A stretch of DNA of 64,000 bases from IMG/VR virus record IMGVR_UViG_3300033067_001757, positions 1 to 64,000 of that record; one strand, given 5' to 3'. Position 1 is the stretch's first letter. The number at the start of each line of letters is the position of its first letter. The stretch comes from a virus. Its lineage: Duplodnaviria; Caudoviricetes. Below, in pieces: positions 1-64,000 of this stretch. A program made the position numbers and the translations under genes. The notes under the pieces are model-generated. The model worked only from the letters and a program-made list of their open reading frames with translations, did not search any database and was not told where the DNA came from.

Positions 1-64
1 GGAAGAAAAAAGAAAAGAAAAAGATTTAACGCAGAAAACTCTATTCGGAGATGGAATGTAGTAT

Positions 65-199
65 TACTGCTAACGTTTTCGGGCTTGGCGAAGTGGCTGA
101 ACCCGAACTTAAATATAATTACTAAACTTTAAAATTAAAAACGAATGATTGATAGAATTACTGAACAGCCATTTTGCCAAACCCGTGTTAGTGGCAGTA
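65..199. repeat. attC-like imperfect inverted repeat (TACTGCTAAC ... GTTAGTGGCAGTA) overlapping the MTase 5' end
   Basis: Outer arms TACTGCTAAC / GTTAGTGGCAGTA; inner arms CGGGCTTGGCGAAGTGGCTG / CAGCCATTTTGCCAAACCCG; complementary core GCCACTAAC at the gene end (932-940). Confidence 0.55.
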
Positions 200-939
200 C
201 TTTTGTGAACGCAGATTGCTTTGATGTTTTTCCTTTTATTGAGGATAAATCAATTGATGCGATTATTTGTGATTTACCTTATGGAACTACTAACTGCAAA
301 TGGGATTCTGTTTTAGATTTGAATAAACTTTGGGAACAATACAAACGAATACTAAAAGAAAATGGAGTAGTGATTTTATTTGCACAAACACCATTTGATA
401 AAGTGCTTGGTTGCTCAAATTTGGAATGGTTAAAATACGAATGGATTTGGGAGAAAACACAAGCAACTGGATATTTTAATGCAAAGAAAATGCCTATGAA
501 AGCACACGAAAACATTTTAGTATTTTACAACAAAACACCAAAGTTTAATCCACAAAAAACAGAAGGACATAAGCCTGTAAATACCTATACCAAGAAAGCC
601 GAAGTTTGTAACAAAACAGAAGTGTATGGTAAAGTAAAACAAGACGTAAGTGGTGGTGGCGAAACTGACAGATACCCAAGAAGCATACAAGTTTATGCTT
701 CAGATAAGCAGAAAACAAAACTTGATGGAACAATACACCCGACACAAAAACCTCTTGCTTTACTTGAAATGCTTGTGAAATCATATACAGACGAAGGCGA
801 TATGGTGTTAGATAACACAATGGGTTCAGGTACAACAAATTTGGCTTGCATTAAATTAAATCGCAAATCAATTGGAATAGAAAAGGAAAAACAATATTAC
901 GATATTGCTGTTCGGAGGGCTTCGGAGTATTGCCACTAA
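145..939 (+). CDS. DNA N6-adenine/N4-cytosine methyltransferase (beta class)
   Basis: DLPY catalytic motif, HPTQKP, VLDNTMGSGTT SAM-binding motif, SIGIE. Confidence 0.93.
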   Translation: MIDRITEQPFCQTRVSGSTFVNADCFDVFPFIEDKSIDAIICDLPYGTTNCKWDSVLDLNKLWEQYKRILKENGVVILFAQTPFDKVLGCSNLEWLKYEWIWEKTQATGYFNAKKMPMKAHENILVFYNKTPKFNPQKTEGHKPVNTYTKKAEVCNKTEVYGKVKQDVSGGGETDRYPRSIQVYASDKQKTKLDGTIHPTQKPLALLEMLVKSYTDEGDMVLDNTMGSGTTNLACIKLNRKSIGIEKEKQYYDIAVRRASEYCH

Positions 940-969
940 CTCGTATATTGACGCAATTCAATAAATTGA

Positions 970-1197
970 ACTACAATATTAGTAAATAAAATAGAAGAAC
1001 ATTTAAGTAAGAGAATTGAAAATAATGAGTTGACAAATGACGAACTGGTTCAACTTATTGAACATATAGGTATGTACTTAAATTTGCAGACGATACCGGA
1101 CTATGCTAAAGAAAATAATATGAGTTATAACGGTGTAAAAAAGCATAGAGTGATCAGAAGAATATTCAAAGTGAAATTTGTTATTGATAATAATTAA
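970..1197 (+). pseudogene. 75-codon open frame lacking an upstream start codon (remnant or non-canonical start)
   Basis: Open from just after TGA 967-969 to TAA 1195-1197; protein-like sequence LQTIPDYAKENNMSYNGVKK. Confidence 0.35.
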
Positions 1198-1206
1198 AAA
1201 TAAATT

Positions 1207-1764
1207 ATGATTACACAAGCGTCTATAGAAGAAATAATCTACGACGACAAGTACAGGATATCAATTCCAAAACTGTTATTCTCCAACAGGATAAATTCCA
1301 GGAAAGAAATGCAGGACTTGCTGAATGATAACGGGTATTATGGCCGGGCTGTCGTATTCTCCAAAAGAGAGTATGGTCATCCTACCAATAAGCTCTATGT
1401 GAAGATTGATCTCATAGAAAGTAACTACATATACAAGTGGCCATTCAATTCTTATTATGACACAAGAGAGAAAAAGGTTGACTTCGTTAAGCCGAAGATT
1501 AAAGTGACACCTCAGTTACGTTCTGGTATGAGAACCATTGTGATGGCTAAAGCTCAAAACAAGCTGTATAACATTAACGATGATAGTATCAGTTTTGACA
1601 GTATGCTACATGTTTATGGTAATATGGCAGCGGCTACGAGATCGCTTGTTATTAAGCAGTTAATGCAGCTCAGACTACTGAATGAAGAGAAACTAATACT
1701 GAAGAGCCTGGATGATGTGGATGAGCTTTATTATAATCAATTTGATCAAACTTATAGTATATGA
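1207..1764 (+). CDS. hypothetical protein
   Basis: 185 aa ORF, ATGA overlap with the next gene. Confidence 0.75.
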   Translation: MITQASIEEIIYDDKYRISIPKLLFSNRINSRKEMQDLLNDNGYYGRAVVFSKREYGHPTNKLYVKIDLIESNYIYKWPFNSYYDTREKKVDFVKPKIKVTPQLRSGMRTIVMAKAQNKLYNINDDSISFDSMLHVYGNMAAATRSLVIKQLMQLRLLNEEKLILKSLDDVDELYYNQFDQTYSI

Positions 1765-2234
1765 ATAAACTTACGAACGAAGAAATATCAAGAGTATTTG
1801 GGATGTATTTGGATTGTGAAATTTTCAAATTTTATACAAAATTAATAGCGGTAAATACCGAAGATATAGAATATGTTATACTCGAAGATGAAGGATTTAA
1901 TAGCAGAATCTTATCTTTCACGAATACATCACCAAAACTTCTTCTTACACCATTATCATCAATATCAGATGAACATGCTATTGAGGTAGCAAAAGTTTTT
2001 GGTGGTATAGATCATCTTAGCGACGAGAGTAAAATAGCTCAGGTAAAGGAGTTGATCTGTACAAATCAATTGTACACCAAACAAACGAATATCACCGGTA
2101 GCAGATGGGGATATGTTTTCCAACACCTAATCAAAAAAGGTTACGCGGTACCACTATGGTTTGATATTGATCACTGGGCTAACGGAATGACAGCGATTGA
2201 GATGGAAATCGCTTTTGATAAAAATAAAATATAA
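1761..2234 (+). CDS. hypothetical phage protein
   Basis: 157 aa ORF in a tightly packed + strand run; KLLLTPLSSISDEHA segment. Confidence 0.75.
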   Translation: MNKLTNEEISRVFGMYLDCEIFKFYTKLIAVNTEDIEYVILEDEGFNSRILSFTNTSPKLLLTPLSSISDEHAIEVAKVFGGIDHLSDESKIAQVKELICTNQLYTKQTNITGSRWGYVFQHLIKKGYAVPLWFDIDHWANGMTAIEMEIAFDKNKI

Positions 2235-2245
2235 ATAGAAAAACT

Positions 2246-2431
2246 ATGCAACACTGGACATCTGTAGAAGAAAAATTACCCGATACCGAAGGGTACTATA
2301 AAGTGAAATTTGAGGACGGTAGTACAGACGAAAAACCATTCAGAATAAGACCTAAACAACATATCCACGGTTTCATGACAATGGATAATGTTACGCATTG
2401 GGCTCCAATGGATAATGATCATGAATATTAA
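2246..2431 (+). CDS. DUF551-like small phage protein
   Basis: WTSVEEKLP ... VTHWAPM motif pair. Confidence 0.7.
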   Translation: MQHWTSVEEKLPDTEGYYKVKFEDGSTDEKPFRIRPKQHIHGFMTMDNVTHWAPMDNDHEY

Positions 2432-2443
2432 AATTAGTAAAAT

Positions 2444-2671
2444 ATGACATTAAAAAACTTCGTCAAAATCTTATTGATATTATCGGTATTATACGGTATG
2501 ATTGTAACATATGAACCGATGAATGCTCCTGTATCTGATAGTATAGTAATTCATGGATGGGATTGTTTGTTTATTATACCAGGTATAATCGGATGGTGTA
2601 TATTAATGATTGCGAGTGTTTTGATACCTGTAGCTATAATACAAAAGTTCTTCTTATGGTTATCTAGTTAA
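2444..2671 (+). CDS. small membrane protein
   Basis: Two hydrophobic stretches; operon packing. Confidence 0.6.
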   Translation: MTLKNFVKILLILSVLYGMIVTYEPMNAPVSDSIVIHGWDCLFIIPGIIGWCILMIASVLIPVAIIQKFFLWLSS

Positions 2672-2681
2672 ACTATTATAA

Positions 2682-2951
2682 ATGATCCTATCACTCATAC
2701 ACAAAGACCGGAAACTTTTTTATATTATTGGCACCTGTGGTAACGGAGATTACATTACACAGTTTGCAAGTAACATTACAGTCACCAATAAAAGGAAGTA
2801 TATTTTCTTTGGTGAAGAAACAGAAACGATAAAGCTCTCGGGATACACCAAGATATATTTTGGTAAGTATGGTAGCCAGCTATACTTTAAAGGTTATTGG
2901 GAGGCCAACCTGGATGACTTTGTTTCTAAGATGGATATCTTTGAGGAATAA
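2682..2951 (+). CDS. hypothetical protein
   Basis: 89 aa ORF, operon packing. Confidence 0.6.
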   Translation: MILSLIHKDRKLFYIIGTCGNGDYITQFASNITVTNKRKYIFFGEETETIKLSGYTKIYFGKYGSQLYFKGYWEANLDDFVSKMDIFEE

Positions 2952-2964
2952 TTAAATAAATATT

Positions 2965-3225
2965 ATGAATATACAATACATCGAACTCAATGAAGAAATG
3001 GATATGCCTTGTTTATGTGACTGCGGTACCTGGTTTGATCTGAATAAGGGATACCGAGGTTACAATAATAAGATCGTATGTGAGAGATGTCATGTGAAAA
3101 TACTTGCGATCAATGAACTCGAAATAGACATAGCCGACCTGGAGATGCAGGAGAATAAGAAGCGTAAGATTAAAGTATTACGCAAAAACCTTGAAATATT
3201 AAAATCAGAATTACCATGCTTGTAG
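2965..3225 (+). CDS. small Zn-finger protein
   Basis: CxCxC and CxxC motifs followed by a coiled coil. Confidence 0.6.
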   Translation: MNIQYIELNEEMDMPCLCDCGTWFDLNKGYRGYNNKIVCERCHVKILAINELEIDIADLEMQENKKRKIKVLRKNLEILKSELPCL

Positions 3226-3431
3226 AATTAAATAAACAAGATTTGATATCATTGGTAGTTGGTAAACCACCATACTATTCTGTATTCGAAAATATATTGG
3301 TTAAGAAATGTGGGTATTACAGAGGTGGACAAAATGATGAATGGAGATGGGATGGTAATGAACTGGAAAAATTATCGGAAAAACAATTGTATAATTTATA
3401 TTTAGTATGTCGCAATAGTTGGAAATACTAA
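3216..3431 (+). CDS. hypothetical protein
   Basis: 71 aa; last gene before the convergent strand switch. Confidence 0.6.
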   Translation: MLVELNKQDLISLVVGKPPYYSVFENILVKKCGYYRGGQNDEWRWDGNELEKLSEKQLYNLYLVCRNSWKY

Positions 3432-3817
3432 AACAATATCAACTCCACGCCGGTAGTACATATCCTCAGCAAATTCTGCAGTTGGTGGAAATGATACAAC
3501 GTTATATCCTTAAACGTCCAGATACCTTTATTCTCATACAGATGGCCCTGCAAAAAGAATTGACTTGTTGCACTTAGCGAATATATCACCTTCGTATGTA
3601 GTGGATAGTTGAAAGTTTTCAGAAGTACCATACCTGCTTTTTGTAGTGCATCGTTACTGATTGGTAATGGCTTTAATGCGTGGTACGGACATTCTGCTAT
3701 TATTCTTTTCTCAGACATGACTATACTATTCTGTGAGATATCATTAAGCGCTCTGATCCGGATAATCTCTCGGTCGCGGATGGTAGCGTAGTTGCCGGTC
3801 TCGTAGTGATCAGTCAT
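3428..3817 (-). CDS. hypothetical protein
   Basis: 129 aa; C-terminal YHFHQLQNL motif typical of small phage proteins. Confidence 0.65.
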   Translation of the reverse strand: MTDHYETGNYATIRDREIIRIRALNDISQNSIVMSEKRIIAECPYHALKPLPISNDALQKAGMVLLKTFNYPLHTKVIYSLSATSQFFLQGHLYENKGIWTFKDITLYHFHQLQNLLRICTTGVELILF

Positions 3818-4276
3818 CTTGTCCTTCGGTGAATATGAGGTCGGTGATTTACCTGGGTTGAAATATTATATCGGCTATTTTGCGTAGGATCCGCAAAAGT
3901 TTACGACCTGAAAAATACATGCGTGTTTGATCTGTTGTCATAAATAACATGTTTAGGATGTCCGGGTGGAACAGATTATCGGGACAAAGGCCCAGGATGT
4001 GGAGGAATGGTTCGAGCATTAATATTTGTTTGGAATATATTTAGATTTCTTATACTTGGAATCATCTTCTGCTAATTTTATGATTCTATATAATATATCG
4101 TAGTCAATTATTTTAGCTGTATATGCTGCACAGGGATATTCATCATCTTTTACCATCTCACTTATTTCATTCTCTTCCTGTTTAATTTCTTCATCTGTCA
4201 TTTTATTATAACGTTCTGACCATTAGTCATTTCGGATGATGGTTCGTGATATTAATTCTTGTATTGAAAGCATATA

Positions 4277-5656
4277 CTATCCAGCTATTATCTTTTTGAA
4301 ATCAAAGAAGTAATCTGTATGACTGATCTCATTTACATATTTAGGAATCACCTGAACAGAGTAGCCGGCATATGATATTCCGTAATTATGCTGTACGTGT
4401 GCGGATGGAGGAGCGAAGCTCATGAAGTTTCTATAATCGAATTTCTTAGCACGTTTGTATCCTATCTGATGCAGATCACCTTTCTCCAAATGGATGTATG
4501 GAGTATTGATATTATAATGATCAATATAATCATTGATGAATGTAATGGTCTTATCGTTAAGATCTAACGGTAAGCCTCTGAACATATGCTTTTTATCTTT
4601 ACCGTGGGTGAGGATGAATGTGTGATTACCGTAACGGAAGTGTTCCATGAACTTGGTCAGTATATAGAATTCTACACAAGATTTGTCATATGATCTTTCA
4701 AGGATCATCTGAATAGTCATGTTGGCTATATGTGAGAAATCCCCGCTATGATTATCGTTCGATATGTTTCGTATCAGTATCCTATTGGCCACTTCTGCTT
4801 TAATACAGTTCTCGATTAACCTCAGTTTACCGGTAACGAATGTTTTAAACGACTGGACATTATCCATGTTCTGGTCCAGAGAATGACCACCTCTTACAGT
4901 CTGACCATTAAACCCGTCTAACGCATCACCGAGGTCGTCGATTATCAACAGATCGAATTTGCCGTGGGTATTGAACTCTTTGATGATAGAAGCGTATACC
5001 TTATCAAGATTGTTGTTGAATATTTCTGCACTGTATTCATATTCAAATAACCCGAGTCCACCTGGATCGGGGTCCAATCCTACGTGCATATCTGTGACTG
5101 TGGCTTTAATAGCTTTTACCAGGTTTGGTGTCTGTGGTATTATCACAGGGGAACCAACAGTAACAAACTTCTCAATTATCTCCCGGATAACATCCGTATC
5201 AATCTTGTTCAGCTTAGGTTTCAACCATAGCTTGATCTGGAATAATGGAGTGACTACAATTACGTTATCGGAGTTCTTAGCTCCTACTTCCCATTTATTA
5301 CATATCCACCGTTCAATATCCCAATACGTCAGATCGATATCACAAGCTTCAATCAGTTCTTCTTTAGTCTTGATTTGCTTAACAGTATTGAATGTGTATT
5401 CTGCCTTGTCACCTTTCTCACCGTATGATGTATTACCCTTACCTGTGGTTTCTTGTCGATCATTTTGATTATTCCGAGGATCCAGCTCCGGATGCTTCTT
5501 GCGGAAGCGTCTGCAGATATGTTCAACACTCGAAGTGGTAGTTTCAAATTTATCAGCTACATATTTGTAATTATCGTAACCTCGTAAATATTGTGGATTG
5601 CTCTTAATGAATTCTCTGATCTGTTGATTCTTAGATTCGTCTTGGACTGATGCCAT
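4277..5656 (-). CDS. calcineurin-like metallophosphoesterase with N-terminal helical/HTH domain
   Basis: DMHVG, LGDALDG, NDNH, THG and GDLH motifs. Confidence 0.8.
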   Translation of the reverse strand: MASVQDESKNQQIREFIKSNPQYLRGYDNYKYVADKFETTTSSVEHICRRFRKKHPELDPRNNQNDRQETTGKGNTSYGEKGDKAEYTFNTVKQIKTKEELIEACDIDLTYWDIERWICNKWEVGAKNSDNVIVVTPLFQIKLWLKPKLNKIDTDVIREIIEKFVTVGSPVIIPQTPNLVKAIKATVTDMHVGLDPDPGGLGLFEYEYSAEIFNNNLDKVYASIIKEFNTHGKFDLLIIDDLGDALDGFNGQTVRGGHSLDQNMDNVQSFKTFVTGKLRLIENCIKAEVANRILIRNISNDNHSGDFSHIANMTIQMILERSYDKSCVEFYILTKFMEHFRYGNHTFILTHGKDKKHMFRGLPLDLNDKTITFINDYIDHYNINTPYIHLEKGDLHQIGYKRAKKFDYRNFMSFAPPSAHVQHNYGISYAGYSVQVIPKYVNEISHTDYFFDFKKIIAG

Positions 5657-5719
5657 TCTTGTGGTTTTCGTGAAGGATATAAGTATATATAAATATACCG
5701 GACGGACTATTGGATTAGA

Positions 5720-6412
5720 CTATATTTTGATGGTAGTGATGATTGGTTTGTTTACTGGTCTGTACGCATCATTACAAATTGAAGCGTTGATGTAAGTTAT
5801 CCCATATTGTTCACCAATACAGTATCCATCGTGCGTATGACCGAATGTGTGTATCTTAGGCTTTAACTCTGCTATTCTGACCTTCAAATCCCCACATCCT
5901 ACCGATACATCCTGATCAGGAATATAGTCTCCTATACCAGCAGGTGGCCCGTGAGTAACGATAATATCCTGACCATACGGAATCATATTCCATATCCTGC
6001 GTATTTTTTCACCTCTGGGAGCATTATAAGCCCAGTGCTCGGGATAGAAATCCGGAGTGTACGGTGAGCCCCAAATATTCAGACCACAGATAGAAACGCC
6101 TGTATTGAGCAAATGGAACATAGTGCTGTCTGGCTGATTGACATGATAATCTTTCAACATGGTTTCCCACCAGATATCAGCGCCTGTCTCTATGTCGAAT
6201 TTTGAATCACCGTTCAGATCATGGTTACCATTGATAAATACTTTAAACAATGCGTTGTCCTGTGCTGAGAACCATTTAAGAAATGATTCCACATCTTCTT
6301 TGCTACCACGGTTGGTATAGTCCCCGGCATGGATAAGTATATCGCATTCTGGGATGGTGACTTTTTTGTGATAACCGTGGGTATCTGAGATGCAGCAAAT
6401 CTTCAACTGCAT
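5720..6412 (-). CDS. metallophosphoesterase (239FB/MPPED-like)
   Basis: ISDTH, HAGD, GNHD, THGPP and FGHTH motifs. Confidence 0.92.
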   Translation of the reverse strand: MQLKICCISDTHGYHKKVTIPECDILIHAGDYTNRGSKEDVESFLKWFSAQDNALFKVFINGNHDLNGDSKFDIETGADIWWETMLKDYHVNQPDSTMFHLLNTGVSICGLNIWGSPYTPDFYPEHWAYNAPRGEKIRRIWNMIPYGQDIIVTHGPPAGIGDYIPDQDVSVGCGDLKVRIAELKPKIHTFGHTHDGYCIGEQYGITYINASICNDAYRPVNKPIITTIKI

Positions 6413-6414
6413 TT

Positions 6415-6777
6415 CTACCCGAATGAATTGATCTGAGTGAAAGACACCGTTCTCAACGGTTGACGTTTAGTTTCCTTACGTAGGTCCTTCTTCACCTGGC
6501 GCTCGTCAATCTTCTCTTCTTTAGACTTGCGCCTGGGATTGAATATGTCTGGCTGATTGGCACGAATGTTTAATTCGTATACTGTTACACCATCACGAAA
6601 AACACCAATGTAGTATGGCTCTCTGCCGCCACTGTACGCAATCTGTTGTGCTCTGTCTGAAACGGATACATCTGATATCCACGGCATCTTACGAGTGATC
6701 TCGTTTGTTGCGAAAAAGTACGGATGTAGATTGATCTTGCGACCTTCACCGGATTTGTATTTGATTTGTATTTGCAT
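6415..6777 (-). CDS. hypothetical protein
   Basis: 120 aa ORF, operon packing. Confidence 0.65.
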   Translation of the reverse strand: MQIQIKYKSGEGRKINLHPYFFATNEITRKMPWISDVSVSDRAQQIAYSGGREPYYIGVFRDGVTVYELNIRANQPDIFNPRRKSKEEKIDERQVKKDLRKETKRQPLRTVSFTQINSFG

Positions 6778-6795
6778 AACTTTTATTTTATTGGA

Positions 6796-7095
6796 TTATA
6801 CAAGACGAGCTAACTTATTAACATGATAAGAAAGTATTTTATTATAATTATCAAATGAGTTGAGAAGTTTTGTTATGTCAAATAACAAACCATTATTTAA
6901 TGAACTGTCTTTAGTATATCCTTCTTCAGCTTTTATGGGCTCAGATACTTCTAATTTCTCAGTGATTCTAATAAGTTCAATCAAGAGATTGTAGTATCGT
7001 TCATTTGAATCGATAAGTTTAATTCCGATGGATTCGAGTTCTGTTAGTGAAGCATGTTCTGTCTCTGCCATATTACTTTGTTTTTGATTATACAT
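6796..7095 (-). CDS. hypothetical protein
   Basis: 99 aa ORF, operon packing. Confidence 0.6.
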   Translation of the reverse strand: MYNQKQSNMAETEHASLTELESIGIKLIDSNERYYNLLIELIRITEKLEVSEPIKAEEGYTKDSSLNNGLLFDITKLLNSFDNYNKILSYHVNKLARLV

Positions 7096-7111
7096 TGTAT
7101 TGGATTTTAAT

Positions 7112-8236
7112 TTATCTGTTTGAGAAGCCTATTACTCTACGTTCTTCCTGTACACGCATATTGTCTTCATCAATATTGTAGATGTCAGTGAGTGTCATTG
7201 GAACGTTTGTTATGAAATCTTTACCGAGGTGCTTGAGTAATGCATTTGAATCATCTGCACTAAGCTGATCAAATTTCCACTCACTCAAAAGACGTCCTTT
7301 TCGCAATAATGCTGAATCAATCTTGTCCCTACTCGTATTAAACGTAGCGATGATCTGTATCGATAAGCAGTCTGAGAGTATACCGTCTGTCAGATTGAGT
7401 ATGTTTGATACTCCTTGGTCGTTACCCGAACCAGTCTCTCTATCCAGTATCACCTTCTCAGCATCTTCAATTACTACAATAGAATTGCTATGTGACATCA
7501 GGAACGTAATGAATGAAGGATCACTGATTTGGTGGGCCAATGATGGTGGAAGAAACAATACTTCTTTCTTTACCTGACAGGCCAGATGTCTTATAAAAGA
7601 CGTTTTACCTGATCCGGGAATTCCATGAAGTAATACCAGCCCTTTACCGCGATCCATATTCAACTTCTCAATAATCTTGTTGTATACCGGCATGAATTTC
7701 TTACCGTAGTTCAACTCAACGTTCAGATCGTTCTGTCTGATCGGATAAGTGATTGTTGTCAGACCGTTGGTGGCAGATTTTATCAATGATATATTCCCCC
7801 CATATTCAACTTTAAAACGATACCTTGGCATCTTTTTAATGATAGGTTCAATCAGAGATATATCTGAATAGAATATATCAAGAGTGATACCATCAGTGAT
7901 TGATTTATCGTCGGCATCATTATCAATGTATTGATACGTAACTTTAATGAAAGCATCTTCTTTATTGTAGACCAGGTTTAAAGGATGATCCTGTCCTTTA
8001 TCCACGGTCCTGGATGACCATATCAATTCGAAGCCAGCTTTGATTATATTCTTAACGAAGGTTGGGCGTAACTTATCATTGTGTAAATAATTCTGCGGTA
8101 TTCTTCCGAATGTATTCAAATAGTAATTTCCCATGGGGAAAGCTCCATCATAATCCAAGTCGTAGAATACTTTACTGGTACTTTGAGATGGTGTAAATGA
8201 ATTCTTTTTTAATAAATCCGTTGGTATATATTCCAT
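7112..8236 (-). CDS. AAA+ ATPase
   Basis: Walker A GIPGSGKT, Walker B VVIEDAE, DSALLRKGR second region of homology. Confidence 0.92.
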   Translation of the reverse strand: MEYIPTDLLKKNSFTPSQSTSKVFYDLDYDGAFPMGNYYLNTFGRIPQNYLHNDKLRPTFVKNIIKAGFELIWSSRTVDKGQDHPLNLVYNKEDAFIKVTYQYIDNDADDKSITDGITLDIFYSDISLIEPIIKKMPRYRFKVEYGGNISLIKSATNGLTTITYPIRQNDLNVELNYGKKFMPVYNKIIEKLNMDRGKGLVLLHGIPGSGKTSFIRHLACQVKKEVLFLPPSLAHQISDPSFITFLMSHSNSIVVIEDAEKVILDRETGSGNDQGVSNILNLTDGILSDCLSIQIIATFNTSRDKIDSALLRKGRLLSEWKFDQLSADDSNALLKHLGKDFITNVPMTLTDIYNIDEDNMRVQEERRVIGFSNR

Positions 8237-8237
8237 A

Positions 8238-8501
8238 TTATTTTACTCCAAATATTTTCAATATCCATTTAGGTACTCTGGATAGTTTATCTTCTACCTT
8301 ATGTATGTCTTCAAGCTTATACCCGAGTGAAGCATTCATATCTTCTATGCGCTGAGTCTCTTCACTTAAGATATCAAACAGAGATTTTATTACAGGGTCC
8401 TGTATAACATTTTCGACAGTGACGTCTATTGTTGAAATTTGGTAACGGGTATCTTTTAAGGATACACCATGTTTAAAAATATGTACTTGGAGTGTAGGCA
8501 T
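8238..8501 (-). CDS. hypothetical protein
   Basis: 87 aa ORF directly downstream of a promoter. Confidence 0.6.
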   Translation of the reverse strand: MPTLQVHIFKHGVSLKDTRYQISTIDVTVENVIQDPVIKSLFDILSEETQRIEDMNASLGYKLEDIHKVEDKLSRVPKWILKIFGVK

Positions 8502-8518
8502 ACTGGATTATTAGAGAG

Positions 8519-8550
8519 CAAAGATATGTAGAACTTATGAGATGACCAAA
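8519..8550 (-). promoter_or_regulatory. Bacteroidota sigma-A type promoter
   Basis: TTTG-N20-TATCTTTG on the minus strand. Confidence 0.75.
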
Positions 8551-8572
8551 TATAATTAGAGAACTAAGGTGT

Positions 8573-9685
8573 CTATTTTATAAGTCCTGTAGACAGTGTT
8601 GCTTTGATTGATGGTTGAGGGTTATAGTCATTCAGCTTGATGAATCTTTCCCAGCCGGCATAATATATCTCAGCTAATATTTCGTCTATGTCGGAATGCC
8701 AACTGAGATCATCTGTGAATTCTAATGTTGGAAGCTGACCTGGAGTACGGGTTAATTGTTCGTTTACTTGATCCCGGTGGTTATCATAAATGTGAACGTC
8801 ACCGAAGCTGTGGATAAAAGTTCCAGGCACCATATTACACATCTTTGCGATGATATGAGTGAGCAGAGAGTATGATGCTATATTGTAGCTCGCGCCCAAA
8901 AAAACATCACATGATCTTTGATAGAGATGACAATCGAGGTAGTATTTTGGAATATTATTATCGTCTAAAATATTTGTTGCAATATTTATCAAAGTATCAG
9001 TGTCGGGTACGGTAGTACCTGATTCACAATTTTTAGTATCATACAAAGATATTCTTTGCTCCAACGTCAGCGGCCTGCAATTAAACTGGAACATACTATG
9101 GCACCAGTATAACGCAAGATCGTTATCGTGTGCGGGATCCACCGCTGAAACAATATGCCTACGTGATTCCGGATTGTTACGGAGTGAGTTGATTACGTTG
9201 GAGATTTGGTCTACTACCCCATCATTATATCCGGTCCATTGTTGTCTATCCCATTTTCTCCACACTTTACCGTACTGATATCCACAGTCACCCAGCTTAT
9301 AGTTGACGCTTTCTACTCTGCTTTCTCCTTTTGGATTCTTCACTCTATCCACAAATTGTTCAAAAGACATAGGTTCGATATCATACTTACCGTCTTTCTT
9401 CCCTATCTGTTTCAGGTAAAAATTATAGGCATCTTCATTCCAAATATTGCAGCCCCGATCCACGAGGTATTTAATATTCGTATCACCACGTAAGAACCAT
9501 AACAGTTCAACAACGATATTCTTGAATGATATTTTCTTTGTTGTTAATAGTGGAAATCCATCAGCCAGATTATGTCTGAATTGATAACCGAATAGTGATT
9601 GGGTGCCAGGCATGTTTTCTCTGGCTGCAGGTTTGTATGTTCCCTTGTCTTTGATTGCTTTGAGCAAGTCTAAGTATTGTTGCAA
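8573..9685 (-). CDS. thyA: thymidylate synthase
   Basis: FPLLTTKK, ELLWFLRG, SRRHIV, LYWCH, YQRSCDVFLG and GDVHIY motifs. Confidence 0.97.
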   Translation of the reverse strand: MQQYLDLLKAIKDKGTYKPAARENMPGTQSLFGYQFRHNLADGFPLLTTKKISFKNIVVELLWFLRGDTNIKYLVDRGCNIWNEDAYNFYLKQIGKKDGKYDIEPMSFEQFVDRVKNPKGESRVESVNYKLGDCGYQYGKVWRKWDRQQWTGYNDGVVDQISNVINSLRNNPESRRHIVSAVDPAHDNDLALYWCHSMFQFNCRPLTLEQRISLYDTKNCESGTTVPDTDTLINIATNILDDNNIPKYYLDCHLYQRSCDVFLGASYNIASYSLLTHIIAKMCNMVPGTFIHSFGDVHIYDNHRDQVNEQLTRTPGQLPTLEFTDDLSWHSDIDEILAEIYYAGWERFIKLNDYNPQPSIKATLSTGLIK

Positions 9686-9921
9686 TGTTTTTGTTTTAAT
9701 TTGTTACTCGCATATGAAGCGAAGCTTACGAAGTTGCGTTGGATAAATGCTGTAGCACCTTCTTTCGTTTTAAACGTTTGATTCTTTGATGCACAGTAAT
9801 CATTGATAATCTCAGTAGCGTTTGCACCGGTACAGTTATGCTTTGTTTTCAACCAGTGTGTAACTCCGTATACATTATGAATGTTCTGAGGTGAATACCG
9901 GTTAGGTGGACGTCTGCTCAT
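9670..9921 (-). CDS. hypothetical protein
   Basis: 83 aa ORF, operon packing. Confidence 0.55.
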   Translation of the reverse strand: MSRRPPNRYSPQNIHNVYGVTHWLKTKHNCTGANATEIINDYCASKNQTFKTKEGATAFIQRNFVSFASYASNKLKQKHCNNT

Positions 9922-9932
9922 TAATTAGTTTT

Positions 9933-10211
9933 TTAGTTATCAGCTACTGACTTTCTTGTTCTGAAGAAGCCTGTGTGTTCAGGATGTTCTTTCATAAATA
10001 GTCTTCCATAGAACGCCGAGTAATTGTTATTGATCTTGAATATATCATTGCCACCAACATTTGTTTCCCATCTCACTATGTGTAAGATGAAATCGGATGA
10101 AGTATTCTTATATCCATTCACGATTGCCTGGAAAGAAGTCTCTTTGAATTTATCGTAGACTTGAGGGTTCTCATTATGGTACTGGTCGAATTTGGTTTGC
10201 AGGTTACTCAT
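9933..10211 (-). CDS. conserved phage hypothetical protein
   Basis: FDQYHNENPQVY ... FKINNNYSAFYGRLF ... FFRTR pattern. Confidence 0.75.
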   Translation of the reverse strand: MSNLQTKFDQYHNENPQVYDKFKETSFQAIVNGYKNTSSDFILHIVRWETNVGGNDIFKINNNYSAFYGRLFMKEHPEHTGFFRTRKSVADN

Positions 10212-10569
10212 TCTTCTTCCATTTGATAATCAAATTCTTCTGCAGACTGATATTCATCACCATCACAATCGTCATCATCTTTATATTCAAAGAGATGTTG
10301 ATTCTGAGTTGGTATAAGTGAATTGAAATCACTGTCTGAGTAAGTATTACCTTGATAACCGTACAGCGGATGTTTACGTTTTAATATGTACATATGTGAT
10401 GGATTTTAGTTTTACTCTCCTGTTGCTAATCTGTATATTCCGTAGAGTATCCAGAGTATTATAGAAAATGACTGTCCGTTTGTATCCACCCACGGACAAT
10501 ATTGTTTTTAGAGACTTTTATTTGCTGCAATATACATAGTTTGTATATTGTTGTTTAAAACTATAAATT

Positions 10570-10776
10570 ATGGATGAGCGCAGCCCAGAACACGCAATTA
10601 TCGCATTGACCATTGTTCATTTAGAACTGAGAGTGAAAGCATTAGTTGAATATATATCCACAAAATTGGATGGATTTGATGAAGCTCAATTTGAATTATT
10701 TGCAAAAGAATTTCGTGAAAAACATAATGATGAATTGGTCAATAAAGTAATGGCTATGAGTAAGATTAATCCATAA
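10570..10776 (+). CDS. IS passenger, hypothetical protein
   Basis: 68 aa helical ORF inside the IS ends. Confidence 0.55.
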   Translation: MDERSPEHAIIALTIVHLELRVKALVEYISTKLDGFDEAQFELFAKEFREKHNDELVNKVMAMSKINP

Positions 10777-10961
10777 ATGCTTCTCTAATTATTTGATAAG
10801 CTTGATCAAAGCTGTTGTTATCTAAATATGATGCGGCTTGTAATATTGACGATTTTAATCGTTCAATTTTTTCATCTTTGATGATGACTGTACTTTTGTT
10901 TGTTGTCATTTGAATTGGATTTTTGTATAAATATATAAAGGTGGCATTTAAAACATAAATC

Positions 10962-11153
10962 ATGTTTTACGTAATAGGTTTTATTTTACTTGTAATGATA
11001 TTCATGTTTGTATCTGTGAAGGATGCTTTCATAAATATTGTTCGATCAATTGATGGAAAAGAAAAGATTAAAAGAGAAAGCATAGCATGGATGATAGGTT
11101 TAATATATCTGATCATTTTTCCTTTTTATGTTTACTATCTGGCTACTAAATAA
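10962..11153 (+). CDS. IS passenger, two-TM small membrane protein (paralog of 24295-24492)
   Basis: SVKDAFINIVRSIDGKEKIKRESI resembles SLKEALKNTRNAISGKEKMKEKSI. Confidence 0.6.
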   Translation: MFYVIGFILLVMIFMFVSVKDAFINIVRSIDGKEKIKRESIAWMIGLIYLIIFPFYVYYLATK

Positions 11154-12074
11154 TCAATACCATGTATCTGCTGCTCCGGCTACAATCATTCTATCGAATA
11201 AGTCTGTAGTGAAGTTTCTTCTGTTGAGTTTATAAGTGAACTCATTGAGGTAGTTCTGTAAATAATCCTTTCCGATTGAATGATGTACACCTAAGAACAA
11301 TCTTTTAGCATTTGAAATTACTGTATGCACCCAAGGTAACTTCTTATGTGCTTCTTTAGATGGTACTATCATTGAAGTATGTTTGTCTACTACTTCATTA
11401 ATTTTTGAGAATGAACTGTATCCGTCTGTAAGTATATCTGATTCTTTACTTACCGCTTTCTTTACTTCGTAGTTGATTCCTATTGAGGTAAAATCATCCA
11501 TTGTAACCATCTTTACATATCCCATCATTCTGTTCTTCTTGTTAGGATTCTTCTGATTTGGATTAGGTGTTGATTCTACCATAACCAAAACCTTTTGCTG
11601 TTTCTTGCTACCACGGCCACGTTTCTGTTCATCTTCTGATTCGTCCTCTAAGTCTACTATTTCAAAGAAAGCATCGTCCATTTCTATGTTACCTTTTAAG
11701 TTGTATTTGCTGTCACGCTTTCCCATCGACTTTCTAACTTTTTGCATCATTAACCAAACAGGCTCATACCGTTTAACTCCTAACTGGCGTTGCATTTCAA
11801 GTGCAGAGAAAGCCTTCTTTGTAGAAGTCATTAAGTGTATACACATAAACCAGGTTCTCACAGGCATATGTGATTTTTCCATAATGGTACCTGCTCTAAG
11901 ATTAGTCCATGAACCACAATCAGCGCATTTCCAAAGTTCTTTACCGGCTAACCAGTAATGTTTCTTACCTGAACACTTTTTACATGTTATTCCTTCTGCT
12001 TCTCTTTTCTCTTTAAGATAAGTTCTGCAAGATTGTTCGTCGGGAAACCGCTCGTTGAAATTTAGTAGATTCAT
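11154..12074 (-). CDS. IS1595 (ISXO2-like) DDE transposase
   Basis: N-terminal CxxC...CxxC Zn ribbon, IEMDDAFF, ILTDG, YLQNYLNEFTYKLNRR. Confidence 0.95.
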   Translation of the reverse strand: MNLLNFNERFPDEQSCRTYLKEKREAEGITCKKCSGKKHYWLAGKELWKCADCGSWTNLRAGTIMEKSHMPVRTWFMCIHLMTSTKKAFSALEMQRQLGVKRYEPVWLMMQKVRKSMGKRDSKYNLKGNIEMDDAFFEIVDLEDESEDEQKRGRGSKKQQKVLVMVESTPNPNQKNPNKKNRMMGYVKMVTMDDFTSIGINYEVKKAVSKESDILTDGYSSFSKINEVVDKHTSMIVPSKEAHKKLPWVHTVISNAKRLFLGVHHSIGKDYLQNYLNEFTYKLNRRNFTTDLFDRMIVAGAADTWY

Positions 12075-12199
12075 CTTTGTTGTTTGAAGAACAAAGATAG
12101 AACTTAGGTGGATACAAGCGGATAACTTTTAACCTGTTTGTGAATAGTTTAACATGTCTGTGTTTTTAGGTATATTGGATGTCTAAAACTTAAAGAACT

Positions 12200-12523
12200 A
12201 TGCCTCAAATCCTTCCAAACGCCGATCCCGGAACAAAGAAAGGTTTACTTAATCTAACTAATGGTCAATGGGCAGTATTAATACCTTTACTGTTAGCATT
12301 TACTTACGGGGGATATTTTTTCGGTAATCTTAAATCCGATTTCAACAATGCTGATTTAAAAAAAGCGAACAAAATACTAACAGATTCAGTAAAATCACTC
12401 AACGATAGTATCAGTATCCTTCGATTTCAAAGCGTCCAGTTGACCAAGCAGGTAACCCTTTTGAGCACCAAAGCTGTGGCCGAGAGCAAAGGCGCAAGCT
12501 CCGCCGATAGAAATAAAAAGTAA
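12200..12523 (+). CDS. IS passenger, membrane-anchored coiled-coil protein
   Basis: One TM helix followed by a heptad pattern. Confidence 0.6.
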   Translation: MPQILPNADPGTKKGLLNLTNGQWAVLIPLLLAFTYGGYFFGNLKSDFNNADLKKANKILTDSVKSLNDSISILRFQSVQLTKQVTLLSTKAVAESKGASSADRNKK

Positions 12524-12595
12524 GAAAAATAAAATGTCCATAAAATATTGGTTTTTAATGTTTTATATGTATGTAAATAATTGATAATCAATCTT

Positions 12596-12970
12596 TTATA
12601 TATTGGGTGGATACAAACGGATAGTCATTTTATTTTTTAAAGTCTCTAAATACTGATTAATCTGATAGCAAAGTTTGTATTCCTCGTATGTGATTAACTT
12701 ATCTAATGTAGACTTTAATGTATCCGGATATAAGAATGCTGAGTAACCTATACGTAGAATATGTTGGTTCTTTACGTATACATCGACAACTTCTACCCTG
12801 GGTAGGTCCTTGTCTATTCCTTCAAAGATTTTATTGGCTGTGGTAACATGAATGAACCTGTCGTATGGTTGAAGCTGTATATTCAATGAAATATATTTAT
12901 CATGCACATCTATACGCGCAATATTATCCTTACGTGCTTTCTTGAATATATCGAGTAACCAGTTTCTCAT
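12596..12970 (-). CDS. hypothetical protein whose C-terminus is supplied by the IS end
   Basis: Last residues MTIRLYPPNI are read from the inverted repeat. Confidence 0.6.
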   Translation of the reverse strand: MRNWLLDIFKKARKDNIARIDVHDKYISLNIQLQPYDRFIHVTTANKIFEGIDKDLPRVEVVDVYVKNQHILRIGYSAFLYPDTLKSTLDKLITYEEYKLCYQINQYLETLKNKMTIRLYPPNI

Positions 12971-12972
12971 AA

Positions 12973-13686
12973 TTAAAATTTTCTATAGCTGATCAAATCG
13001 TCACCATAGTTATCGCCTTTCGGAGACTCAACAATAAATTGAGTCTTGGTACTCTCAAGACCAATAGATTTTAACACGGCTTCTTTCTGTGCCAACGGTA
13101 ATTCGAAATCTATCGTCTTCTTTTTAAGCATTGTAAATTCTTCCATGGCCCGGAGCTGAGTCTCCTGAAATATCTCACCGACCATTACAAAATAATGATT
13201 ATAACAGAGAAACTCCAGGTTATCAAGTAACCAGTTCTTCTTATCATTATCTTTAAAATGTAGAATGATAGGTACTTTAAAGTCAAGTTGACGTCGTTCA
13301 TCGAAGCCACATTTGGCACACTTCTCAGGAAGATATCCTTCTTTAATTAATCGTCTTTTCAATTCTCTCAGTGATACAAACTTCTTCCGCATATCACCAC
13401 AGAGAATATCCATAAGACCGGTCTGCTTTGTGATGCTTATAGTTCCTTTAGAGATACCTCGCCCACCTATGTTTTTATGTTTTTCATATAAAGAGACACC
13501 ATGTTCATCTTTATACATCGAAGCATATTTTTTGTATGTGTCGAGATGTACACTGCAATACCTGGCCGCTCCTCTGTTAGAGGTCGTCTCGGACATAGCC
13601 TTTTCAATCTGTCTCTTGTCAAGGGTTTTATATACAATACCTTTATTGGTTTTCCTGGGTTTCACAGGTTTTCTTTCTTCAGCCAT
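12973..13686 (-). CDS. HTH plus degenerate HNH-like protein
   Basis: SNRGAARYCSV HTH; CAKCG ... ILHFKDNDKKN ... NLEFLCYNH. Confidence 0.75.
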   Translation of the reverse strand: MAEERKPVKPRKTNKGIVYKTLDKRQIEKAMSETTSNRGAARYCSVHLDTYKKYASMYKDEHGVSLYEKHKNIGGRGISKGTISITKQTGLMDILCGDMRKKFVSLRELKRRLIKEGYLPEKCAKCGFDERRQLDFKVPIILHFKDNDKKNWLLDNLEFLCYNHYFVMVGEIFQETQLRAMEEFTMLKKKTIDFELPLAQKEAVLKSIGLESTKTQFIVESPKGDNYGDDLISYRKF

Positions 13687-14081
13687 TATTTAATATGTTT
13701 TATAAAATCATACAAATCATCGGGAGTATCAAGTGGTATGATGTCATTGAATTCATCAACAAACTGTTCAGGTATACCATCAATGGTAACTCTGTCATAC
13801 ATAAACCAGTATATCAGATTAACCTGCTTTGGATTAAAATGCAATTCCAATAAACCTTCAATAGCTTCCTGAAATGGTAAATTGTAATTGATCAGATCAA
13901 TACCTGTTAACATTTCAATCTGTAAAGTCTTTTCTTCAGCTGCGGCTATGGAATTTATTATTTTCGAAAACAACACCTTCTGTTTGTCTTCCGGCGTCTT
14001 TTTAGTCTTCCTTAATTTAATCTTTCGGCCAAGCACCTCTTCAATACTCCTTTGTACATTATCTTCGTGTTTATCAGACAT
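13686..14081 (-). CDS. hypothetical protein
   Basis: 131 aa ORF, TAATG coupling. Confidence 0.75.
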   Translation of the reverse strand: MSDKHEDNVQRSIEEVLGRKIKLRKTKKTPEDKQKVLFSKIINSIAAAEEKTLQIEMLTGIDLINYNLPFQEAIEGLLELHFNPKQVNLIYWFMYDRVTIDGIPEQFVDEFNDIIPLDTPDDLYDFIKHIK

Positions 14082-14082
14082 A

Positions 14083-14418
14083 TTATTGTTTTTCTATTTT
14101 AGCTATCAGGTCTCTGCAGGTGCTGGCTTTTTTATACTGTTCCATATCAGCGTAATATTTCATAGCTTTGATAAGTATTCCAGACCAGTTAATCTTTTCC
14201 AAAGATATGAATGTGGAAGTTCCATGCATTTTATATATATCAACCTCAGTTTTTTTATTATCGATACCATAAATAATAGCGTCAACAGCATTGTCGAAAA
14301 TGTCTTGTCTAACCTCTGGTAATGTTACGATTGTTCTGCATTCAATACCCATATCCAATATAGGTACTCTCCTTCTTCTTCTTTTCTTCTTCTGTGTAGC
14401 GATGATTTTTGCTGACAT
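14083..14418 (-). CDS. hypothetical protein with UVR-like C-terminal helix
   Basis: EQYKKASTCRDLI. Confidence 0.65.
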   Translation of the reverse strand: MSAKIIATQKKKRRRRRVPILDMGIECRTIVTLPEVRQDIFDNAVDAIIYGIDNKKTEVDIYKMHGTSTFISLEKINWSGILIKAMKYYADMEQYKKASTCRDLIAKIEKQ

Positions 14419-14429
14419 GTTAGTAGGTT

Positions 14430-15230
14430 TTAATCGTTGATGAAGTCTTTTATAATGTTAGTTATGATATCTCCAAAGTTCTCTCTTACTGTTATAACAG
14501 GTTTACCGTTCCTAACTTTTACAACCGGTTTACCATTACGGTATTTTACAACAGGCTTTGGTGTTCTGGTAGAAGAATAATGTTGAGTCGGTTCTGGCTT
14601 ATTTTCAATATCATCTTCTGGTTCTTCTTTATCGGGTGTGGATAATGAAGGAGTTAATGGTACTGGTTTCTCAGGTTTCTTATCTTTATTATCGGGTTTC
14701 TTGTCATTCGGTGATTTTGGCTTTTTGGGTACACCTTTCCTGAGATCATCAGGAGCATCTGATTTGCCGGGAGTGAAATCTGCTATAGCTATTATCGTGG
14801 CAATATTTCCATCACCGCCTGAATTAAAATTGGATGCGGGTGGTTGAGTGAAATTCTTCTGACTCGATAAATTCCAGTTCTTAATTCTGTCAAGGTGAAA
14901 CATCCTCCAACCAGGTTTGGCGCGGTGAGCTCGTCCTGTTTTCTTTGCTGAAGCTGATTTACTATTCACACCTATCCAGGCCCTGATATATTCATCATTA
15001 TTTAAAACTTTTCCGGAATGGCTATCACGATAACCGCGACCATAACATACTACTTGTACGTCTGTACGCCAGCCTTTTTCTTCATGACCGGGATCACCTT
15101 CCTCATCACCTTCGTAGTAGAAGGCACAGAAGCGCTTATCTTTTACCAGGTCTATAATTGCCTGTTTGTTGACCTGAAAGCCCTCGTTGAGGCTTATTTC
15201 GAGTAATACGTCGGTTATTGTTTCTACCAC
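14430..15230 (-). CDS. WYL-like domain protein with Pro/Lys-rich linker
   Basis: FYYEG ... YIRAW ... GWRMFHLDRI. Confidence 0.65.
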   Translation of the reverse strand: MVETITDVLLEISLNEGFQVNKQAIIDLVKDKRFCAFYYEGDEEGDPGHEEKGWRTDVQVVCYGRGYRDSHSGKVLNNDEYIRAWIGVNSKSASAKKTGRAHRAKPGWRMFHLDRIKNWNLSSQKNFTQPPASNFNSGGDGNIATIIAIADFTPGKSDAPDDLRKGVPKKPKSPNDKKPDNKDKKPEKPVPLTPSLSTPDKEEPEDDIENKPEPTQHYSSTRTPKPVVKYRNGKPVVKVRNGKPVITVRENFGDIITNIIKDFIND

Positions 15231-15312
15231 AGATTAATAATTTATCTGTATATAAATATGCTGACATGATAACGATAAGATGATTCGTATATAACCGTTT
15301 GCGGTTATGTTA

Positions 15313-16152
15313 TTAGATTACGTAGACATCTTTGGTGTATTCGTGGAAATGACAAAGACCTAGCTCTTCGAATAAAATATTCTTATGCGATGGATCTTGT
15401 ACCCCACTTGTGTAGACAAAATTACACAGATTTATCAAACATTCATCAGATAGTAATAAATATTTACTTAAATCTTTAGTAGATATAGAGAGAAGCGTTT
15501 CCATATCAAACTTTATACCATCATCATATTTAATTTCCCATGGTTTTATATTAGCATGTTTCTCAACGAGTTCTCTATATATTTGTTGTTTAGCTCTAAC
15601 AGTACTCCCATAAAGGGAATCAACCTTATTCAAATTAAGAACATAGAAATTAGTTTGAGGTAATGCTGGCTTTCTATGTAATATTAAGTTTTCTTTAATA
15701 CTTCTAAGCCCACCTGATAGTTCTATTGTCTCCAAAGATATACTCGGCAGGTAATAAAAATCAGCACGTTGAAGCGGGACTGATAGCATTTTTTCGTCGA
15801 GTAACACATCATCGGCACTCTTGAACAGAAATGGATACTGAGGAAAATTATGCTTACTGTATTTTAGAAGTGATTCGTCCAGATCAATGGTACCGAACAT
15901 GTGTCCGCGATTCTTATTGATGCTCCAGCAAGTGGCCTGTGGAAACATATCTGTCCAAAGATTTTTATATTCTTTTACCAGATCTTTAGAAATCCCTTCA
16001 ACTTTGTTTAAGGCCACTGCGATGCGTGGGAAATGATCCAGGAATGGTTTATTATGTTTCAGGAAGCCGTATGTTTTGTTTAGAGATTCTTCATCTTTAA
16101 CGAGTCCTATACTACCGAACACTGAATGATCAACTAATTGTTGGAGAGTCAT
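15313..16152 (-). CDS. glycosyltransferase-like (GT-A) protein
   Basis: NRGHMFG and LFKSADDV (DD) motifs. Confidence 0.5.
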   Translation of the reverse strand: MTLQQLVDHSVFGSIGLVKDEESLNKTYGFLKHNKPFLDHFPRIAVALNKVEGISKDLVKEYKNLWTDMFPQATCWSINKNRGHMFGTIDLDESLLKYSKHNFPQYPFLFKSADDVLLDEKMLSVPLQRADFYYLPSISLETIELSGGLRSIKENLILHRKPALPQTNFYVLNLNKVDSLYGSTVRAKQQIYRELVEKHANIKPWEIKYDDGIKFDMETLLSISTKDLSKYLLLSDECLINLCNFVYTSGVQDPSHKNILFEELGLCHFHEYTKDVYVI

Positions 16153-16175
16153 ATATCATAACCTTTATTGGATAG

Positions 16176-16206
16176 CAAAGGTAGTGAAAGTTCTACATAT
16201 AACAAA
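16176..16206 (-). promoter_or_regulatory. Bacteroidota sigma-A type promoter
   Basis: TTTG-N19-TACCTTTG. Confidence 0.7.
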
Positions 16207-16224
16207 ATAAAGTTAGAGAGGTAG

Positions 16225-16310
16225 CGGAGGTAACAGGAGTTCAACCTGTACGACTTTTTAGGGTCCTGGCGATTTTCAAGATCGTGTACCTCTGTCAACT
16301 GGGTACCTCC
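16225..16310 (-). tRNA. tRNA-Ser(TGA)
   Basis: Acceptor GGAGGTA/TACCTCC, G73, anticodon arm CGAT-CT TGA AA-ATCG, long variable arm; atypical D arm. Confidence 0.8.
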
Positions 16311-16316
16311 GTATAA

Positions 16317-16817
16317 TTATTTATCTTTATTTGCCGAATGTGAATGAAGTATAATAAAGGCTACTGAACCTTTAGAAGAAATATTAAATTTTTCCATTAT
16401 CTGTCGATAGGTATGACCTTCTTGACGATATTTAATAATATTATCATGGTCATGTACCTTTATGTAAGAGGTAGCTAACATAGCAGCCTGAAATCTTAAC
16501 TCCTTACTTTTATCCATCATATTATCTTGATGTGTTCCAATTCCAATATTCCAATCATAATTACATAAACTATCGCAATTCAAATGCCTTATCTCCATAT
16601 CTGCTTCAAAAATCTTATCTCCATATTTTTGATATCCAACCAATCTATGGATTGGAATCGCATATGTACTTCCATTCATTCTAATACTAAATTTCCTATA
16701 ACCTCTATTTGTTACAGTTCCTTTAATAATCTTTCCCTTTGGTGAATATGTAACATTTTCAATCACTCTGTAACCTCTATTATAGACAAATAATAATGAT
16801 TCTTTTTGTTTACTCAT
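16317..16817 (-). CDS. HNH homing endonuclease
   Basis: IHRLV ... IRHLNCDSLCN ... NIGIGTHQDN; C-terminal HTH. Confidence 0.88.
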   Translation of the reverse strand: MSKQKESLLFVYNRGYRVIENVTYSPKGKIIKGTVTNRGYRKFSIRMNGSTYAIPIHRLVGYQKYGDKIFEADMEIRHLNCDSLCNYDWNIGIGTHQDNMMDKSKELRFQAAMLATSYIKVHDHDNIIKYRQEGHTYRQIMEKFNISSKGSVAFIILHSHSANKDK

Positions 16818-16898
16818 TTAGTTCTTTATTAGTACATATATAAATATGTACCAATGCGGTTCAAAACGATTCGAACCAGAACTTTTTTATAGAACTTG

Positions 16899-16986
16899 CG
16901 GAGAACAGAGTAATCGAAACTCACCCAACTGAATGGGTTCTCGTTTAGCAAACGAGCGGGGATACCACTTCCCTCCTTTACTCTCC
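16899..16986 (-). tRNA. tRNA-Ser(GCT), probable 8/4 fold
   Basis: CTCGT-TT GCT AA-ACGAG, long variable arm, G73, acceptor GGAGAGTA/TGTTCTCC, T stem GAGT/ACTC. Confidence 0.85.
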
Positions 16987-16992
16987 AAATTG

Positions 16993-17076
16993 TAACCCAG
17001 GTAGTATTCGAAACTACTCACCCAAATGGGATGTGATTTACAGTCACACGCACCTCTCCTACTGTGCCGCTGAATT
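16993..17076 (-). tRNA. tRNA-Tyr(GTA)
   Basis: TGTGA-CT GTA AA-TCACA, long variable arm, TTCGAAT T loop. Confidence 0.88.
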
Positions 17077-17082
17077 ATACTG

Positions 17083-17169
17083 TAGCGGTAACCGGCTTCG
17101 AACCGGTACGGACATTGCTGTCCAAGAGTGTTTAAGACTCTCATGTGCTTCCAATTTCATCATACCGCT
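17083..17169 (-). tRNA. tRNA-Leu(TAA)
   Basis: AGCGGTA/TACCGCT, AGAGT-CT TAA AC-ACTCT, long variable arm, GGTTCGAAGCC. Confidence 0.92.
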
Positions 17170-17174
17170 ATTAG

Positions 17175-17251
17175 TAGCCCGAGTCGGAGTCGAACCGACA
17201 GACGATCAATACATCCTAAGTGTATCCGCTTTCCCGTTTGCGTACCAGGCC
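17175..17251 (-). tRNA. tRNA-Leu(TAG), short variable arm
   Basis: ATACA-CT TAG GA-TGTAT, GTCGGTTCGACTCCGAC. Confidence 0.9.
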
Positions 17252-17253
17252 AT

Positions 17254-17288
17254 AAAAACAAAAAACCCTCACCGGTTAAATGAGGGCT
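17254..17288 (-). terminator. attenuator terminator A
   Basis: AGCCCTCA-TTTAACCGG-TGAGGGTT then TTTTGTTTTT, ending 2 nt before tRNA-Leu. Confidence 0.85.
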
Positions 17289-17322
17289 AAAAAAAAAAAT
17301 ATCTCTTAGTTTAGTACATACC

Positions 17323-17391
17323 TCATCCCCAATTATCGTCCAGATAACTTAACGAACTCAAGGAGAGATATAGATTAATATTGTGTTTCAT
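17323..17391 (-). CDS. leader peptide A, MKHNINLYLSLSSLSYLDDNWG (Leu/Ser/Tyr sensor)
   Basis: ATG..TGA, 22 aa, 11 consecutive L/S/Y codons; lies between promoter and terminator. Confidence 0.85.
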   Translation of the reverse strand: MKHNINLYLSLSSLSYLDDNWG

Positions 17392-17395
17392 AATG

Positions 17396-17427
17396 CGAAG
17401 GTAGCTATAATTATTGAGACTACCAAA
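17396..17427 (-). promoter_or_regulatory. Bacteroidota sigma-A type promoter of tRNA array A
   Basis: TTTG-N20-TACCTTCG, 4 nt before the leader ATG. Confidence 0.7.
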
Positions 17428-17499
17428 TATAAATATACAGAGGTCTACAAAAACGATTAAAATAATTACCATTGTTCATCCCAGTTTTTATTTGCATGT

Positions 17500-17931
17500 T
17501 TGTATAATTTATGTGATAATAAATATTGGAGATGTACAGAAAATATCTATTTTTGTAAAATGAAATTATTTATAATTATAATAATCACTATTCTCGTGTT
17601 GATGGTATTACCCATTATTATCCATGAACAGTATTATGGAGAACCGGTTTCATATGGTCATTATTATCTACAGAAGAACTATAAAGACGCTTCTGCGTTG
17701 TTTACTATATTGACAAAAAAAGATACCGATATATTTCTATGGTGCTGTGATTGTATTTTATTCTATGCAAAAAAACTAAATGTATCATATGAAGAATTGA
17801 ACATATATGTTTTCATCATATGGCAACCATATCTGATAATTTTATTTGGATACTTGTATATATCAGTATTGATTAAAAACATCAAACTTCGACGAAAGTT
17901 GCATCAAACAATTCCAGTAACAAATCCGTAA
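17500..17931 (+). CDS. membrane protein (true start may be the later Met, MKLFIII)
   Basis: Two TM segments, SYEELNIYVF motif. Confidence 0.6.
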   Translation: MYNLCDNKYWRCTENIYFCKMKLFIIIIITILVLMVLPIIIHEQYYGEPVSYGHYYLQKNYKDASALFTILTKKDTDIFLWCCDCILFYAKKLNVSYEELNIYVFIIWQPYLIILFGYLYISVLIKNIKLRRKLHQTIPVTNP

Positions 17932-19288
17932 GATTTTCTCGTATTCTTACAACTGGTTTACCATTTTTCATTTTAACTACAATTTTACCGTCTGCACCAA
18001 CGGTATAAACAGGTTTAGCTACATGTGATCCATGTTTAGCCGACTTGTCATCATCGTCTTCTTTAGATTTAATATTAGAAACAGTATCTACTTTTTTCGA
18101 TACATCTGGTGTAGGAGAAGATCCTGTAGTTGTGACTGATTTATTTTTGTCTGGTTTAGATTGTTTACTGGTAGCTATATCTCCAAAAGAATCTTTTGAT
18201 TTTTTGTGTTTAGTACCTTCTTTACCAGCCATCATATTAGACGAAAGAGTGATAGTGATCTTTTTTCCTTTAGATGAGGTGTCTGGATTTTCAAGATAAG
18301 CAATATGTCTTACGGCCTGATATGGTGTAGCATTATCTTTTTTCATAACATACACAATTTTCTCCATATAATTCATATCTTTTAGATCATCTGATGTCAC
18401 TGTCTTAGAAGCACCTTTTGAAAAATCATATGTATCTGTAATTGTGTATGAACTATCTGCGTTTTTTTGATACGTAAACCTTCCCAATGTAGTTGCTACA
18501 CCGAATGCATCATTTGATGTAAGAGTTTTAAATGCTGTTGTGAGTGTACTTGGTCCGACATTATTTGCATATATATTCGCAACATCTCCACCATAATCTT
18601 TATATTCGGTAGCACCACGATTAACTTTACCTGTACGCTTAATGGCATTATTTATAACATCTGCCATTATTTTCTTCTGAGCCTTACTAAAATCTTTACC
18701 TGATAAGTCTTTAGTCAAATATAACTGTGCAACGTTTGGAAAAGCCTTTCTGATATACGAAGAAACACCGGAAGCTATTTTATCACCTATACCAGAATTA
18801 GCTTTATTTGTAGAATCAAATTCAGCTTTACCGGCTTTGCCAGTACTATCTATAGTTATTTTATTACCCGTGGTTGAAAATACATCTCCATTACTGATGC
18901 GGCAATTAAAAATGGCCAATTTTTTAGCAGCGGTAGCAGCTTTTTTAAAGTCTGTAGGATTAGATTTTTTAGCAATATTCTTCTTTACCGTTATATGAAA
19001 ATCTTTCTTTTTATCAACTTTCTGTTCCATATCCTTGTAAAGAGAATCGATATCCTGTGGACTCATTGAATTAAGCTTGTTACCAAAATTAGTCTTGCTT
19101 ATATTTTCTATGTCCTGTTTGTGTGAATTATCCATCTGAGATAACTTCACTCCTCCTATAGATAAAGAACTTAAAAACAAGCTTAGTCCGGAAAAAATAT
19201 TTAAAAATAATCCTTCCTCAATATTTTCTTCATTTTCCGGTATTTTTAGTAAATCTAATTCTTCAAGTAATTTAGTAAATGTTTGCAT
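17882..19288 (-). CDS. Lys/Ser/Asp-rich protein, possible virion internal protein
   Basis: 468 aa ORF; N-terminal LLEE motif; C-terminal motif shared with 14430-15230. Confidence 0.75.
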   Translation of the reverse strand: MQTFTKLLEELDLLKIPENEENIEEGLFLNIFSGLSLFLSSLSIGGVKLSQMDNSHKQDIENISKTNFGNKLNSMSPQDIDSLYKDMEQKVDKKKDFHITVKKNIAKKSNPTDFKKAATAAKKLAIFNCRISNGDVFSTTGNKITIDSTGKAGKAEFDSTNKANSGIGDKIASGVSSYIRKAFPNVAQLYLTKDLSGKDFSKAQKKIMADVINNAIKRTGKVNRGATEYKDYGGDVANIYANNVGPSTLTTAFKTLTSNDAFGVATTLGRFTYQKNADSSYTITDTYDFSKGASKTVTSDDLKDMNYMEKIVYVMKKDNATPYQAVRHIAYLENPDTSSKGKKITITLSSNMMAGKEGTKHKKSKDSFGDIATSKQSKPDKNKSVTTTGSSPTPDVSKKVDTVSNIKSKEDDDDKSAKHGSHVAKPVYTVGADGKIVVKMKNGKPVVRIRENLTDLLLELFDATFVEV

Positions 19289-19327
19289 ATATAATATAAA
19301 TATAAGAAATATCCCAAATTAATTCGG

Positions 19328-19399
19328 GGTATAAGGTCGGTAACGGTCCGACTTCTTCTCCTTCACAGGGAGACGCTTCACTTTAAAGCTTCAAACACC
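19328..19399 (-). tRNA. tRNA-His(GTG)
   Basis: TCTCC-CT GTG AA-GGAGA, G-1:C73; two T-T mismatches in the acceptor; T loop ACCGTTA. Confidence 0.8.
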
Positions 19400-19409
19400 A
19401 TGTTTCAGA

Positions 19410-20090
19410 TTATTTCCTTTTGAAACGTTGCCAATAACCTTTAGGTGGTTTATCAACGTTTAATTTATGATATCTTCTTCGAACAGTATTCGCTGAAACC
19501 TTATACATCTTTGCAATATTATTTAATGAAAACTCCCATATTAATTTACTCAATTCTTCATCTGAAATGATAAATTTTGGTTCATATATTCGCTTACTCT
19601 TATTATCAACCTTGATCTTTTTATTATTTCGTCCGGCGAAAGTATTAGTTTGTCTGTGGCAGTTAGGGCAAAGAAATCTCAAATTTTCAATTTCACAATT
19701 AGTCCAATCCCCATCTATATGATCAATATCTAAAGTTATATATTCATCTAACCATTTTGACAAAGTACATACACCACACTTATATTCAAAACCTTTCTCC
19801 AGCAAAGCTCGTTTTAATGTTTTATGGTTCACTCTATATTCCTTATTCCTTGTGAGAATATCATCCGCTTGTATCCTTTTTTGATAATTAGGATTTCTTT
19901 TTCCGGCATATACACTTTGTCCTAAAAAATGTGAAACATCTATATCATATTCTTTTATACGATTTCTAATTAATTCATAACTACCACCAGATGCTCTGGC
20001 TCCCAATCTTCTGCAAACATCGGCATATGTTATAGATTCTTTCACAACCGATTCTATAAGTTCTCTTGTATAAGTCCTCTTAGTTGACAT
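19410..20090 (-). CDS. HNH homing endonuclease
   Basis: CGVC ... LDIDHIDGDWTN ... NLRFLCPNCH. Confidence 0.92.
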   Translation of the reverse strand: MSTKRTYTRELIESVVKESITYADVCRRLGARASGGSYELIRNRIKEYDIDVSHFLGQSVYAGKRNPNYQKRIQADDILTRNKEYRVNHKTLKRALLEKGFEYKCGVCTLSKWLDEYITLDIDHIDGDWTNCEIENLRFLCPNCHRQTNTFAGRNNKKIKVDNKSKRIYEPKFIISDEELSKLIWEFSLNNIAKMYKVSANTVRRRYHKLNVDKPPKGYWQRFKRK

Positions 20091-20159
20091 TATTATATTT
20101 ATAATAAATATCAGAGAGGTATAAGCGAAATTTAAAAAGAATGCACTTATACATTATAG

Positions 20160-20230
20160 ATGTCCCGCTTCGAATTGAACGAAGATCACAAGATTCAAAT
20201 TCTTGTATAATACCATTATACCACAAGACA
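20160..20230 (-). tRNA. tRNA-Gln(TTG)
   Basis: TGTCTTG/CGGGACA, CAAGA-AT TTG AA-TCTTG. Confidence 0.85.
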
Positions 20231-20236
20231 ATTTTG

Positions 20237-20308
20237 AGCCCAGTACCGGTCTCAAACCGATCTCTTCTGATTACAGGTCAGTTGCTTCATCAACAAAGCT
20301 TACCAGGC
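20237..20308 (-). tRNA. tRNA-Thr(TGT)
   Basis: GCCTGGT/ACTGGGC with C2-G71; CTGA-CC TGT AA-TCAG (C33). Confidence 0.78.
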
Positions 20309-20314
20309 TAAAAG

Positions 20315-20386
20315 TAGTACCACTTGGAGTCGAACCAAAACCTTCTGTTCTTCAGACAGACGCGCAGACCACTACGCCATAGCACC
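20315..20386 (-). tRNA. tRNA-Phe(GAA)
   Basis: TCTGT-CT GAA GA-ACAGA, GGTTCGACTCC. Confidence 0.9.
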
Positions 20387-20392
20387 ATATAG

Positions 20393-20465
20393 AAGTGGAA
20401 GAGGAACTCGAAGCCTCGCGTACCGGGGTTGCAATCCGGAGCATTACCATCTTTGCTATTCCACT
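20393..20465 (-). tRNA. tRNA-Cys(GCA)
   Basis: AGTGGAA/TTCCACT, U73, CCGGA-TT GCA AC-CCCGG. Confidence 0.87.
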
Positions 20466-20471
20466 ATGTTG

Positions 20472-20542
20472 CAAGGGATACCCGAATCAAACAGGTACCA
20501 ACTGGGTTGGAAGCAGTTGTACTATCATTATACTAATCCCCC
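20472..20542 (-). tRNA. tRNA-Trp(CCA)
   Basis: GGGGGAT/ATCCCTT, G73, ACTGC-TT CCA AC-CCAGT. Confidence 0.82.
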
Positions 20543-20550
20543 GTAAAAAT

Positions 20551-20643
20551 AACACACAAGGCCAACGACTCTCTCGTTGTGGATTCGGTAGAGCTTAGTA
20601 ACCTCATGCTTACATAAGTCGTATGCTCTCACCTTGTATGTCC
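20551..20643 (-). ncRNA. unidentified three-way-junction RNA inside tRNA array B
   Basis: Closing stem ACATACAAGG/CCTTGTGTGT; inner stems AGAGC/GCTCT and CAACGA/TCGTTG. Confidence 0.5.
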
Positions 20644-20646
20644 TCG

Positions 20647-20720
20647 TCGAGATTTAAGGCATCGAACCTTACTGATATCTTGGTCCCAAACCAAGTGACC
20701 CACCTTGAGTCCGAATCTCG
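20647..20720 (-). tRNA. tRNA-Pro(TGG)
   Basis: CGAGATT/AATCTCG, CTTGG-TT TGG GA-CCAAG. Confidence 0.9.
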
Positions 20721-20727
20721 ATATAAT

Positions 20728-20757
20728 AAAAAACCCCGAAACATTTCTGTCGGGGCT
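20728..20757 (-). terminator. attenuator terminator B
   Basis: AGCCCCGA-CAGAAATGTT-TCGGGG then TTTTTT, 7 nt before tRNA-Pro. Confidence 0.85.
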
Positions 20758-20785
20758 ATTAAACTTATGTTAGATTATAGATGTT

Positions 20786-20881
20786 TTACCATCCCATTCC
20801 ATCATACATATGTTTGTCCCCACCGAACGGTTGTGTCGGCCAGAAGGTAAATTGACATGTATGTGTAAATGTGTTGTTCAT
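20786..20881 (-). CDS. leader peptide B, MNNTFTHTCQFTFWPTQPFGGDKHMYDGMGW (Thr/Phe/His/Cys/Gln/Trp/Pro sensor)
   Basis: ATG..TAA, 31 aa, A-rich upstream context, 16 consecutive codons from the seven amino acids of array B. Confidence 0.88.
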   Translation of the reverse strand: MNNTFTHTCQFTFWPTQPFGGDKHMYDGMGW

Positions 20882-20896
20882 TGTTTTGTTTTTTAA

Positions 20897-21105
20897 AAGA
20901 TAAACAGCCGTCAAATCCCGCTGAAGTTATCTATTGTTAAAGTGTAACAGGGATCGCTTCTTTCAGCGTCAGACATACAAGATGTTCTGTTACAAAGAGT
21001 AATCGTGATTCGTGGTACACTTTTAAGTGCCTTCGCTCAAACGTCCTGGACGTACAATTACTAAAATTTAGATAATCACCAATACGTTACCGGTGAGGTT
21101 ATCTG
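20897..21105 (-). ncRNA. unidentified multi-domain structured RNA upstream of leader B
   Basis: Four consecutive stems: AGATAA..TCACC/GGTGA..TTATCT, AGTAATTG/CGATTACT, TGTAACAG/CTGTTACA, AGATAA/TTATCT; no ORF in the track. Confidence 0.45.
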
Positions 21106-21122
21106 TTAATAAATATCAAAGA

Positions 21123-21362
21123 CTATTGTAAAACGGTTATTGCTCTTGCGTACCTACCATAATTATCGTTTACAGAACCGGTTCGGAATGCTATATTCTT
21201 TTCACCGAGTCCAACCTCGTATTCTTTTAAAGACATTGTCAGTTCTTCAAATATCCGTTTCTGTCTCTCAGGATTTAAATACATAAAAACATAATATGTT
21301 TTACAATGATCACACTGTTCTGGACACTTACTATTTCCTTCGATATCACGCTGGCATTTCAT
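21123..21362 (-). CDS. hypothetical Cys-rich protein
   Basis: 79 aa, directly after the promoter at 21372-21403. Confidence 0.55.
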   Translation of the reverse strand: MKCQRDIEGNSKCPEQCDHCKTYYVFMYLNPERQKRIFEELTMSLKEYEVGLGEKNIAFRTGSVNDNYGRYARAITVLQ

Positions 21363-21371
21363 AATATGAAG

Positions 21372-21403
21372 CGAAGGTAGTATTTAATTAGAGAACTTCC
21401 AAA
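21372..21403 (-). promoter_or_regulatory. Bacteroidota sigma-A type promoter
   Basis: TTTG-N20-TACCTTCG. Confidence 0.65.
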
Positions 21404-21404
21404 T

Positions 21405-21695
21405 TTATTTTCCATTCATCTTGCCCAGATATACACCGAGACTATCCTTCAATTGCAGACTTTGTACCGTCAGGTCATTAATCTGGAGACTGTAGATCAG
21501 TACAGAATCAATCTTCTGCGCTTTACCGGCATCGATCATCAGCTTCGTCTTATCAATAATTTGGAATGCGTTTTGAGTCAGAGCCAGGGAATAATAATTT
21601 ACCTGCTGCAGGTTGTATGCACCTTGTGTTGAGGATAGTACTGAGCATGACCCAAGGATGAATGGGATTACGAGTAATGTGATGAGTTTTTTCAT
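21405..21695 (-). CDS. lipoprotein
   Basis: MKK + hydrophobic stretch + LGSC lipobox. Confidence 0.75.
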   Translation of the reverse strand: MKKLITLLVIPFILGSCSVLSSTQGAYNLQQVNYYSLALTQNAFQIIDKTKLMIDAGKAQKIDSVLIYSLQINDLTVQSLQLKDSLGVYLGKMNGK

Positions 21696-21786
21696 AGATG
21701 AAAATTTGTATTAATATTTGTATATATAAATATCAAGGAGTCTATATTCTGGCAGCAGAATGGGATTTGTGTCGGAGATTAGTATG

Positions 21787-21859
21787 TGGAAAACAGTTGA
21801 TTCGAACAACATCTCCCGGTTTGCAAAACCAGTGCTTTTGCCAATTAAGCTATGCTCCC
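21787..21859 (-). tRNA. tRNA-Ala(TGC)
   Basis: G3:U70, CTGGT-TT TGC AA-ACCGG; bulged acceptor with a 4-bp T stem. Confidence 0.85.
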
Positions 21860-21865
21860 ATTATG

Positions 21866-21938
21866 TTGAAGAAGTGAATTATGCTATCACAACCTCTGAA
21901 GTATCAGTTCAGCGCTCTGACTGTTGAGCTATTCTTCA
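21866..21938 (-). tRNA. tRNA-Ile(GAT)
   Basis: TGAAGAA/TTCTTCA, CTGAA-CT GAT AC-TTCAG; atypical T loop. Confidence 0.85.
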
Positions 21939-21945
21939 ATGTATG

Positions 21946-22018
21946 TTGTCCCTACCGGTTATGATCCGGTTACCTAATGATTATGAGTCATTTGCTCTAC
22001 CGATTGAGCTAAGGGACT
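21946..22018 (-). tRNA. tRNA(CAT), Ile2 (lysidine) or elongator Met
   Basis: AATGA-CT CAT AA-TCATT; lacks the three initiator G-C pairs. Confidence 0.85.
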
Positions 22019-22068
22019 GTAAAACAGAATAAAGAGTTGCGCATCGTTGAGAGGTTCTTACTCTAATG

Positions 22069-22142
22069 CGGACTATACCGGTAACAATCCGGTCATCTCT
22101 CCCGTGACAGGGGAGCGTCTTCATCGTGCAGACTCATAGTCC
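22069..22142 (-). tRNA. tRNA-Asp(GTC)
   Basis: GGACTAT/ATAGTCC, G73, CTCCC-CT GTC AC-GGGAG. Confidence 0.88.
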
Positions 22143-22147
22143 TTATG

Positions 22148-22220
22148 TATCCCCAATGGAATTCGAATCCATATCATCTCATAGAAAGTGAGATATCCTA
22201 AGCCATTAGACGATGGGGAC
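22148..22220 (-). tRNA. tRNA-Glu(TTC)
   Basis: GTCCCCA/TGGGGAT, TCTCA-CT TTC TA-TGAGA. Confidence 0.88.
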
Positions 22221-22289
22221 TGGTTGGCATCCTAAACTCCCGTGCAAGGGATAAACCTGGCCATTTAGGTTTTGTTCTACCGGCAACCA
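22221..22289 (-). ncRNA. unidentified long hairpin abutting tRNA-Glu
   Basis: Nested stems TGGTTG/CAACCA, CCTAAA/TTTAGG, TCCC/GGGA. Confidence 0.35.
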
Positions 22290-22306
22290 CAAGTGTCTGG
22301 CACCAG

Positions 22307-22519
22307 CTACTTCCATTGTGTCTTTCTGTTATGCTTCCAGGACTTGTATTGTCTCACCTGGTACATCATAAGCTCTTTACGTTTCCATCTCCTTACTGGG
22401 CTGCTACGGTAGTAATTTACACCTTCGTCCCAGTATCTGTCCATGAACTTATCATTAGTCACAATCTTATATTCCTTTCTGCAGGTTGTGTGACTACTGA
22501 TACTTCTGTGTGGTTTCAT
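22307..22519 (-). CDS. small basic protein within the tRNA array
   Basis: 70 aa, Arg/Lys/Trp-rich, ends KSWKHNRKTQWK. Confidence 0.7.
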   Translation of the reverse strand: MKPHRSISSHTTCRKEYKIVTNDKFMDRYWDEGVNYYRSSPVRRWKRKELMMYQVRQYKSWKHNRKTQWK

Positions 22520-22537
22520 TGTTGTAGGTTTTAGTAC

Positions 22538-22564
22538 CTACAAGAAATCGTATGTTTTTTTCAT
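22538..22564 (-). CDS. 8-aa upstream ORF MKKTYDFL
   Basis: Its TAG lies in the 5' arm of hairpin TTGTAGGT-ACTAAA-ACCTACAA just upstream of the next ATG. Confidence 0.5.
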   Translation of the reverse strand: MKKTYDFL

Positions 22565-22627
22565 AACGTAAATAATGTTTTACATGGTATACCCATCTGT
22601 GTAAAAGATATTTTACAAACATATCCA

Positions 22628-22897
22628 TTATTCTAAATCTGGATACTCACTATAAAAACTAAGCTCATACATATTTTCACCGGTTTTTATCTGTCTGTAA
22701 TATAAATAATCAGGTGATATACCTTTATAATTAACCCTGTTAGCATAAACAGAATCCTTTACGAGACCTGTTTCGGTTATGTTCATATTTTCCAGATACT
22801 GTTTTTCATTACGAAATTTTTCAATCACATCAGGATTAGCACTCTTTAAAAAACTCGCATTGGCCAACGTTGAATCAATCTTTTCAAGTCTTGTCAT
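22628..22897 (-). CDS. hypothetical protein; N-terminus resembles the ValRS C-terminal tRNA-binding coiled coil
   Basis: LEKIDSTLANASFLKSANPDVIEKFRNE resembles the ValRS motif KLxNxxFxxxAPxxVVxKE. Confidence 0.5.
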   Translation of the reverse strand: MTRLEKIDSTLANASFLKSANPDVIEKFRNEKQYLENMNITETGLVKDSVYANRVNYKGISPDYLYYRQIKTGENMYELSFYSEYPDLE

Positions 22898-22980
22898 TGT
22901 GAAATAAATTTAAAAGAAGCTACCAGAGCTACGTGTTTCTTTTTGTTCCCGTTCCTGGTCTTCGCTAAAGCTTCTCTAAT

Positions 22981-23028
22981 TGGAGCCGAGGGGCAGTGTG
23001 CCCACTGTGCATTCCCTTTCAACTCGGC
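22981..23028 (-). ncRNA. tRNA-like minihelix ending in encoded CCA
   Basis: GCCGAG ... CTCGGC T CCA, 48 nt, no anticodon arm. Confidence 0.4.
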
Positions 23029-23608
23029 ATGTAAATTTTAGGATAAAGATAATCCTCTCGAACCCCTACCAAATCCAATATTTTTACCACAAAATGTATC
23101 CGTTTGTGTGTGACAATTTGGACATAATAATCGAACATTATCAGGAAAATTATTACCGGAATCACCATCTACATGATCAACCTGTAAAGTGATAGGCTTT
23201 TCATTCCATTCAAAAATTCCACAAGATTCACAGTTATATCCTCGTTCATAAGCAATTAGTTTCCGTAATGTATTCCGTTTATTAATCTGCCCATTTTTAT
23301 ATTTAACTAATGATACAGTTTCATGCATATGAATTTTATGACATTTAACACTGCAAAATTTATTGCTTTTATTTGACTGGGAGACACATGTTTTTCCGCA
23401 GATTATACAATCGAAAAATTTCTTTGGTTTCTTATTTTGTTTGCTCGCACAACTTCTTGAACAATGTTTTGGAAATTTACTCTTCTCTAACTGTGTTGGT
23501 GTTAAAGATACGCTATACTCTTTGTTACATCCTTTACAATGGCAACTATATACCCCTTTGCACAAACTTTTTAGAGAACTTATCAAATTTATCGTCTTTT
23601 AGTGTAGA

Positions 23609-23899
23609 TTGGTACTTTCAAAAAATAAATACTGCTATATGAAAGTTCTAAAGGAGTATATTACTTATGAAGGTAAAAACTTTGGTGAATCAATTAACGA
23701 TGGTATTGCACAAGTTGAGATTATTAAATTAAGTGAAAAGCTTTCAAGTTTTACCAAAGATATATTTAATTCAAAAACTGGTTTTATTGATATAAAATCA
23801 AATGGTGCAATTGAAATTGAAGACTTTCCCGATGATCTGCAAAATTCTATCATAGACTATCTTAAAATTTCCAAGGATAATCATTATACGAAACCTTGA
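23609..23899 (+). CDS. IS passenger, hypothetical protein
   Basis: ORF inside the TIRs; probable start at MKVLKE. Confidence 0.55.
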   Translation: MVLSKNKYCYMKVLKEYITYEGKNFGESINDGIAQVEIIKLSEKLSSFTKDIFNSKTGFIDIKSNGAIEIEDFPDDLQNSIIDYLKISKDNHYTKP

Positions 23900-24037
23900 G
23901 CCTTATATCTTTATCATATAAAATTCTAACAATCTCCCACAAAGACGTTTTTTGTTCTTTTGTTAAGTGACAAGTAACTTCAATGGGTATACCGATAACT
24001 TTGGTTACTTTGAATTCTTCGGTGTTTATCATGAATA

Positions 24038-24238
24038 CTAATTAAGTAAATTTACTCCACCGTTACGGTAAATAGAAGAATCAAATTCTTTAATACAATC
24101 TCTTATCATATTAATTTGAGCATAATCGGATGTTTCCATTGAAATAATCTGATTAATTAAAGAACAACACTTTTTTGATTTTGATTCCAAACTTTGCTTT
24201 ACCGAGACTATATCCTTTTTTACATTCTCTAATTCCAT
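24038..24238 (-). CDS. IS passenger, hypothetical protein
   Basis: 66 aa, preceded by the ATATTTATA motif. Confidence 0.5.
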   Translation of the reverse strand: MELENVKKDIVSVKQSLESKSKKCCSLINQIISMETSDYAQINMIRDCIKEFDSSIYRNGGVNLLN

Positions 24239-24294
24239 ATACTTTGTTTTAGTATATATAAATATATAGAGGTAGTGATTATCAAATTAAAATA

Positions 24295-24492
24295 TCAGAA
24301 AGCGTATATGTAAATAATTATAATCATACCGATTATAGTTGCAAAATTCATCCACACCATTATAGACTTCTCTTTCATCTTTTCTTTACCACTAATAGCA
24401 TTTCTGGTATTTTTTAAAGCTTCTTTCAAAGAGGTCATTCCGTAGAATATCAGACTTATTACTATTAATAAACCGATGAGAATATATGGCAT
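24295..24492 (-). CDS. IS passenger, two-TM small membrane protein (paralog of 10962-11153)
   Basis: Shared GKEK-containing loop between two TM helices. Confidence 0.6.
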   Translation of the reverse strand: MPYILIGLLIVISLIFYGMTSLKEALKNTRNAISGKEKMKEKSIMVWMNFATIIGMIIIIYIYAF

Positions 24493-24549
24493 GGTAAAGA
24501 ATTGGATAATTAAAATTGACGGTACTGATATTTATATGAAAGTACAAAT

Positions 24550-24750
24550 ATGATAACCTCTTTTGATGAATTAGAATCCCAAGGCGCTAAATTCTATTAT
24601 GACCCGCATCAAGATAAGGAAATTGACCCACCTCACTATTATGCAATTGATAATAAATGTTGGACACTTATTAATATAGATGAAGATGGAACTCCGGAAT
24701 ACATGGGAATACAATTTGAATTGATCGCGTATCCAGAATTATTTACTTAG
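24550..24750 (+). CDS. IS passenger, small acidic protein
   Basis: 66 aa, preceded by GATATTTATAT. Confidence 0.55.
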   Translation: MITSFDELESQGAKFYYDPHQDKEIDPPHYYAIDNKCWTLINIDEDGTPEYMGIQFELIAYPELFT

Positions 24751-24973
24751 TTTTTTCAACTTCACTCATTGAGTATTCGACAAATTCGTTTTTAGTATTT
24801 TTAAATACATGTTTGTATACTTTTTGAAATTGCTTTTTGGATTGGTCTACATAAATTAAAATTTCACCTGTTTCTTTAAGTTTAAATTTATCACCTGCTT
24901 TAATAACAGTCTCTGTAGATTTTACAATGTTTACTTTCTTGCCAGCCCTAATACGTATTTTAAATGTTTAAGA

Positions 24974-25714
24974 TTAATCCTTAACGCAACGAACAGAAAA
25001 GCCCCAGGTCTTTTGAATCTCGTCCGCGTAGATGGTGCCACCGCCATAGTTTATGTAGTGGTACCAGGCGTAGTTAAGCAAGGTATACTCCGTAGTACTC
25101 CACCAGAAACCTGTGATACCAGCACCGTAGAAAGATTCGATGTAATAATCATTGAAGTGATGGTAGCCACCCGGAAGCGCTGTGAATCCGCTGCTGTTAG
25201 TAGCATCGGCGTTAGGGGCATACCATAAACCGGTCCCAGCTTCTATGGTTCCGGTTGATTTCATCTTGCCACCCGCTACTGCATAGCCGCCTAAATAAGT
25301 AGATAATGTTGTCCATTCTGCCTCACTTGGTACATGCCAACCTTCAGGGGCTAGTCCCCTTGGATCATGTACAGCATACCAGTTGTATAACTTGCCATAA
25401 ACAGCACCCGTGGCAGAATCGTTATTGTACCAGCACCATGCACCGGTAGTTAAGGAAGCCCATTTGTGACGGTCTTTTACCTGTGGTATCTTGTCCCCAT
25501 TTCTGTAACGGGTTACGTCAAGGTTCTTTTTCATCCAAACTTGAGTACCTATTCTAACAGTGTTACCAGCAAGAACTTTATTATCGTTAAGTACATCTTG
25601 GCTTATACTTTCACTTGTAATACCTGAAGTTTGAACGGTGCTGTTTTCTTTTTTACAGGAGATTGATAGTGATATCAGCAAAGCTGAAATACTTATTGTG
25701 ATTATTGTTTTCAT
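24974..25714 (-). CDS. FISUMP (Fibrobacter succinogenes major paralogous) domain lipoprotein
   Basis: SISC lipobox; IGTQVWMKKNL, YGKLYNWYA, PEGWHVPS..EW, SGFTALPGG, GFSVRCVKD. Confidence 0.92.
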   Translation of the reverse strand: MKTIITISISALLISLSISCKKENSTVQTSGITSESISQDVLNDNKVLAGNTVRIGTQVWMKKNLDVTRYRNGDKIPQVKDRHKWASLTTGAWCWYNNDSATGAVYGKLYNWYAVHDPRGLAPEGWHVPSEAEWTTLSTYLGGYAVAGGKMKSTGTIEAGTGLWYAPNADATNSSGFTALPGGYHHFNDYYIESFYGAGITGFWWSTTEYTLLNYAWYHYINYGGGTIYADEIQKTWGFSVRCVKD

Positions 25715-25744
25715 TGTAGGTGATATTTATATAAAATAAAGTTT

Positions 25745-25948
25745 ATGATAAAAATAAAGTTTAATGTAGACAAGAAAAAAGAGGGGGATTTAAATGAGAA
25801 AGTTACAATGTCCGTAGAAACTAATGAAATAGAAAATTCTTCTGATACGGCATTGATTGAAAGTATAATACAATGGTCAGCAGAACACCTTGAATATTTA
25901 CAGAAAAAAATAAGTCAATGGAATGATGTTTTAAATCAACCTCGTTAA
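25745..25948 (+). CDS. IS passenger, hypothetical protein
   Basis: 67 aa, preceded by GATATTTATATA. Confidence 0.55.
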   Translation: MIKIKFNVDKKKEGDLNEKVTMSVETNEIENSSDTALIESIIQWSAEHLEYLQKKISQWNDVLNQPR

Positions 25949-26247
25949 ATTGTAGGCAGCATAATACCATTTTCAGACAAGAAATCTGTAAATTTTTTGA
26001 TATGGAAAAAGCCACCACTGACATATAAAAAGTAAACATCCAAGTCGTCTTTGGAAAATCTATCCGAGGTTACTTTTTCATCTTTCAAATTCAATAAAGC
26101 GAGTTCATCAATGTACTTTGCGAACAAATCACTTCTGGACGGAGCTATTATTAGTCTTGCAATCACTAAATTTTTGTTTACACCAACTCTAGTTGAAACC
26201 AGACTTCTTAATTTTTCTTTTATTGATTTTGCTTGTTCTAAGTTCAT
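25945..26247 (-). CDS. IS passenger, hypothetical protein
   Basis: 100 aa, convergent 4-nt overlap. Confidence 0.55.
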   Translation of the reverse strand: MNLEQAKSIKEKLRSLVSTRVGVNKNLVIARLIIAPSRSDLFAKYIDELALLNLKDEKVTSDRFSKDDLDVYFLYVSGGFFHIKKFTDFLSENGIMLPTI

Positions 26248-26359
26248 TTTAAAGGATTTAGTAGCACAAGATACAAAAATCTATTAGACATACTTTAACA
26301 ATATTAGGTAGTACTTTGAACAAAACATGTCTATCTTTGTGTAACAAATAAAGAGATAT

Positions 26360-27286
26360 ATGTTCAACTCATTTAAGAATCTTACAGAAGTTATACTCCA
26401 CTTTTCTACTGATAAAGTTTGCAGGGAATTCTTAGAGACCAAGAGATGGAACGGTACTCCGACCTGTCCTCATTGTGGTTGTGATAAGTGGTATAAGTTG
26501 AATGATGGTAAAACATACAAGTGCGGTAACAAAGAGTGTTACAAGAAATATACCGTTACGGTAGGAACGATCTATGAGAATACAAACGTTCCTCTTACTA
26601 AATGGTTTGCTGCTGTTTATATAATCACCGCTCATAAGAAAGGAATAAGCAGTATCCAGTTGTCTAAAGACATTGGTGTTACTCAAAAGACTGCCTGGTA
26701 TATGAATCATAGAATCAGACAGATGGTTGGAGAAAGGCATCCAGAAGCATTAGAGAACACTGTAGAAGTGGATGAAACCTATGTAGGTGGGAAGATGAAG
26801 AACAAACACAAGAAGGTTAGAGCGGAAGCACATGCTAACAATATAAGCCATACAGATAACAAGACAGGTGTAATGGGTTTCTTGGAAAGAGGAGCAGGTG
26901 TACGGTTAAATGTTATTGATAAAACCAAGACATTTAAAGAAATGGTTAAGGGTAATATTGCTTTAGAAGCTATTGTAATTACAGATAGCCTAAATGCTTA
27001 TACCGGCCTTGCTAAGGAGTTTAAAGGTCATGAGGTGGTTAACCATAGCGAAGATGAATATGTACGTGGTGAGTTCCATACAAACACTATAGAGGGCTTC
27101 TTTTCATTCCTAAAGAGAAGTATCTACGGTTGTTACCACAATGTAAGTCCTAAGCATTTACAGAGATATTGTAATGAGAATAGCTACCGGTACAATACAA
27201 GAGATTTGAAAGATGGTCAGAGATTTGAGATAACTTTGTCTAACATTGAAGGAAGACTTCCATATAAAACTCTAATCGGTAAATAA
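26360..27286 (+). CDS. IS1595 (ISXO2-like) DDE transposase
   Basis: CPHCG..C Zn ribbon, KKGISSIQL, VEVDETYVGG, ITD, HTNTIEGFF, HLQRYCNE..YRYN. Confidence 0.96.
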   Translation: MFNSFKNLTEVILHFSTDKVCREFLETKRWNGTPTCPHCGCDKWYKLNDGKTYKCGNKECYKKYTVTVGTIYENTNVPLTKWFAAVYIITAHKKGISSIQLSKDIGVTQKTAWYMNHRIRQMVGERHPEALENTVEVDETYVGGKMKNKHKKVRAEAHANNISHTDNKTGVMGFLERGAGVRLNVIDKTKTFKEMVKGNIALEAIVITDSLNAYTGLAKEFKGHEVVNHSEDEYVRGEFHTNTIEGFFSFLKRSIYGCYHNVSPKHLQRYCNENSYRYNTRDLKDGQRFEITLSNIEGRLPYKTLIGK

Positions 27287-27460
27287 TGGCAAAGGCAAAG
27301 AAGGCAACAAAGCCTAAAAAGATAAGACAGGAGAACTATGAAACTAAGTTAAAGGTGAATGCATCTTTTGAAGATGTGATAGGATGGAGTGTAGAAGGTA
27401 ATCCTAAGCCAAAGACTAAGCCATTGAAGAAGTAGACTGTAGATATGTTTAAGAGATCAT

Positions 27461-27486
27461 TCCCGCTTTATGAGCGGGTTTTTTTG
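27461..27486 (+). terminator. intrinsic terminator after the transposase operon
   Basis: CCCGCT-TTATG-AGCGGG followed by a T run. Confidence 0.75.
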
Positions 27487-27531
27487 TTTCCTGCAGTGTA
27501 GATGTTGTGAATTTAGTTATATTTTAGATTC

Positions 27532-28020
27532 ATGAATACTAAACGAATAATTGCTATTAGAAAATTAGACAATGTTTTAAAAATTCTATCAGATTCAACC
27601 GAAGCCGAAATTCAAAATAATGTTCCGATTGCCATACTTGACGTTTTTGAAATTAGTGAATTTTATAAAAACGCTCATAAAACTGAATTGAAAAATCATG
27701 AATTTAATCTTATTATAGATAAGTTATTAAAGGATGACTATATATTCAAGGAACAAATTGATAAATCACAACCACCACGATTTGGTATTAACTATATTGG
27801 TTATATATTTAACTCTGAAGGTGGTTATGAACAAAAAATGATTAATGACGACGACGAAAATACGCGGATGGATAAGATAGAAGAGAATCAAAAATTCCAT
27901 AGGCGTGCCCTGACTTGGCTAACATCTCTCGTCGCTGTCGGGACGTTAATAGCTGCGATTTATTATTCAGTAGAACTCTTGAAATATTTTCATGTTTTAC
28001 CTGATCCTTTTCATTGCTGA
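27532..28020 (+). CDS. IS passenger, protein with a C-terminal TM helix
   Basis: 162 aa, possible winged-helix N-part, hydrophobic C-terminus. Confidence 0.65.
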   Translation: MNTKRIIAIRKLDNVLKILSDSTEAEIQNNVPIAILDVFEISEFYKNAHKTELKNHEFNLIIDKLLKDDYIFKEQIDKSQPPRFGINYIGYIFNSEGGYEQKMINDDDENTRMDKIEENQKFHRRALTWLTSLVAVGTLIAAIYYSVELLKYFHVLPDPFHC

Positions 28021-28343
28021 GTTCTATATCTCTTTTCTTAAATAAATTTATAAGCCATTTCATAGTATATTGATTTTTAAAAAGTTGCGAATTCTTGTCC
28101 TAAGCTGTATATAGTTGCCTTTACAATTGAGTGTAATATCTAATCTCTTAACTGTAAACTTCCCATTATTGAATCTTGTTTTATTAAATTCAAAATTCGG
28201 ATTACTGGTACACCTACTAACATGATATGCAAACTGTTGATGTTTATCATAATTTATTATCTCCAAACAATACTTACATCTCTTTTCCATTTATTGCTGC
28301 TTTATAATAAATATCAGCAATGAGTAAAAATGAAAATATTATG

Positions 28344-28415
28344 AGCGATAATGCAGTAACAATCTGCATACCCCGATTTGGAAGACCGGTATGTATTCAT
28401 CAACACCTTTATCGC
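28344..28415 (-). tRNA. tRNA-Gly(TCC)
   Basis: GCGATAA/TTATCGC, U73, CCGGT-CT TCC AA-ATCGG. Confidence 0.87.
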
Positions 28416-28516
28416 ATATACATTTGGCTAACTTTAAAATCTTATACTCAGCCAAAACTATCTTCCAACGTTACCCGGACCAGACGACCGACTGCCTGGA
28501 TCCGGGGTTTCGTTTG

Positions 28517-28593
28517 TGGTTGCGAAGATCGGGTACGATCCGATAGTCTCAGGGATATGAGCCCCGTGTGTTCTCCATTTACACCACCTCACA
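28517..28593 (-). tRNA. tRNA-Met(CAT), initiator-like
   Basis: CGGGG-CT CAT AT-CCCTG (three G-C pairs), T1-A72, encoded CCA. Confidence 0.85.
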
Positions 28594-29134
28594 ATTTTAT
28601 TAAACCATTATCAAACTCCCAATGACAATTAGGACATAATCCTATTAAATTATCTATATGATTGATTATAGAAATCAGTGTATAATCATCAAAATCAGAT
28701 ACAGCTTTAATGTGTGCTATTTCAAAATGCTTATCATACCCACATAAATAACAACATTTAGATTTATCACTGCGATAGTAAGTCGCTTCGGCATGACTAC
28801 GTATTGACGATCGAGCACTCTGCCAATTTTTCTGTGTTTCAAATATGTTACCTTTTGTTCTATATATTAAAAGATCGGCTCTCTCTTTTTTAGGTGGCTT
28901 TTCTTTTACTTTTATAACTCTCACTCTCTTTTTATTATTAAATATTGCTGCACAAGATCTTGAACAGAATTTTTTTACTTTGGTTTCGGCGGGTTTTCTA
29001 TTATCTGGAATCATAATCATTTCATTACAATTCAAACAATAATTAGGATTCGCATAATATTCATCTACCCTTTTCTTTCTAATAATCGGTGCCATTTTCT
29101 GACCACCCATTGCGTGTGCGTGTTTCGGTAACAT
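28589..29134 (-). CDS. HNH homing endonuclease
   Basis: FCSRSCA, CYLCG..EIAHIK..NHIDNLIGLCPNCHWEFD. Confidence 0.92.
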   Translation of the reverse strand: MLPKHAHAMGGQKMAPIIRKKRVDEYYANPNYCLNCNEMIMIPDNRKPAETKVKKFCSRSCAAIFNNKKRVRVIKVKEKPPKKERADLLIYRTKGNIFETQKNWQSARSSIRSHAEATYYRSDKSKCCYLCGYDKHFEIAHIKAVSDFDDYTLISIINHIDNLIGLCPNCHWEFDNGLIKL

Positions 29135-29244
29135 ATAGTTCTTCTATATAAATATCAGATACCTACAATTTCGAATACATTATCCGCAATTATTTTCAAA
29201 GAACTCTAAACTACCTCTCCAGTCCACCCCTGGAATATTTAAAG

Positions 29245-29320
29245 AGGGAAATCTCAGATTCGAACTGAGGATCTTTTGATTAACAGTCAAATGCATTGAG
29301 CCGGACTATGCTAACTTCCC
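29245..29320 (-). tRNA. tRNA-Asn(GTT)
   Basis: GGGAAGT/ATTTCCC, TTTGA-CT GTT AA-TCAAA, CTCAGTTCGAATCTGAG. Confidence 0.9.
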
Positions 29321-29321
29321 T

Positions 29322-29520
29322 TGCGGCTAAGCTTTTAATTACGAGTCTGGCTGTTAAGCCCTCTACGAAGGAGACCATCTACTGATGCTGCTCGACCCCT
29401 ATACGACAGATTTAAACAGGATTGTTAATCCTTTCGGACTGAAAACCGTTTCCCTTTTTAACTACACGCAGAAGAGTAACTGACCTATCTTTGATCACGA
29501 TTCGTGAACTGATAATAATT
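29322..29520 (-). ncRNA. unidentified ~200 nt non-coding spacer, candidate structured RNA
   Basis: No ORF in the track, higher GC than the flanking genes, AGTCC-GAAA-GGATT tetraloop hairpin, CGAG/CTCG stem. Confidence 0.35.
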
Positions 29521-29523
29521 GTG

Positions 29524-29594
29524 AACAGCAATCCGGATTTGAACCGAAACTAAGAAGTTAGAACCATCTTGTGCTTCCATTACACCATAGCTGC
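29524..29594 (-). tRNA. tRNA-Arg(TCT)
   Basis: D stem GTGT/GCAC fixes the register AGATG-GT TCT AA-CTTCT; A20 present. Confidence 0.8.
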
Positions 29595-29604
29595 TTATAC
29601 TTAG

Positions 29605-29676
29605 AAGGCCCTGGGAGAGTCGAACTCACCGTCTCGACGTTCGTAGCGCCGGATCCTTCCATTGAACGAAAGGCCC
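29605..29676 (-). tRNA. tRNA-Arg(ACG)
   Basis: GGGCCTT/AGGGCCT, CGGCG-CT ACG AA-CGTCG, A20. Confidence 0.9.
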
Positions 29677-29680
29677 TTGT

Positions 29681-29728
29681 TTAATCAAGAGTCCTTCGTC
29701 TTCGGTATATAAGCACTGTGTTGTTCAT
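29681..29728 (-). CDS. internal mini leader peptide MNNTVLIYRRRRTLD (Arg sensor)
   Basis: ATG..TAA fills the Val-Arg spacer; CGA AGA CGA AGG; stop 4 nt before tRNA-Arg. Confidence 0.72.
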   Translation of the reverse strand: MNNTVLIYRRRRTLD

Positions 29729-29741
29729 AATATTTTTGTTG

Positions 29742-29813
29742 TAGTCTCCAGGGATTCGAACCCTACCTCTAACTTTGTAAGAATTAGTTTCTGCCCGAGT
29801 GAATTATGAGACT
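29742..29813 (-). tRNA. tRNA-Val(TAC)
   Basis: AGTCTC/GAGACT, TAATT-CT TAC AA-AGTTA, AGGGTTCGAATCCCT; acceptor/T junction 1 nt short. Confidence 0.82.
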
Positions 29814-29821
29814 GTATTTCG

Positions 29822-29896
29822 TGACCCCGGTGAGGCTTGAACTCACAACCTTTCGGTTAAAAGCCGAAAGCTCTTATCCATTTGAGCTACAAGGTC
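29822..29896 (-). tRNA. tRNA-Lys(TTT)
   Basis: GACCTTG/CGGGGTC, TTCGG-CT TTT AA-CCGAA. Confidence 0.92.
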
Positions 29897-29897
29897 T

Positions 29898-29943
29898 AAA
29901 AAGAAAAAACCCGGTAAGCTCATTTTGGTTTGGCCTCCGGGTT
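29898..29943 (-). terminator. attenuator terminator C
   Basis: AACCCGGAGGC ... GCTTACCGGGTT then TTTTCTTTTT, directly before tRNA-Lys. Confidence 0.85.
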
Positions 29944-29965
29944 CGTATTAGTATCGTGTTATTAG

Positions 29966-30085
29966 TTACTTGCAATCATCTTCTTCACACAATATTTCAG
30001 AACCACAGAGGCGCTTAATGACATTATCATTGCCGCGTTCCGCTTCCATTGATCTTCCAACTATTATGTCTAAACTGTGTTGCAC
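29966..30085 (-). CDS. leader peptide C, (M)QHSLDIIVGRSMEAERGNDNVIKRLCGSEILCEEDDCK (Asp/Ile/Val/Gly/Arg/Met/Glu/Ala/Asn/Lys sensor)
   Basis: GTG..TAA, 39 aa, A-rich upstream; 19 of 20 consecutive codons from the ten amino acids of array C. Confidence 0.8.
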   Translation of the reverse strand: MQHSLDIIVGRSMEAERGNDNVIKRLCGSEILCEEDDCK

Positions 30086-30125
30086 TGAATTTGAATTGTA
30101 TTTGTTTGTTATTAATAAATATACG

Positions 30126-30157
30126 CAAAGCTACAAAAAGATTAGATAACTTCCAAA
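30126..30157 (-). promoter_or_regulatory. Bacteroidota sigma-A type promoter of tRNA array C
   Basis: TTTG-N20-TAGCTTTG, followed by an ATATTTAT motif. Confidence 0.75.
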
Positions 30158-30173
30158 TTTATTTTTAGAGACC

Positions 30174-30392
30174 TCATTTTTCACTTAAACATTTCAGTGC
30201 TGATTCTCTATGATGTTTAATTTCTTTAAATAACTGATTGATATGTTGATACGTTAGAATAACGCTTTGGTTACCTTGATCCAGAGATATACCATCATTA
30301 TAGTATTGTACATTGATTGGTGATTCCCAAACATCGTCTCCTGGATCACCCTGGTAGAATATGAAATTAGGTACTGTGGTTAGTGTTGTCAT
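30174..30392 (-). CDS. hypothetical protein
   Basis: 72 aa ORF, operon packing. Confidence 0.55.
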   Translation of the reverse strand: MTTLTTVPNFIFYQGDPGDDVWESPINVQYYNDGISLDQGNQSVILTYQHINQLFKEIKHHRESALKCLSEK

Positions 30393-30394
30393 GA

Positions 30395-31225
30395 TTATAT
30401 CTGTTTAACAAATTGAGGATACTCCAGCATCAGCTTCTGCAGGTACTCCGGATAATCTGAGATTGGATGAAATTTATAAGACACTCCAGGTCGGTTGAAA
30501 ACATCCTTACCTTTTTCCATGGCCTCTGTGATATTATGTTCGCTGGTGATATCAGGACGATTGAATTCTGTGTGTGCGAAGGATTGTATCTTGGCTTTAA
30601 TGGCTTCTACTGAGCCGCAGTAACTGAAATGCCATCCACCATTCTGAATACGATTGAAATGATTACGGTTGTCACGGAAGTATTGTGGTCCCTTTTCCTT
30701 GAATACTTTACCGGTAGTGATTACAGTACCGTTCCACAAAACGTCGTTACCTGTCTCACACCTGCAATTAAGGAAATAATAGTGAAACTGTTGAACTAAT
30801 GACAACGCTTCTACCTGAGATAGTGCTTGTAATATTTGCTCCTTCTGAGTAATAATGTCTGGTGATGGATATTCATCAAGGTCTGAGATTAGAGTGATTG
30901 CGTCATCGGGGATGATATCCTGTGCTAAGAGTAATCCCATGCGTTGCTGCTGCTCCAAGTACCATGATGAGTTTTCAGGGGAATATGTATCAACCTTATT
31001 GAATACGAGCGTATCATCTGTTTGATCTAACTGCAGATATACAATCTTATTCTTCCACTTGCTGAACCGTTCAATATTCTTTTCGAAGATATACTCTTTG
31101 TAGCCACCAGAATGTCGTCTATTCGATTCACAGACTATAAACAAGTCAACATATTCATCCAATAGTTTGAACCGCATCTCAGCCAAATCAACCTCTTGAA
31201 AAAAGCAAAATGTGTCTATCAGCAT
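30395..31225 (-). CDS. GT17 (MGAT3-like) N-acetylglucosaminyltransferase
   Basis: DTFCFFQEVDL, FIVCES, ISDLDE and GGWHFSY motifs. Confidence 0.88.
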   Translation of the reverse strand: MLIDTFCFFQEVDLAEMRFKLLDEYVDLFIVCESNRRHSGGYKEYIFEKNIERFSKWKNKIVYLQLDQTDDTLVFNKVDTYSPENSSWYLEQQQRMGLLLAQDIIPDDAITLISDLDEYPSPDIITQKEQILQALSQVEALSLVQQFHYYFLNCRCETGNDVLWNGTVITTGKVFKEKGPQYFRDNRNHFNRIQNGGWHFSYCGSVEAIKAKIQSFAHTEFNRPDITSEHNITEAMEKGKDVFNRPGVSYKFHPISDYPEYLQKLMLEYPQFVKQI

Positions 31226-31593
31226 ATCATAGTCGGTATTTGAGGTTTCTTAACTGCCATCTCCCATAGTTCGAAAGGATCCAATGAGTAGTGGTTTGAT
31301 ATCTGGTATATTGCCAGAGCGATATTGCTCTCCTTAGACAAACCATATATCCATTCGATACCTTCAACCAGACCACCATTGAATTTATCTTCCAGGTCCC
31401 ATTGTTCTCCATCTATGTATCCGGGGCCTAATGTCCACCAGAATGAAATATTATACATGTCCATTACTTCTTCTACCAGGTCGAATTCATCATGTACTTC
31501 TGCCAGACAACGGGTTACTCCTCCATAATGAATCGTCGAACTTTGTCTGATTGGTTTGATCTTACTGATCTCGGGTGTTGTGAATATTATCAT
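31219..31593 (-). CDS. hypothetical protein
   Basis: 124 aa ORF, operon packing. Confidence 0.6.
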   Translation of the reverse strand: MIIFTTPEISKIKPIRQSSTIHYGGVTRCLAEVHDEFDLVEEVMDMYNISFWWTLGPGYIDGEQWDLEDKFNGGLVEGIEWIYGLSKESNIALAIYQISNHYSLDPFELWEMAVKKPQIPTMIC

Positions 31594-31755
31594 TGTTGAA
31601 TATCGATTATAGTATTTATGTTAATCATTGTAGGTATCTCATTATGCATCTTCATCAAAGTATTATACCTATCGTCTCCTTCAATGAAATCCACTGTCCA
31701 TTCTGTCTTTATACCATTCTCATATATTGGAATTGAATATTCTTTCATACTTATA

Positions 31756-32010
31756 TTATTTCTGTTGTGGATTAAAGCCTTGTTCGATTGCTTTGATGAG
31801 CATTTTGTTGAGATCGATATTGTTCATGACTATTTGTTCTATGAGATTGAATACCGCTTCTTCTGAAGGATTGTATTCTAACATATCAATCATTACATGT
31901 ACAGTCGGATCAATGTTATATACTTCAGCCAGCTTCGGCATGAGTTCAAATAATTCTCTCCGACGATTACCACCACACTGCCTGGCTTTTAGGAATATGT
32001 AATTTGTCAT
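31756..32010 (-). CDS. hypothetical protein
   Basis: 84 aa, ATAAAGGTCATG start context. Confidence 0.6.
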   Translation of the reverse strand: MTNYIFLKARQCGGNRRRELFELMPKLAEVYNIDPTVHVMIDMLEYNPSEEAVFNLIEQIVMNNIDLNKMLIKAIEQGFNPQQK

Positions 32011-32019
32011 GACCTTTAT

Positions 32020-32289
32020 TTATTTGTTATCAAAATAGCTCTTGAATAGCTTCTTGTCTTCTTTGCTCAACCTTGCTTTGTATTCAGTAAAGACATCAAC
32101 CAGTGCATTCTCAGCCTGCTCAATAGCATCTTCATGATCGTTAGCGATACCATATTTCATTCCTTGAACCAGTAAGCACTTATAGAATAACTTCCACATC
32201 AGATCATCATATACTATCGTGATACTGCAGGATGAACCGTCCTGGAAACATGGTTCACCGTATGTGTGGTTGCGGAGTGTTGTGTACAT
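32020..32289 (-). CDS. hypothetical protein
   Basis: 89 aa ORF, operon packing. Confidence 0.55.
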   Translation of the reverse strand: MYTTLRNHTYGEPCFQDGSSCSITIVYDDLMWKLFYKCLLVQGMKYGIANDHEDAIEQAENALVDVFTEYKARLSKEDKKLFKSYFDNK

Positions 32290-32292
32290 CGG

Positions 32293-33012
32293 TTATCGAT
32301 CCAACCTCCGGTGCTCAAACAAACCTTCACCCATAGCGACATTGAAGTTTCCTTCCTTCCAGTATGTCTCAATTTTTCCTTCTAAATCTATGAGATTTCC
32401 TGAAAATTGTGACACATTGTCGAGATAGAAATCCCTGACATATAGCGTAGGATTATTCGTAAAATTGGCATACCTGGAATTCGCCGTATAGAATCCTGTA
32501 GCACTATCCTTCTGTATGTATTCAGGAAAATCTGTATCAGGGTGCTCTCTCCAATGTGCGCATTCCAAAATATGCATAAGAGAATCTTTCTCACGACCCA
32601 TGTAGGTCTTAGTATAAAGGGGTTCCCCTGGAAACCTTCGGCTGCGATATCTAACTGCGTCTGCTATACCGTAGTGTAGAAGATGTATACCGGCTGAAAT
32701 CCGTGACATCGTAATGTATGGATCATAGATATTTTGCCAGTCATTTTCCAACCCCATCCAATATTTATTCTTCGCCTGTTGACACAGTGTTGTCAACGCC
32801 TTACCAATGCCAATGTTACCACTGCTTGATATAACAGAAGTGATATTGTACTCACTGGCTATATTCAAATCTTCTTCAGTAACGTTCTGAAAGAATATAC
32901 TCACATCATCAGTAAGATCAAAAAGCTTTGAATCGACGTATGACTGAAGTGTATTTTTCAAAGTCAACGGGCTACCCATTGACAATATTCCAAAACTTAT
33001 AGGTAGTTGCAT
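32293..33012 (-). CDS. GT-A fold glycosyltransferase
   Basis: NIGIG, LENDW and FTNNP motifs. Confidence 0.7.
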   Translation of the reverse strand: MQLPISFGILSMGSPLTLKNTLQSYVDSKLFDLTDDVSIFFQNVTEEDLNIASEYNITSVISSSGNIGIGKALTTLCQQAKNKYWMGLENDWQNIYDPYITMSRISAGIHLLHYGIADAVRYRSRRFPGEPLYTKTYMGREKDSLMHILECAHWREHPDTDFPEYIQKDSATGFYTANSRYANFTNNPTLYVRDFYLDNVSQFSGNLIDLEGKIETYWKEGNFNVAMGEGLFEHRRLDR

Positions 33013-33014
33013 AT

Positions 33015-33623
33015 TTATATTTTTTGTTTTAACAATACATCCTTATCCAGTCTTACTACCTCATAATCATATTCTCTCACCAACAGATCAAACATCACAG
33101 CTTCGTCTTCCAAATGCCATCCAACTTCTGATAGTATCACCGGCCTGTGTATAGTACTGTCAAGGAACCTCATCATACCACGTAGTACCTGGCATTCGTG
33201 TCCTTCTACATCAATCTTAATGAAATCAATATGTTTAATCATACTATTCCAGCAATATGTTGACAGCGTTTGTGTCATGATCTCAGAATGTTCTACTGGT
33301 TCAATCTGGTTAAAACCCAGGTTACTTCCATTCATATTCACTTTACACCACCCGTTCACATCTGAGAGCGCTTTATTCTCCACAATCACATTTGAATTAT
33401 TACTGAATTTATCTTTACAGAAGTCAGAAAACTCCTTTACGGGCTCAAAGAGGTAGGCTTTTACGTTTGGCTTACTTCGTATCACATAATCAGTTATAAC
33501 ACCTGTATTGGCCCCGATATCGAATAGAACGCCGTTGTCTGGAATGTGTTCCAGGATCACATTGATATTTTCGATCAGTGATGGATATAAATTGTTTGAC
33601 CAGTCAATTAGGTGTTGGGACAT
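33015..33623 (-). CDS. FkbM family methyltransferase
   Basis: FDIGANTG, LFEP, IDFIKIDVEGHE. Confidence 0.92.
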   Translation of the reverse strand: MSQHLIDWSNNLYPSLIENINVILEHIPDNGVLFDIGANTGVITDYVIRSKPNVKAYLFEPVKEFSDFCKDKFSNNSNVIVENKALSDVNGWCKVNMNGSNLGFNQIEPVEHSEIMTQTLSTYCWNSMIKHIDFIKIDVEGHECQVLRGMMRFLDSTIHRPVILSEVGWHLEDEAVMFDLLVREYDYEVVRLDKDVLLKQKI

Positions 33624-33883
33624 TAAGTGGATTGTATGTATTCAATGATCTGATTAATCTTCTCGTTATACGCATCAAAACCACAGTCACATTTTGTAAG
33701 ATGATGATTGAGTGATGCTCCGGATTCCGGACAGCTATACCACGCGTCTTCGGGGCAGATGTAGTGCTCTGTTCTGATCAGGCTGTGGGCTGTGGATAGT
33801 ATGTTGTCTTTCCATTTCATTTGATCGATTTGTTTTATCATAGCATCAGATGTTGCTTTTGATATATATCCATTTAAGCTCAT
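33623..33883 (-). CDS. hypothetical protein
   Basis: 86 aa, Cys/His-rich. Confidence 0.6.
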   Translation of the reverse strand: MSLNGYISKATSDAMIKQIDQMKWKDNILSTAHSLIRTEHYICPEDAWYSCPESGASLNHHLTKCDCGFDAYNEKINQIIEYIQST

Positions 33884-34467
33884 ATATTTTCAATTTCGCT
33901 GACAGGTACTACGTTTAGCATTTCGTTTCGATGTTCAGTATAATATTTCCAGTCCAGTACCGGTGGAATCTGTCCGTTATTATAGAGTTGCTGGCTACCA
34001 CGTTTGATGATGCCACAACCCCAATCCGTATCGAGTACACACATGAATAGGTCTGGTCGAGTACAGCGGAGTTTGGCCCAGGCTTTCCACACAGTTCCTA
34101 CCCAAGCTCCCTGTGGAATATGTTCAGTTTGTTGATCTTCTGCTGTGGGTATACAATCGTGTACCATTATGATACCACCATCTGAAAGATGATTGAGACA
34201 ATTGATTACATCACGATATGCAAATGCTTCCAGGTGGTAACCATCCACAAAACAAAAATCGTACTTCTTATCAGTAGGTAATTGCGCAAAGAATTCATCT
34301 GATGTCATCGTGTAATCACACTTATTTCGCGGAGCGGGATCCACTGATGTTTTGTCATCGACTTGTATCTTATCGCAATTACAATAATAGTCTTGAACTC
34401 CTATTTCCAAATAGGATTTGAAACCGTATTTATTGATGATCTGATTGATCACATTCCATCGCATCAT
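33880..34467 (-). CDS. class I SAM methyltransferase (Methyltransf_24-like)
   Basis: YLEIGV, SVDP, FVDGYH, GGIIMVHD. Confidence 0.88.
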   Translation of the reverse strand: MMRWNVINQIINKYGFKSYLEIGVQDYYCNCDKIQVDDKTSVDPAPRNKCDYTMTSDEFFAQLPTDKKYDFCFVDGYHLEAFAYRDVINCLNHLSDGGIIMVHDCIPTAEDQQTEHIPQGAWVGTVWKAWAKLRCTRPDLFMCVLDTDWGCGIIKRGSQQLYNNGQIPPVLDWKYYTEHRNEMLNVVPVSEIENI

Positions 34468-34471
34468 TATT

Positions 34472-35305
34472 TTATGTTTTTGTTGTTATGTATTCCCATT
34501 TATACCCACCTGCAGTGGAATTAGTCCAAGATTTAGAGGGATCTTTTTTACTATAAAACAACGTCTTATTCAAAGCAGAACTTAACGATGCTCGTGTTAT
34601 ATTATTTTTAGTCGCAGCTTCGTAAACAGATGAATATTTTTCAATTATAATATTGGAATTTTTATCAATCTTAGCCACTATTCTGTTTAACTCTGGATTT
34701 TTTTCTTGATCGGATAATTTTAAATATTTTGATTTATATATCCATCTATACCCCTCTGCAACATGTGTAATACCCTTATAAATACAATTATAAATACCAC
34801 TCATGTTTTTATACCCAATTTCTGGGACACCATTCCATTCTTTTATCACATTATAATCCAAATCAAGCTGAAGAATAGTTTTGCTTCTACTCTTATTTGT
34901 TTTACGAATAATTTCTTTAGTAGATTCAGTTGGCGGTGCTCCCAGGCCAGATTCTTCCACTAAATTTGCCCAGGTATCATTATTAACAACGTCAAATAAT
35001 TTACTATAATAACTACCCAATATTTTGATTTCATCAAAATCATATGATTCATATAAAATTATAGTTTGAATATCAGTGTTCTTAACAGAATGCTTTTTTA
35101 AATGTCGATTCCACCTATAACCACTTCCTTTATATGTATAAACAGTAAGATCTTTTCTTTTCCTACTTTGAAATCTCCCTAAATAAAATAGTCCTTTAGG
35201 GCTGATCTTGATGTATAAGTAAATTTTTTGTTTACCTCTAACACTAATCTCCTTGTGTCTTGCTCTTATCCTTTCGTCTGCGGTAGTTATTGCGTACTCT
35301 TTCAT
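34472..35305 (-). CDS. GIY-YIG homing endonuclease with NUMOD1 repeats
   Basis: YLYIK..GLFYLG, YKGSG..W..HLKKH, two AxGYxWxY NUMOD1 motifs. Confidence 0.85.
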   Translation of the reverse strand: MKEYAITTADERIRARHKEISVRGKQKIYLYIKISPKGLFYLGRFQSRKRKDLTVYTYKGSGYRWNRHLKKHSVKNTDIQTIILYESYDFDEIKILGSYYSKLFDVVNNDTWANLVEESGLGAPPTESTKEIIRKTNKSRSKTILQLDLDYNVIKEWNGVPEIGYKNMSGIYNCIYKGITHVAEGYRWIYKSKYLKLSDQEKNPELNRIVAKIDKNSNIIIEKYSSVYEAATKNNITRASLSSALNKTLFYSKKDPSKSWTNSTAGGYKWEYITTKT

Positions 35306-35462
35306 CTATTCTTTCTTTGTTTTTCCAATAGTATGTACGACTATATTCACGCTGCTTTGCAGCGAGTTGTTCAGGTGATGTCTGCTTTTTTAATCTGCCC
35401 ATAATAGTCTGTATATAAATATCAAAGACCTAAGAAAAAAATATAAGAAAGAGGAATTATTT

Positions 35463-36143
35463 TTAGATACCGTATCGTTTTTTTACTTCTTCATAAATGA
35501 ACTCATCGTTTGCTTTTATAGAATCGAATATCGGATCACTTGACGTGGCGCTCATCTGAGTTTTTATTGGAAATTTAAGCATACCATTACGCTTTCCTTC
35601 AAGTCGTAATATGTGAAAAATGCTATCGTCGCCACAAAATATTTTCATACGATCATCTATAACCCGGTAGTTGCTCTTATGCATTACCATGAATATTCCG
35701 AATGCATTCCACCTGGTATCCACTGGTATAAAATCAATTCTATCTGCATAGAATGGTTCCAGGTTGTCAATTGGGAGAACATTTGGTTCATATGCACCGA
35801 GTATACCTAACTGATCGATAGGCCCCTGAGCGATTGCTGACACTATACCTTCAGGTAAAAGAATATCATCATTTGCCAGAATAATGTAATCAAAAGATGA
35901 CTTACGCACTCCATAGTTCCAGCTTGGATTAACATACATGTTATAATCCATCTGAACTGGCTTGAGCTTATCAATCCATTTGTTATCACCGAATGGGAAT
36001 GAGTATGCTTCCATTGTTTCACTGTTGTCAATGAGTATTATCTCACCGACTGCGGGATCGTTGTATAAATTTTCGAGGAGCCTGAGAGTAATATTCCAAC
36101 AGCGCTTCATTGTGGGTATTACTACGCTAAACTTTTTTTCCAT
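35463..36143 (-). CDS. GT2 glycosyltransferase
   Basis: FSVVIPT, IILIDN, VNPSWNYG, ANDDI. Confidence 0.87.
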   Translation of the reverse strand: MEKKFSVVIPTMKRCWNITLRLLENLYNDPAVGEIILIDNSETMEAYSFPFGDNKWIDKLKPVQMDYNMYVNPSWNYGVRKSSFDYIILANDDILLPEGIVSAIAQGPIDQLGILGAYEPNVLPIDNLEPFYADRIDFIPVDTRWNAFGIFMVMHKSNYRVIDDRMKIFCGDDSIFHILRLEGKRNGMLKFPIKTQMSATSSDPIFDSIKANDEFIYEEVKKRYGI

Positions 36144-36324
36144 GTATGATATTGTGTTAATAATATAGAAGTTTCGTCTGAATGTTTTGTATAATCCTCG
36201 TTAAGCAATCTCTCCATCCTTTCAACAGTATCCGGTTCGTAGAATGGTGATTTGGGATTACATATAGCATCCAGGTCTTGTTGAATGTCCGGTGTCCATT
36301 TAACGTTGAGTTTCTTAAACTCGG

Positions 36325-36705
36325 TCATATAATCTTTTCCTCTTTAGGTTTACCAAACACGTCATCCAGGCTGATACCGAATAAGCCGGCCATCTTTTTC
36401 AAGAGATCAACTTTCTGTTCCATCTCACAGTGTGGTTCGTTATTTCGCTTATCGTATTCTGCAGCTAACGTGAGAATCTTTTTCATCTCCTCTACTTCTT
36501 TCTTAAGGTCATCGAACTCTTGCCTGGTTACTTCACGTTGAAATAACTTACTGAGGATTAATTCGTCGGTCTTTTTTGGATCGGGAATATAAGGCTGCTG
36601 ATTTGGAATGACCGGATTTGTATATGGACTATCCGGTTTTAGAAATGGGGCTAAGTCTTTCCACCTATCTGTATAATGGTCACCCATATAGGAAACAACA
36701 CACAT
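36325..36705 (-). CDS. hypothetical protein
   Basis: 126 aa ORF. Confidence 0.7.
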   Translation of the reverse strand: MCVVSYMGDHYTDRWKDLAPFLKPDSPYTNPVIPNQQPYIPDPKKTDELILSKLFQREVTRQEFDDLKKEVEEMKKILTLAAEYDKRNNEPHCEMEQKVDLLKKMAGLFGISLDDVFGKPKEEKII

Positions 36706-36711
36706 ATGCTT

Positions 36712-37599
36712 TTATATTTTATTGTTTAAAAATTCTTTGTATTTTGAAATGATAGTATCTACCCTCTGAACCTGTGTATGATCGGCGAGGACTTTTCTGT
36801 AACCATTCTCAGCAATCCTTTTACGATCATCATCATTTCTGAGATAGTAATTGATCTTTGAGATACACTCAGATGGTCCGTCATAGTAAACAATATCTTC
36901 GTCTTCGGTAAAGAGCGAATCGATATTGGTATACTCCGGGAGCCGATCAGTAAGCACCATACTACCGCAAGCCATACCTTCAAAAATTCGACGACTGAGT
37001 TCATGATGCCTACTATTTTGTATCGTTATTGATCCTCTGGCTAAAAAATTTCCATAAACGTTACCAGACATACCGTTCTTATTGATAAATTTTTTTGGCA
37101 TAATGTTTTGGAGAACATCTAAAAACTGTGAACCACCTATTCCACGCGTTGATCTTACCGGGGGTAATCCATCACTATTAATATTAAACCATACAGGATA
37201 TTGTGTTCGAGTATCGGCAAAGTGAGTCCACCATATACAATCATAACCAAGTGCTTTGAACTTCTCGGTAGAATCGTAGGCCGGACATAACAATGTATGA
37301 TATCTGTCAGCAAGCACCTGGTGCTTATCGAAATTTTGCGGACAATCGGCTGTCTCACTCGCAACCCACAAACCCTTTGGTAAATATTGTTTATCGAGTC
37401 CGGTGAAGTTCAATCCCTTCCAGTCCATCACCAATAATATATCCCATATAACATCACTTGATAAGAACTGAGATATACCAGCTTCAGACAGATGGAATCT
37501 TTCTACATGGTGGCTTCTGGACTGCATCTCCGCAATTAGTGATCCGGGAGTACTCCAGGTTTCTTCTCCGAATTCGTACATCACTGCAACTTTAAGCAT
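36712..37599 (-). CDS. glycosyltransferase (CgeB/Glyco_trans_1_2-like)
   Basis: RRIFEGMACG..LTD, RKRIAENGY..V...HT..QR. Confidence 0.87.
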   Translation of the reverse strand: MLKVAVMYEFGEETWSTPGSLIAEMQSRSHHVERFHLSEAGISQFLSSDVIWDILLVMDWKGLNFTGLDKQYLPKGLWVASETADCPQNFDKHQVLADRYHTLLCPAYDSTEKFKALGYDCIWWTHFADTRTQYPVWFNINSDGLPPVRSTRGIGGSQFLDVLQNIMPKKFINKNGMSGNVYGNFLARGSITIQNSRHHELSRRIFEGMACGSMVLTDRLPEYTNIDSLFTEDEDIVYYDGPSECISKINYYLRNDDDRKRIAENGYRKVLADHTQVQRVDTIISKYKEFLNNKI

Positions 37600-38490
37600 C
37601 TTGTGTATCAGGTTGAGTATATTGTGAAAGCTTCCAGGTAGCGTTTGTTATGGCGTGATCGAAATCAATTGCGACTTGGCTATATCCTACAGATTCCTTG
37701 TGTCCCTTTAGTACGAACTGTCGTAACTCTTTCCACTGTCCCGCTGTCATAGTAGCCTGAATAGTTACCGGTATATCGTCTGGGTTCTGGTAGAATGCTT
37801 TTATTTCCATGACTATACTAATTCAGAGGTTACTACATCACTAATACCTTCCAAAGATTTCCTGGCATTGATCCTACGCTGAGCTTCTACTATCTGACAC
37901 TGCAGATAGGCCATATGTTGGTATAATTCTGATGCTCCATATCTCTCAATATAATCTTCAAGTGTATCCGGATCGAAGGATCCTTCAACTTCTCCGAGTT
38001 GGTATATCGGTGTTTCAAAATCTGTGATATAGCGTATTGACGCTAATGGTTTTGTTTCTGGCATATTGAATTATTTTATTTATAAATAAGACCGGTTGTA
38101 TTACAATTTTACCACCAGTATATCCCACCGTATATAATGGTTGAGATGATCATTCCGAATACATATAAAGTTCTACTTACATTGATATCTCCAAAATAAC
38201 CACCTATAGGTTTTGACCTAACTGCATGTTCGAGAAGATATAATTCGATTAAAATGAAAATGATTAAGTGTATGCTCATATTTATTAGTTATTAAAGTCA
38301 AACTCTTCTACTTCAGGATCAACATTATAATCACCTGATAAATGGTGACCTCTTATACATTCTTCACAAAGCAATCTTCCCTCTTTATCATAAGATGCAG
38401 CAGCTTCATTACATTCATCGCATGTGCCGAGATCATATCCGAAATTGAGATATACAAAGTCCTCTATTGATAATTCTTCTGTGTTGTCTG

Positions 38491-39420
38491 TCATTGTAAA
38501 AATGTTTGGTTGAACTGTTGCATAACTTTTTCAGCGGAAAACTCTGCTACCAGGCTCTTATAATCAAAATCTTTATTCTGAAAGTTTGTGAGGATACTAA
38601 ACAGTTCATTGGGACTTTCATAATAATACCCGCGACTCTTAAGCATCTCCAGATGATTCTTGTCTCGGCCATCTGAGTTAGTGATGACTGGAAGATTACA
38701 AAAACATGCTTCTGCGATGCTGAGTCCGAAACTTTCGCCATCAGTACGGCCTGTAAGGAAGACGTCACACGTATTGAGGAACCCAGCTTTCTGATATTCA
38801 TCTGTAGTAGCATCGATGTATATAATTCTATCATGAACGAATCCCAGGTTCTTTGTGTTCATCAGAATGACATATGCATCTTTACGTTGTTCCAAAAAGG
38901 CTTTCAGTACCTCGGGTATGTATGGAATATTTAGTTGGTCGTAACCCCCGTAACGCCCTATAACAAATGCGTTATCGGGAATCGATAAGAATGGTCTGTA
39001 ATCTTCTGTACATTCGGGTAAGCTCACAATATGCGGACAACATTTGCTACCAGGATGTTGATCTCGTAACCATGTTGAAACATATGCAGTGATCTCAGGA
39101 TTCTTTACATTGAATACAGCGTGATATACGTTTTTAGTATTTTTAAGCTTCTTGCTGGTATCTTCTCCTGAAATGATCTGATATACTACGTCGATTCCTT
39201 CGTTGTCTACAACATTCTGCAAGTCATTGAAATCCTCATATAAGAATACTCTGTCTGGGAATCGTTCTTCAAACTTTGGCCAGGATCTTAAATCACTGTT
39301 CTTTGGTGCTGCTATGAATGACATGTTACCGAGGATATCTTCGTTACCGACTGCGTAGTCAAACAATGCTACACTTGTGCCCCGGTATCCGAGTTGATTT
39401 TCACAGAATAATACTTTCAT
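38491..39420 (-). CDS. GT4-like (GT-B) glycosyltransferase
   Basis: GESFGLSIAEA, RGTSVALFDYA. Confidence 0.88.
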   Translation of the reverse strand: MKVLFCENQLGYRGTSVALFDYAVGNEDILGNMSFIAAPKNSDLRSWPKFEERFPDRVFLYEDFNDLQNVVDNEGIDVVYQIISGEDTSKKLKNTKNVYHAVFNVKNPEITAYVSTWLRDQHPGSKCCPHIVSLPECTEDYRPFLSIPDNAFVIGRYGGYDQLNIPYIPEVLKAFLEQRKDAYVILMNTKNLGFVHDRIIYIDATTDEYQKAGFLNTCDVFLTGRTDGESFGLSIAEACFCNLPVITNSDGRDKNHLEMLKSRGYYYESPNELFSILTNFQNKDFDYKSLVAEFSAEKVMQQFNQTFLQ

Positions 39421-39827
39421 TTTGTTACCATGTTATCATAATGTAAGGACCCTCTCGCTGATCACCGGGAGTGTGATAAACGTCATATCCTTCCATTTTT
39501 AATTTATTTATCACATCTTGATGTATCATTTTGTAATAAGACATTTCATACTTACCCTTTTTAGACAACGATGTGATTGATGTTTTTATCTCAACGTACT
39601 GAATATTATCAGTTGAAGTATTATAATTTAGCGCTGTCTCTCTTGCTTCTTTTGCTGTCATGATATTTTATTTAAAGCTTCCTCCGACGTCTTCATCTTT
39701 CCACTGGTTTATAAGTTTACGTACTTCGTATCCGAGTTCCTGGTCGTTTGAGAAGAGAACTTTTAACGCCTCTATTTGGGATAGTTTGTCTGTGGAACTA
39801 TCTTCGGTGTTAAATCCGGTGAAGTGT

Positions 39828-40481
39828 TCAAATAGACCTGGGTATTCTTTCATAGTAATCGTTTTGTTTGATTTGTTTCTCAAGAGATTTTACATGTATG
39901 ATACTATAGTCATCGACGATAGGTAATAAAGAATGATGATTGTGCCCGGTGATCCTTTCGTGTACAGCTCCAGTCCAACGGATACCTGGCCTATTTTTAA
40001 ATATTCTTCCCTGGTAGTCAGGTGAGTTTACCCTGTTATCGGTGTCGGATAATACCCAGCCCCATTTCTGTATCAGATCGGGACGTTCTGTTATATTTGA
40101 AACGATATTGATACGAGGTAGACGATATAATTCAACTTCGGGATTATTATATAAAATCTCTTTAAGTACAGTCAAGAGTGTATCATGTGGCAACTCGTCT
40201 GCATCAAGCTGGAATTGCCATTCCTTCGTACAATGAGCAATCAGATTATTCTTGAAAGCTGCAAAATCATTGTTCAGCGGGAACTCAATGATCCTAATAT
40301 TCACCCCATCTTTCTCCAGCATCTTACAATACTGATATACTTCATCAGAGCGTGATGTATCAAGCTGAATGATTATCTCGTCCTCTGCCGGTACATAATA
40401 TTTTATGAGCCTGGGCATCAGACGTTTCAATTCTTGCAACTCTGTGCAGGCTGTTACGCAGTAAGAAATTGATGGATTCAT
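39828..40481 (-). CDS. GT2 glycosyltransferase
   Basis: FAAFKN, QLDADE, DYQGRIF, WTGAVHE. Confidence 0.88.
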   Translation of the reverse strand: MNPSISYCVTACTELQELKRLMPRLIKYYVPAEDEIIIQLDTSRSDEVYQYCKMLEKDGVNIRIIEFPLNNDFAAFKNNLIAHCTKEWQFQLDADELPHDTLLTVLKEILYNNPEVELYRLPRINIVSNITERPDLIQKWGWVLSDTDNRVNSPDYQGRIFKNRPGIRWTGAVHERITGHNHHSLLPIVDDYSIIHVKSLEKQIKQNDYYERIPRSI

Positions 40482-40641
40482 TCACTGGTCTTTTTGAGTG
40501 ATAAATAATATTGTAATTCTGATACCAGACAACATATCCAACCGAATACCGCTTGCATGTTACCTTCTTTCATATTATACAGAATAAATGATATTGTCAG
40601 ACACATGCCTATTACATAAAATGGATTTTTCATATGGTATA

Positions 40642-41082
40642 TTATTCAAAGATTTCCTCGAATACGTATGACTGATCAATGTGTTTAGAATCGGGTAGTG
40701 GTAATCTAGCTCTGATCACATGAGACTTAGCCCGGTGATGATTATACACAACTTCATCCATGGCCATTACCATTATATAATCTTTCTTCCAGTATGTCTC
40801 ATTCACATGATTGAAGAATCTACGCTTATAGAAAGCAGGATCTTCCAACGGAAGATGAAATACTCTGGGGTGATATCCAGCTTCAATGACCGGTTGCAGA
40901 TCGGGGAATGTGCTCAGATACATTTCATAAACATTCCTGGCAGTCTGCTTGACAAAGGAGTCGTCTTCATGACACTGCAGGATGAATATCTCCAGTTGAT
41001 TGTTGTAGACGGGGCGACCAAATATCGCTAAGCGACGGCCCTGACGGTCACATGACCTGAATGTTACTACGTAGTTTTGCAT
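40642..41082 (-). CDS. hypothetical protein
   Basis: 146 aa, ATAAAGGTCATG start context. Confidence 0.65.
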   Translation of the reverse strand: MQNYVVTFRSCDRQGRRLAIFGRPVYNNQLEIFILQCHEDDSFVKQTARNVYEMYLSTFPDLQPVIEAGYHPRVFHLPLEDPAFYKRRFFNHVNETYWKKDYIMVMAMDEVVYNHHRAKSHVIRARLPLPDSKHIDQSYVFEEIFE

Positions 41083-41087
41083 GACCT

Positions 41088-41624
41088 TTATTTTTTGTTT
41101 AGTATTTTGAATGCTTCTGTGAAAGCGGCATCAGTACACTTTTTTCTTGTTTTATACCATTCTTTAGAATAGTTACCATAGCTTCCAGCCATTATATCTG
41201 TTCCCACAATTCTATATACCGCATGATAATTATCTATTCTGTAATGAAACTTATTGGTATCGGATGCTGCGTATTCTATTGATATTACGATTCCACATTT
41301 ATCAAACCAGTCGTGTAATTGCTGGTAGGTTGGTGCTGCTACATATTCATCAGGAGCACATGTGTTTGAACCGGAATTTTTAATCCAATAACATTCTGTT
41401 ATTTTAACGGACTCCTGAAATTGAATGTTGGGTATGGTGGGTGAATCCTCTATGAATAAGTTATAGAATGCTAAACAAGGTTCATCAAAATAATGCTCCT
41501 TGGCCATCAATGCAAATTCATATGGGACAAACAAATGATTCATGTTAAATGAGAATATTTTAAAGCGCCATAAACAGAGAATGCATAAAATGGAGTATTG
41601 ATGCACACACCAATCATTCCCCAA
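41088..41624 (-). CDS. hypothetical phage protein (true start probably MNHLFV)
   Basis: FVPYEFAL..KE..FDEPC ... APTYQQ..DWF. Confidence 0.65.
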   Translation of the reverse strand: MGNDWCVHQYSILCILCLWRFKIFSFNMNHLFVPYEFALMAKEHYFDEPCLAFYNLFIEDSPTIPNIQFQESVKITECYWIKNSGSNTCAPDEYVAAPTYQQLHDWFDKCGIVISIEYAASDTNKFHYRIDNYHAVYRIVGTDIMAGSYGNYSKEWYKTRKKCTDAAFTEAFKILNKK

Positions 41625-41712
41625 TGTTCACCGCTCTGCCAGGCCATACAAAATGTTACCTGAATAAAAGTTAATATCCACATAGCAGCGTAACAATGTT
41701 TATATATCTTTC

Positions 41713-42156
41713 TCACGCTGAAGCATTATTTAAAAGTCCACAGGCTTGTAATGCAAGAGGAAATTGATCCTGGTTAAACTGCAATGCTGCATTTACATTG
41801 ATCTTATACTTGGCATCTTTAAAACGTTCCTTCTCATGTTCTTCCACAGCGATATGAGGAAAGAAGGCCCAGAACCAGTTGTCTTTTGAAGTACCATCAA
41901 CAGTGAGGACTCCTACACCTTCATTAGCGATATATTGAGGATACCATACCAGGCCATCTTCATCTTCGTGTTTCAGATCAATGTATAGCCGAGGAATGTT
42001 TTCTTCAAAGGATAAGAGTGTATCGGTACCTTTCATCAGATAGGTACTTGTTTCGAAACCACAAACCAGACATTTCCATGCCACGACATGATCATTCATG
42101 ATTTGGTAACAAACGGAGGCACCGCATTTTCGACATTTGCAAATTGAATCGGTCAT
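41713..42156 (-). CDS. Zn-ribbon protein
   Basis: CRKCG and CLVCG motifs. Confidence 0.7.
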   Translation of the reverse strand: MTDSICKCRKCGASVCYQIMNDHVVAWKCLVCGFETSTYLMKGTDTLLSFEENIPRLYIDLKHEDEDGLVWYPQYIANEGVGVLTVDGTSKDNWFWAFFPHIAVEEHEKERFKDAKYKINVNAALQFNQDQFPLALQACGLLNNASA

Positions 42157-42159
42157 ATA

Positions 42160-42405
42160 TTATTTGATGGTTTTTACTGAATCGATTATTGAGAAATGAT
42201 CTACATCATAAGAGAAGGCATTCTCATTACCATCTCGTAAACACTGTCCATGTAAATGGAGATTCTGATAATATTCAATTTTGATAGTATCATTTTTATA
42301 CTTCGTCGATGTAATGACTACAATTGCTGTTTTATTAGGATCTGAATCCGGTGGTAAACACGATGATAACAATAAGAATGAAAATAGAATGAGGAGTAGT
42401 TTCAT
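42160..42405 (-). CDS. lipoprotein
   Basis: LSSC lipobox. Confidence 0.65.
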   Translation of the reverse strand: MKLLLILFSFLLLSSCLPPDSDPNKTAIVVITSTKYKNDTIKIEYYQNLHLHGQCLRDGNENAFSYDVDHFSIIDSVKTIK

Positions 42406-42414
42406 GGCTGAGAT

Positions 42415-42875
42415 TTAATCGTGATCGTATTCTTCAATATCGATAGTACCGTTCTTGGATACTGTTATCCTTACATGATCTCCGAATAACTCTTCGTAGA
42501 ATTCTTCTGGGATATCACTTAATACTTCTTTAAACTCTCCCAGAATTTTAACCTCATCCCAATCAATCACCTTTCCTTCAGTCGCAAGCTTTTCAAGATC
42601 ATCTGGATACTTTGTTCTCCAAGAATACCAATCCAGTTCATCCACATCAACACCATTCACATCAACATAATCGACATTTGTCCTGAACGTACATAAGTCA
42701 CCATCATTGAAATATGGTGTGTACTGTGTCCAGCTTATCGATTCTATCTTTTTAGATTTATCGAACAGTGGTTGTAACAAAGATGGAAACTCTGTTCTTA
42801 ACTGCTCAACTAATTGCTTCTTTTTTCATTGAATGCTGCAAGCTCAGCTTTGATTTTGTTTACTGTGTCTGACAT
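42415..42875 (-). CDS. conserved phage protein with an apparent 1-nt frameshift near 42825
   Basis: WTQYTPYFNDGD..F ... EEYDHD; upstream MSDTVNK frame joins if the A6 run were A7. Confidence 0.6.
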
Positions 42876-43119
42876 ATTATTCTTCGATTGAGATTACTTT
42901 GTAAGGTTGTATAGGTTCATCGCTACCTTCTTCGCGGAACCATTTGTCATCTGCGCATTCTTTATTATTAGCATCTGCTACTACCTGGGCCTCTGCAGCG
43001 GTATCAAATAGTTTAGACTGAATAGTATACCCTTCGTCATCTGACTGACAATAGAAACAGTCATCATACTCCCAGCCTTCTTTTACGACTACGTATTTCA
43101 TTATGTTGTATTTTATTGA

Positions 43120-43539
43120 TTAATCGAGTACTATATCGCGAGGATTTGTATACGCAATACTTTGTTCTTTTTTCTTGTACAATAACTCAGATGATGTCGG
43201 AGTACCCGACCGGGCATTCTGCATCCAGTCTTTCATCTCCATATGTTGGATGAAATCTTGTGGAGTCGGGATAAACTTCTGTCGGTAGTCTTCCAGGATA
43301 TGTTGTTCACATATATCTTTAACCGATACGATTTTACCATCACTGTTAGTCATCGTAACTCCGTAAATGGGAGTCATTACTTCCTGTATCCAAAACATCG
43401 TATGAGTGAGAACACGATGCCGGTTGTCTGGAAAATATCCTTTGCTGCAATCCATCTTTACATGGAGATGCAAGTAGTCTTCCATTTTACCACCGAACCT
43501 TTTTGCAGAAGAAATTGCGTGAATGTGGGGAGCGCTCAT
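43120..43539 (-). CDS. DUF6915-like protein
   Basis: HAISSAKRFGG, HRVLTH, EQHILED. Confidence 0.7.
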   Translation of the reverse strand: MSAPHIHAISSAKRFGGKMEDYLHLHVKMDCSKGYFPDNRHRVLTHTMFWIQEVMTPIYGVTMTNSDGKIVSVKDICEQHILEDYRQKFIPTPQDFIQHMEMKDWMQNARSGTPTSSELLYKKKEQSIAYTNPRDIVLD

Positions 43540-43564
43540 GACCTTTATTTTAATTTGTAGACCA

Positions 43565-43596
43565 CAAAATTAAGAGAACTTATTGAGTTCTCCAAA
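43565..43596 (-). promoter_or_regulatory. Bacteroidota sigma-A type promoter
   Basis: TTTG-N20-TAATTTTG. Confidence 0.65.
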
Positions 43597-43601
43597 TATA
43601 T

Positions 43602-43919
43602 TTAGAGAAATCTGATAAATTTATTTGTGAGTGGCAGTTTAGGTCCATCTATCAGTTCTACGAGAACATCACCGTGGCAGGACTTGGGATGACAAAAACA
43701 TGCAAGCGTTTTATCTTTTAGTTCATATAAACTATTCATCAATTCTGGTTGGGTCACTATCCATTCACGGTACCTGGAGATAGCTTCTTCACGAGTACCT
43801 ACGATGAATTCTGCTAATGTTTCTTCGTCCTTAATATGAGAAAAGGGATTCCCCCACTTGGAAGGTCTCCCTATGTATACATCGTATCTGTCTTTCTTAA
43901 CGTGGACTACTTTAGTCAT
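43602..43919 (-). CDS. DUF4326 protein
   Basis: VYIGRPSKWGNPF ... LACFCHPKSCHGDVL. Confidence 0.88.
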   Translation of the reverse strand: MTKVVHVKKDRYDVYIGRPSKWGNPFSHIKDEETLAEFIVGTREEAISRYREWIVTQPELMNSLYELKDKTLACFCHPKSCHGDVLVELIDGPKLPLTNKFIRFL

Positions 43920-44097
43920 CTGCGTTTTGGAAATTTATATCTACCTGATTCTAAACCGTGTAGTATTCTTTTTGCAGTACTAAGACAAGTTTTTAACTCT
44001 GATCTCAGTTCCAGTGGTGAATCCTTTATCCAACTCTTTATGCGTTTGACCTCGTTCCTTACAAAATCTATTTCTTCTTGTGCGTTATTTGCCATGA

Positions 44098-45405
44098 TTA
44101 TGTTGTTGGTAAAGAAATTGGCCGGGCCAACTTCGGAAGTTGTATTGATACCGGTCTGCTGATCACCGGAGTATACTTCTTTAATATAGTGTCAAGTTTC
44201 TCAGTCATCTTGTCAAGAGAGAAGTCTGTACGACAGCGATAACCCTGACGCTTTCCACGATCAATATAGTTCTTATAGTTCTCGTATACATCTTTCAATG
44301 CAATGCTGAGTTGATGAGGATCTGGTTTAAACCATTGAGCTTCTTTCAGTAAGAATTGGTTTGCTGCAGATGGGTGTACATTATGTAAAGCCCCACCGAC
44401 AAACACAGAAAAGTCTGGGAATAAGAAGTCTGTATGTCCTGACCAAGGACTACATATTATAATTTTCCCGGTAGCGGCGCTGAATTCAAGGAATGGTCTG
44501 CCGAATCCTTCTGATCCAACCAGTGCAAACGCTTTTACTTTGGGATGATTGTACAGCGAATTCATTTCCTCATCGGACAATTCTCCATGAATAAGATAAA
44601 TATTTGGAAGATCTCCGGTAACCTGCTTGCGAATCTTATCAATGCGATCAAGTAGTTGCTCTTCTTCTGTGATAGAATAACCACCGATACTTGTTTTGAG
44701 TATCAGCGCTGGTCGTACCTTTTTGTTCTTAAACGTTTCAAGAAACACTTTTATCAACGTAGTCAGTTGCTTTCTGTCTTCACCCTGATCACCAGGAAGT
44801 AAATGTCCAACTGAAAGGAAACAAAACTCTTCTTTTATAAAATCGATTGCTGGGAACAATGCTTCAGCATTATCAATTTTATGATAAACACTCGTGTCAA
44901 TTCCCTCAAACAGTACTTCGCAAGGTTTCGTTAGCTTCAGGTCAGCAACCTTCTGTTGAGTCCTGTTGTCTATCTGTTCAAACGTAGATGATTCGAATAC
45001 CTTCTTAGCATGTTCACTGGATACGATTACCAGGTCTGCGTTATTGGCACCCTGGATCAGTTCCGCTGGCATTATGGACGTTTCCACGCCGGCAGTAACG
45101 ATCAAATTTAGGTACTTTCCAACACGTTGCTGAGGCATCTCATTTGGTACTGAACACATGATGAAGATGTCTGGTTGCTCTGTGAGTTGAGGAATAGTCC
45201 TATCGATGATTGCTTTGTCTGCAGGGTTGGCCGGGTTGAGTGATCCAAATGGTGTTTGGCCCCAGCGCTGGCTCAAAACCTTGATGTCGTATTCTTCACC
45301 TTTGAGTTTGATCAACGATTTTAGAAAATCTTTCGAGCGAAATCCATACCCTGAAAATGTATCTTGACATCCCGAGAAAACCAATTTTACCTTGTTGTTA
45401 GTCAT
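44098..45405 (-). CDS. GT4-like (GT-B) glycosyltransferase
   Basis: SGYG, DRK, EGFGRPFLE, WSGHTDF. Confidence 0.9.
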   Translation of the reverse strand: MTNNKVKLVFSGCQDTFSGYGFRSKDFLKSLIKLKGEEYDIKVLSQRWGQTPFGSLNPANPADKAIIDRTIPQLTEQPDIFIMCSVPNEMPQQRVGKYLNLIVTAGVETSIMPAELIQGANNADLVIVSSEHAKKVFESSTFEQIDNRTQQKVADLKLTKPCEVLFEGIDTSVYHKIDNAEALFPAIDFIKEEFCFLSVGHLLPGDQGEDRKQLTTLIKVFLETFKNKKVRPALILKTSIGGYSITEEEQLLDRIDKIRKQVTGDLPNIYLIHGELSDEEMNSLYNHPKVKAFALVGSEGFGRPFLEFSAATGKIIICSPWSGHTDFLFPDFSVFVGGALHNVHPSAANQFLLKEAQWFKPDPHQLSIALKDVYENYKNYIDRGKRQGYRCRTDFSLDKMTEKLDTILKKYTPVISRPVSIQLPKLARPISLPTT

Positions 45406-45415
45406 GTTATAATTA

Positions 45416-46219
45416 TCAATAATTAATGAAATAATCGTCTATCACTTTAATATACTTTGGTGGTATATTGTTATAAGTCCACACGGCTTTCGGATGATTA
45501 GGATCGTCGAAAAGTTTTATCTTATCACGTAGTGATTTATAATCTATCTGAAGAATTTTATATTCCTTTATTCTCTCTTGTACCGCAGGTGCTTCCTTAT
45601 CATAAAGTGATTCAATCTCCGAATTCAAATCTTGGTTATCTACAAATAGATAAATACGTCCTGGATGAGCAGCAATTTTAGAAGCACTCTTAGGCGTCAA
45701 GCCTTTTAGACCAATTCTTGTAAATCTCAAGTCGGGAGATACATGATATAAATAATCTCCTTTAAAATCTATCTCAACATCATATTTAGCCTCATACTTT
45801 AATTCAATGTCTTTCCCGGATACAACATTCTTTTTAAGATTCTCAGCATTGTATTTATTGAAATCTTTTATATACGCAGGGTACCATCCAAAAGAATCCA
45901 TGTACTTGTTAATATCGGATATATTAGTCTGCTGTAAATTATCAAAAACTATACTGAGCGCATTTACATTAGGATCACCTTCAAACGCTTTTTTATAATC
46001 TCCGTTAAATCTCTTCTTCAATTCTGATAGAGTTTTGTCTTTGGATATGGTTTGTGTTACAAACTCCAATAACATTTGCTCATCACAGTATCCTCTATAA
46101 TATTCGTATATAAAATTTTCAGATAAACCTTTCAGCTTAGGGTATTCATCTACTATAGTATCAATGTCTACCAGGTAGGCCGGGTGAACCGTTTCTTCTA
46201 AAATTTTATTTAGACTCAT
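45416..46219 (-). CDS. ADP-ribosyltransferase/KptA-like fold protein
   Basis: LYHVS..I..KGLTP, RIYL, ILQID, NIPPKYI. Confidence 0.55.
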   Translation of the reverse strand: MSLNKILEETVHPAYLVDIDTIVDEYPKLKGLSENFIYEYYRGYCDEQMLLEFVTQTISKDKTLSELKKRFNGDYKKAFEGDPNVNALSIVFDNLQQTNISDINKYMDSFGWYPAYIKDFNKYNAENLKKNVVSGKDIELKYEAKYDVEIDFKGDYLYHVSPDLRFTRIGLKGLTPKSASKIAAHPGRIYLFVDNQDLNSEIESLYDKEAPAVQERIKEYKILQIDYKSLRDKIKLFDDPNHPKAVWTYNNIPPKYIKVIDDYFINY

Positions 46220-46742
46220 ATGATATTGTAAATTCTACGTTATAGGGATATGAGGATGTTGTTACCGTTCCACTATGATATTTATTGTCTTTCATTTCGA
46301 CCCGGTTCATTTGACTTATGATATCTTCACTCAATCTTTCACATATTTGTTCTTCAACTGAGATACCCCCATACCACTCTTCTCTCCTGTTCGTCGCTTT
46401 ATTAAAAGCTTTCAGTGTATCAGTCAGATATTTGGCCAGAATGAAATCCGGGGTATCACTATCATTCTCTTTGCTGTACTGATTGATGAGTGTGGTCAGT
46501 GCTTGTTTGAATGGTGGTCTTGGTTGAATGTCTTCCTCACATTTTTGTTCTTTGACTGATATAGTATTCAAAATATTCACACCTTCTTTCCAAAATCTAT
46601 CAATAGCTTTTTGACATTCTATTTCTACACCAGATTGTTTTTCCGGTAACGGTAAATACTTCTGATTGCAAAGACAATTAAGCAGATGCTCAAAGTTGCC
46701 CTTTGAAATAATAACGTCGTTTCCTTCAATTCTTCCTTTCAT
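46206..46742 (-). CDS. hypothetical protein
   Basis: 178 aa; LINQYSKENDSDTPDFILAKYL motif. Confidence 0.7.
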   Translation of the reverse strand: MKGRIEGNDVIISKGNFEHLLNCLCNQKYLPLPEKQSGVEIECQKAIDRFWKEGVNILNTISVKEQKCEEDIQPRPPFKQALTTLINQYSKENDSDTPDFILAKYLTDTLKAFNKATNRREEWYGGISVEEQICERLSEDIISQMNRVEMKDNKYHSGTVTTSSYPYNVEFTISYESK

Positions 46743-47029
46743 AATTATTCCTTTACAGTTTTAAGTTTAAACACTACCGGTATCTGTCCGCCGGTTACCA
46801 GGTCGTACTCTGGAAAATGTTTCGGTTTGATCTGTCTCAGTTCCATATTACCTGAAACCTTCATCAACATTTTACTATTGAATGGTGATTTGAAAGCATA
46901 ATCTGGAAGATCATAGTCTTCGTCCAATTCGTCATCGTGAAGCTTTATCATTTCGAGTGCGTACACGAAAGATCGATTTGGTTTACGACGTGATAATTGT
47001 TCTGTGAAATCTTGTATTGTGATCATAAA

Positions 47030-48493
47030 TTAATAGCTTATTGGATGTGATAAATATTTTAGGGACCTGGGCTCTATTTTACGAACTGTGTATCGTTCTC
47101 TTACTGATGTGTCTGATAGAATATCTTCGATGCTTTCCACTACGTTCTTACACATAGCTTCTTCACTCATCATTGATTCATCGGACATTACCCAGTCTCG
47201 TCCGGATTGCCCTCTGTTTTCACGTTGTTCTTGTGTCATAGAGTAAACTTCATATATCTTCACTGCGGCTTCTGAGAAACTTGCTCGGTCATCTGTGATA
47301 TATGGTGTTGGAACGCTTCCCTGAATGCTTATGTTGGAAGGGAATACAGGTAAGAACCATTCACCACACTTCCTGTATCGGCCCAAATGATTGGTTGAAA
47401 ACTTCTCGTTGAAGGTTATCCAGCGACCGTTATGATCTTCAAACCTGGCCTGGTCTTGTATACCACCGGTTACATTTCCTACAACGGGAGTTCCCGCCAT
47501 GATTGATTCTAATATACTGAGGCCAAACCCTTCATTGCTGCTTAAAAGTATCGTGGCGTCGAACATGTTGTATAAGAAATTCATGTACTCTACCGGAGCC
47601 CGTAGATCAGAGAAGATGATCTGGTCTTGTTTATCACCGAATAACATCTCCCGTACCGCATATAAATCGGTGCCGTTATCATCTACTGGTTGAGTATGCA
47701 GAACGAATGCACATCGTGCGGTCTGTTCCGGGGTCAGCATATCGAGAAACGTTTTAAAAGCAAGTAATGTATCGGGAATACTCTTGCGTCGAATGTTGCG
47801 GCTATTAAAGCCCAAAACAAAGTCATACTCTTTTCCCTTTAGTATATCGTGACGGAATTTTAGTAAGTCCGGATACTGAGGATGATTAGAGTTTATCGGA
47901 TAGAATTGGTTAGGGTTTACACCGTGTGGTATGTACCGGATATATTTAGAATCCGCGTACTTACCAAGCGCAATTTTTACCAAAGATTCAGTTTGACGGG
48001 AAATACATAACAGTCCATCACATGATCTGTAGGCCGGAGTATTGTATAATGGTGCCGGTTCATCATCCCAAATTGTAAGGTACACAAGCTTCACAGGATT
48101 ACGTCCAGGGCCACCAGTTCTCAATTCATGTTCCGATCTAAATAACCAATCGTAATACCTGGGATCAGTAATGAAGAATATTGCTTCTATCTTCTCATGT
48201 TTAACGATCTCTCTGACAAATTCTATATTACCATAACCGTTGAATGGGAACATAACCACGTTAGCATCTGTCATGTTCAATAACTTATTCGTATCACCAC
48301 ACATATCGAGTCGTTTACCGGCATCGGGATGGTTTACACCACCACCAATTATCGTCCAGTTAAATCTGTGTGCTGATCCTAATACGATAGTGCGACCCAT
48401 AAAGCCAACCCCCGTACTGAACCTTATATCGTCACATATAAGCAATACATTTTTCCTTTGCTCTTTTGGCAAATATCCTTCCTGTTGATTCAT
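47030..48493 (-). CDS. GT4-like (GT-B) glycosyltransferase
   Basis: RNIRRK, NEGFGLSILES, TGGIQDQ. Confidence 0.92.
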   Translation of the reverse strand: MNQQEGYLPKEQRKNVLLICDDIRFSTGVGFMGRTIVLGSAHRFNWTIIGGGVNHPDAGKRLDMCGDTNKLLNMTDANVVMFPFNGYGNIEFVREIVKHEKIEAIFFITDPRYYDWLFRSEHELRTGGPGRNPVKLVYLTIWDDEPAPLYNTPAYRSCDGLLCISRQTESLVKIALGKYADSKYIRYIPHGVNPNQFYPINSNHPQYPDLLKFRHDILKGKEYDFVLGFNSRNIRRKSIPDTLLAFKTFLDMLTPEQTARCAFVLHTQPVDDNGTDLYAVREMLFGDKQDQIIFSDLRAPVEYMNFLYNMFDATILLSSNEGFGLSILESIMAGTPVVGNVTGGIQDQARFEDHNGRWITFNEKFSTNHLGRYRKCGEWFLPVFPSNISIQGSVPTPYITDDRASFSEAAVKIYEVYSMTQEQRENRGQSGRDWVMSDESMMSEEAMCKNVVESIEDILSDTSVRERYTVRKIEPRSLKYLSHPISY

Positions 48494-48771
48494 ATATTTA
48501 TTCTATTGTGTCTGAGATTATTTCCTACTGAATATATTGTCAAGTATCAGATATATCCATACGACAATTAATCCGGTATTAACCAGTGGTGCCAGACATA
48601 TGATGTTGATCATTTTATCGGCGCTGATACCGGTACCTTCCATTGATTCCATAAACTCGATCTTCATTGCCGGGTTACTATTAAACCCGAGTTTAGTAAC
48701 ACCTTTGCATATTAATGCGCTTGCGAGATATATAAGTAGAAATATCATAACCTTTATTTTGTTGATAGATG

Positions 48772-48996
48772 TTATAGTGAGCCGCTGCTCATAAGTACGT
48801 TGTAGCCGAGTATCTGATCTCTGAAATCAGGGTTGTTTACGAACAGATGCATACTGCGATTTACCAATTGCTGTAACGTGAATTTTCGTATCAATGCATC
48901 CATTTTGAAATGTTCCTGGATATCTGGATGTAATTTTACGCTGGTGAGTCTAAGGTCTGAATTCATAATGATTATATATGTATATATAAATATCAT
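48772..48996 (-). CDS. ribbon-helix-helix-like small protein
   Basis: LTSVKL ... FTLQQLVNRSMHLF; probable start MNSD. Confidence 0.55.
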   Translation of the reverse strand: MIFIYTYIIIMNSDLRLTSVKLHPDIQEHFKMDALIRKFTLQQLVNRSMHLFVNNPDFRDQILGYNVLMSSGSL

Positions 48997-49017
48997 GATG
49001 GAGACTAAAACGATAAA

Positions 49018-49950
49018 TTATTTTCTCTTGTTACAGTTTACGGGGTCCAGATCGTATGGACAGAATTTACATACCTTACCAGGGTTCTTTGGATAATCTT
49101 TGTGGATTATTTTTCCATCCCATTCATGTGTAGCATGAATAAACTTTGTAAGCATGTTAGTAGCCTGAAGCATCTTATTCTTACCCTGAGCCGGTATGTG
49201 TGTATTGACTCTGGACTGTTTATATTGAGAGTTCTCCCATAGCTTCCTTTTCAGTATCATGAAAGATACTTCGATATCGTCTTCGGGTATATCAAACTGT
49301 TTGGACAGATATTTCTTGTATAAAAGACCCTGGGCCATCTTTACCTCATCTTTCTTTTGATAATCACCCCAACCCTTACCACTCGTTTTGAAATCGGGAA
49401 CACGTATGGTCTTGCTTACTTTATCCCGAAATGCTATGTCGATGAATCCTTTAAAATAAAATGTATCGTTACCTTCCAGCGCCGGTACCATCAATGGGAT
49501 TTCAATACCCAGCAGTTCTTCGTTTACATGGTCAAACAGATATTTTCTATTCTGCTTTATATACTTCATGATCTCACAACCATCCAGGTAGTATTCATTG
49601 AGTAACTCAGCAGTACTGAAGTCCTGGTTATCATTCTTTTCAAATTCAATATTGTAGTTGGCCAGCAAACGTTCCTTTAGGAATTCATATACTTTAAATT
49701 CCTCGGATGCTTTGACTGAATCGTTGAACAACAGTTCTAAATATTTCTGCAGAGTCTCATGCATAGCTGTGCCGAATACGGTATCGATTGTACTGGTAAA
49801 TGGAAAGAGTTCTTTACCATAAGTCAGGTACCATCTGTGTGGACACTGTTCATATACGCTAAGCTGAGTGAATGATATCTTCTTAGCTTTTTCGGGTGCT
49901 TCGCGTACAAAAGATTGAATATGCTGAGATAGACTTGAATGATTCTTCAT
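49018..49950 (-). CDS. PD-(D/E)XK nuclease (RecB/Cas4-like)
   Basis: SFTQL..YEQCP, FGTAMHE, GFID..PDFKT, Q..LY, CKFCPY..C. Confidence 0.9.
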   Translation of the reverse strand: MKNHSSLSQHIQSFVREAPEKAKKISFTQLSVYEQCPHRWYLTYGKELFPFTSTIDTVFGTAMHETLQKYLELLFNDSVKASEEFKVYEFLKERLLANYNIEFEKNDNQDFSTAELLNEYYLDGCEIMKYIKQNRKYLFDHVNEELLGIEIPLMVPALEGNDTFYFKGFIDIAFRDKVSKTIRVPDFKTSGKGWGDYQKKDEVKMAQGLLYKKYLSKQFDIPEDDIEVSFMILKRKLWENSQYKQSRVNTHIPAQGKNKMLQATNMLTKFIHATHEWDGKIIHKDYPKNPGKVCKFCPYDLDPVNCNKRK

Positions 49951-50209
49951 TATATGATTTTATCCTTCGGTGGATTGTTTACTTCGTTACGGATGATACT
50001 GGTGAGTTCTTTCTTTTGTTCGTAGGTAAATGAAGATTCTTCCTTGGGACGAAGACGTTTCAGTTGAAATAATATTACTATAACAAAGATCATCATTGAA
50101 TCTTCAAATCCTAAGAAATGAACGCATACCCAAAGTGTAAAAAAGCCTTGGATACAATCCCATATGAATGACCAGTCATCCCTGCGTATACCGAATATTT
50201 TTCTTCTCA

Positions 50210-50586
50210 TTAATAATCATTGTTAGAACCTATTTCCACGAAATCGACAGACTCGGAATAGTATCCATTTGATTCCCCCTAACCAGCGTATGGTAACATA
50301 GCCTTTAACAGTGGCCAGTTTATAAAATGTCCAGGTAAAACTGTCGCTATATTCATTTGGCTTATCAATACCATTAGTACTTTCTTCCGCCTGAGTTATC
50401 GGTGAACCAATCAAGTCTTGTAAGTCACCATCGATGTCTTCAATAGAAACAGATTCACAGCAATCTTGACTATGATACATTCGATATTGAACCCCCTGAC
50501 TGTAAAGTAAAAATCAGTTCATCATTATTAACCTTATCAATGTTTGTTATGATCTCATTTAAGAGAACGGAAATTTGTGTATTCAT
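50210..50586 (-). pseudogene. conserved phage protein with two apparent +1 G frameshifts
   Basis: [21 protein letters not shown]; the expected [10 protein letters not shown] and the N-terminus are each one frame off at G5 runs (about 50277 and 50494). Confidence 0.6.
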
Positions 50587-50790
50587 AAAATATGGATTAG
50601 TCAATTGAATTTAATATAGACTCAAGCTCACCGGACAACATATCGATCTTCATTAACAGATGATCACATTGCTGTGCAGCAGTTTCATCGTCGTAAACGT
50701 TAGTCGTTTCGATTAGTATAGATAACGCCTGCTCAGCTTGTTCAAGCTCTACCTGGCAGTCCTTCAGCCGTATGTTTATAGCATCATCAA

Positions 50791-51201
50791 TCATTTCATC
50801 AGTTTTTTGATTTCTTTCTCATTGTATCCATATGCTGATAGAATATTACTGATAGCATCGGGAGATAGAATGCTGCAATATTGAATTGCTTCACGTTGAG
50901 AAACAGAATAATGTTTGGAGATTATTGCGTGTAGATCCTGTCTGGCATCTTTCTTGCTCGCTTTGAGATACTGTGAGAAGTAGTTTCCTTTTGGAAGAAT
51001 ACTGAAGTAGATCGAATATAGTTGTTCAGGAGGAAGTTTAGAATGCTTCTGAACGTGATTAACCAACTCGATCCACTCCGGATTCATAGAAAGTATACGA
51101 TTAGTCATGTAAGGACTAAAAGACTTCCGTTCCGCAGGCGTAAAAGATGCCCATGGAATTTTGTGAGAAGTGAGACTTTTGACGAATTCAAAAGGACTCA
51201 T
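50791..51201 (-). CDS. clamp loader small subunit (T4 gp62-like)
   Basis: FSPYMTNRILSM, HYSVSQREAIQY; near the gp44-like gene. Confidence 0.75.
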   Translation of the reverse strand: MSPFEFVKSLTSHKIPWASFTPAERKSFSPYMTNRILSMNPEWIELVNHVQKHSKLPPEQLYSIYFSILPKGNYFSQYLKASKKDARQDLHAIISKHYSVSQREAIQYCSILSPDAISNILSAYGYNEKEIKKLMK

Positions 51202-51437
51202 TACTCGATTACCTCCGCGTAAGTTGTACGTAGTTCAATTGGTATGAACTCTGCGTTTACGTGGTTACATTTCAGACAGGGAAATACCGGTATTGGCATT
51301 AACCCGTCCTGGCTGTCGCCGGTAATGAACTTCGACACTTTACGAAGCAGTGCTGCTGATGTAAAAGTATCATTTCCACATTCTTCACACACTACTCCGG
51401 ATGTCTTGTCCAGAGGGACATTAATTTGCTGACTCAT
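51201..51437 (-). CDS. Zn-ribbon protein
   Basis: CEECG and CLKC motifs. Confidence 0.7.
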   Translation of the reverse strand: MSQQINVPLDKTSGVVCEECGNDTFTSAALLRKVSKFITGDSQDGLMPIPVFPCLKCNHVNAEFIPIELRTTYAEVIE

Positions 51438-51948
51438 GACCTTTATTGGTTTATTGGATTTTAAAAACGAGACCTTTATTTAACATGACCTTTATTGCTT
51501 AGCCTAACAGTTGCCTCGGTTGAGGTGAATTATATTCATGAATGACCTCTTTGGAACCACCCTTATTTAGTTTAGCGGTGATAACATCAGCGGCTTTCTT
51601 ATATGATGACTTTGGCTCTGAAATATTTACCCAGTTATCTCCTTCTCCTTTTTGAGCAAAATATTGTGACGGAGACTTAGGATATTGTTTTTCGAGTACG
51701 CGATATTCTGGCATAGGTATTAGTAATTAAATTCGTGAATGATGTCGGTTGGTGACACGCTGTAAAGGGCTATCTCCCGAGCAATATTCTTCTTCATAGC
51801 TTCTTCACAAGATTCTTTATTTTCGTATTCAGAATAGAGATATTTTCTCCATCCCTTATTAAAACGATTCTCATCAAGCTTCTCTGCTACAAATAATGGC
51901 TTTCCATTAAGATGTGTTTCTCTGATTCGGTATTTTTCTGCCATACAA

Positions 51949-52878
51949 TTACTTTATGATTTTTAATATTGATAATAAAAGACTTGCGACGTTTATTTCC
52001 CTATCAGGTACCGTAGGATGCCAGCGCTGGGCCTCTGCTATCGCAAGAACGATTTCTTCTGGCTTACCTTTGGAGTATTCGTCTACGCTATTGTAAAGAA
52101 AGCTGAACACACCTGAATAATCTGTATCACAATCAATCATTATCTGTCTCATCTTATTCCAGGCATCCTTGCCGGGGGACTTTAAAATCTCTAATAGAGA
52201 ACAAAGGTATGAAGTATTACTGAGATTATCAAATTTAAGTTCTATATTATTGGAACTATTTACAGATTCTTGTAGAACTAGCAGAGAGCTTCTGATGTCA
52301 GGATGGAATTTATTGACAACAGCAGTGATGTCTTTAGGGTCGAAGGTCACACCTTCCTTTTCAAGGATTGTAGCAAGCTGGATCTTGACATCTTTCTTTG
52401 ATGGTGGTAGTACTTCGAATGTACCGCTTTTACAGCGAGAACGCAATGGCTCAATAAGACGGTCCAGATGGTTGGTTGTAAATATGAAGCGAGTCTTGGC
52501 TGAGTATTGCTCTATTAACGGTAAAAGAGCATTTTGTGCATCAACAGTTAGATTCTGATTACAGTCATCATAGATGATTATTTTTAGCGGTGCGAAACCT
52601 GCTGCTGAAGCAAAATCTTTGATCTTAGTTCTTACTATTTCTATTCCGTTATCTGATGCAGCATTTAGATATAATGATTCACATCTTAAATTAGCAGCGA
52701 TCAGTTTAGCCAATGTTGTCTTACCAGTTCCTGTGGGGCCGTGTAGTATAATATTAGGAATATCGTTCTTTACAATGTATTTTTCAACCTGAGATTTTAT
52801 GATATCATTACCTATATAATTATCCAACCCAATCGGTCTATATTTTTCCACCCAAAGACTATTGTGATTATTGATCAT
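51949..52878 (-). CDS. clamp loader large subunit (T4 gp44/RFC-like)
   Basis: LWVEKYRP, GPTGTGKT, LRSRC. Confidence 0.95.
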   Translation of the reverse strand: MINNHNSLWVEKYRPIGLDNYIGNDIIKSQVEKYIVKNDIPNIILHGPTGTGKTTLAKLIAANLRCESLYLNAASDNGIEIVRTKIKDFASAAGFAPLKIIIYDDCNQNLTVDAQNALLPLIEQYSAKTRFIFTTNHLDRLIEPLRSRCKSGTFEVLPPSKKDVKIQLATILEKEGVTFDPKDITAVVNKFHPDIRSSLLVLQESVNSSNNIELKFDNLSNTSYLCSLLEILKSPGKDAWNKMRQIMIDCDTDYSGVFSFLYNSVDEYSKGKPEEIVLAIAEAQRWHPTVPDREINVASLLLSILKIIK

Positions 52879-52951
52879 TTTTTGTTTTTATAATATTGAA
52901 TAAGATTTTCAGCAGTATTATAACATTTTGGGTCTGTAATTTTATCTATCT

Positions 52952-53455
52952 TCAAAACTTGTACATCGGACATAACATCCGATTGATATTAATCTCCAGT
53001 TTCTTCATTGCCTTGATATATTTCTTACCGGCACCAGGTTGCAGATATCCAATCGTTAAATGTGGGTGATACGTAGGATAATCATTGGTATATGGTAATT
53101 CAGTCAACGCTTTGTTGACCTGTTTGAGCTCAGGTGATTTAATATCAAATTTCAGTACATCATAATCTTCCTTTTCGAATACTGAGATATTATATGCTTT
53201 GATCTTTGAGAAGGTGAATTTACTTATGATGTCTTTCACATCTGATACCGGTACACCATCATGGATACCGTACAGCAGTGTAATATGTGGATCCGTCTCC
53301 AGACCATACGTTTGATCTCCGGTCTCCTCATAAAGGTCCTCCGGAGCGATGACATCATGAATCTTCTTCATGACAGGAAATTTTACATTAAGTAGTACAC
53401 ATCCATATTCGTGTGTATCACTGTGTTTTTCAGTAAGAAGTCTTATCAGGCTCAT
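52952..53455 (-). CDS. 2H phosphoesterase (T4 gp57B/Acb1-like)
   Basis: PHITLLYG and YHPHLTIGY HxT motifs. Confidence 0.78.
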   Translation of the reverse strand: MSLIRLLTEKHSDTHEYGCVLLNVKFPVMKKIHDVIAPEDLYEETGDQTYGLETDPHITLLYGIHDGVPVSDVKDIISKFTFSKIKAYNISVFEKEDYDVLKFDIKSPELKQVNKALTELPYTNDYPTYHPHLTIGYLQPGAGKKYIKAMKKLEININRMLCPMYKF

Positions 53456-53667
53456 TTAATAATGTTTCAAGTTTAGCTTTGAGTGAATTGAAATCTATCT
53501 GAGGATAACCCTGGACGTTGAATACTTCAAATTCAATGCGGTCTACTGAATTGTCACGGAGTATTATATGGTTGTAACCTTTAACTGATTCTTGAACATA
53601 ATCATTATATCTAACCAGATATTCAGGCTCAATTACATGCGGAATCTCGTGACCAATATTGGTTTAC

Positions 53668-54006
53668 TCATAGACATATTTTCATGTAAAATTGAATGGC
53701 TTCATATTCCTTATTCTGTAGCCACTGGTTATATGATAGGTAACAGTCAGCACATCCATCGACATTATTAGCATAGTCATACCGGTACCGTTTCTCAGCT
53801 TCTTCGTGGTCGATCTCAAGTTTCACTTTAATGAATTTGGTCTTCTCCCATTCAGCGTCGAGTTCTTTGTTTTCCTGGTCCCGGTATTCACGTTCCTCAT
53901 CTGATATTGAATGGATAGGTGGTGTAGTGGTCAAAGGAATATATGGAGCATACACAAGTTCCGCTGGAACGCATTCTTGAAATAAATGTGCTTTCTTATA
54001 ATCCAT
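53668..54006 (-). CDS. hypothetical protein
   Basis: 112 aa ORF. Confidence 0.55.
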   Translation of the reverse strand: MDYKKAHLFQECVPAELVYAPYIPLTTTPPIHSISDEEREYRDQENKELDAEWEKTKFIKVKLEIDHEEAEKRYRYDYANNVDGCADCYLSYNQWLQNKEYEAIQFYMKICL

Positions 54007-54251
54007 ATTATTCCGATTTTATTTCATCAACAATCAAATAAGGTGGGAGGATGTCAACCTTACCATCATCAATCCAATGAAATCCATTGAATCGTAGATC
54101 AGGATACCTTTTTTTAACATGTAAAAAGAATCGTACTGATAAACATAGGTTTGCCAATATTGCATCTACATTGTTTTCATTGAGTATCTTATCTAAATCT
54201 TCAAATGAGTTTATATTGTATTCAGGAAAATCATTTTGTATTGGCATTATG

Positions 54252-55934
54252 TTACCATCCAAACTGTGACATATCATATTGCTCTGCAGCTTTGCTGTCT
54301 TCCTCAACTGGAAACACACATGAATCACTTGTAAGAAATACACCGGCCATACTTGCTGCATTTTCAATGGCTGTGCGAGTGACTTTGGTAGGATCGATAA
54401 CACCGTCTTTTAAGAGGTCGACGTATTGGGATGTCTTGACGTTGTATCCTTGCCATAATTGACCTTTATCATAGTCTGTGTCTGAACCTATTGTTCGTAT
54501 TCCACCCATATTAGATTGAATCTTGCTAAGTATCTCGTAATAGTTTTCTACGCCGGCATTCTTGAGTATTGTGATAAATGGAGAGTACAGTGCTTTCTTA
54601 ACGATCTCCATACCGAGTAACTCGTCACGATTGGTATAATCAGCCTCATTAAGAGCATCTATGCAATTTATGAGTGCCATACCTGCACCAGGAACGATAC
54701 CCTGTTCAATAGCCGCTTTGGTGGCATGGAGTGCATCGTCAACCCGGTCTTTCCGTTCGTTCATTTCTACCTCAGACAATCCACCCACTTTCACAATGGC
54801 TACACCACCGGTAAGCTTGGATAATCTGTCTTGCAGATTCTGTGTCTCAAAGTTTGACGCAGCGTTATCAATCTGCTTCTTAATCTCAAGCATCTTCGCT
54901 TCGATATCTTCTTTCTTTCCTTTACCGTCAACGATTGTTGTATCTGCGGCTGTAATGGTTGAAAGACGACATTCACCGAAATGGGTCTTCAACTCTTCCA
55001 CAGACATCTTCTCGAGCTTGTGACCTTTTGCATTACTGAGTACAGTGCCACCAGTTAACACAGCGATATCTTCCAGCAGCGCTGTCTTACGATCACCGAA
55101 GTCCGGTGCCTTTACAGCACATACTTTTACACTACCGCGTGATTTATTTACTACCAGGATACTCAGTACCTGGGATGAGAAATCTTCTGCGATAAGGAGT
55201 AATGGTTTATTCTGAGCATTTGAATATTGTAGTGCATTGATCACTTGTTTATCTATACCGAGTACTCCGTCATATATTAGTACGATAGTTTCGTGTAGCA
55301 CAGCTTCCATACGTTCATGATCTGTAACGAAATATGGTGATTTGAATCCACGATTGAATAATAGTCCTTCGACAATTTCCAGTTCATCCACACCTGATTT
55401 ACTAGTCTCAATAGAAACTACTCCATCATTACCAACTTTATCAAGCGCCCTGGATATAATCAAGCCGATGGATGGATCATTGTTACCTGAAATGGATGCA
55501 ACATGTTTGATCTCTTCTTCAGTTACATCGAGAGAAATCTCTTTCAATTTCTTCACGACTGCGGCTGCAGCTTTATCAATACCTCGCTTCACATCAGATG
55601 GGTTACTGCCGGCCTGAATAGACTTCAGTCCTTCTTCGATAATAGCTTTAGCGAGAACTACAGATGTAGTGGTACCATCACCTACCTTATCACCACTCTT
55701 TATGGAAACATTACGTACCAGGTCGCTACCGATCGACATAATCGGATCTTCCAGTTTATTGATACTCTTAGCCACTGTTACACCATCCTTGGTTATCTGG
55801 ATAGTATCATCGTCTTTACGGATGATCACTGTCTTACCGCTTGGCCCCAGCGTTGAGCTTACTGCGTCGCTTAATATTTTTACTCCTTCGAAAAGCTTAT
55901 TCTTTAGTGCTAATCCTGTCTGTGTTTTTATCAT
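54252..55934 (-). CDS. groEL: chaperonin GroEL
   Basis: TLGPSG, ITKDGVTVAK, GDGTTT, KAPDFGDR, GVIDPTKVTR. Confidence 0.97.
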   Translation of the reverse strand: MIKTQTGLALKNKLFEGVKILSDAVSSTLGPSGKTVIIRKDDDTIQITKDGVTVAKSINKLEDPIMSIGSDLVRNVSIKSGDKVGDGTTTSVVLAKAIIEEGLKSIQAGSNPSDVKRGIDKAAAAVVKKLKEISLDVTEEEIKHVASISGNNDPSIGLIISRALDKVGNDGVVSIETSKSGVDELEIVEGLLFNRGFKSPYFVTDHERMEAVLHETIVLIYDGVLGIDKQVINALQYSNAQNKPLLLIAEDFSSQVLSILVVNKSRGSVKVCAVKAPDFGDRKTALLEDIAVLTGGTVLSNAKGHKLEKMSVEELKTHFGECRLSTITAADTTIVDGKGKKEDIEAKMLEIKKQIDNAASNFETQNLQDRLSKLTGGVAIVKVGGLSEVEMNERKDRVDDALHATKAAIEQGIVPGAGMALINCIDALNEADYTNRDELLGMEIVKKALYSPFITILKNAGVENYYEILSKIQSNMGGIRTIGSDTDYDKGQLWQGYNVKTSQYVDLLKDGVIDPTKVTRTAIENAASMAGVFLTSDSCVFPVEEDSKAAEQYDMSQFGW

Positions 55935-55941
55935 CTTTTAA

Positions 55942-56265
55942 TTATTGTTTTTCTTCGGTTTCATCGTCTGTATACCCAGCTTCTAATTCCACTTCACGGC
56001 ATATACCGTATTCCTGACCGTCTATTTCTACTGTAGTAACAACGGCCTTCTTAACTGATACTATTTCTCCAACAGTACATTCCATTGGAATACGAGCCAT
56101 AGTGGGTGATAATTCGCTTACGCGGCCAGGGCCTACATCGATTACTTCGTATAAGTTGGACTTCTCTTTACCGGTATCCGGTATAATAATACCACCGTGT
56201 ATCTCTTCTTTGTCAACCGGTTTTAAAATGATTTTGTCGTGCTTTGCACGTAGCCTTTTAGCCAT
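55942..56265 (-). CDS. groES: co-chaperonin GroES
   Basis: GGIIIPDTGKEK mobile loop, VIDVGPG; adjacent to groEL. Confidence 0.93.
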   Translation of the reverse strand: MAKRLRAKHDKIILKPVDKEEIHGGIIIPDTGKEKSNLYEVIDVGPGRVSELSPTMARIPMECTVGEIVSVKKAVVTTVEIDGQEYGICREVELEAGYTDDETEEKQ

Positions 56266-56302
56266 AGAATAGGATATTGGATTTTAAATTATTGTAGAAC
56301 TG

Positions 56303-56334
56303 CAAAGGTATGCTAAGTTCTCTATATAAACAAA
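56303..56334 (-). promoter_or_regulatory. Bacteroidota sigma-A type promoter of groES-groEL
   Basis: TTTG-N20-TACCTTTG. Confidence 0.75.
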
Positions 56335-56347
56335 TTTAGTTTGTAGA

Positions 56348-57088
56348 TTAATCTATACATTCACAAGGTGTCTGAAACAACTCTACGTCTTCAAACTGAG
56401 GATTATCTTTTTCATGAGTATTTATTAAATCGGTCCAGGCATATTGTCTACCAAGCCCTTTCAACTCAACCTTGTTTTTAGCATTGGATTCGATGAACTT
56501 CACTCTTTCTTTCTCATCGTCTGATAATGTAAGTATCTCGGGTTTCTTCATACTCGGACAAAAGAAGCAACTGCTCTTACCGGGTAAACATAGTTTAGAT
56601 AATAATATTTCTTCAACACATCTTGGCCTATCCCATCCCCATTCTATTAATGGGTAGAGATTGGTATGATTCTTTAAAGGGTTATCCTTCACGCGTCGAG
56701 ATTCACCAATATCATAGCCTATGTAATGCACAATTTCATCACCTTTATAACGTTCGTTTATGAATTTTGACTGTGGTCTTATCTTGAATTTATCGCTGCA
56801 ACTTTTAAATCCAAAAGCTATAGCCGGTAATGTATTGTTATTGATAATATCCTGTTCGAGAGTGAGTTCAATACCATCTTTTGTTTTGTACTTCACTATC
56901 TCGATCTCAGGCATCCCGTTTTGTTTAAGCCATTTACTGAAATATGATATGTAAGAATAAGTTGCTTGTCTCTCACCACCGGTATCAGCGAATAAAATAT
57001 GATCCGGAACCATCCCTTGCTTTTGTAAACCTATGATCATAGCGGTAGAATTAGTTCCACCACCATAGCTTATTATTTTTCTCACCAT
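56348..57088 (-). CDS. PAPS reductase-family (PP-loop) protein
   Basis: SYGGGTNS, FADTG, KSSCFFCP. Confidence 0.85.
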   Translation of the reverse strand: MVRKIISYGGGTNSTAMIIGLQKQGMVPDHILFADTGGERQATYSYISYFSKWLKQNGMPEIEIVKYKTKDGIELTLEQDIINNNTLPAIAFGFKSCSDKFKIRPQSKFINERYKGDEIVHYIGYDIGESRRVKDNPLKNHTNLYPLIEWGWDRPRCVEEILLSKLCLPGKSSCFFCPSMKKPEILTLSDDEKERVKFIESNAKNKVELKGLGRQYAWTDLINTHEKDNPQFEDVELFQTPCECID

Positions 57089-57204
57089 TGTTAGAGTTCT
57101 CTACTATTTTTTACGTATACGTAATCTTGCTGCGAGTATTAAAATGATCAGTGCAATAAAATATGTGGTGCCTGGATATTCGCTGATTAAATTGAAGAAT
57201 TGAA

Positions 57205-57549
57205 TCACACTTTGTGAAATAGATGTCCGTGTTTTTTTAAGAATGCATTGAATACTTTTTTACTTCCAATGCTAAACCAAAAATCATCACCCGGTATATC
57301 AATATTTTCCTTATTAGTAAAGTCTTTTTCGAGAGCAAGAACAAGTTCGATGAATTGTTCTTGTTTACAGTTATTGCCAACTTGAAATACCAGGTGATCA
57401 TCAACATATATTTCAGTCCATGCTAATCCTTCATCATAATTCCAGTCATGACCGTATTCTATATTATTGTCTTTACAGAAGTCATAAACCTTTGGAGTAG
57501 ATTTTACTGGTTCCGAGATAGATATGGAGCCTGTTACGTGGAATGTCAT
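57205..57549 (-). CDS. hypothetical protein
   Basis: 114 aa, ATGA overlap. Confidence 0.6.
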   Translation of the reverse strand: MTFHVTGSISISEPVKSTPKVYDFCKDNNIEYGHDWNYDEGLAWTEIYVDDHLVFQVGNNCKQEQFIELVLALEKDFTNKENIDIPGDDFWFSIGSKKVFNAFLKKHGHLFHKV

Positions 57550-58274
57550 AACTTATCAAGTGCGATTAAGAAGTATGTAACTTCCGGTGTGAATAAACCT
57601 ATAGTCTCTTTGAAATATATCTTCATGAGTCCATCTGAATGGATGAACATCCTGCCAGTGCAGTCTTTATTACGTTGAAATATTTCTTCAATGACGTCCG
57701 ATGAGAATGATATCTTTTTCATATCAAACATACCATCTTCTTCTACAAAGAACTTACTCTTGTTGGAATGTTTGTCACCCAGCTCAAATGTGGCTTTACG
57801 ATCTTTGATAGACACCGATACAACCTCAGAACCATTGGCCTTCTTTGCCTTCAGATACTTATTGACAAAATCGGTAGTAAGTTCTATTACCATGTCGTAT
57901 GACAGAGGTTCGTCGATTATCGGAGTTTGTACGTTGATGACAGTAGGATCACATAGAATGTAGTCCTGTTCAAATGATGCATCTTTTATTTGCATCTTAT
58001 GATCATGCTTCTTACTGAATTTCAACTGGAGTTCTTCTTCAGCGATGTTCAACAGATTGAGGAATGTTTTAGGATTACGAATTATCACATTGAGGTTGGC
58101 TAAATCCACACCTGGTAGTGATAGCTGACATACTGTAGAAGAACCGAATGCAATTACGTATGCACTGAAGCTTAGTTTACTGTCTTCGACGTGCCACTTG
58201 ATATAATAATCGTCAACACCTTTAAGTTCGAGAAAACAACGCTTTATGGACGAGAGGAGTACGGATTTTGTCAC
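57546..58274 (-). CDS. sliding clamp (T4 gp45-like)
   Basis: 242 aa, C-terminal GLMKIYF..VTYFL pattern; lies between polymerase and clamp loader. Confidence 0.7.
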   Translation of the reverse strand: MTKSVLLSSIKRCFLELKGVDDYYIKWHVEDSKLSFSAYVIAFGSSTVCQLSLPGVDLANLNVIIRNPKTFLNLLNIAEEELQLKFSKKHDHKMQIKDASFEQDYILCDPTVINVQTPIIDEPLSYDMVIELTTDFVNKYLKAKKANGSEVVSVSIKDRKATFELGDKHSNKSKFFVEEDGMFDMKKISFSSDVIEEIFQRNKDCTGRMFIHSDGLMKIYFKETIGLFTPEVTYFLIALDKL

Positions 58275-58517
58275 AGGTATTTAGTTATTAAAGAATATTT
58301 TTCAAAATATATTCAAGTTCTAATAATCTGGTTGGTATTGATTTATACCAAACATGAGCATCGTTTGAAAACGAACAAGATATCTTTCTCGGTTTTGAAT
58401 AATACGACCATTGACTTTGTAAGAACGTGATTCTTTCGTCTAACTTTTCATAGATATGTTGATATTCCGTCACTTCGAGATCATTACTCATTATTTTCAA
58501 TATTAAATAGTTCTATG

Positions 58518-58549
58518 CAAAGGTATGTATTTATTAGATACCTTCCAAA
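58518..58549 (-). promoter_or_regulatory. Bacteroidota sigma-A type promoter
   Basis: TTTG-N20-TACCTTTG. Confidence 0.75.
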
Positions 58550-58567
58550 TTTAATTCTCTATAAAGT

Positions 58568-61159
58568 CTACACAAACCTCATGAAACGCTTAACATTCTT
58601 GTTATATGAAATGGTACCCCAACCTAAATTGTCGTATATGCGCTGCAGTTTGTTCACAAGATTTTTATCAAACAGCATTTCTCTATTCATGTATTTTCGA
58701 ATGAATTTCATGATCTCTTCAGGTGGGTCAACTAAATTGAATCCAAGTACATCAATGTTATAAGGATTATTTGTATCCAGATACACCCACTTAAATTTTT
58801 CACCAGTTTGAATAGGGTAATGTTTATCGGCCAGTCCTTTAAAATTCAGCAGGTCATTATAATAGAAGGCCGCTTTAAAATGTGCCTGCGCTCCTTTCTT
58901 CGGTGTACTGAATATTGTACCTGCAGATGGTCCTCTTTGAATATAATCTTTTAAATTTTTATTCATACCGGTTGGCTTAGCCGCTTCTTCCAGTGGTAAT
59001 GTTTTGAACTTCTCACGGAAGTCCAATATGCATGTATCAATATACGATTTAGGTTTATCGAATAATATATCTTTCACCAATTGCTGAGTAAATTCTTTAT
59101 ATAACCTGGGGTAGGAGCTTTTTATGAAGTCAAGTCCAACAAAAGAAAATTCAGCTTTAACAATACCTTCTTTCTCCACCATGTATGCAGCATATTGTTT
59201 GGCACCTGATATGTATAATCTTTTATAAATAACCTCAGACTTAGTACGAAAATATTGCTCTCCTTTTCGGTTTAATTTGTTCCTGGAATAATCAAGGTAA
59301 TATTCATTAATTTCTTTAGGTAGTTCAATAGCAATGAGTCTTATTTTCTCCATTACTTTTTCATCATCTGACATATCAAGATCAGCATGTCTATGCAATA
59401 ATATATCTTCCAATTTGTAGAAGGCCGAGTCTGTATCAGCCATAACTGCATACTTATGGTTAGCACCAAGTTCCTTGTTGAATTTATCTTCTGCAAATTT
59501 GATAGAACCCTGGTTAACACTTCTACCAGTCATGGTTACTGAGATGGCCAAAAGTTTAGCTGGATCACCATAACGAAAACTTGTGAGCCCCAGGGATCCG
59601 TAAATCGCATTCAGACAAACTTTAATAGCAGCCTGCCATATATCATAGAATTTTTCCATCTTATGATCACCTGCTTTACCGGCAGATATCATCTTACCTT
59701 TATATGTCTTTCTAAGCGTAAACCATTCACTCACTACTGAGCATACCGCTGACATTTTATATGAATCAAACATAACTCCGTTTGGAGAGATAAGTATATC
59801 ATTTTCTTCTATTAGAGATATAAGTTTCCTTATAGTGACATACTTATATTTACCATCATTTGATTCTATCTGTATAGTCGATAATGGATCGCGATTTTTG
59901 ATATCATCAAGACCCCATGATATATCTTCATTGTCTTCTGTTACTATTCTTCCAAGGTAACTTTCTGTACCAATATTGAGGTTCTTAATTATACACGGAT
60001 ACAATGATTCCAGATCACAATCCAGTACCCAGCGCTCAAGTCCCGGGGTCGGAGCAAGTACCCATGCGCCCGGGAATTTTTCGTCATCTTCTGATTCCGA
60101 TTCAAACTTAAATTTCAGTTCCGGAAATGTGGTAGTAGGTTTGTTAACGCTTACAATATTTTGTTTTTTCAAAAAGCACATGATGGCCCCTTCACATATT
60201 CTCGATGTCTCATAAACATAATGATAAGGTACGTGTGCGATTGATGATACCATTATGGCCAGGTCAATAAATTTCTTCTTCTCATCTATCTCTACGATCA
60301 GTTGTACGTCATTGACGTTATAAGCAATGAATTTATCAATATCGGTTCTGAACAGATTGTCAAGCGTTCCTTCGTATTTGATTTTACCTTTACCGATTTC
60401 AACAGTAGCAATTGCATCAAGAGCATAACTCGGTTGTTGTTTGGGAATAAATTTGCGATAGAGTCTGAGATAATCAAGACTGTTCACACCGGCTATTTTA
60501 AAGGGGGCCTTGATGTCAAATTGATCTTCTTTGACTATACCTATCGGAGACAATTGATTGGCCTTATTCTGCCCTAAAACACGTCTCATGCGATTGTACA
60601 AATATGGAATATCAAAGCTATCTCCGTTCCATGTTACCAACACGGTGACGTCTAATTCGATCCATTTATCTAGGAATGACTGCAGTAATATTTTCTCAGT
60701 CTTACACGGAATAACATTTGTATTATTCTTGACTGATGATGATAGTATTCCGGCCTCATCTAACACATATACAAAATATTCCTTGCTATTATCATCATAT
60801 AAAGCAACAGCAGTAACCTTAACAGGAGCCTTAGCGCAGTAAGCATTGTTGATACCACCACCCATTTCTGTTTCTATGTCTAAGAATACCTTATTATGCC
60901 ACGCCGGGGGTTCGTCGAATTCCTTATAGATATCAAGAAGTACGCGAAGATTAATATCTACGTCTTTCTCATATAACTCAGGATCTTCTTTGTTGTACCT
61001 GGTAGTAGCGTTCGCTCTCTTTCCATCAAGAGTTGGAAACTCTCCGTTGGGATGAAGTTTATAATACGTTGGCTGATATGAAAAATGCTGCCACCCTTCA
61101 TTTGAGTCACGAAGATGGCAGACGCGGTTTTGGTAATCGTAGAAAATTGCTTGGTAAAT
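58568..61159 (-). CDS. family B DNA polymerase, 863 aa, ATT start
   Basis: Exo I FLDIETE lies upstream of the tracked Met; DLESLYP, KVCLNAIYG and ADTDS motifs; frame open to ATT at 61159. Confidence 0.93.
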   Translation of the reverse strand: MYQAIFYDYQNRVCHLRDSNEGWQHFSYQPTYYKLHPNGEFPTLDGKRANATTRYNKEDPELYEKDVDINLRVLLDIYKEFDEPPAWHNKVFLDIETEMGGGINNAYCAKAPVKVTAVALYDDNSKEYFVYVLDEAGILSSSVKNNTNVIPCKTEKILLQSFLDKWIELDVTVLVTWNGDSFDIPYLYNRMRRVLGQNKANQLSPIGIVKEDQFDIKAPFKIAGVNSLDYLRLYRKFIPKQQPSYALDAIATVEIGKGKIKYEGTLDNLFRTDIDKFIAYNVNDVQLIVEIDEKKKFIDLAIMVSSIAHVPYHYVYETSRICEGAIMCFLKKQNIVSVNKPTTTFPELKFKFESESEDDEKFPGAWVLAPTPGLERWVLDCDLESLYPCIIKNLNIGTESYLGRIVTEDNEDISWGLDDIKNRDPLSTIQIESNDGKYKYVTIRKLISLIEENDILISPNGVMFDSYKMSAVCSVVSEWFTLRKTYKGKMISAGKAGDHKMEKFYDIWQAAIKVCLNAIYGSLGLTSFRYGDPAKLLAISVTMTGRSVNQGSIKFAEDKFNKELGANHKYAVMADTDSAFYKLEDILLHRHADLDMSDDEKVMEKIRLIAIELPKEINEYYLDYSRNKLNRKGEQYFRTKSEVIYKRLYISGAKQYAAYMVEKEGIVKAEFSFVGLDFIKSSYPRLYKEFTQQLVKDILFDKPKSYIDTCILDFREKFKTLPLEEAAKPTGMNKNLKDYIQRGPSAGTIFSTPKKGAQAHFKAAFYYNDLLNFKGLADKHYPIQTGEKFKWVYLDTNNPYNIDVLGFNLVDPPEEIMKFIRKYMNREMLFDKNLVNKLQRIYDNLGWGTISYNKNVKRFMRFV

Positions 61160-61177
61160 GTTGTCCTCCTTTAATTA

Positions 61178-61609
61178 TTATTTCCCGGTACTCCCATAAC
61201 CACCGGTACCTCTTTCGGTTTCCGATAGTTCTTCAACAAGGTTCAGTGTAATATTCGGTATAGGAATGATCATCATCTGACCAATACGATCACCTTTATT
61301 ATATAAATTATATACATCTCCATTACCAATCTTTTTATAGCGAAATGTTATCTCACCTCTGTAATCTGAATCCACTACTCCAACAGAATTAGCCAAGATT
61401 AAAGTGGTCTTCGATACACTACTTCTTGGAAATAAAAGACCAACATATCCTTCAGGTATTTCTATAACAACACCGGTATTAAATTCCCAGTAATGATATT
61501 CATCATCCCACACAGGTTGCTCGGCAGCATACAGATCAAAACATGCAGCACCTTCAGTGGAGTATACCGGATCGGGTACCTCTCTTATCTTTTTATAATT
61601 TACAATCAT
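61178..61609 (-). CDS. dut: trimeric dUTPase
   Basis: AACFDL, PRSS, GVVDSDYRGE, RIGQ, RGTGGYGSTG. Confidence 0.96.
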   Translation of the reverse strand: MIVNYKKIREVPDPVYSTEGAACFDLYAAEQPVWDDEYHYWEFNTGVVIEIPEGYVGLLFPRSSVSKTTLILANSVGVVDSDYRGEITFRYKKIGNGDVYNLYNKGDRIGQMMIIPIPNITLNLVEELSETERGTGGYGSTGK

Positions 61610-61610
61610 A

Positions 61611-61853
61611 TTACTTTTGTTTAAACAAGTCTCTCAAAGACTTCTTGATATCGGGAAGCCATAGTAGCATCCGGTTGTTTGATTCAAACGGTATTTTATT
61701 CGCGGTAAGGAATGCTTTAAGTATTGGCATCAGATGTGTATCTTCTACCATACCACACACTCCGAAATTGTGTAGTGTGCGTACATGGCCAGCCATCCAG
61801 TTGTTCTCTTTCTTGGCTGCTACGATTAGTTCTTTACTGAGGTATTGGTTCAT
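61611..61853 (-). CDS. hypothetical protein
   Basis: 80 aa, ATGA overlap. Confidence 0.55.
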   Translation of the reverse strand: MNQYLSKELIVAAKKENNWMAGHVRTLHNFGVCGMVEDTHLMPILKAFLTANKIPFESNNRMLLWLPDIKKSLRDLFKQK

Positions 61854-62704
61854 ATCAATTCTTTTAAACTATATATTCTTTTGTAACCAACATCATATCG
61901 TTGATTGTGTGGAGCATCGAATAGGAAACAGCATATACCAGCTTTATTGATCTCAACGAAGTTGTCGAAACGATCATCAACAAATATTTCAACACCCGCT
62001 TCTTTTAGCACATCTATCTTAGAAGTCCCAACTGGTACAGTGATGACAGGTCTTGCAGGATATCCGTGTCTCTCCAACCATAATTCGGTTATAATGGTTG
62101 ATACTGGTCTGGATGTTACATAACAATGAGGTTCGAATGGTATGTCTTCAGGTTTAGTACGGGGCTTAAGATTGAGATAAAAAGAATCAAGCTTTCCATC
62201 CTTCTTCATCTTATCAAAACGCTTTACAATATCTCTGTCAAAGAACCATGATGATGGAGTTGGAATATCATAAAGTTTAACCCAATCGGTAACCCAATCA
62301 CATATTACTTCATCTATATCGAGCCCTATCTTTGGATGAGTTAAATATTGATGCCCCCGGTCATCACCTTGTGGATATATTTTGTAATAAGAAATTAATG
62401 ATAAACAGTTCCATGCAGCATGGGCCATGTGATATAACCCGGTATGATTGACACATGTACCAACTTTACATTGTGGACAGTCCGGATCATAATCAAAATC
62501 TTCACCGCTTTCAAATTGAGTAATATGACGTTTGAGTGACGCCAACATTTTACTCCACTTCATCCCTTTTTTCCAATTATTATCAGCATATTTCAGAGCA
62601 CCTTTTGTATAAACCTTGGCCACCTCATCGATAGCGAATGGTTCAAATAAATCATGACGTGCTTTACCTTGGTTTAATCTTAATCCTTTATCTGTATCAC
62701 TCAC
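61850..62704 (-). CDS. dATP/dGTP diphosphohydrolase (DUF5664-like) domain fused to a HAD 5'-nucleotidase-like domain
   Basis: GALKYADNNWKKG..RH..HMAHAAWN; IGLDIDEV, VTSR, FVDD. Confidence 0.82.
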   Translation of the reverse strand: MSDTDKGLRLNQGKARHDLFEPFAIDEVAKVYTKGALKYADNNWKKGMKWSKMLASLKRHITQFESGEDFDYDPDCPQCKVGTCVNHTGLYHMAHAAWNCLSLISYYKIYPQGDDRGHQYLTHPKIGLDIDEVICDWVTDWVKLYDIPTPSSWFFDRDIVKRFDKMKKDGKLDSFYLNLKPRTKPEDIPFEPHCYVTSRPVSTIITELWLERHGYPARPVITVPVGTSKIDVLKEAGVEIFVDDRFDNFVEINKAGICCFLFDAPHNQRYDVGYKRIYSLKELI

Positions 62705-64000
62705 TTCAATATATTTTTAGTTTCTTCATAATCATCAACCACTTTATTATCTTTCAGCAGTATAGTTGTCTTATCTTTTATCTTAGCCTTACCGACCATC
62801 TCGAATACGAGTTGGTATCCTTTACCGGTGAGGTATGCTTCAATCTCTTTGAGGTTATCTTCATCAAGCAGGTTTGCATCCTGGATGAATACATATTTGA
62901 GTTTTGGATTCTGAGAGGATATGAGTACTGGTATGGTCTTTAGTAACTCACCGGTGCTGAAGAACGGTTCTTTGATAAGCTTACCATCCATGAGTAGTTG
63001 ACCTTCATCATCTATGCTGAGATTATCGAATGGGAGCTTCAATGATTTGATGTAATCTATGCGATCCTGCTCCTTGGTTTTTTGTTTGTTGGTGTTAGTA
63101 TCGAGCTTCGCTTTCGTATCATCCTTCTGTTGCTTCTTCTCGATATATTTCTGGTATGCAACAGCCTTATCGTTTGTATCTGATGCGTTTTGTATCTGCA
63201 GGTTGATGTCATCGAGAGGCTTGATTGGTTCCGGTATGGGTAATTCAGCTAAAGCCGCTTCGGTAGACACGATGCTATCCCTAACAACAAGCAGTTTAGC
63301 TTTAAGACGAACGATTTCATCTACTATATCATCAGCTTCTGTTACTAAGGACGCAATCTGATCCTTAGCTGCAATAATAGCTTCCTGTTTCTTACCCTGT
63401 TCTGTATTAAACTCAATGATCTCATCCTTTTGCTTCGACAAGTCAGCAAAGTCTACCTTCTCAGCATAGTCCACCGGTGTCAGTTCGCCCAGATTACGGT
63501 AATCGCGGTTGATATTCGTATACTCTGTTTTAAGCTCTTTGATCTCATTATCTATGCCAGCAGTATCAATACCTATAGCCAGCGCCTGACCCTTCGGAGA
63601 GAGCTCCGTAAAGCGTTTTGGAGCTATTAAAAAAAGATTGAACAGATCGGTAAGCCACTGTTGATTCAGATTGGCTGTATCAGGTCCCTGGAACTTTAAT
63701 TCGGTACCAGTCTTGGTAAGCTTACGGAGCACCTTTACTTCCCACCCGGTCTTTTCATCGTATAGAGTCATCTCACCTTTACCGGTAACACCGTTAGGGC
63801 CTATGAAACGGAATCTTTCACTGATGATTGGTGATGTGCCTTTAGCTACTTTCTCGGATATACCTTCAAAGATGAATTGTACACCAGTGATACCGAGTGT
63901 GGATTTACCACCACCATTCTTACCGACCAGGTAGGTCACATTTTCATCGAAGGATACGGATACTGAAGCGTAATTAGCGAAATTGTTGAGGGATATGTCT
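62701..64000 (-). CDS. SMC/RecN-like P-loop ATPase with a long coiled coil (5' end outside the window)
   Basis: LVGKNGGGKST, STGE signature, VFIQD Walker B. Confidence 0.85.
   Translation of the reverse strand, partial: DISLNNFANYASVSVSFDENVTYLVGKNGGGKSTLGITGVQFIFEGISEKVAKGTSPIISERFRFIGPNGVTGKGEMTLYDEKTGWEVKVLRKLTKTGTELKFQGPDTANLNQQWLTDLFNLFLIAPKRFTELSPKGQALAIGIDTAGIDNEIKELKTEYTNINRDYRNLGELTPVDYAEKVDFADLSKQKDEIIEFNTEQGKKQEAIIAAKDQIASLVTEADDIVDEIVRLKAKLLVVRDSIVSTEAALAELPIPEPIKPLDDINLQIQNASDTNDKAVAYQKYIEKKQQKDDTKAKLDTNTNKQKTKEQDRIDYIKSLKLPFDNLSIDDEGQLLMDGKLIKEPFFSTGELLKTIPVLISSQNPKLKYVFIQDANLLDEDNLKEIEAYLTGKGYQLVFEMVGKAKIKDKTTILLKDNKVVDDYEETKNILK

Follow-up and report, generated by a model that had tools for sequence, protein, structure and literature searches.

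A short open reading frame (ORF) at the head of a phage tRNA operon, here called leader C, is probably a ribosome-mediated (leader-peptide) transcription attenuator. The product under its control would be the tRNA set itself, so that the switch would exert negative feedback on decoding capacity. This reading had been put forward in the initial annotation of the region and is supported by several lines of evidence, namely the composition of the leader, the significance of its predicted antiterminator, compensatory changes in that duplex, an ATG start codon in the homologous leader of contig L011, and two further leaders, A and B, that precede other tRNA arrays of the same genome.

The DNA analyzed (hereafter “the window”) comes from an uncultured phage and covers the initial 64 kb of an IMG/VR virus record of 187,243 bp with a completeness rating of complete. 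G+C content is ~36%, the minus strand holds nearly all genes, and the genome encodes a family B DNA polymerase, a chaperonin, a thymidylate synthase, HNH endonucleases, and an IS1595 transposase. A Shine-Dalgarno motif was found upstream of 10% of long ORFs vs 8% of random positions, and the regions upstream of these ORFs are A-rich and G-poor, as is typical of translation starts in Bacteroidota. The minus strand carries 24 tRNA genes between 30 kb and 16 kb, together with the features collected in Table 1. Some features of this region stand apart from the leaders. A 15-codon mini-ORF with four consecutive Arg codons (29683-29728) lies between tRNA-Val and the two tRNA-Arg genes, and is also found in the related contig L008 (about 11914-11958). 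A 200-nt, ORF-free spacer (29321-29522), possibly a structured RNA, separates tRNA-Arg(tct) from tRNA-Asn; in L008 it is preserved in part, at about 71% identity. The tRNA-Ser(tga) gene at the end of array A escaped both ARAGORN and the Rfam gathering threshold, and is needed in the set because leader A contains TCN Ser codons.

Table 1 Features of the tRNA region in the window, on the strand indicated, and loci of two distant phages
Feature	Position	Strand	Remarks
Promoter-like motif TATATTTAT	30115..30123	-	29 nt 5' of leader C start
Leader ORF C	29966..30085	-	39 codons; GTG 30085, stop 29968-29966
Putative regulatory run, codons 6-25	30011..30070	-	19/20 codons in the ten-residue set
Predicted antiterminator 5' strand (region 2)	30000..30012	-	begins in codon 25
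Predicted terminator hairpin	29907..29944	-	-17.9 kcal/mol; ends 8 nt before tRNA-Lys
Terminator T tract	29898..29909	-	end 1 nt short of tRNA-Lys (29896)
tRNA-Lys(ttt), Val(tac), Arg(acg), Arg(tct)	29523..29896	-	tRNA-Lys begins at 29896
tRNA-Asn(gtt)	29244..29320	-	
HNH endonuclease gene 1	28589..29134	-	inside array; promoter-like motif at 29156; absent in L008
tRNA CAT and tRNA-Gly(tcc)	28343..28593	-	CAT 28517-28593; Gly 28343-28415
HNH gene 2, interrupted by IS1595	23038..28290	-	promoter-like motifs 28315 and 24266
IS1595 element	23541-28119		4579 bp, passenger genes, nested in HNH gene 2
Small ORFs (89 aa; 8-codon uORF; 70-aa basic protein)	22307..22897	-	between insertion and distal tRNAs
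Distal block Glu(ttc), Asp(gtc), CAT, Ile(gat), Ala(tgc)	21788..22220	-	
Leader B (Pro/Trp/Cys/Phe/Thr/Gln/His)	20728-21117	-	terminator abuts first tRNA of its array
Leader A (Leu/Tyr/Ser)	17254-17437	-	terminator abuts first tRNA of Leu, Leu, Tyr, Ser, Ser
tRNA-Ser(tga)	16225-16311		3' of 166-aa ORF, end of array A
tmRNA / tRNA-like loci of distant phages	L012:18190-19810; L012:14577-15062; L013:14653-15081		

The promoter-like motif in front of leader C sits between the upstream gene and the leader ORF, and its general form, [G/T]ATATTTAT, occurs at 54 sites in the genome vs about 19 expected, with an ORF start within 80 nt at 47 of them. The 25 nt upstream of the leader are A-rich, contain no G, and resemble the other starts of the phage. 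We infer that translation begins at GTG 30085, a choice supported by L011, which has ATG at the homologous codon and whose peptide aligns with that of the window from there.

The initial annotation had described a sensor for ten amino acids, and codons 6-25 indeed hold Asp, Ile, Val, Gly, Arg, Met, Glu, Ala, Asn, and Lys together with one Ser. These ten residues are the amino acids of the downstream tRNAs, from Lys through Ala; they are sampled within codons 1-25 and then again in the last six codons. To gauge chance, we scanned the six-frame translation of the 187-kb genome (374,482 codon positions) for stretches of 20 codons with ≥19 codons within the ten-residue set and all ten residues represented: there were two such places genome-wide, one being leader C, and a simple binomial gave 2e-4.

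Between the run and the first tRNA gene, two alternative structures are predicted that would compete for the same RNA segment. The terminator 5' arm (29944-29931) is common to the hairpin and to the antiterminator, and the long-range pairing originally proposed, of 30012-30000 with 29944-29933, was recovered at exactly these coordinates with its 12 pairs and one bulge. The duplex reaches -21.2 kcal/mol; when the upstream RNA was dinucleotide-shuffled 1000 times, the values were -9.6 +/- 2.1 and the energy of the natural sequence was never attained. In the minimum-energy fold, codons 1-12 also pair with codons 26-38, as a 1:2 protector would, and the whole-leader z of -1.42 is unexceptional.

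How the position of a ribosome would bear on this choice was explored with a co-transcriptional model, in which a 30-nt ribosome footprint was masked for each A-site codon and the transcript was folded before the terminator 3' arm exists. For these truncated transcripts, antiterminator probability was near 1 with the A site at codons 1-20 and 35-40, and the antiterminator was lost at A-site codons 24-31. A ribosome stalled at run codons 22-25 (Val, Ile, Lys, Arg) would cover region 2 and favor termination, and since the only early Lys codon is among these, sensing of Lys would be left to the final codon of the ORF. In full-length equilibrium folding with the ribosome masked, the antiterminator was preferred only at codons 2-8 and the terminator mostly elsewhere. 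We set this calculation aside as a model of the switch because we judged the attenuation decision to be co-transcriptional, and relied on the truncated transcript; the preference for the terminator at most ribosome positions at full-length equilibrium means that the attenuator model needs kinetic, co-transcriptional folding.

We propose the following sequence of events. Transcription would be initiated at a phage promoter lying some 30 nt ahead of the 39-codon leader, which a ribosome would translate while RNA polymerase heads for the terminator abutting tRNA-Lys. If a charged tRNA were scarce, its codon would be read slowly and the lagging ribosome would leave region 2 (30012-30000) free to pair with the terminator 5' arm, so that polymerase would read through into the tRNA array. 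Fast decoding, by contrast, would place the ribosome over region 2 as the arm emerges, the terminator would form, and tRNA synthesis would stop. Such negative feedback would match the supply of the tRNA set to demand, e.g., after depletion of host tRNAs.

We next consider homologues of the leader in other metagenomes. Megablast and blastn searches of the region against 50,697 phage records returned generic tRNA matches only, and IMG/VR searches with the 72-aa neighbor, the 468-aa protein, and the DNA polymerase B returned no syntenic relatives. Other candidates were discarded: contigs L004-L006, found in IMG/VR through the GT17 neighbor, have an unrelated context and no leader; a 17-nt leader pattern gave 21 IMG/VR matches, chance ones in GC-rich phages; and the large contigs L012 and L013, with GT17 proteins 53–55% identical, are organized differently and are without leader C. 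As a separate observation, these two distant large phages carry a tmRNA gene, and L012 has a series of tRNA-like genes with shared acceptor and T arms and long, differing middle insertions. Homologous contigs were reached via the two genes upstream of the leader, and one more via a pattern scan of metagenome contigs. The resulting comparison set of five consists of the window, its close relatives L007, L008, and L038, and the divergent L011 (63% identity in the neighboring glycosyltransferase).

The promoter-like motif, ORF, antiterminator, and terminator are all kept in L007, L008, L038, and L011, and the motif and its flanks are identical across the five sequences. Among the homologues, the antiterminator duplex ranges from -16.8 to -24.9 kcal/mol and beats 500 of 500 shuffles in each, with terminator energies of -16.0 to -18.6 kcal/mol. 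In L011, both strands differ at two antiterminator pairs (C-G for U-A and G-C for U-G), 12 pairs are retained, and the terminator 3' arm is altered to match its changed 5' arm. A covariation test gave 25/500 shuffles and has little power because only five homologues were found. At the peptide level, the close relatives show one substitution within the run, Asp to Val, which remains inside the ten-residue set, and five amino acid changes in the leader tail and codon 3. The Ser of the leader is encoded by different codon families in the window and L011.

These data also bear on a T-box-like alternative, in which the codon run would sense tRNA directly by pairing with the anticodons of uncharged tRNAs, free of any ribosome. 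Such a device would account for a run that lists the codons of the downstream tRNAs, and for the existence of a terminator/antiterminator pair. However, an Rfam search of 16500-31000 at E ≤ 1 returned only tRNA matches plus one weak, unrelated match, with no T-box or other family; Stem I and the T-box bulge are absent; the signal is confined to one reading frame with conserved start and stop; and Ser is maintained between the window and L011 through codons of different families. We therefore regard direct sensing as highly improbable.

Leader C is not the only such element in the genome. The array behind leader B comprises Pro, Trp, Cys, Phe, Thr, Gln, and His, and 16 of 16 consecutive leader codons are drawn from these seven residues (simple binomial 3e-11); in leader A, 11 of 11 consecutive codons are Leu, Tyr, or Ser (3e-8, likewise by simple binomial). 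Each of these two runs is unique in the genome in the six-frame scan, by which chance was rejected as the source of the three leaders. Between them, leaders A, B, and C cover all 20 amino acids without overlap, in exactly the division seen among the tRNA arrays. On the minus strand from 30200 to 16100 there are only three strong sites of a hairpin plus T run, each following a leader; the same scan gave one weak, A-T-rich hairpin/T-run site inside the IS. Compared with L007, the promoter motif of leader B stands ~180 nt further from its ORF.

A correspondence of the same kind was found in a different phage lineage. An IMG/VR scan for the promoter-like motif common to the five leaders gave 47 hits, three of which (L084, L088, and L089) represent an unrelated lineage that has only the promoter motif in common with leader C. 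There, the motif is followed by a 33-34-codon ORF, a terminator, and a tRNA array (L088:4058-8060). The L088 array consists of Trp, Ser, Ser, His, His, Ile, Ile, Met, Val, three Asn, and four Arg tRNAs, and codons 1-21 of its leader use exactly eight identities: Trp, Ser, His, Ile, Met, Val, Asn, and Arg. The leader thus mirrors its own array, which suggests that, where tRNAs are grouped differently, the leader has been rewritten accordingly. This lineage also has an ORF of roughly 60 aa between the terminator and the first tRNA.

The leaders of both lineages weigh on the possibility that there is no sensor at all, i.e., that the hairpin simply terminates transcription of the upstream genes or is a constitutive attenuator, and that the ORF is a chance occurrence or encodes a micro-protein with a different role. 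A GTG start without a Shine-Dalgarno motif would be in keeping with this, although the lack of that motif is the rule in this phage. So would L007, a deletion derivative that lost its Val, Arg, Arg, Asn, Met, and Gly tRNAs and retains an unchanged leader C, so that leader and array are not always matched; in this contig the first tRNA after the leader is chimeric, its 5' part coming from tRNA-Lys and its 3' part from tRNA-Glu (L007:8869-8960), and look-ups to extend L011 and L007 did not find a longer array. Against it, three leaders match their own arrays with a joint probability far below 1e-15 (simple binomials), leader C has a promoter-like motif of its own, downstream of the upstream gene, and the leader of the second lineage matches a different array. 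A region devoid of any sensor seems to us very unlikely.

A different question is whether the sensing of decoding is read out as transcription attenuation. When leaders A and B were tested for an antiterminator duplex against shuffles, none was significant, and the same was true of the L088 leader, so that the switch may work differently in these cases. The leader could then still be a decoding sensor, with an output in Rho access, RNase processing, or stability of the tRNA transcript, and the hairpin would act as a partial terminator of fixed strength or as a signal for processing. This is consistent with three leaders that mirror their arrays yet show no significant antiterminator, with the distance of 8 nt between the hairpin end and the RNase P site of tRNA-Lys, and with the terminator being favored at most ribosome positions in full-length equilibrium folding. 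However, the antiterminator of leader C is far beyond chance and is conserved with compensatory changes in the five sequences, which is hard to reconcile with a duplex that has no function. For leader C, we consider an output other than attenuation unlikely, and retain transcription attenuation as the preferred reading.

We then turned to the extent of the unit that leader C would control. The distal block (Glu, Asp, CAT, Ile, and Ala) lies beyond two HNH genes and an IS1595 element, and the initial annotation had argued that it lacks a leader-terminator of its own and that the two blocks probably form one transcription unit. The distal block is present as described, with no leader and no hairpin plus T run upstream, and the next promoter-like motif beyond it is at 21734, just past tRNA-Ala. 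Among the run residues outside the identities of the proximal block, 8 of 9 are Glu, Asp, Ile, or Ala (P = 0.002). The prediction of a single unit was further upheld by L008, which is free of both IS and HNH genes and in which the two blocks are about 0.9 kb apart. Its segment contains Lys, Val, Arg, Arg, Asn, Met, Gly, small ORFs, Glu, and Asp; its tRNA-Gly joins directly to sequence corresponding to window position 22618, and the part 22618-22265 is collinear between the two. From the promoter to the contig end, L008 has no further promoter-like motif and no further terminator, and in L007 the next promoter motif after leader C appears only past tRNA-Ala. These observations therefore support an ancestral single unit from tRNA-Lys to tRNA-Ala, into which the two HNH genes and IS1595 would have been inserted since.

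The IS1595 element has perfect 13-bp terminal inverted repeats and an 8-bp target duplication, from which the insertion looks recent. Its transposase matches Pfam DDE_Tnp_IS1595 (E = 1.6e-36), and excision of the element in silico restores a 221-codon HNH ORF. The inserted genes may have altered control of the array in this particular genome: [G/T]ATATTTAT motifs precede the HNH genes and an IS passenger gene, the one at 24266 being in front of a passenger gene that reads towards the distal block. Part of the array may thus escape the attenuator, and the motifs at 29156, 28315, and 24266 may let the distal tRNAs be transcribed independently.

The array contains two tRNAs with a CAT anticodon, which could not be named by similarity: phage tRNAs similar to one of them carry conflicting annotations (Met, Ile, Arg, or Val), and the other had no similar sequence in the phage collection. 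The distal one (21945-22018) has C4-G69, C5-G68, A37, A38, and A73, as well as an A1xA72 mismatch and an A-U-rich anticodon stem. We take C4-G69 and C5-G68 to be determinants of E. coli tRNA-Ile2 (TilS/IleRS), the identity first suggested for this tRNA, and the two ATA codons of leader C fit it. The CAT tRNA without similar phage sequences (28517-28593) has three consecutive G-C pairs beside the anticodon loop and a genome-encoded CCA, and looks initiator-like.

Leader-peptide attenuators are well known from amino acid operons, e.g., trpL, hisL, leuL, and pheL, and include multivalent examples in E. coli and Salmonella, i.e., ilvGMEDA (Leu/Val/Ile) and thr (Thr/Ile). Leader C resembles the ilv and thr attenuators in having a short, promoter-proximal ORF with the relevant codons, in sensing more than one amino acid, in placing an intrinsic terminator 5' of the first gene, and in an antiterminator that shares the terminator 5' arm and has its other strand within the ORF, so that ribosome position would decide the fold. 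Unlike them, it would control tRNAs rather than biosynthetic enzymes, and thus decoding capacity rather than amino acid supply; it samples ten amino acids, each one to three times, where the classical leaders have tandem runs of a few; its ORF runs 14 codons past region 2; and it is found in a phage, with no Shine-Dalgarno motif. Since the genes it would control are tRNAs, leader C falls outside the classical attenuator families.

Attenuation is also known for components of the translation apparatus. The leader of pheST (pheM) is an attenuator that controls phenylalanyl-tRNA synthetase. In bacilli, a His leader precedes hisS paralogues (PMC2965389). Leader C is like the pheST and hisS leaders in that attenuation would act on a part of the translation apparatus and not on a biosynthetic pathway, but those leaders address one amino acid and a protein gene, whereas leader C lists the identities of a set of tRNA genes. 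With T-box riboswitches, the proposed mechanism has in common that tRNA status is sensed and a terminator or antiterminator is chosen accordingly; T-boxes, however, bind uncharged tRNA directly and do not need translation, and leader C matches no T-box model. Full-text literature searches turned up no account of tRNA genes controlled by leader-peptide attenuation.

If leader C works as proposed, classical attenuation would extend from amino acid supply to the decoding machinery. The composition of leaders would also offer a sequence rule for the boundaries of tRNA operons in uncultured phages, a rule that here correctly predicted that two blocks 6 kb apart form one unit, and the compact leader part could serve as a sensor for the availability of chosen tRNAs. 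For the phage itself, we lean slightly towards a broader reading, in which the 24 tRNA genes would constitute three decoding-speed regulons, with the leaders partitioning the 20 amino acids, in a circuit that supplies tRNAs on demand, e.g., when anticodon nucleases or host shut-off deplete host tRNAs. Such control would be a general and evolvable rule of phage tRNA arrays rather than peculiar to one phage, since lineages with other tRNA groupings have leaders rewritten to match. The purpose of phage tRNA genes is debated between codon compensation and escape from tRNA-targeting host defenses (PMC10264068). Their regulation has been little addressed so far. That a leader names the tRNAs encoded behind it implies that the phage gauges decoding speed and supplies tRNAs as they are required. 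On-demand supply, if true, would make phage tRNA function directly testable, by asking which stresses open the switch.
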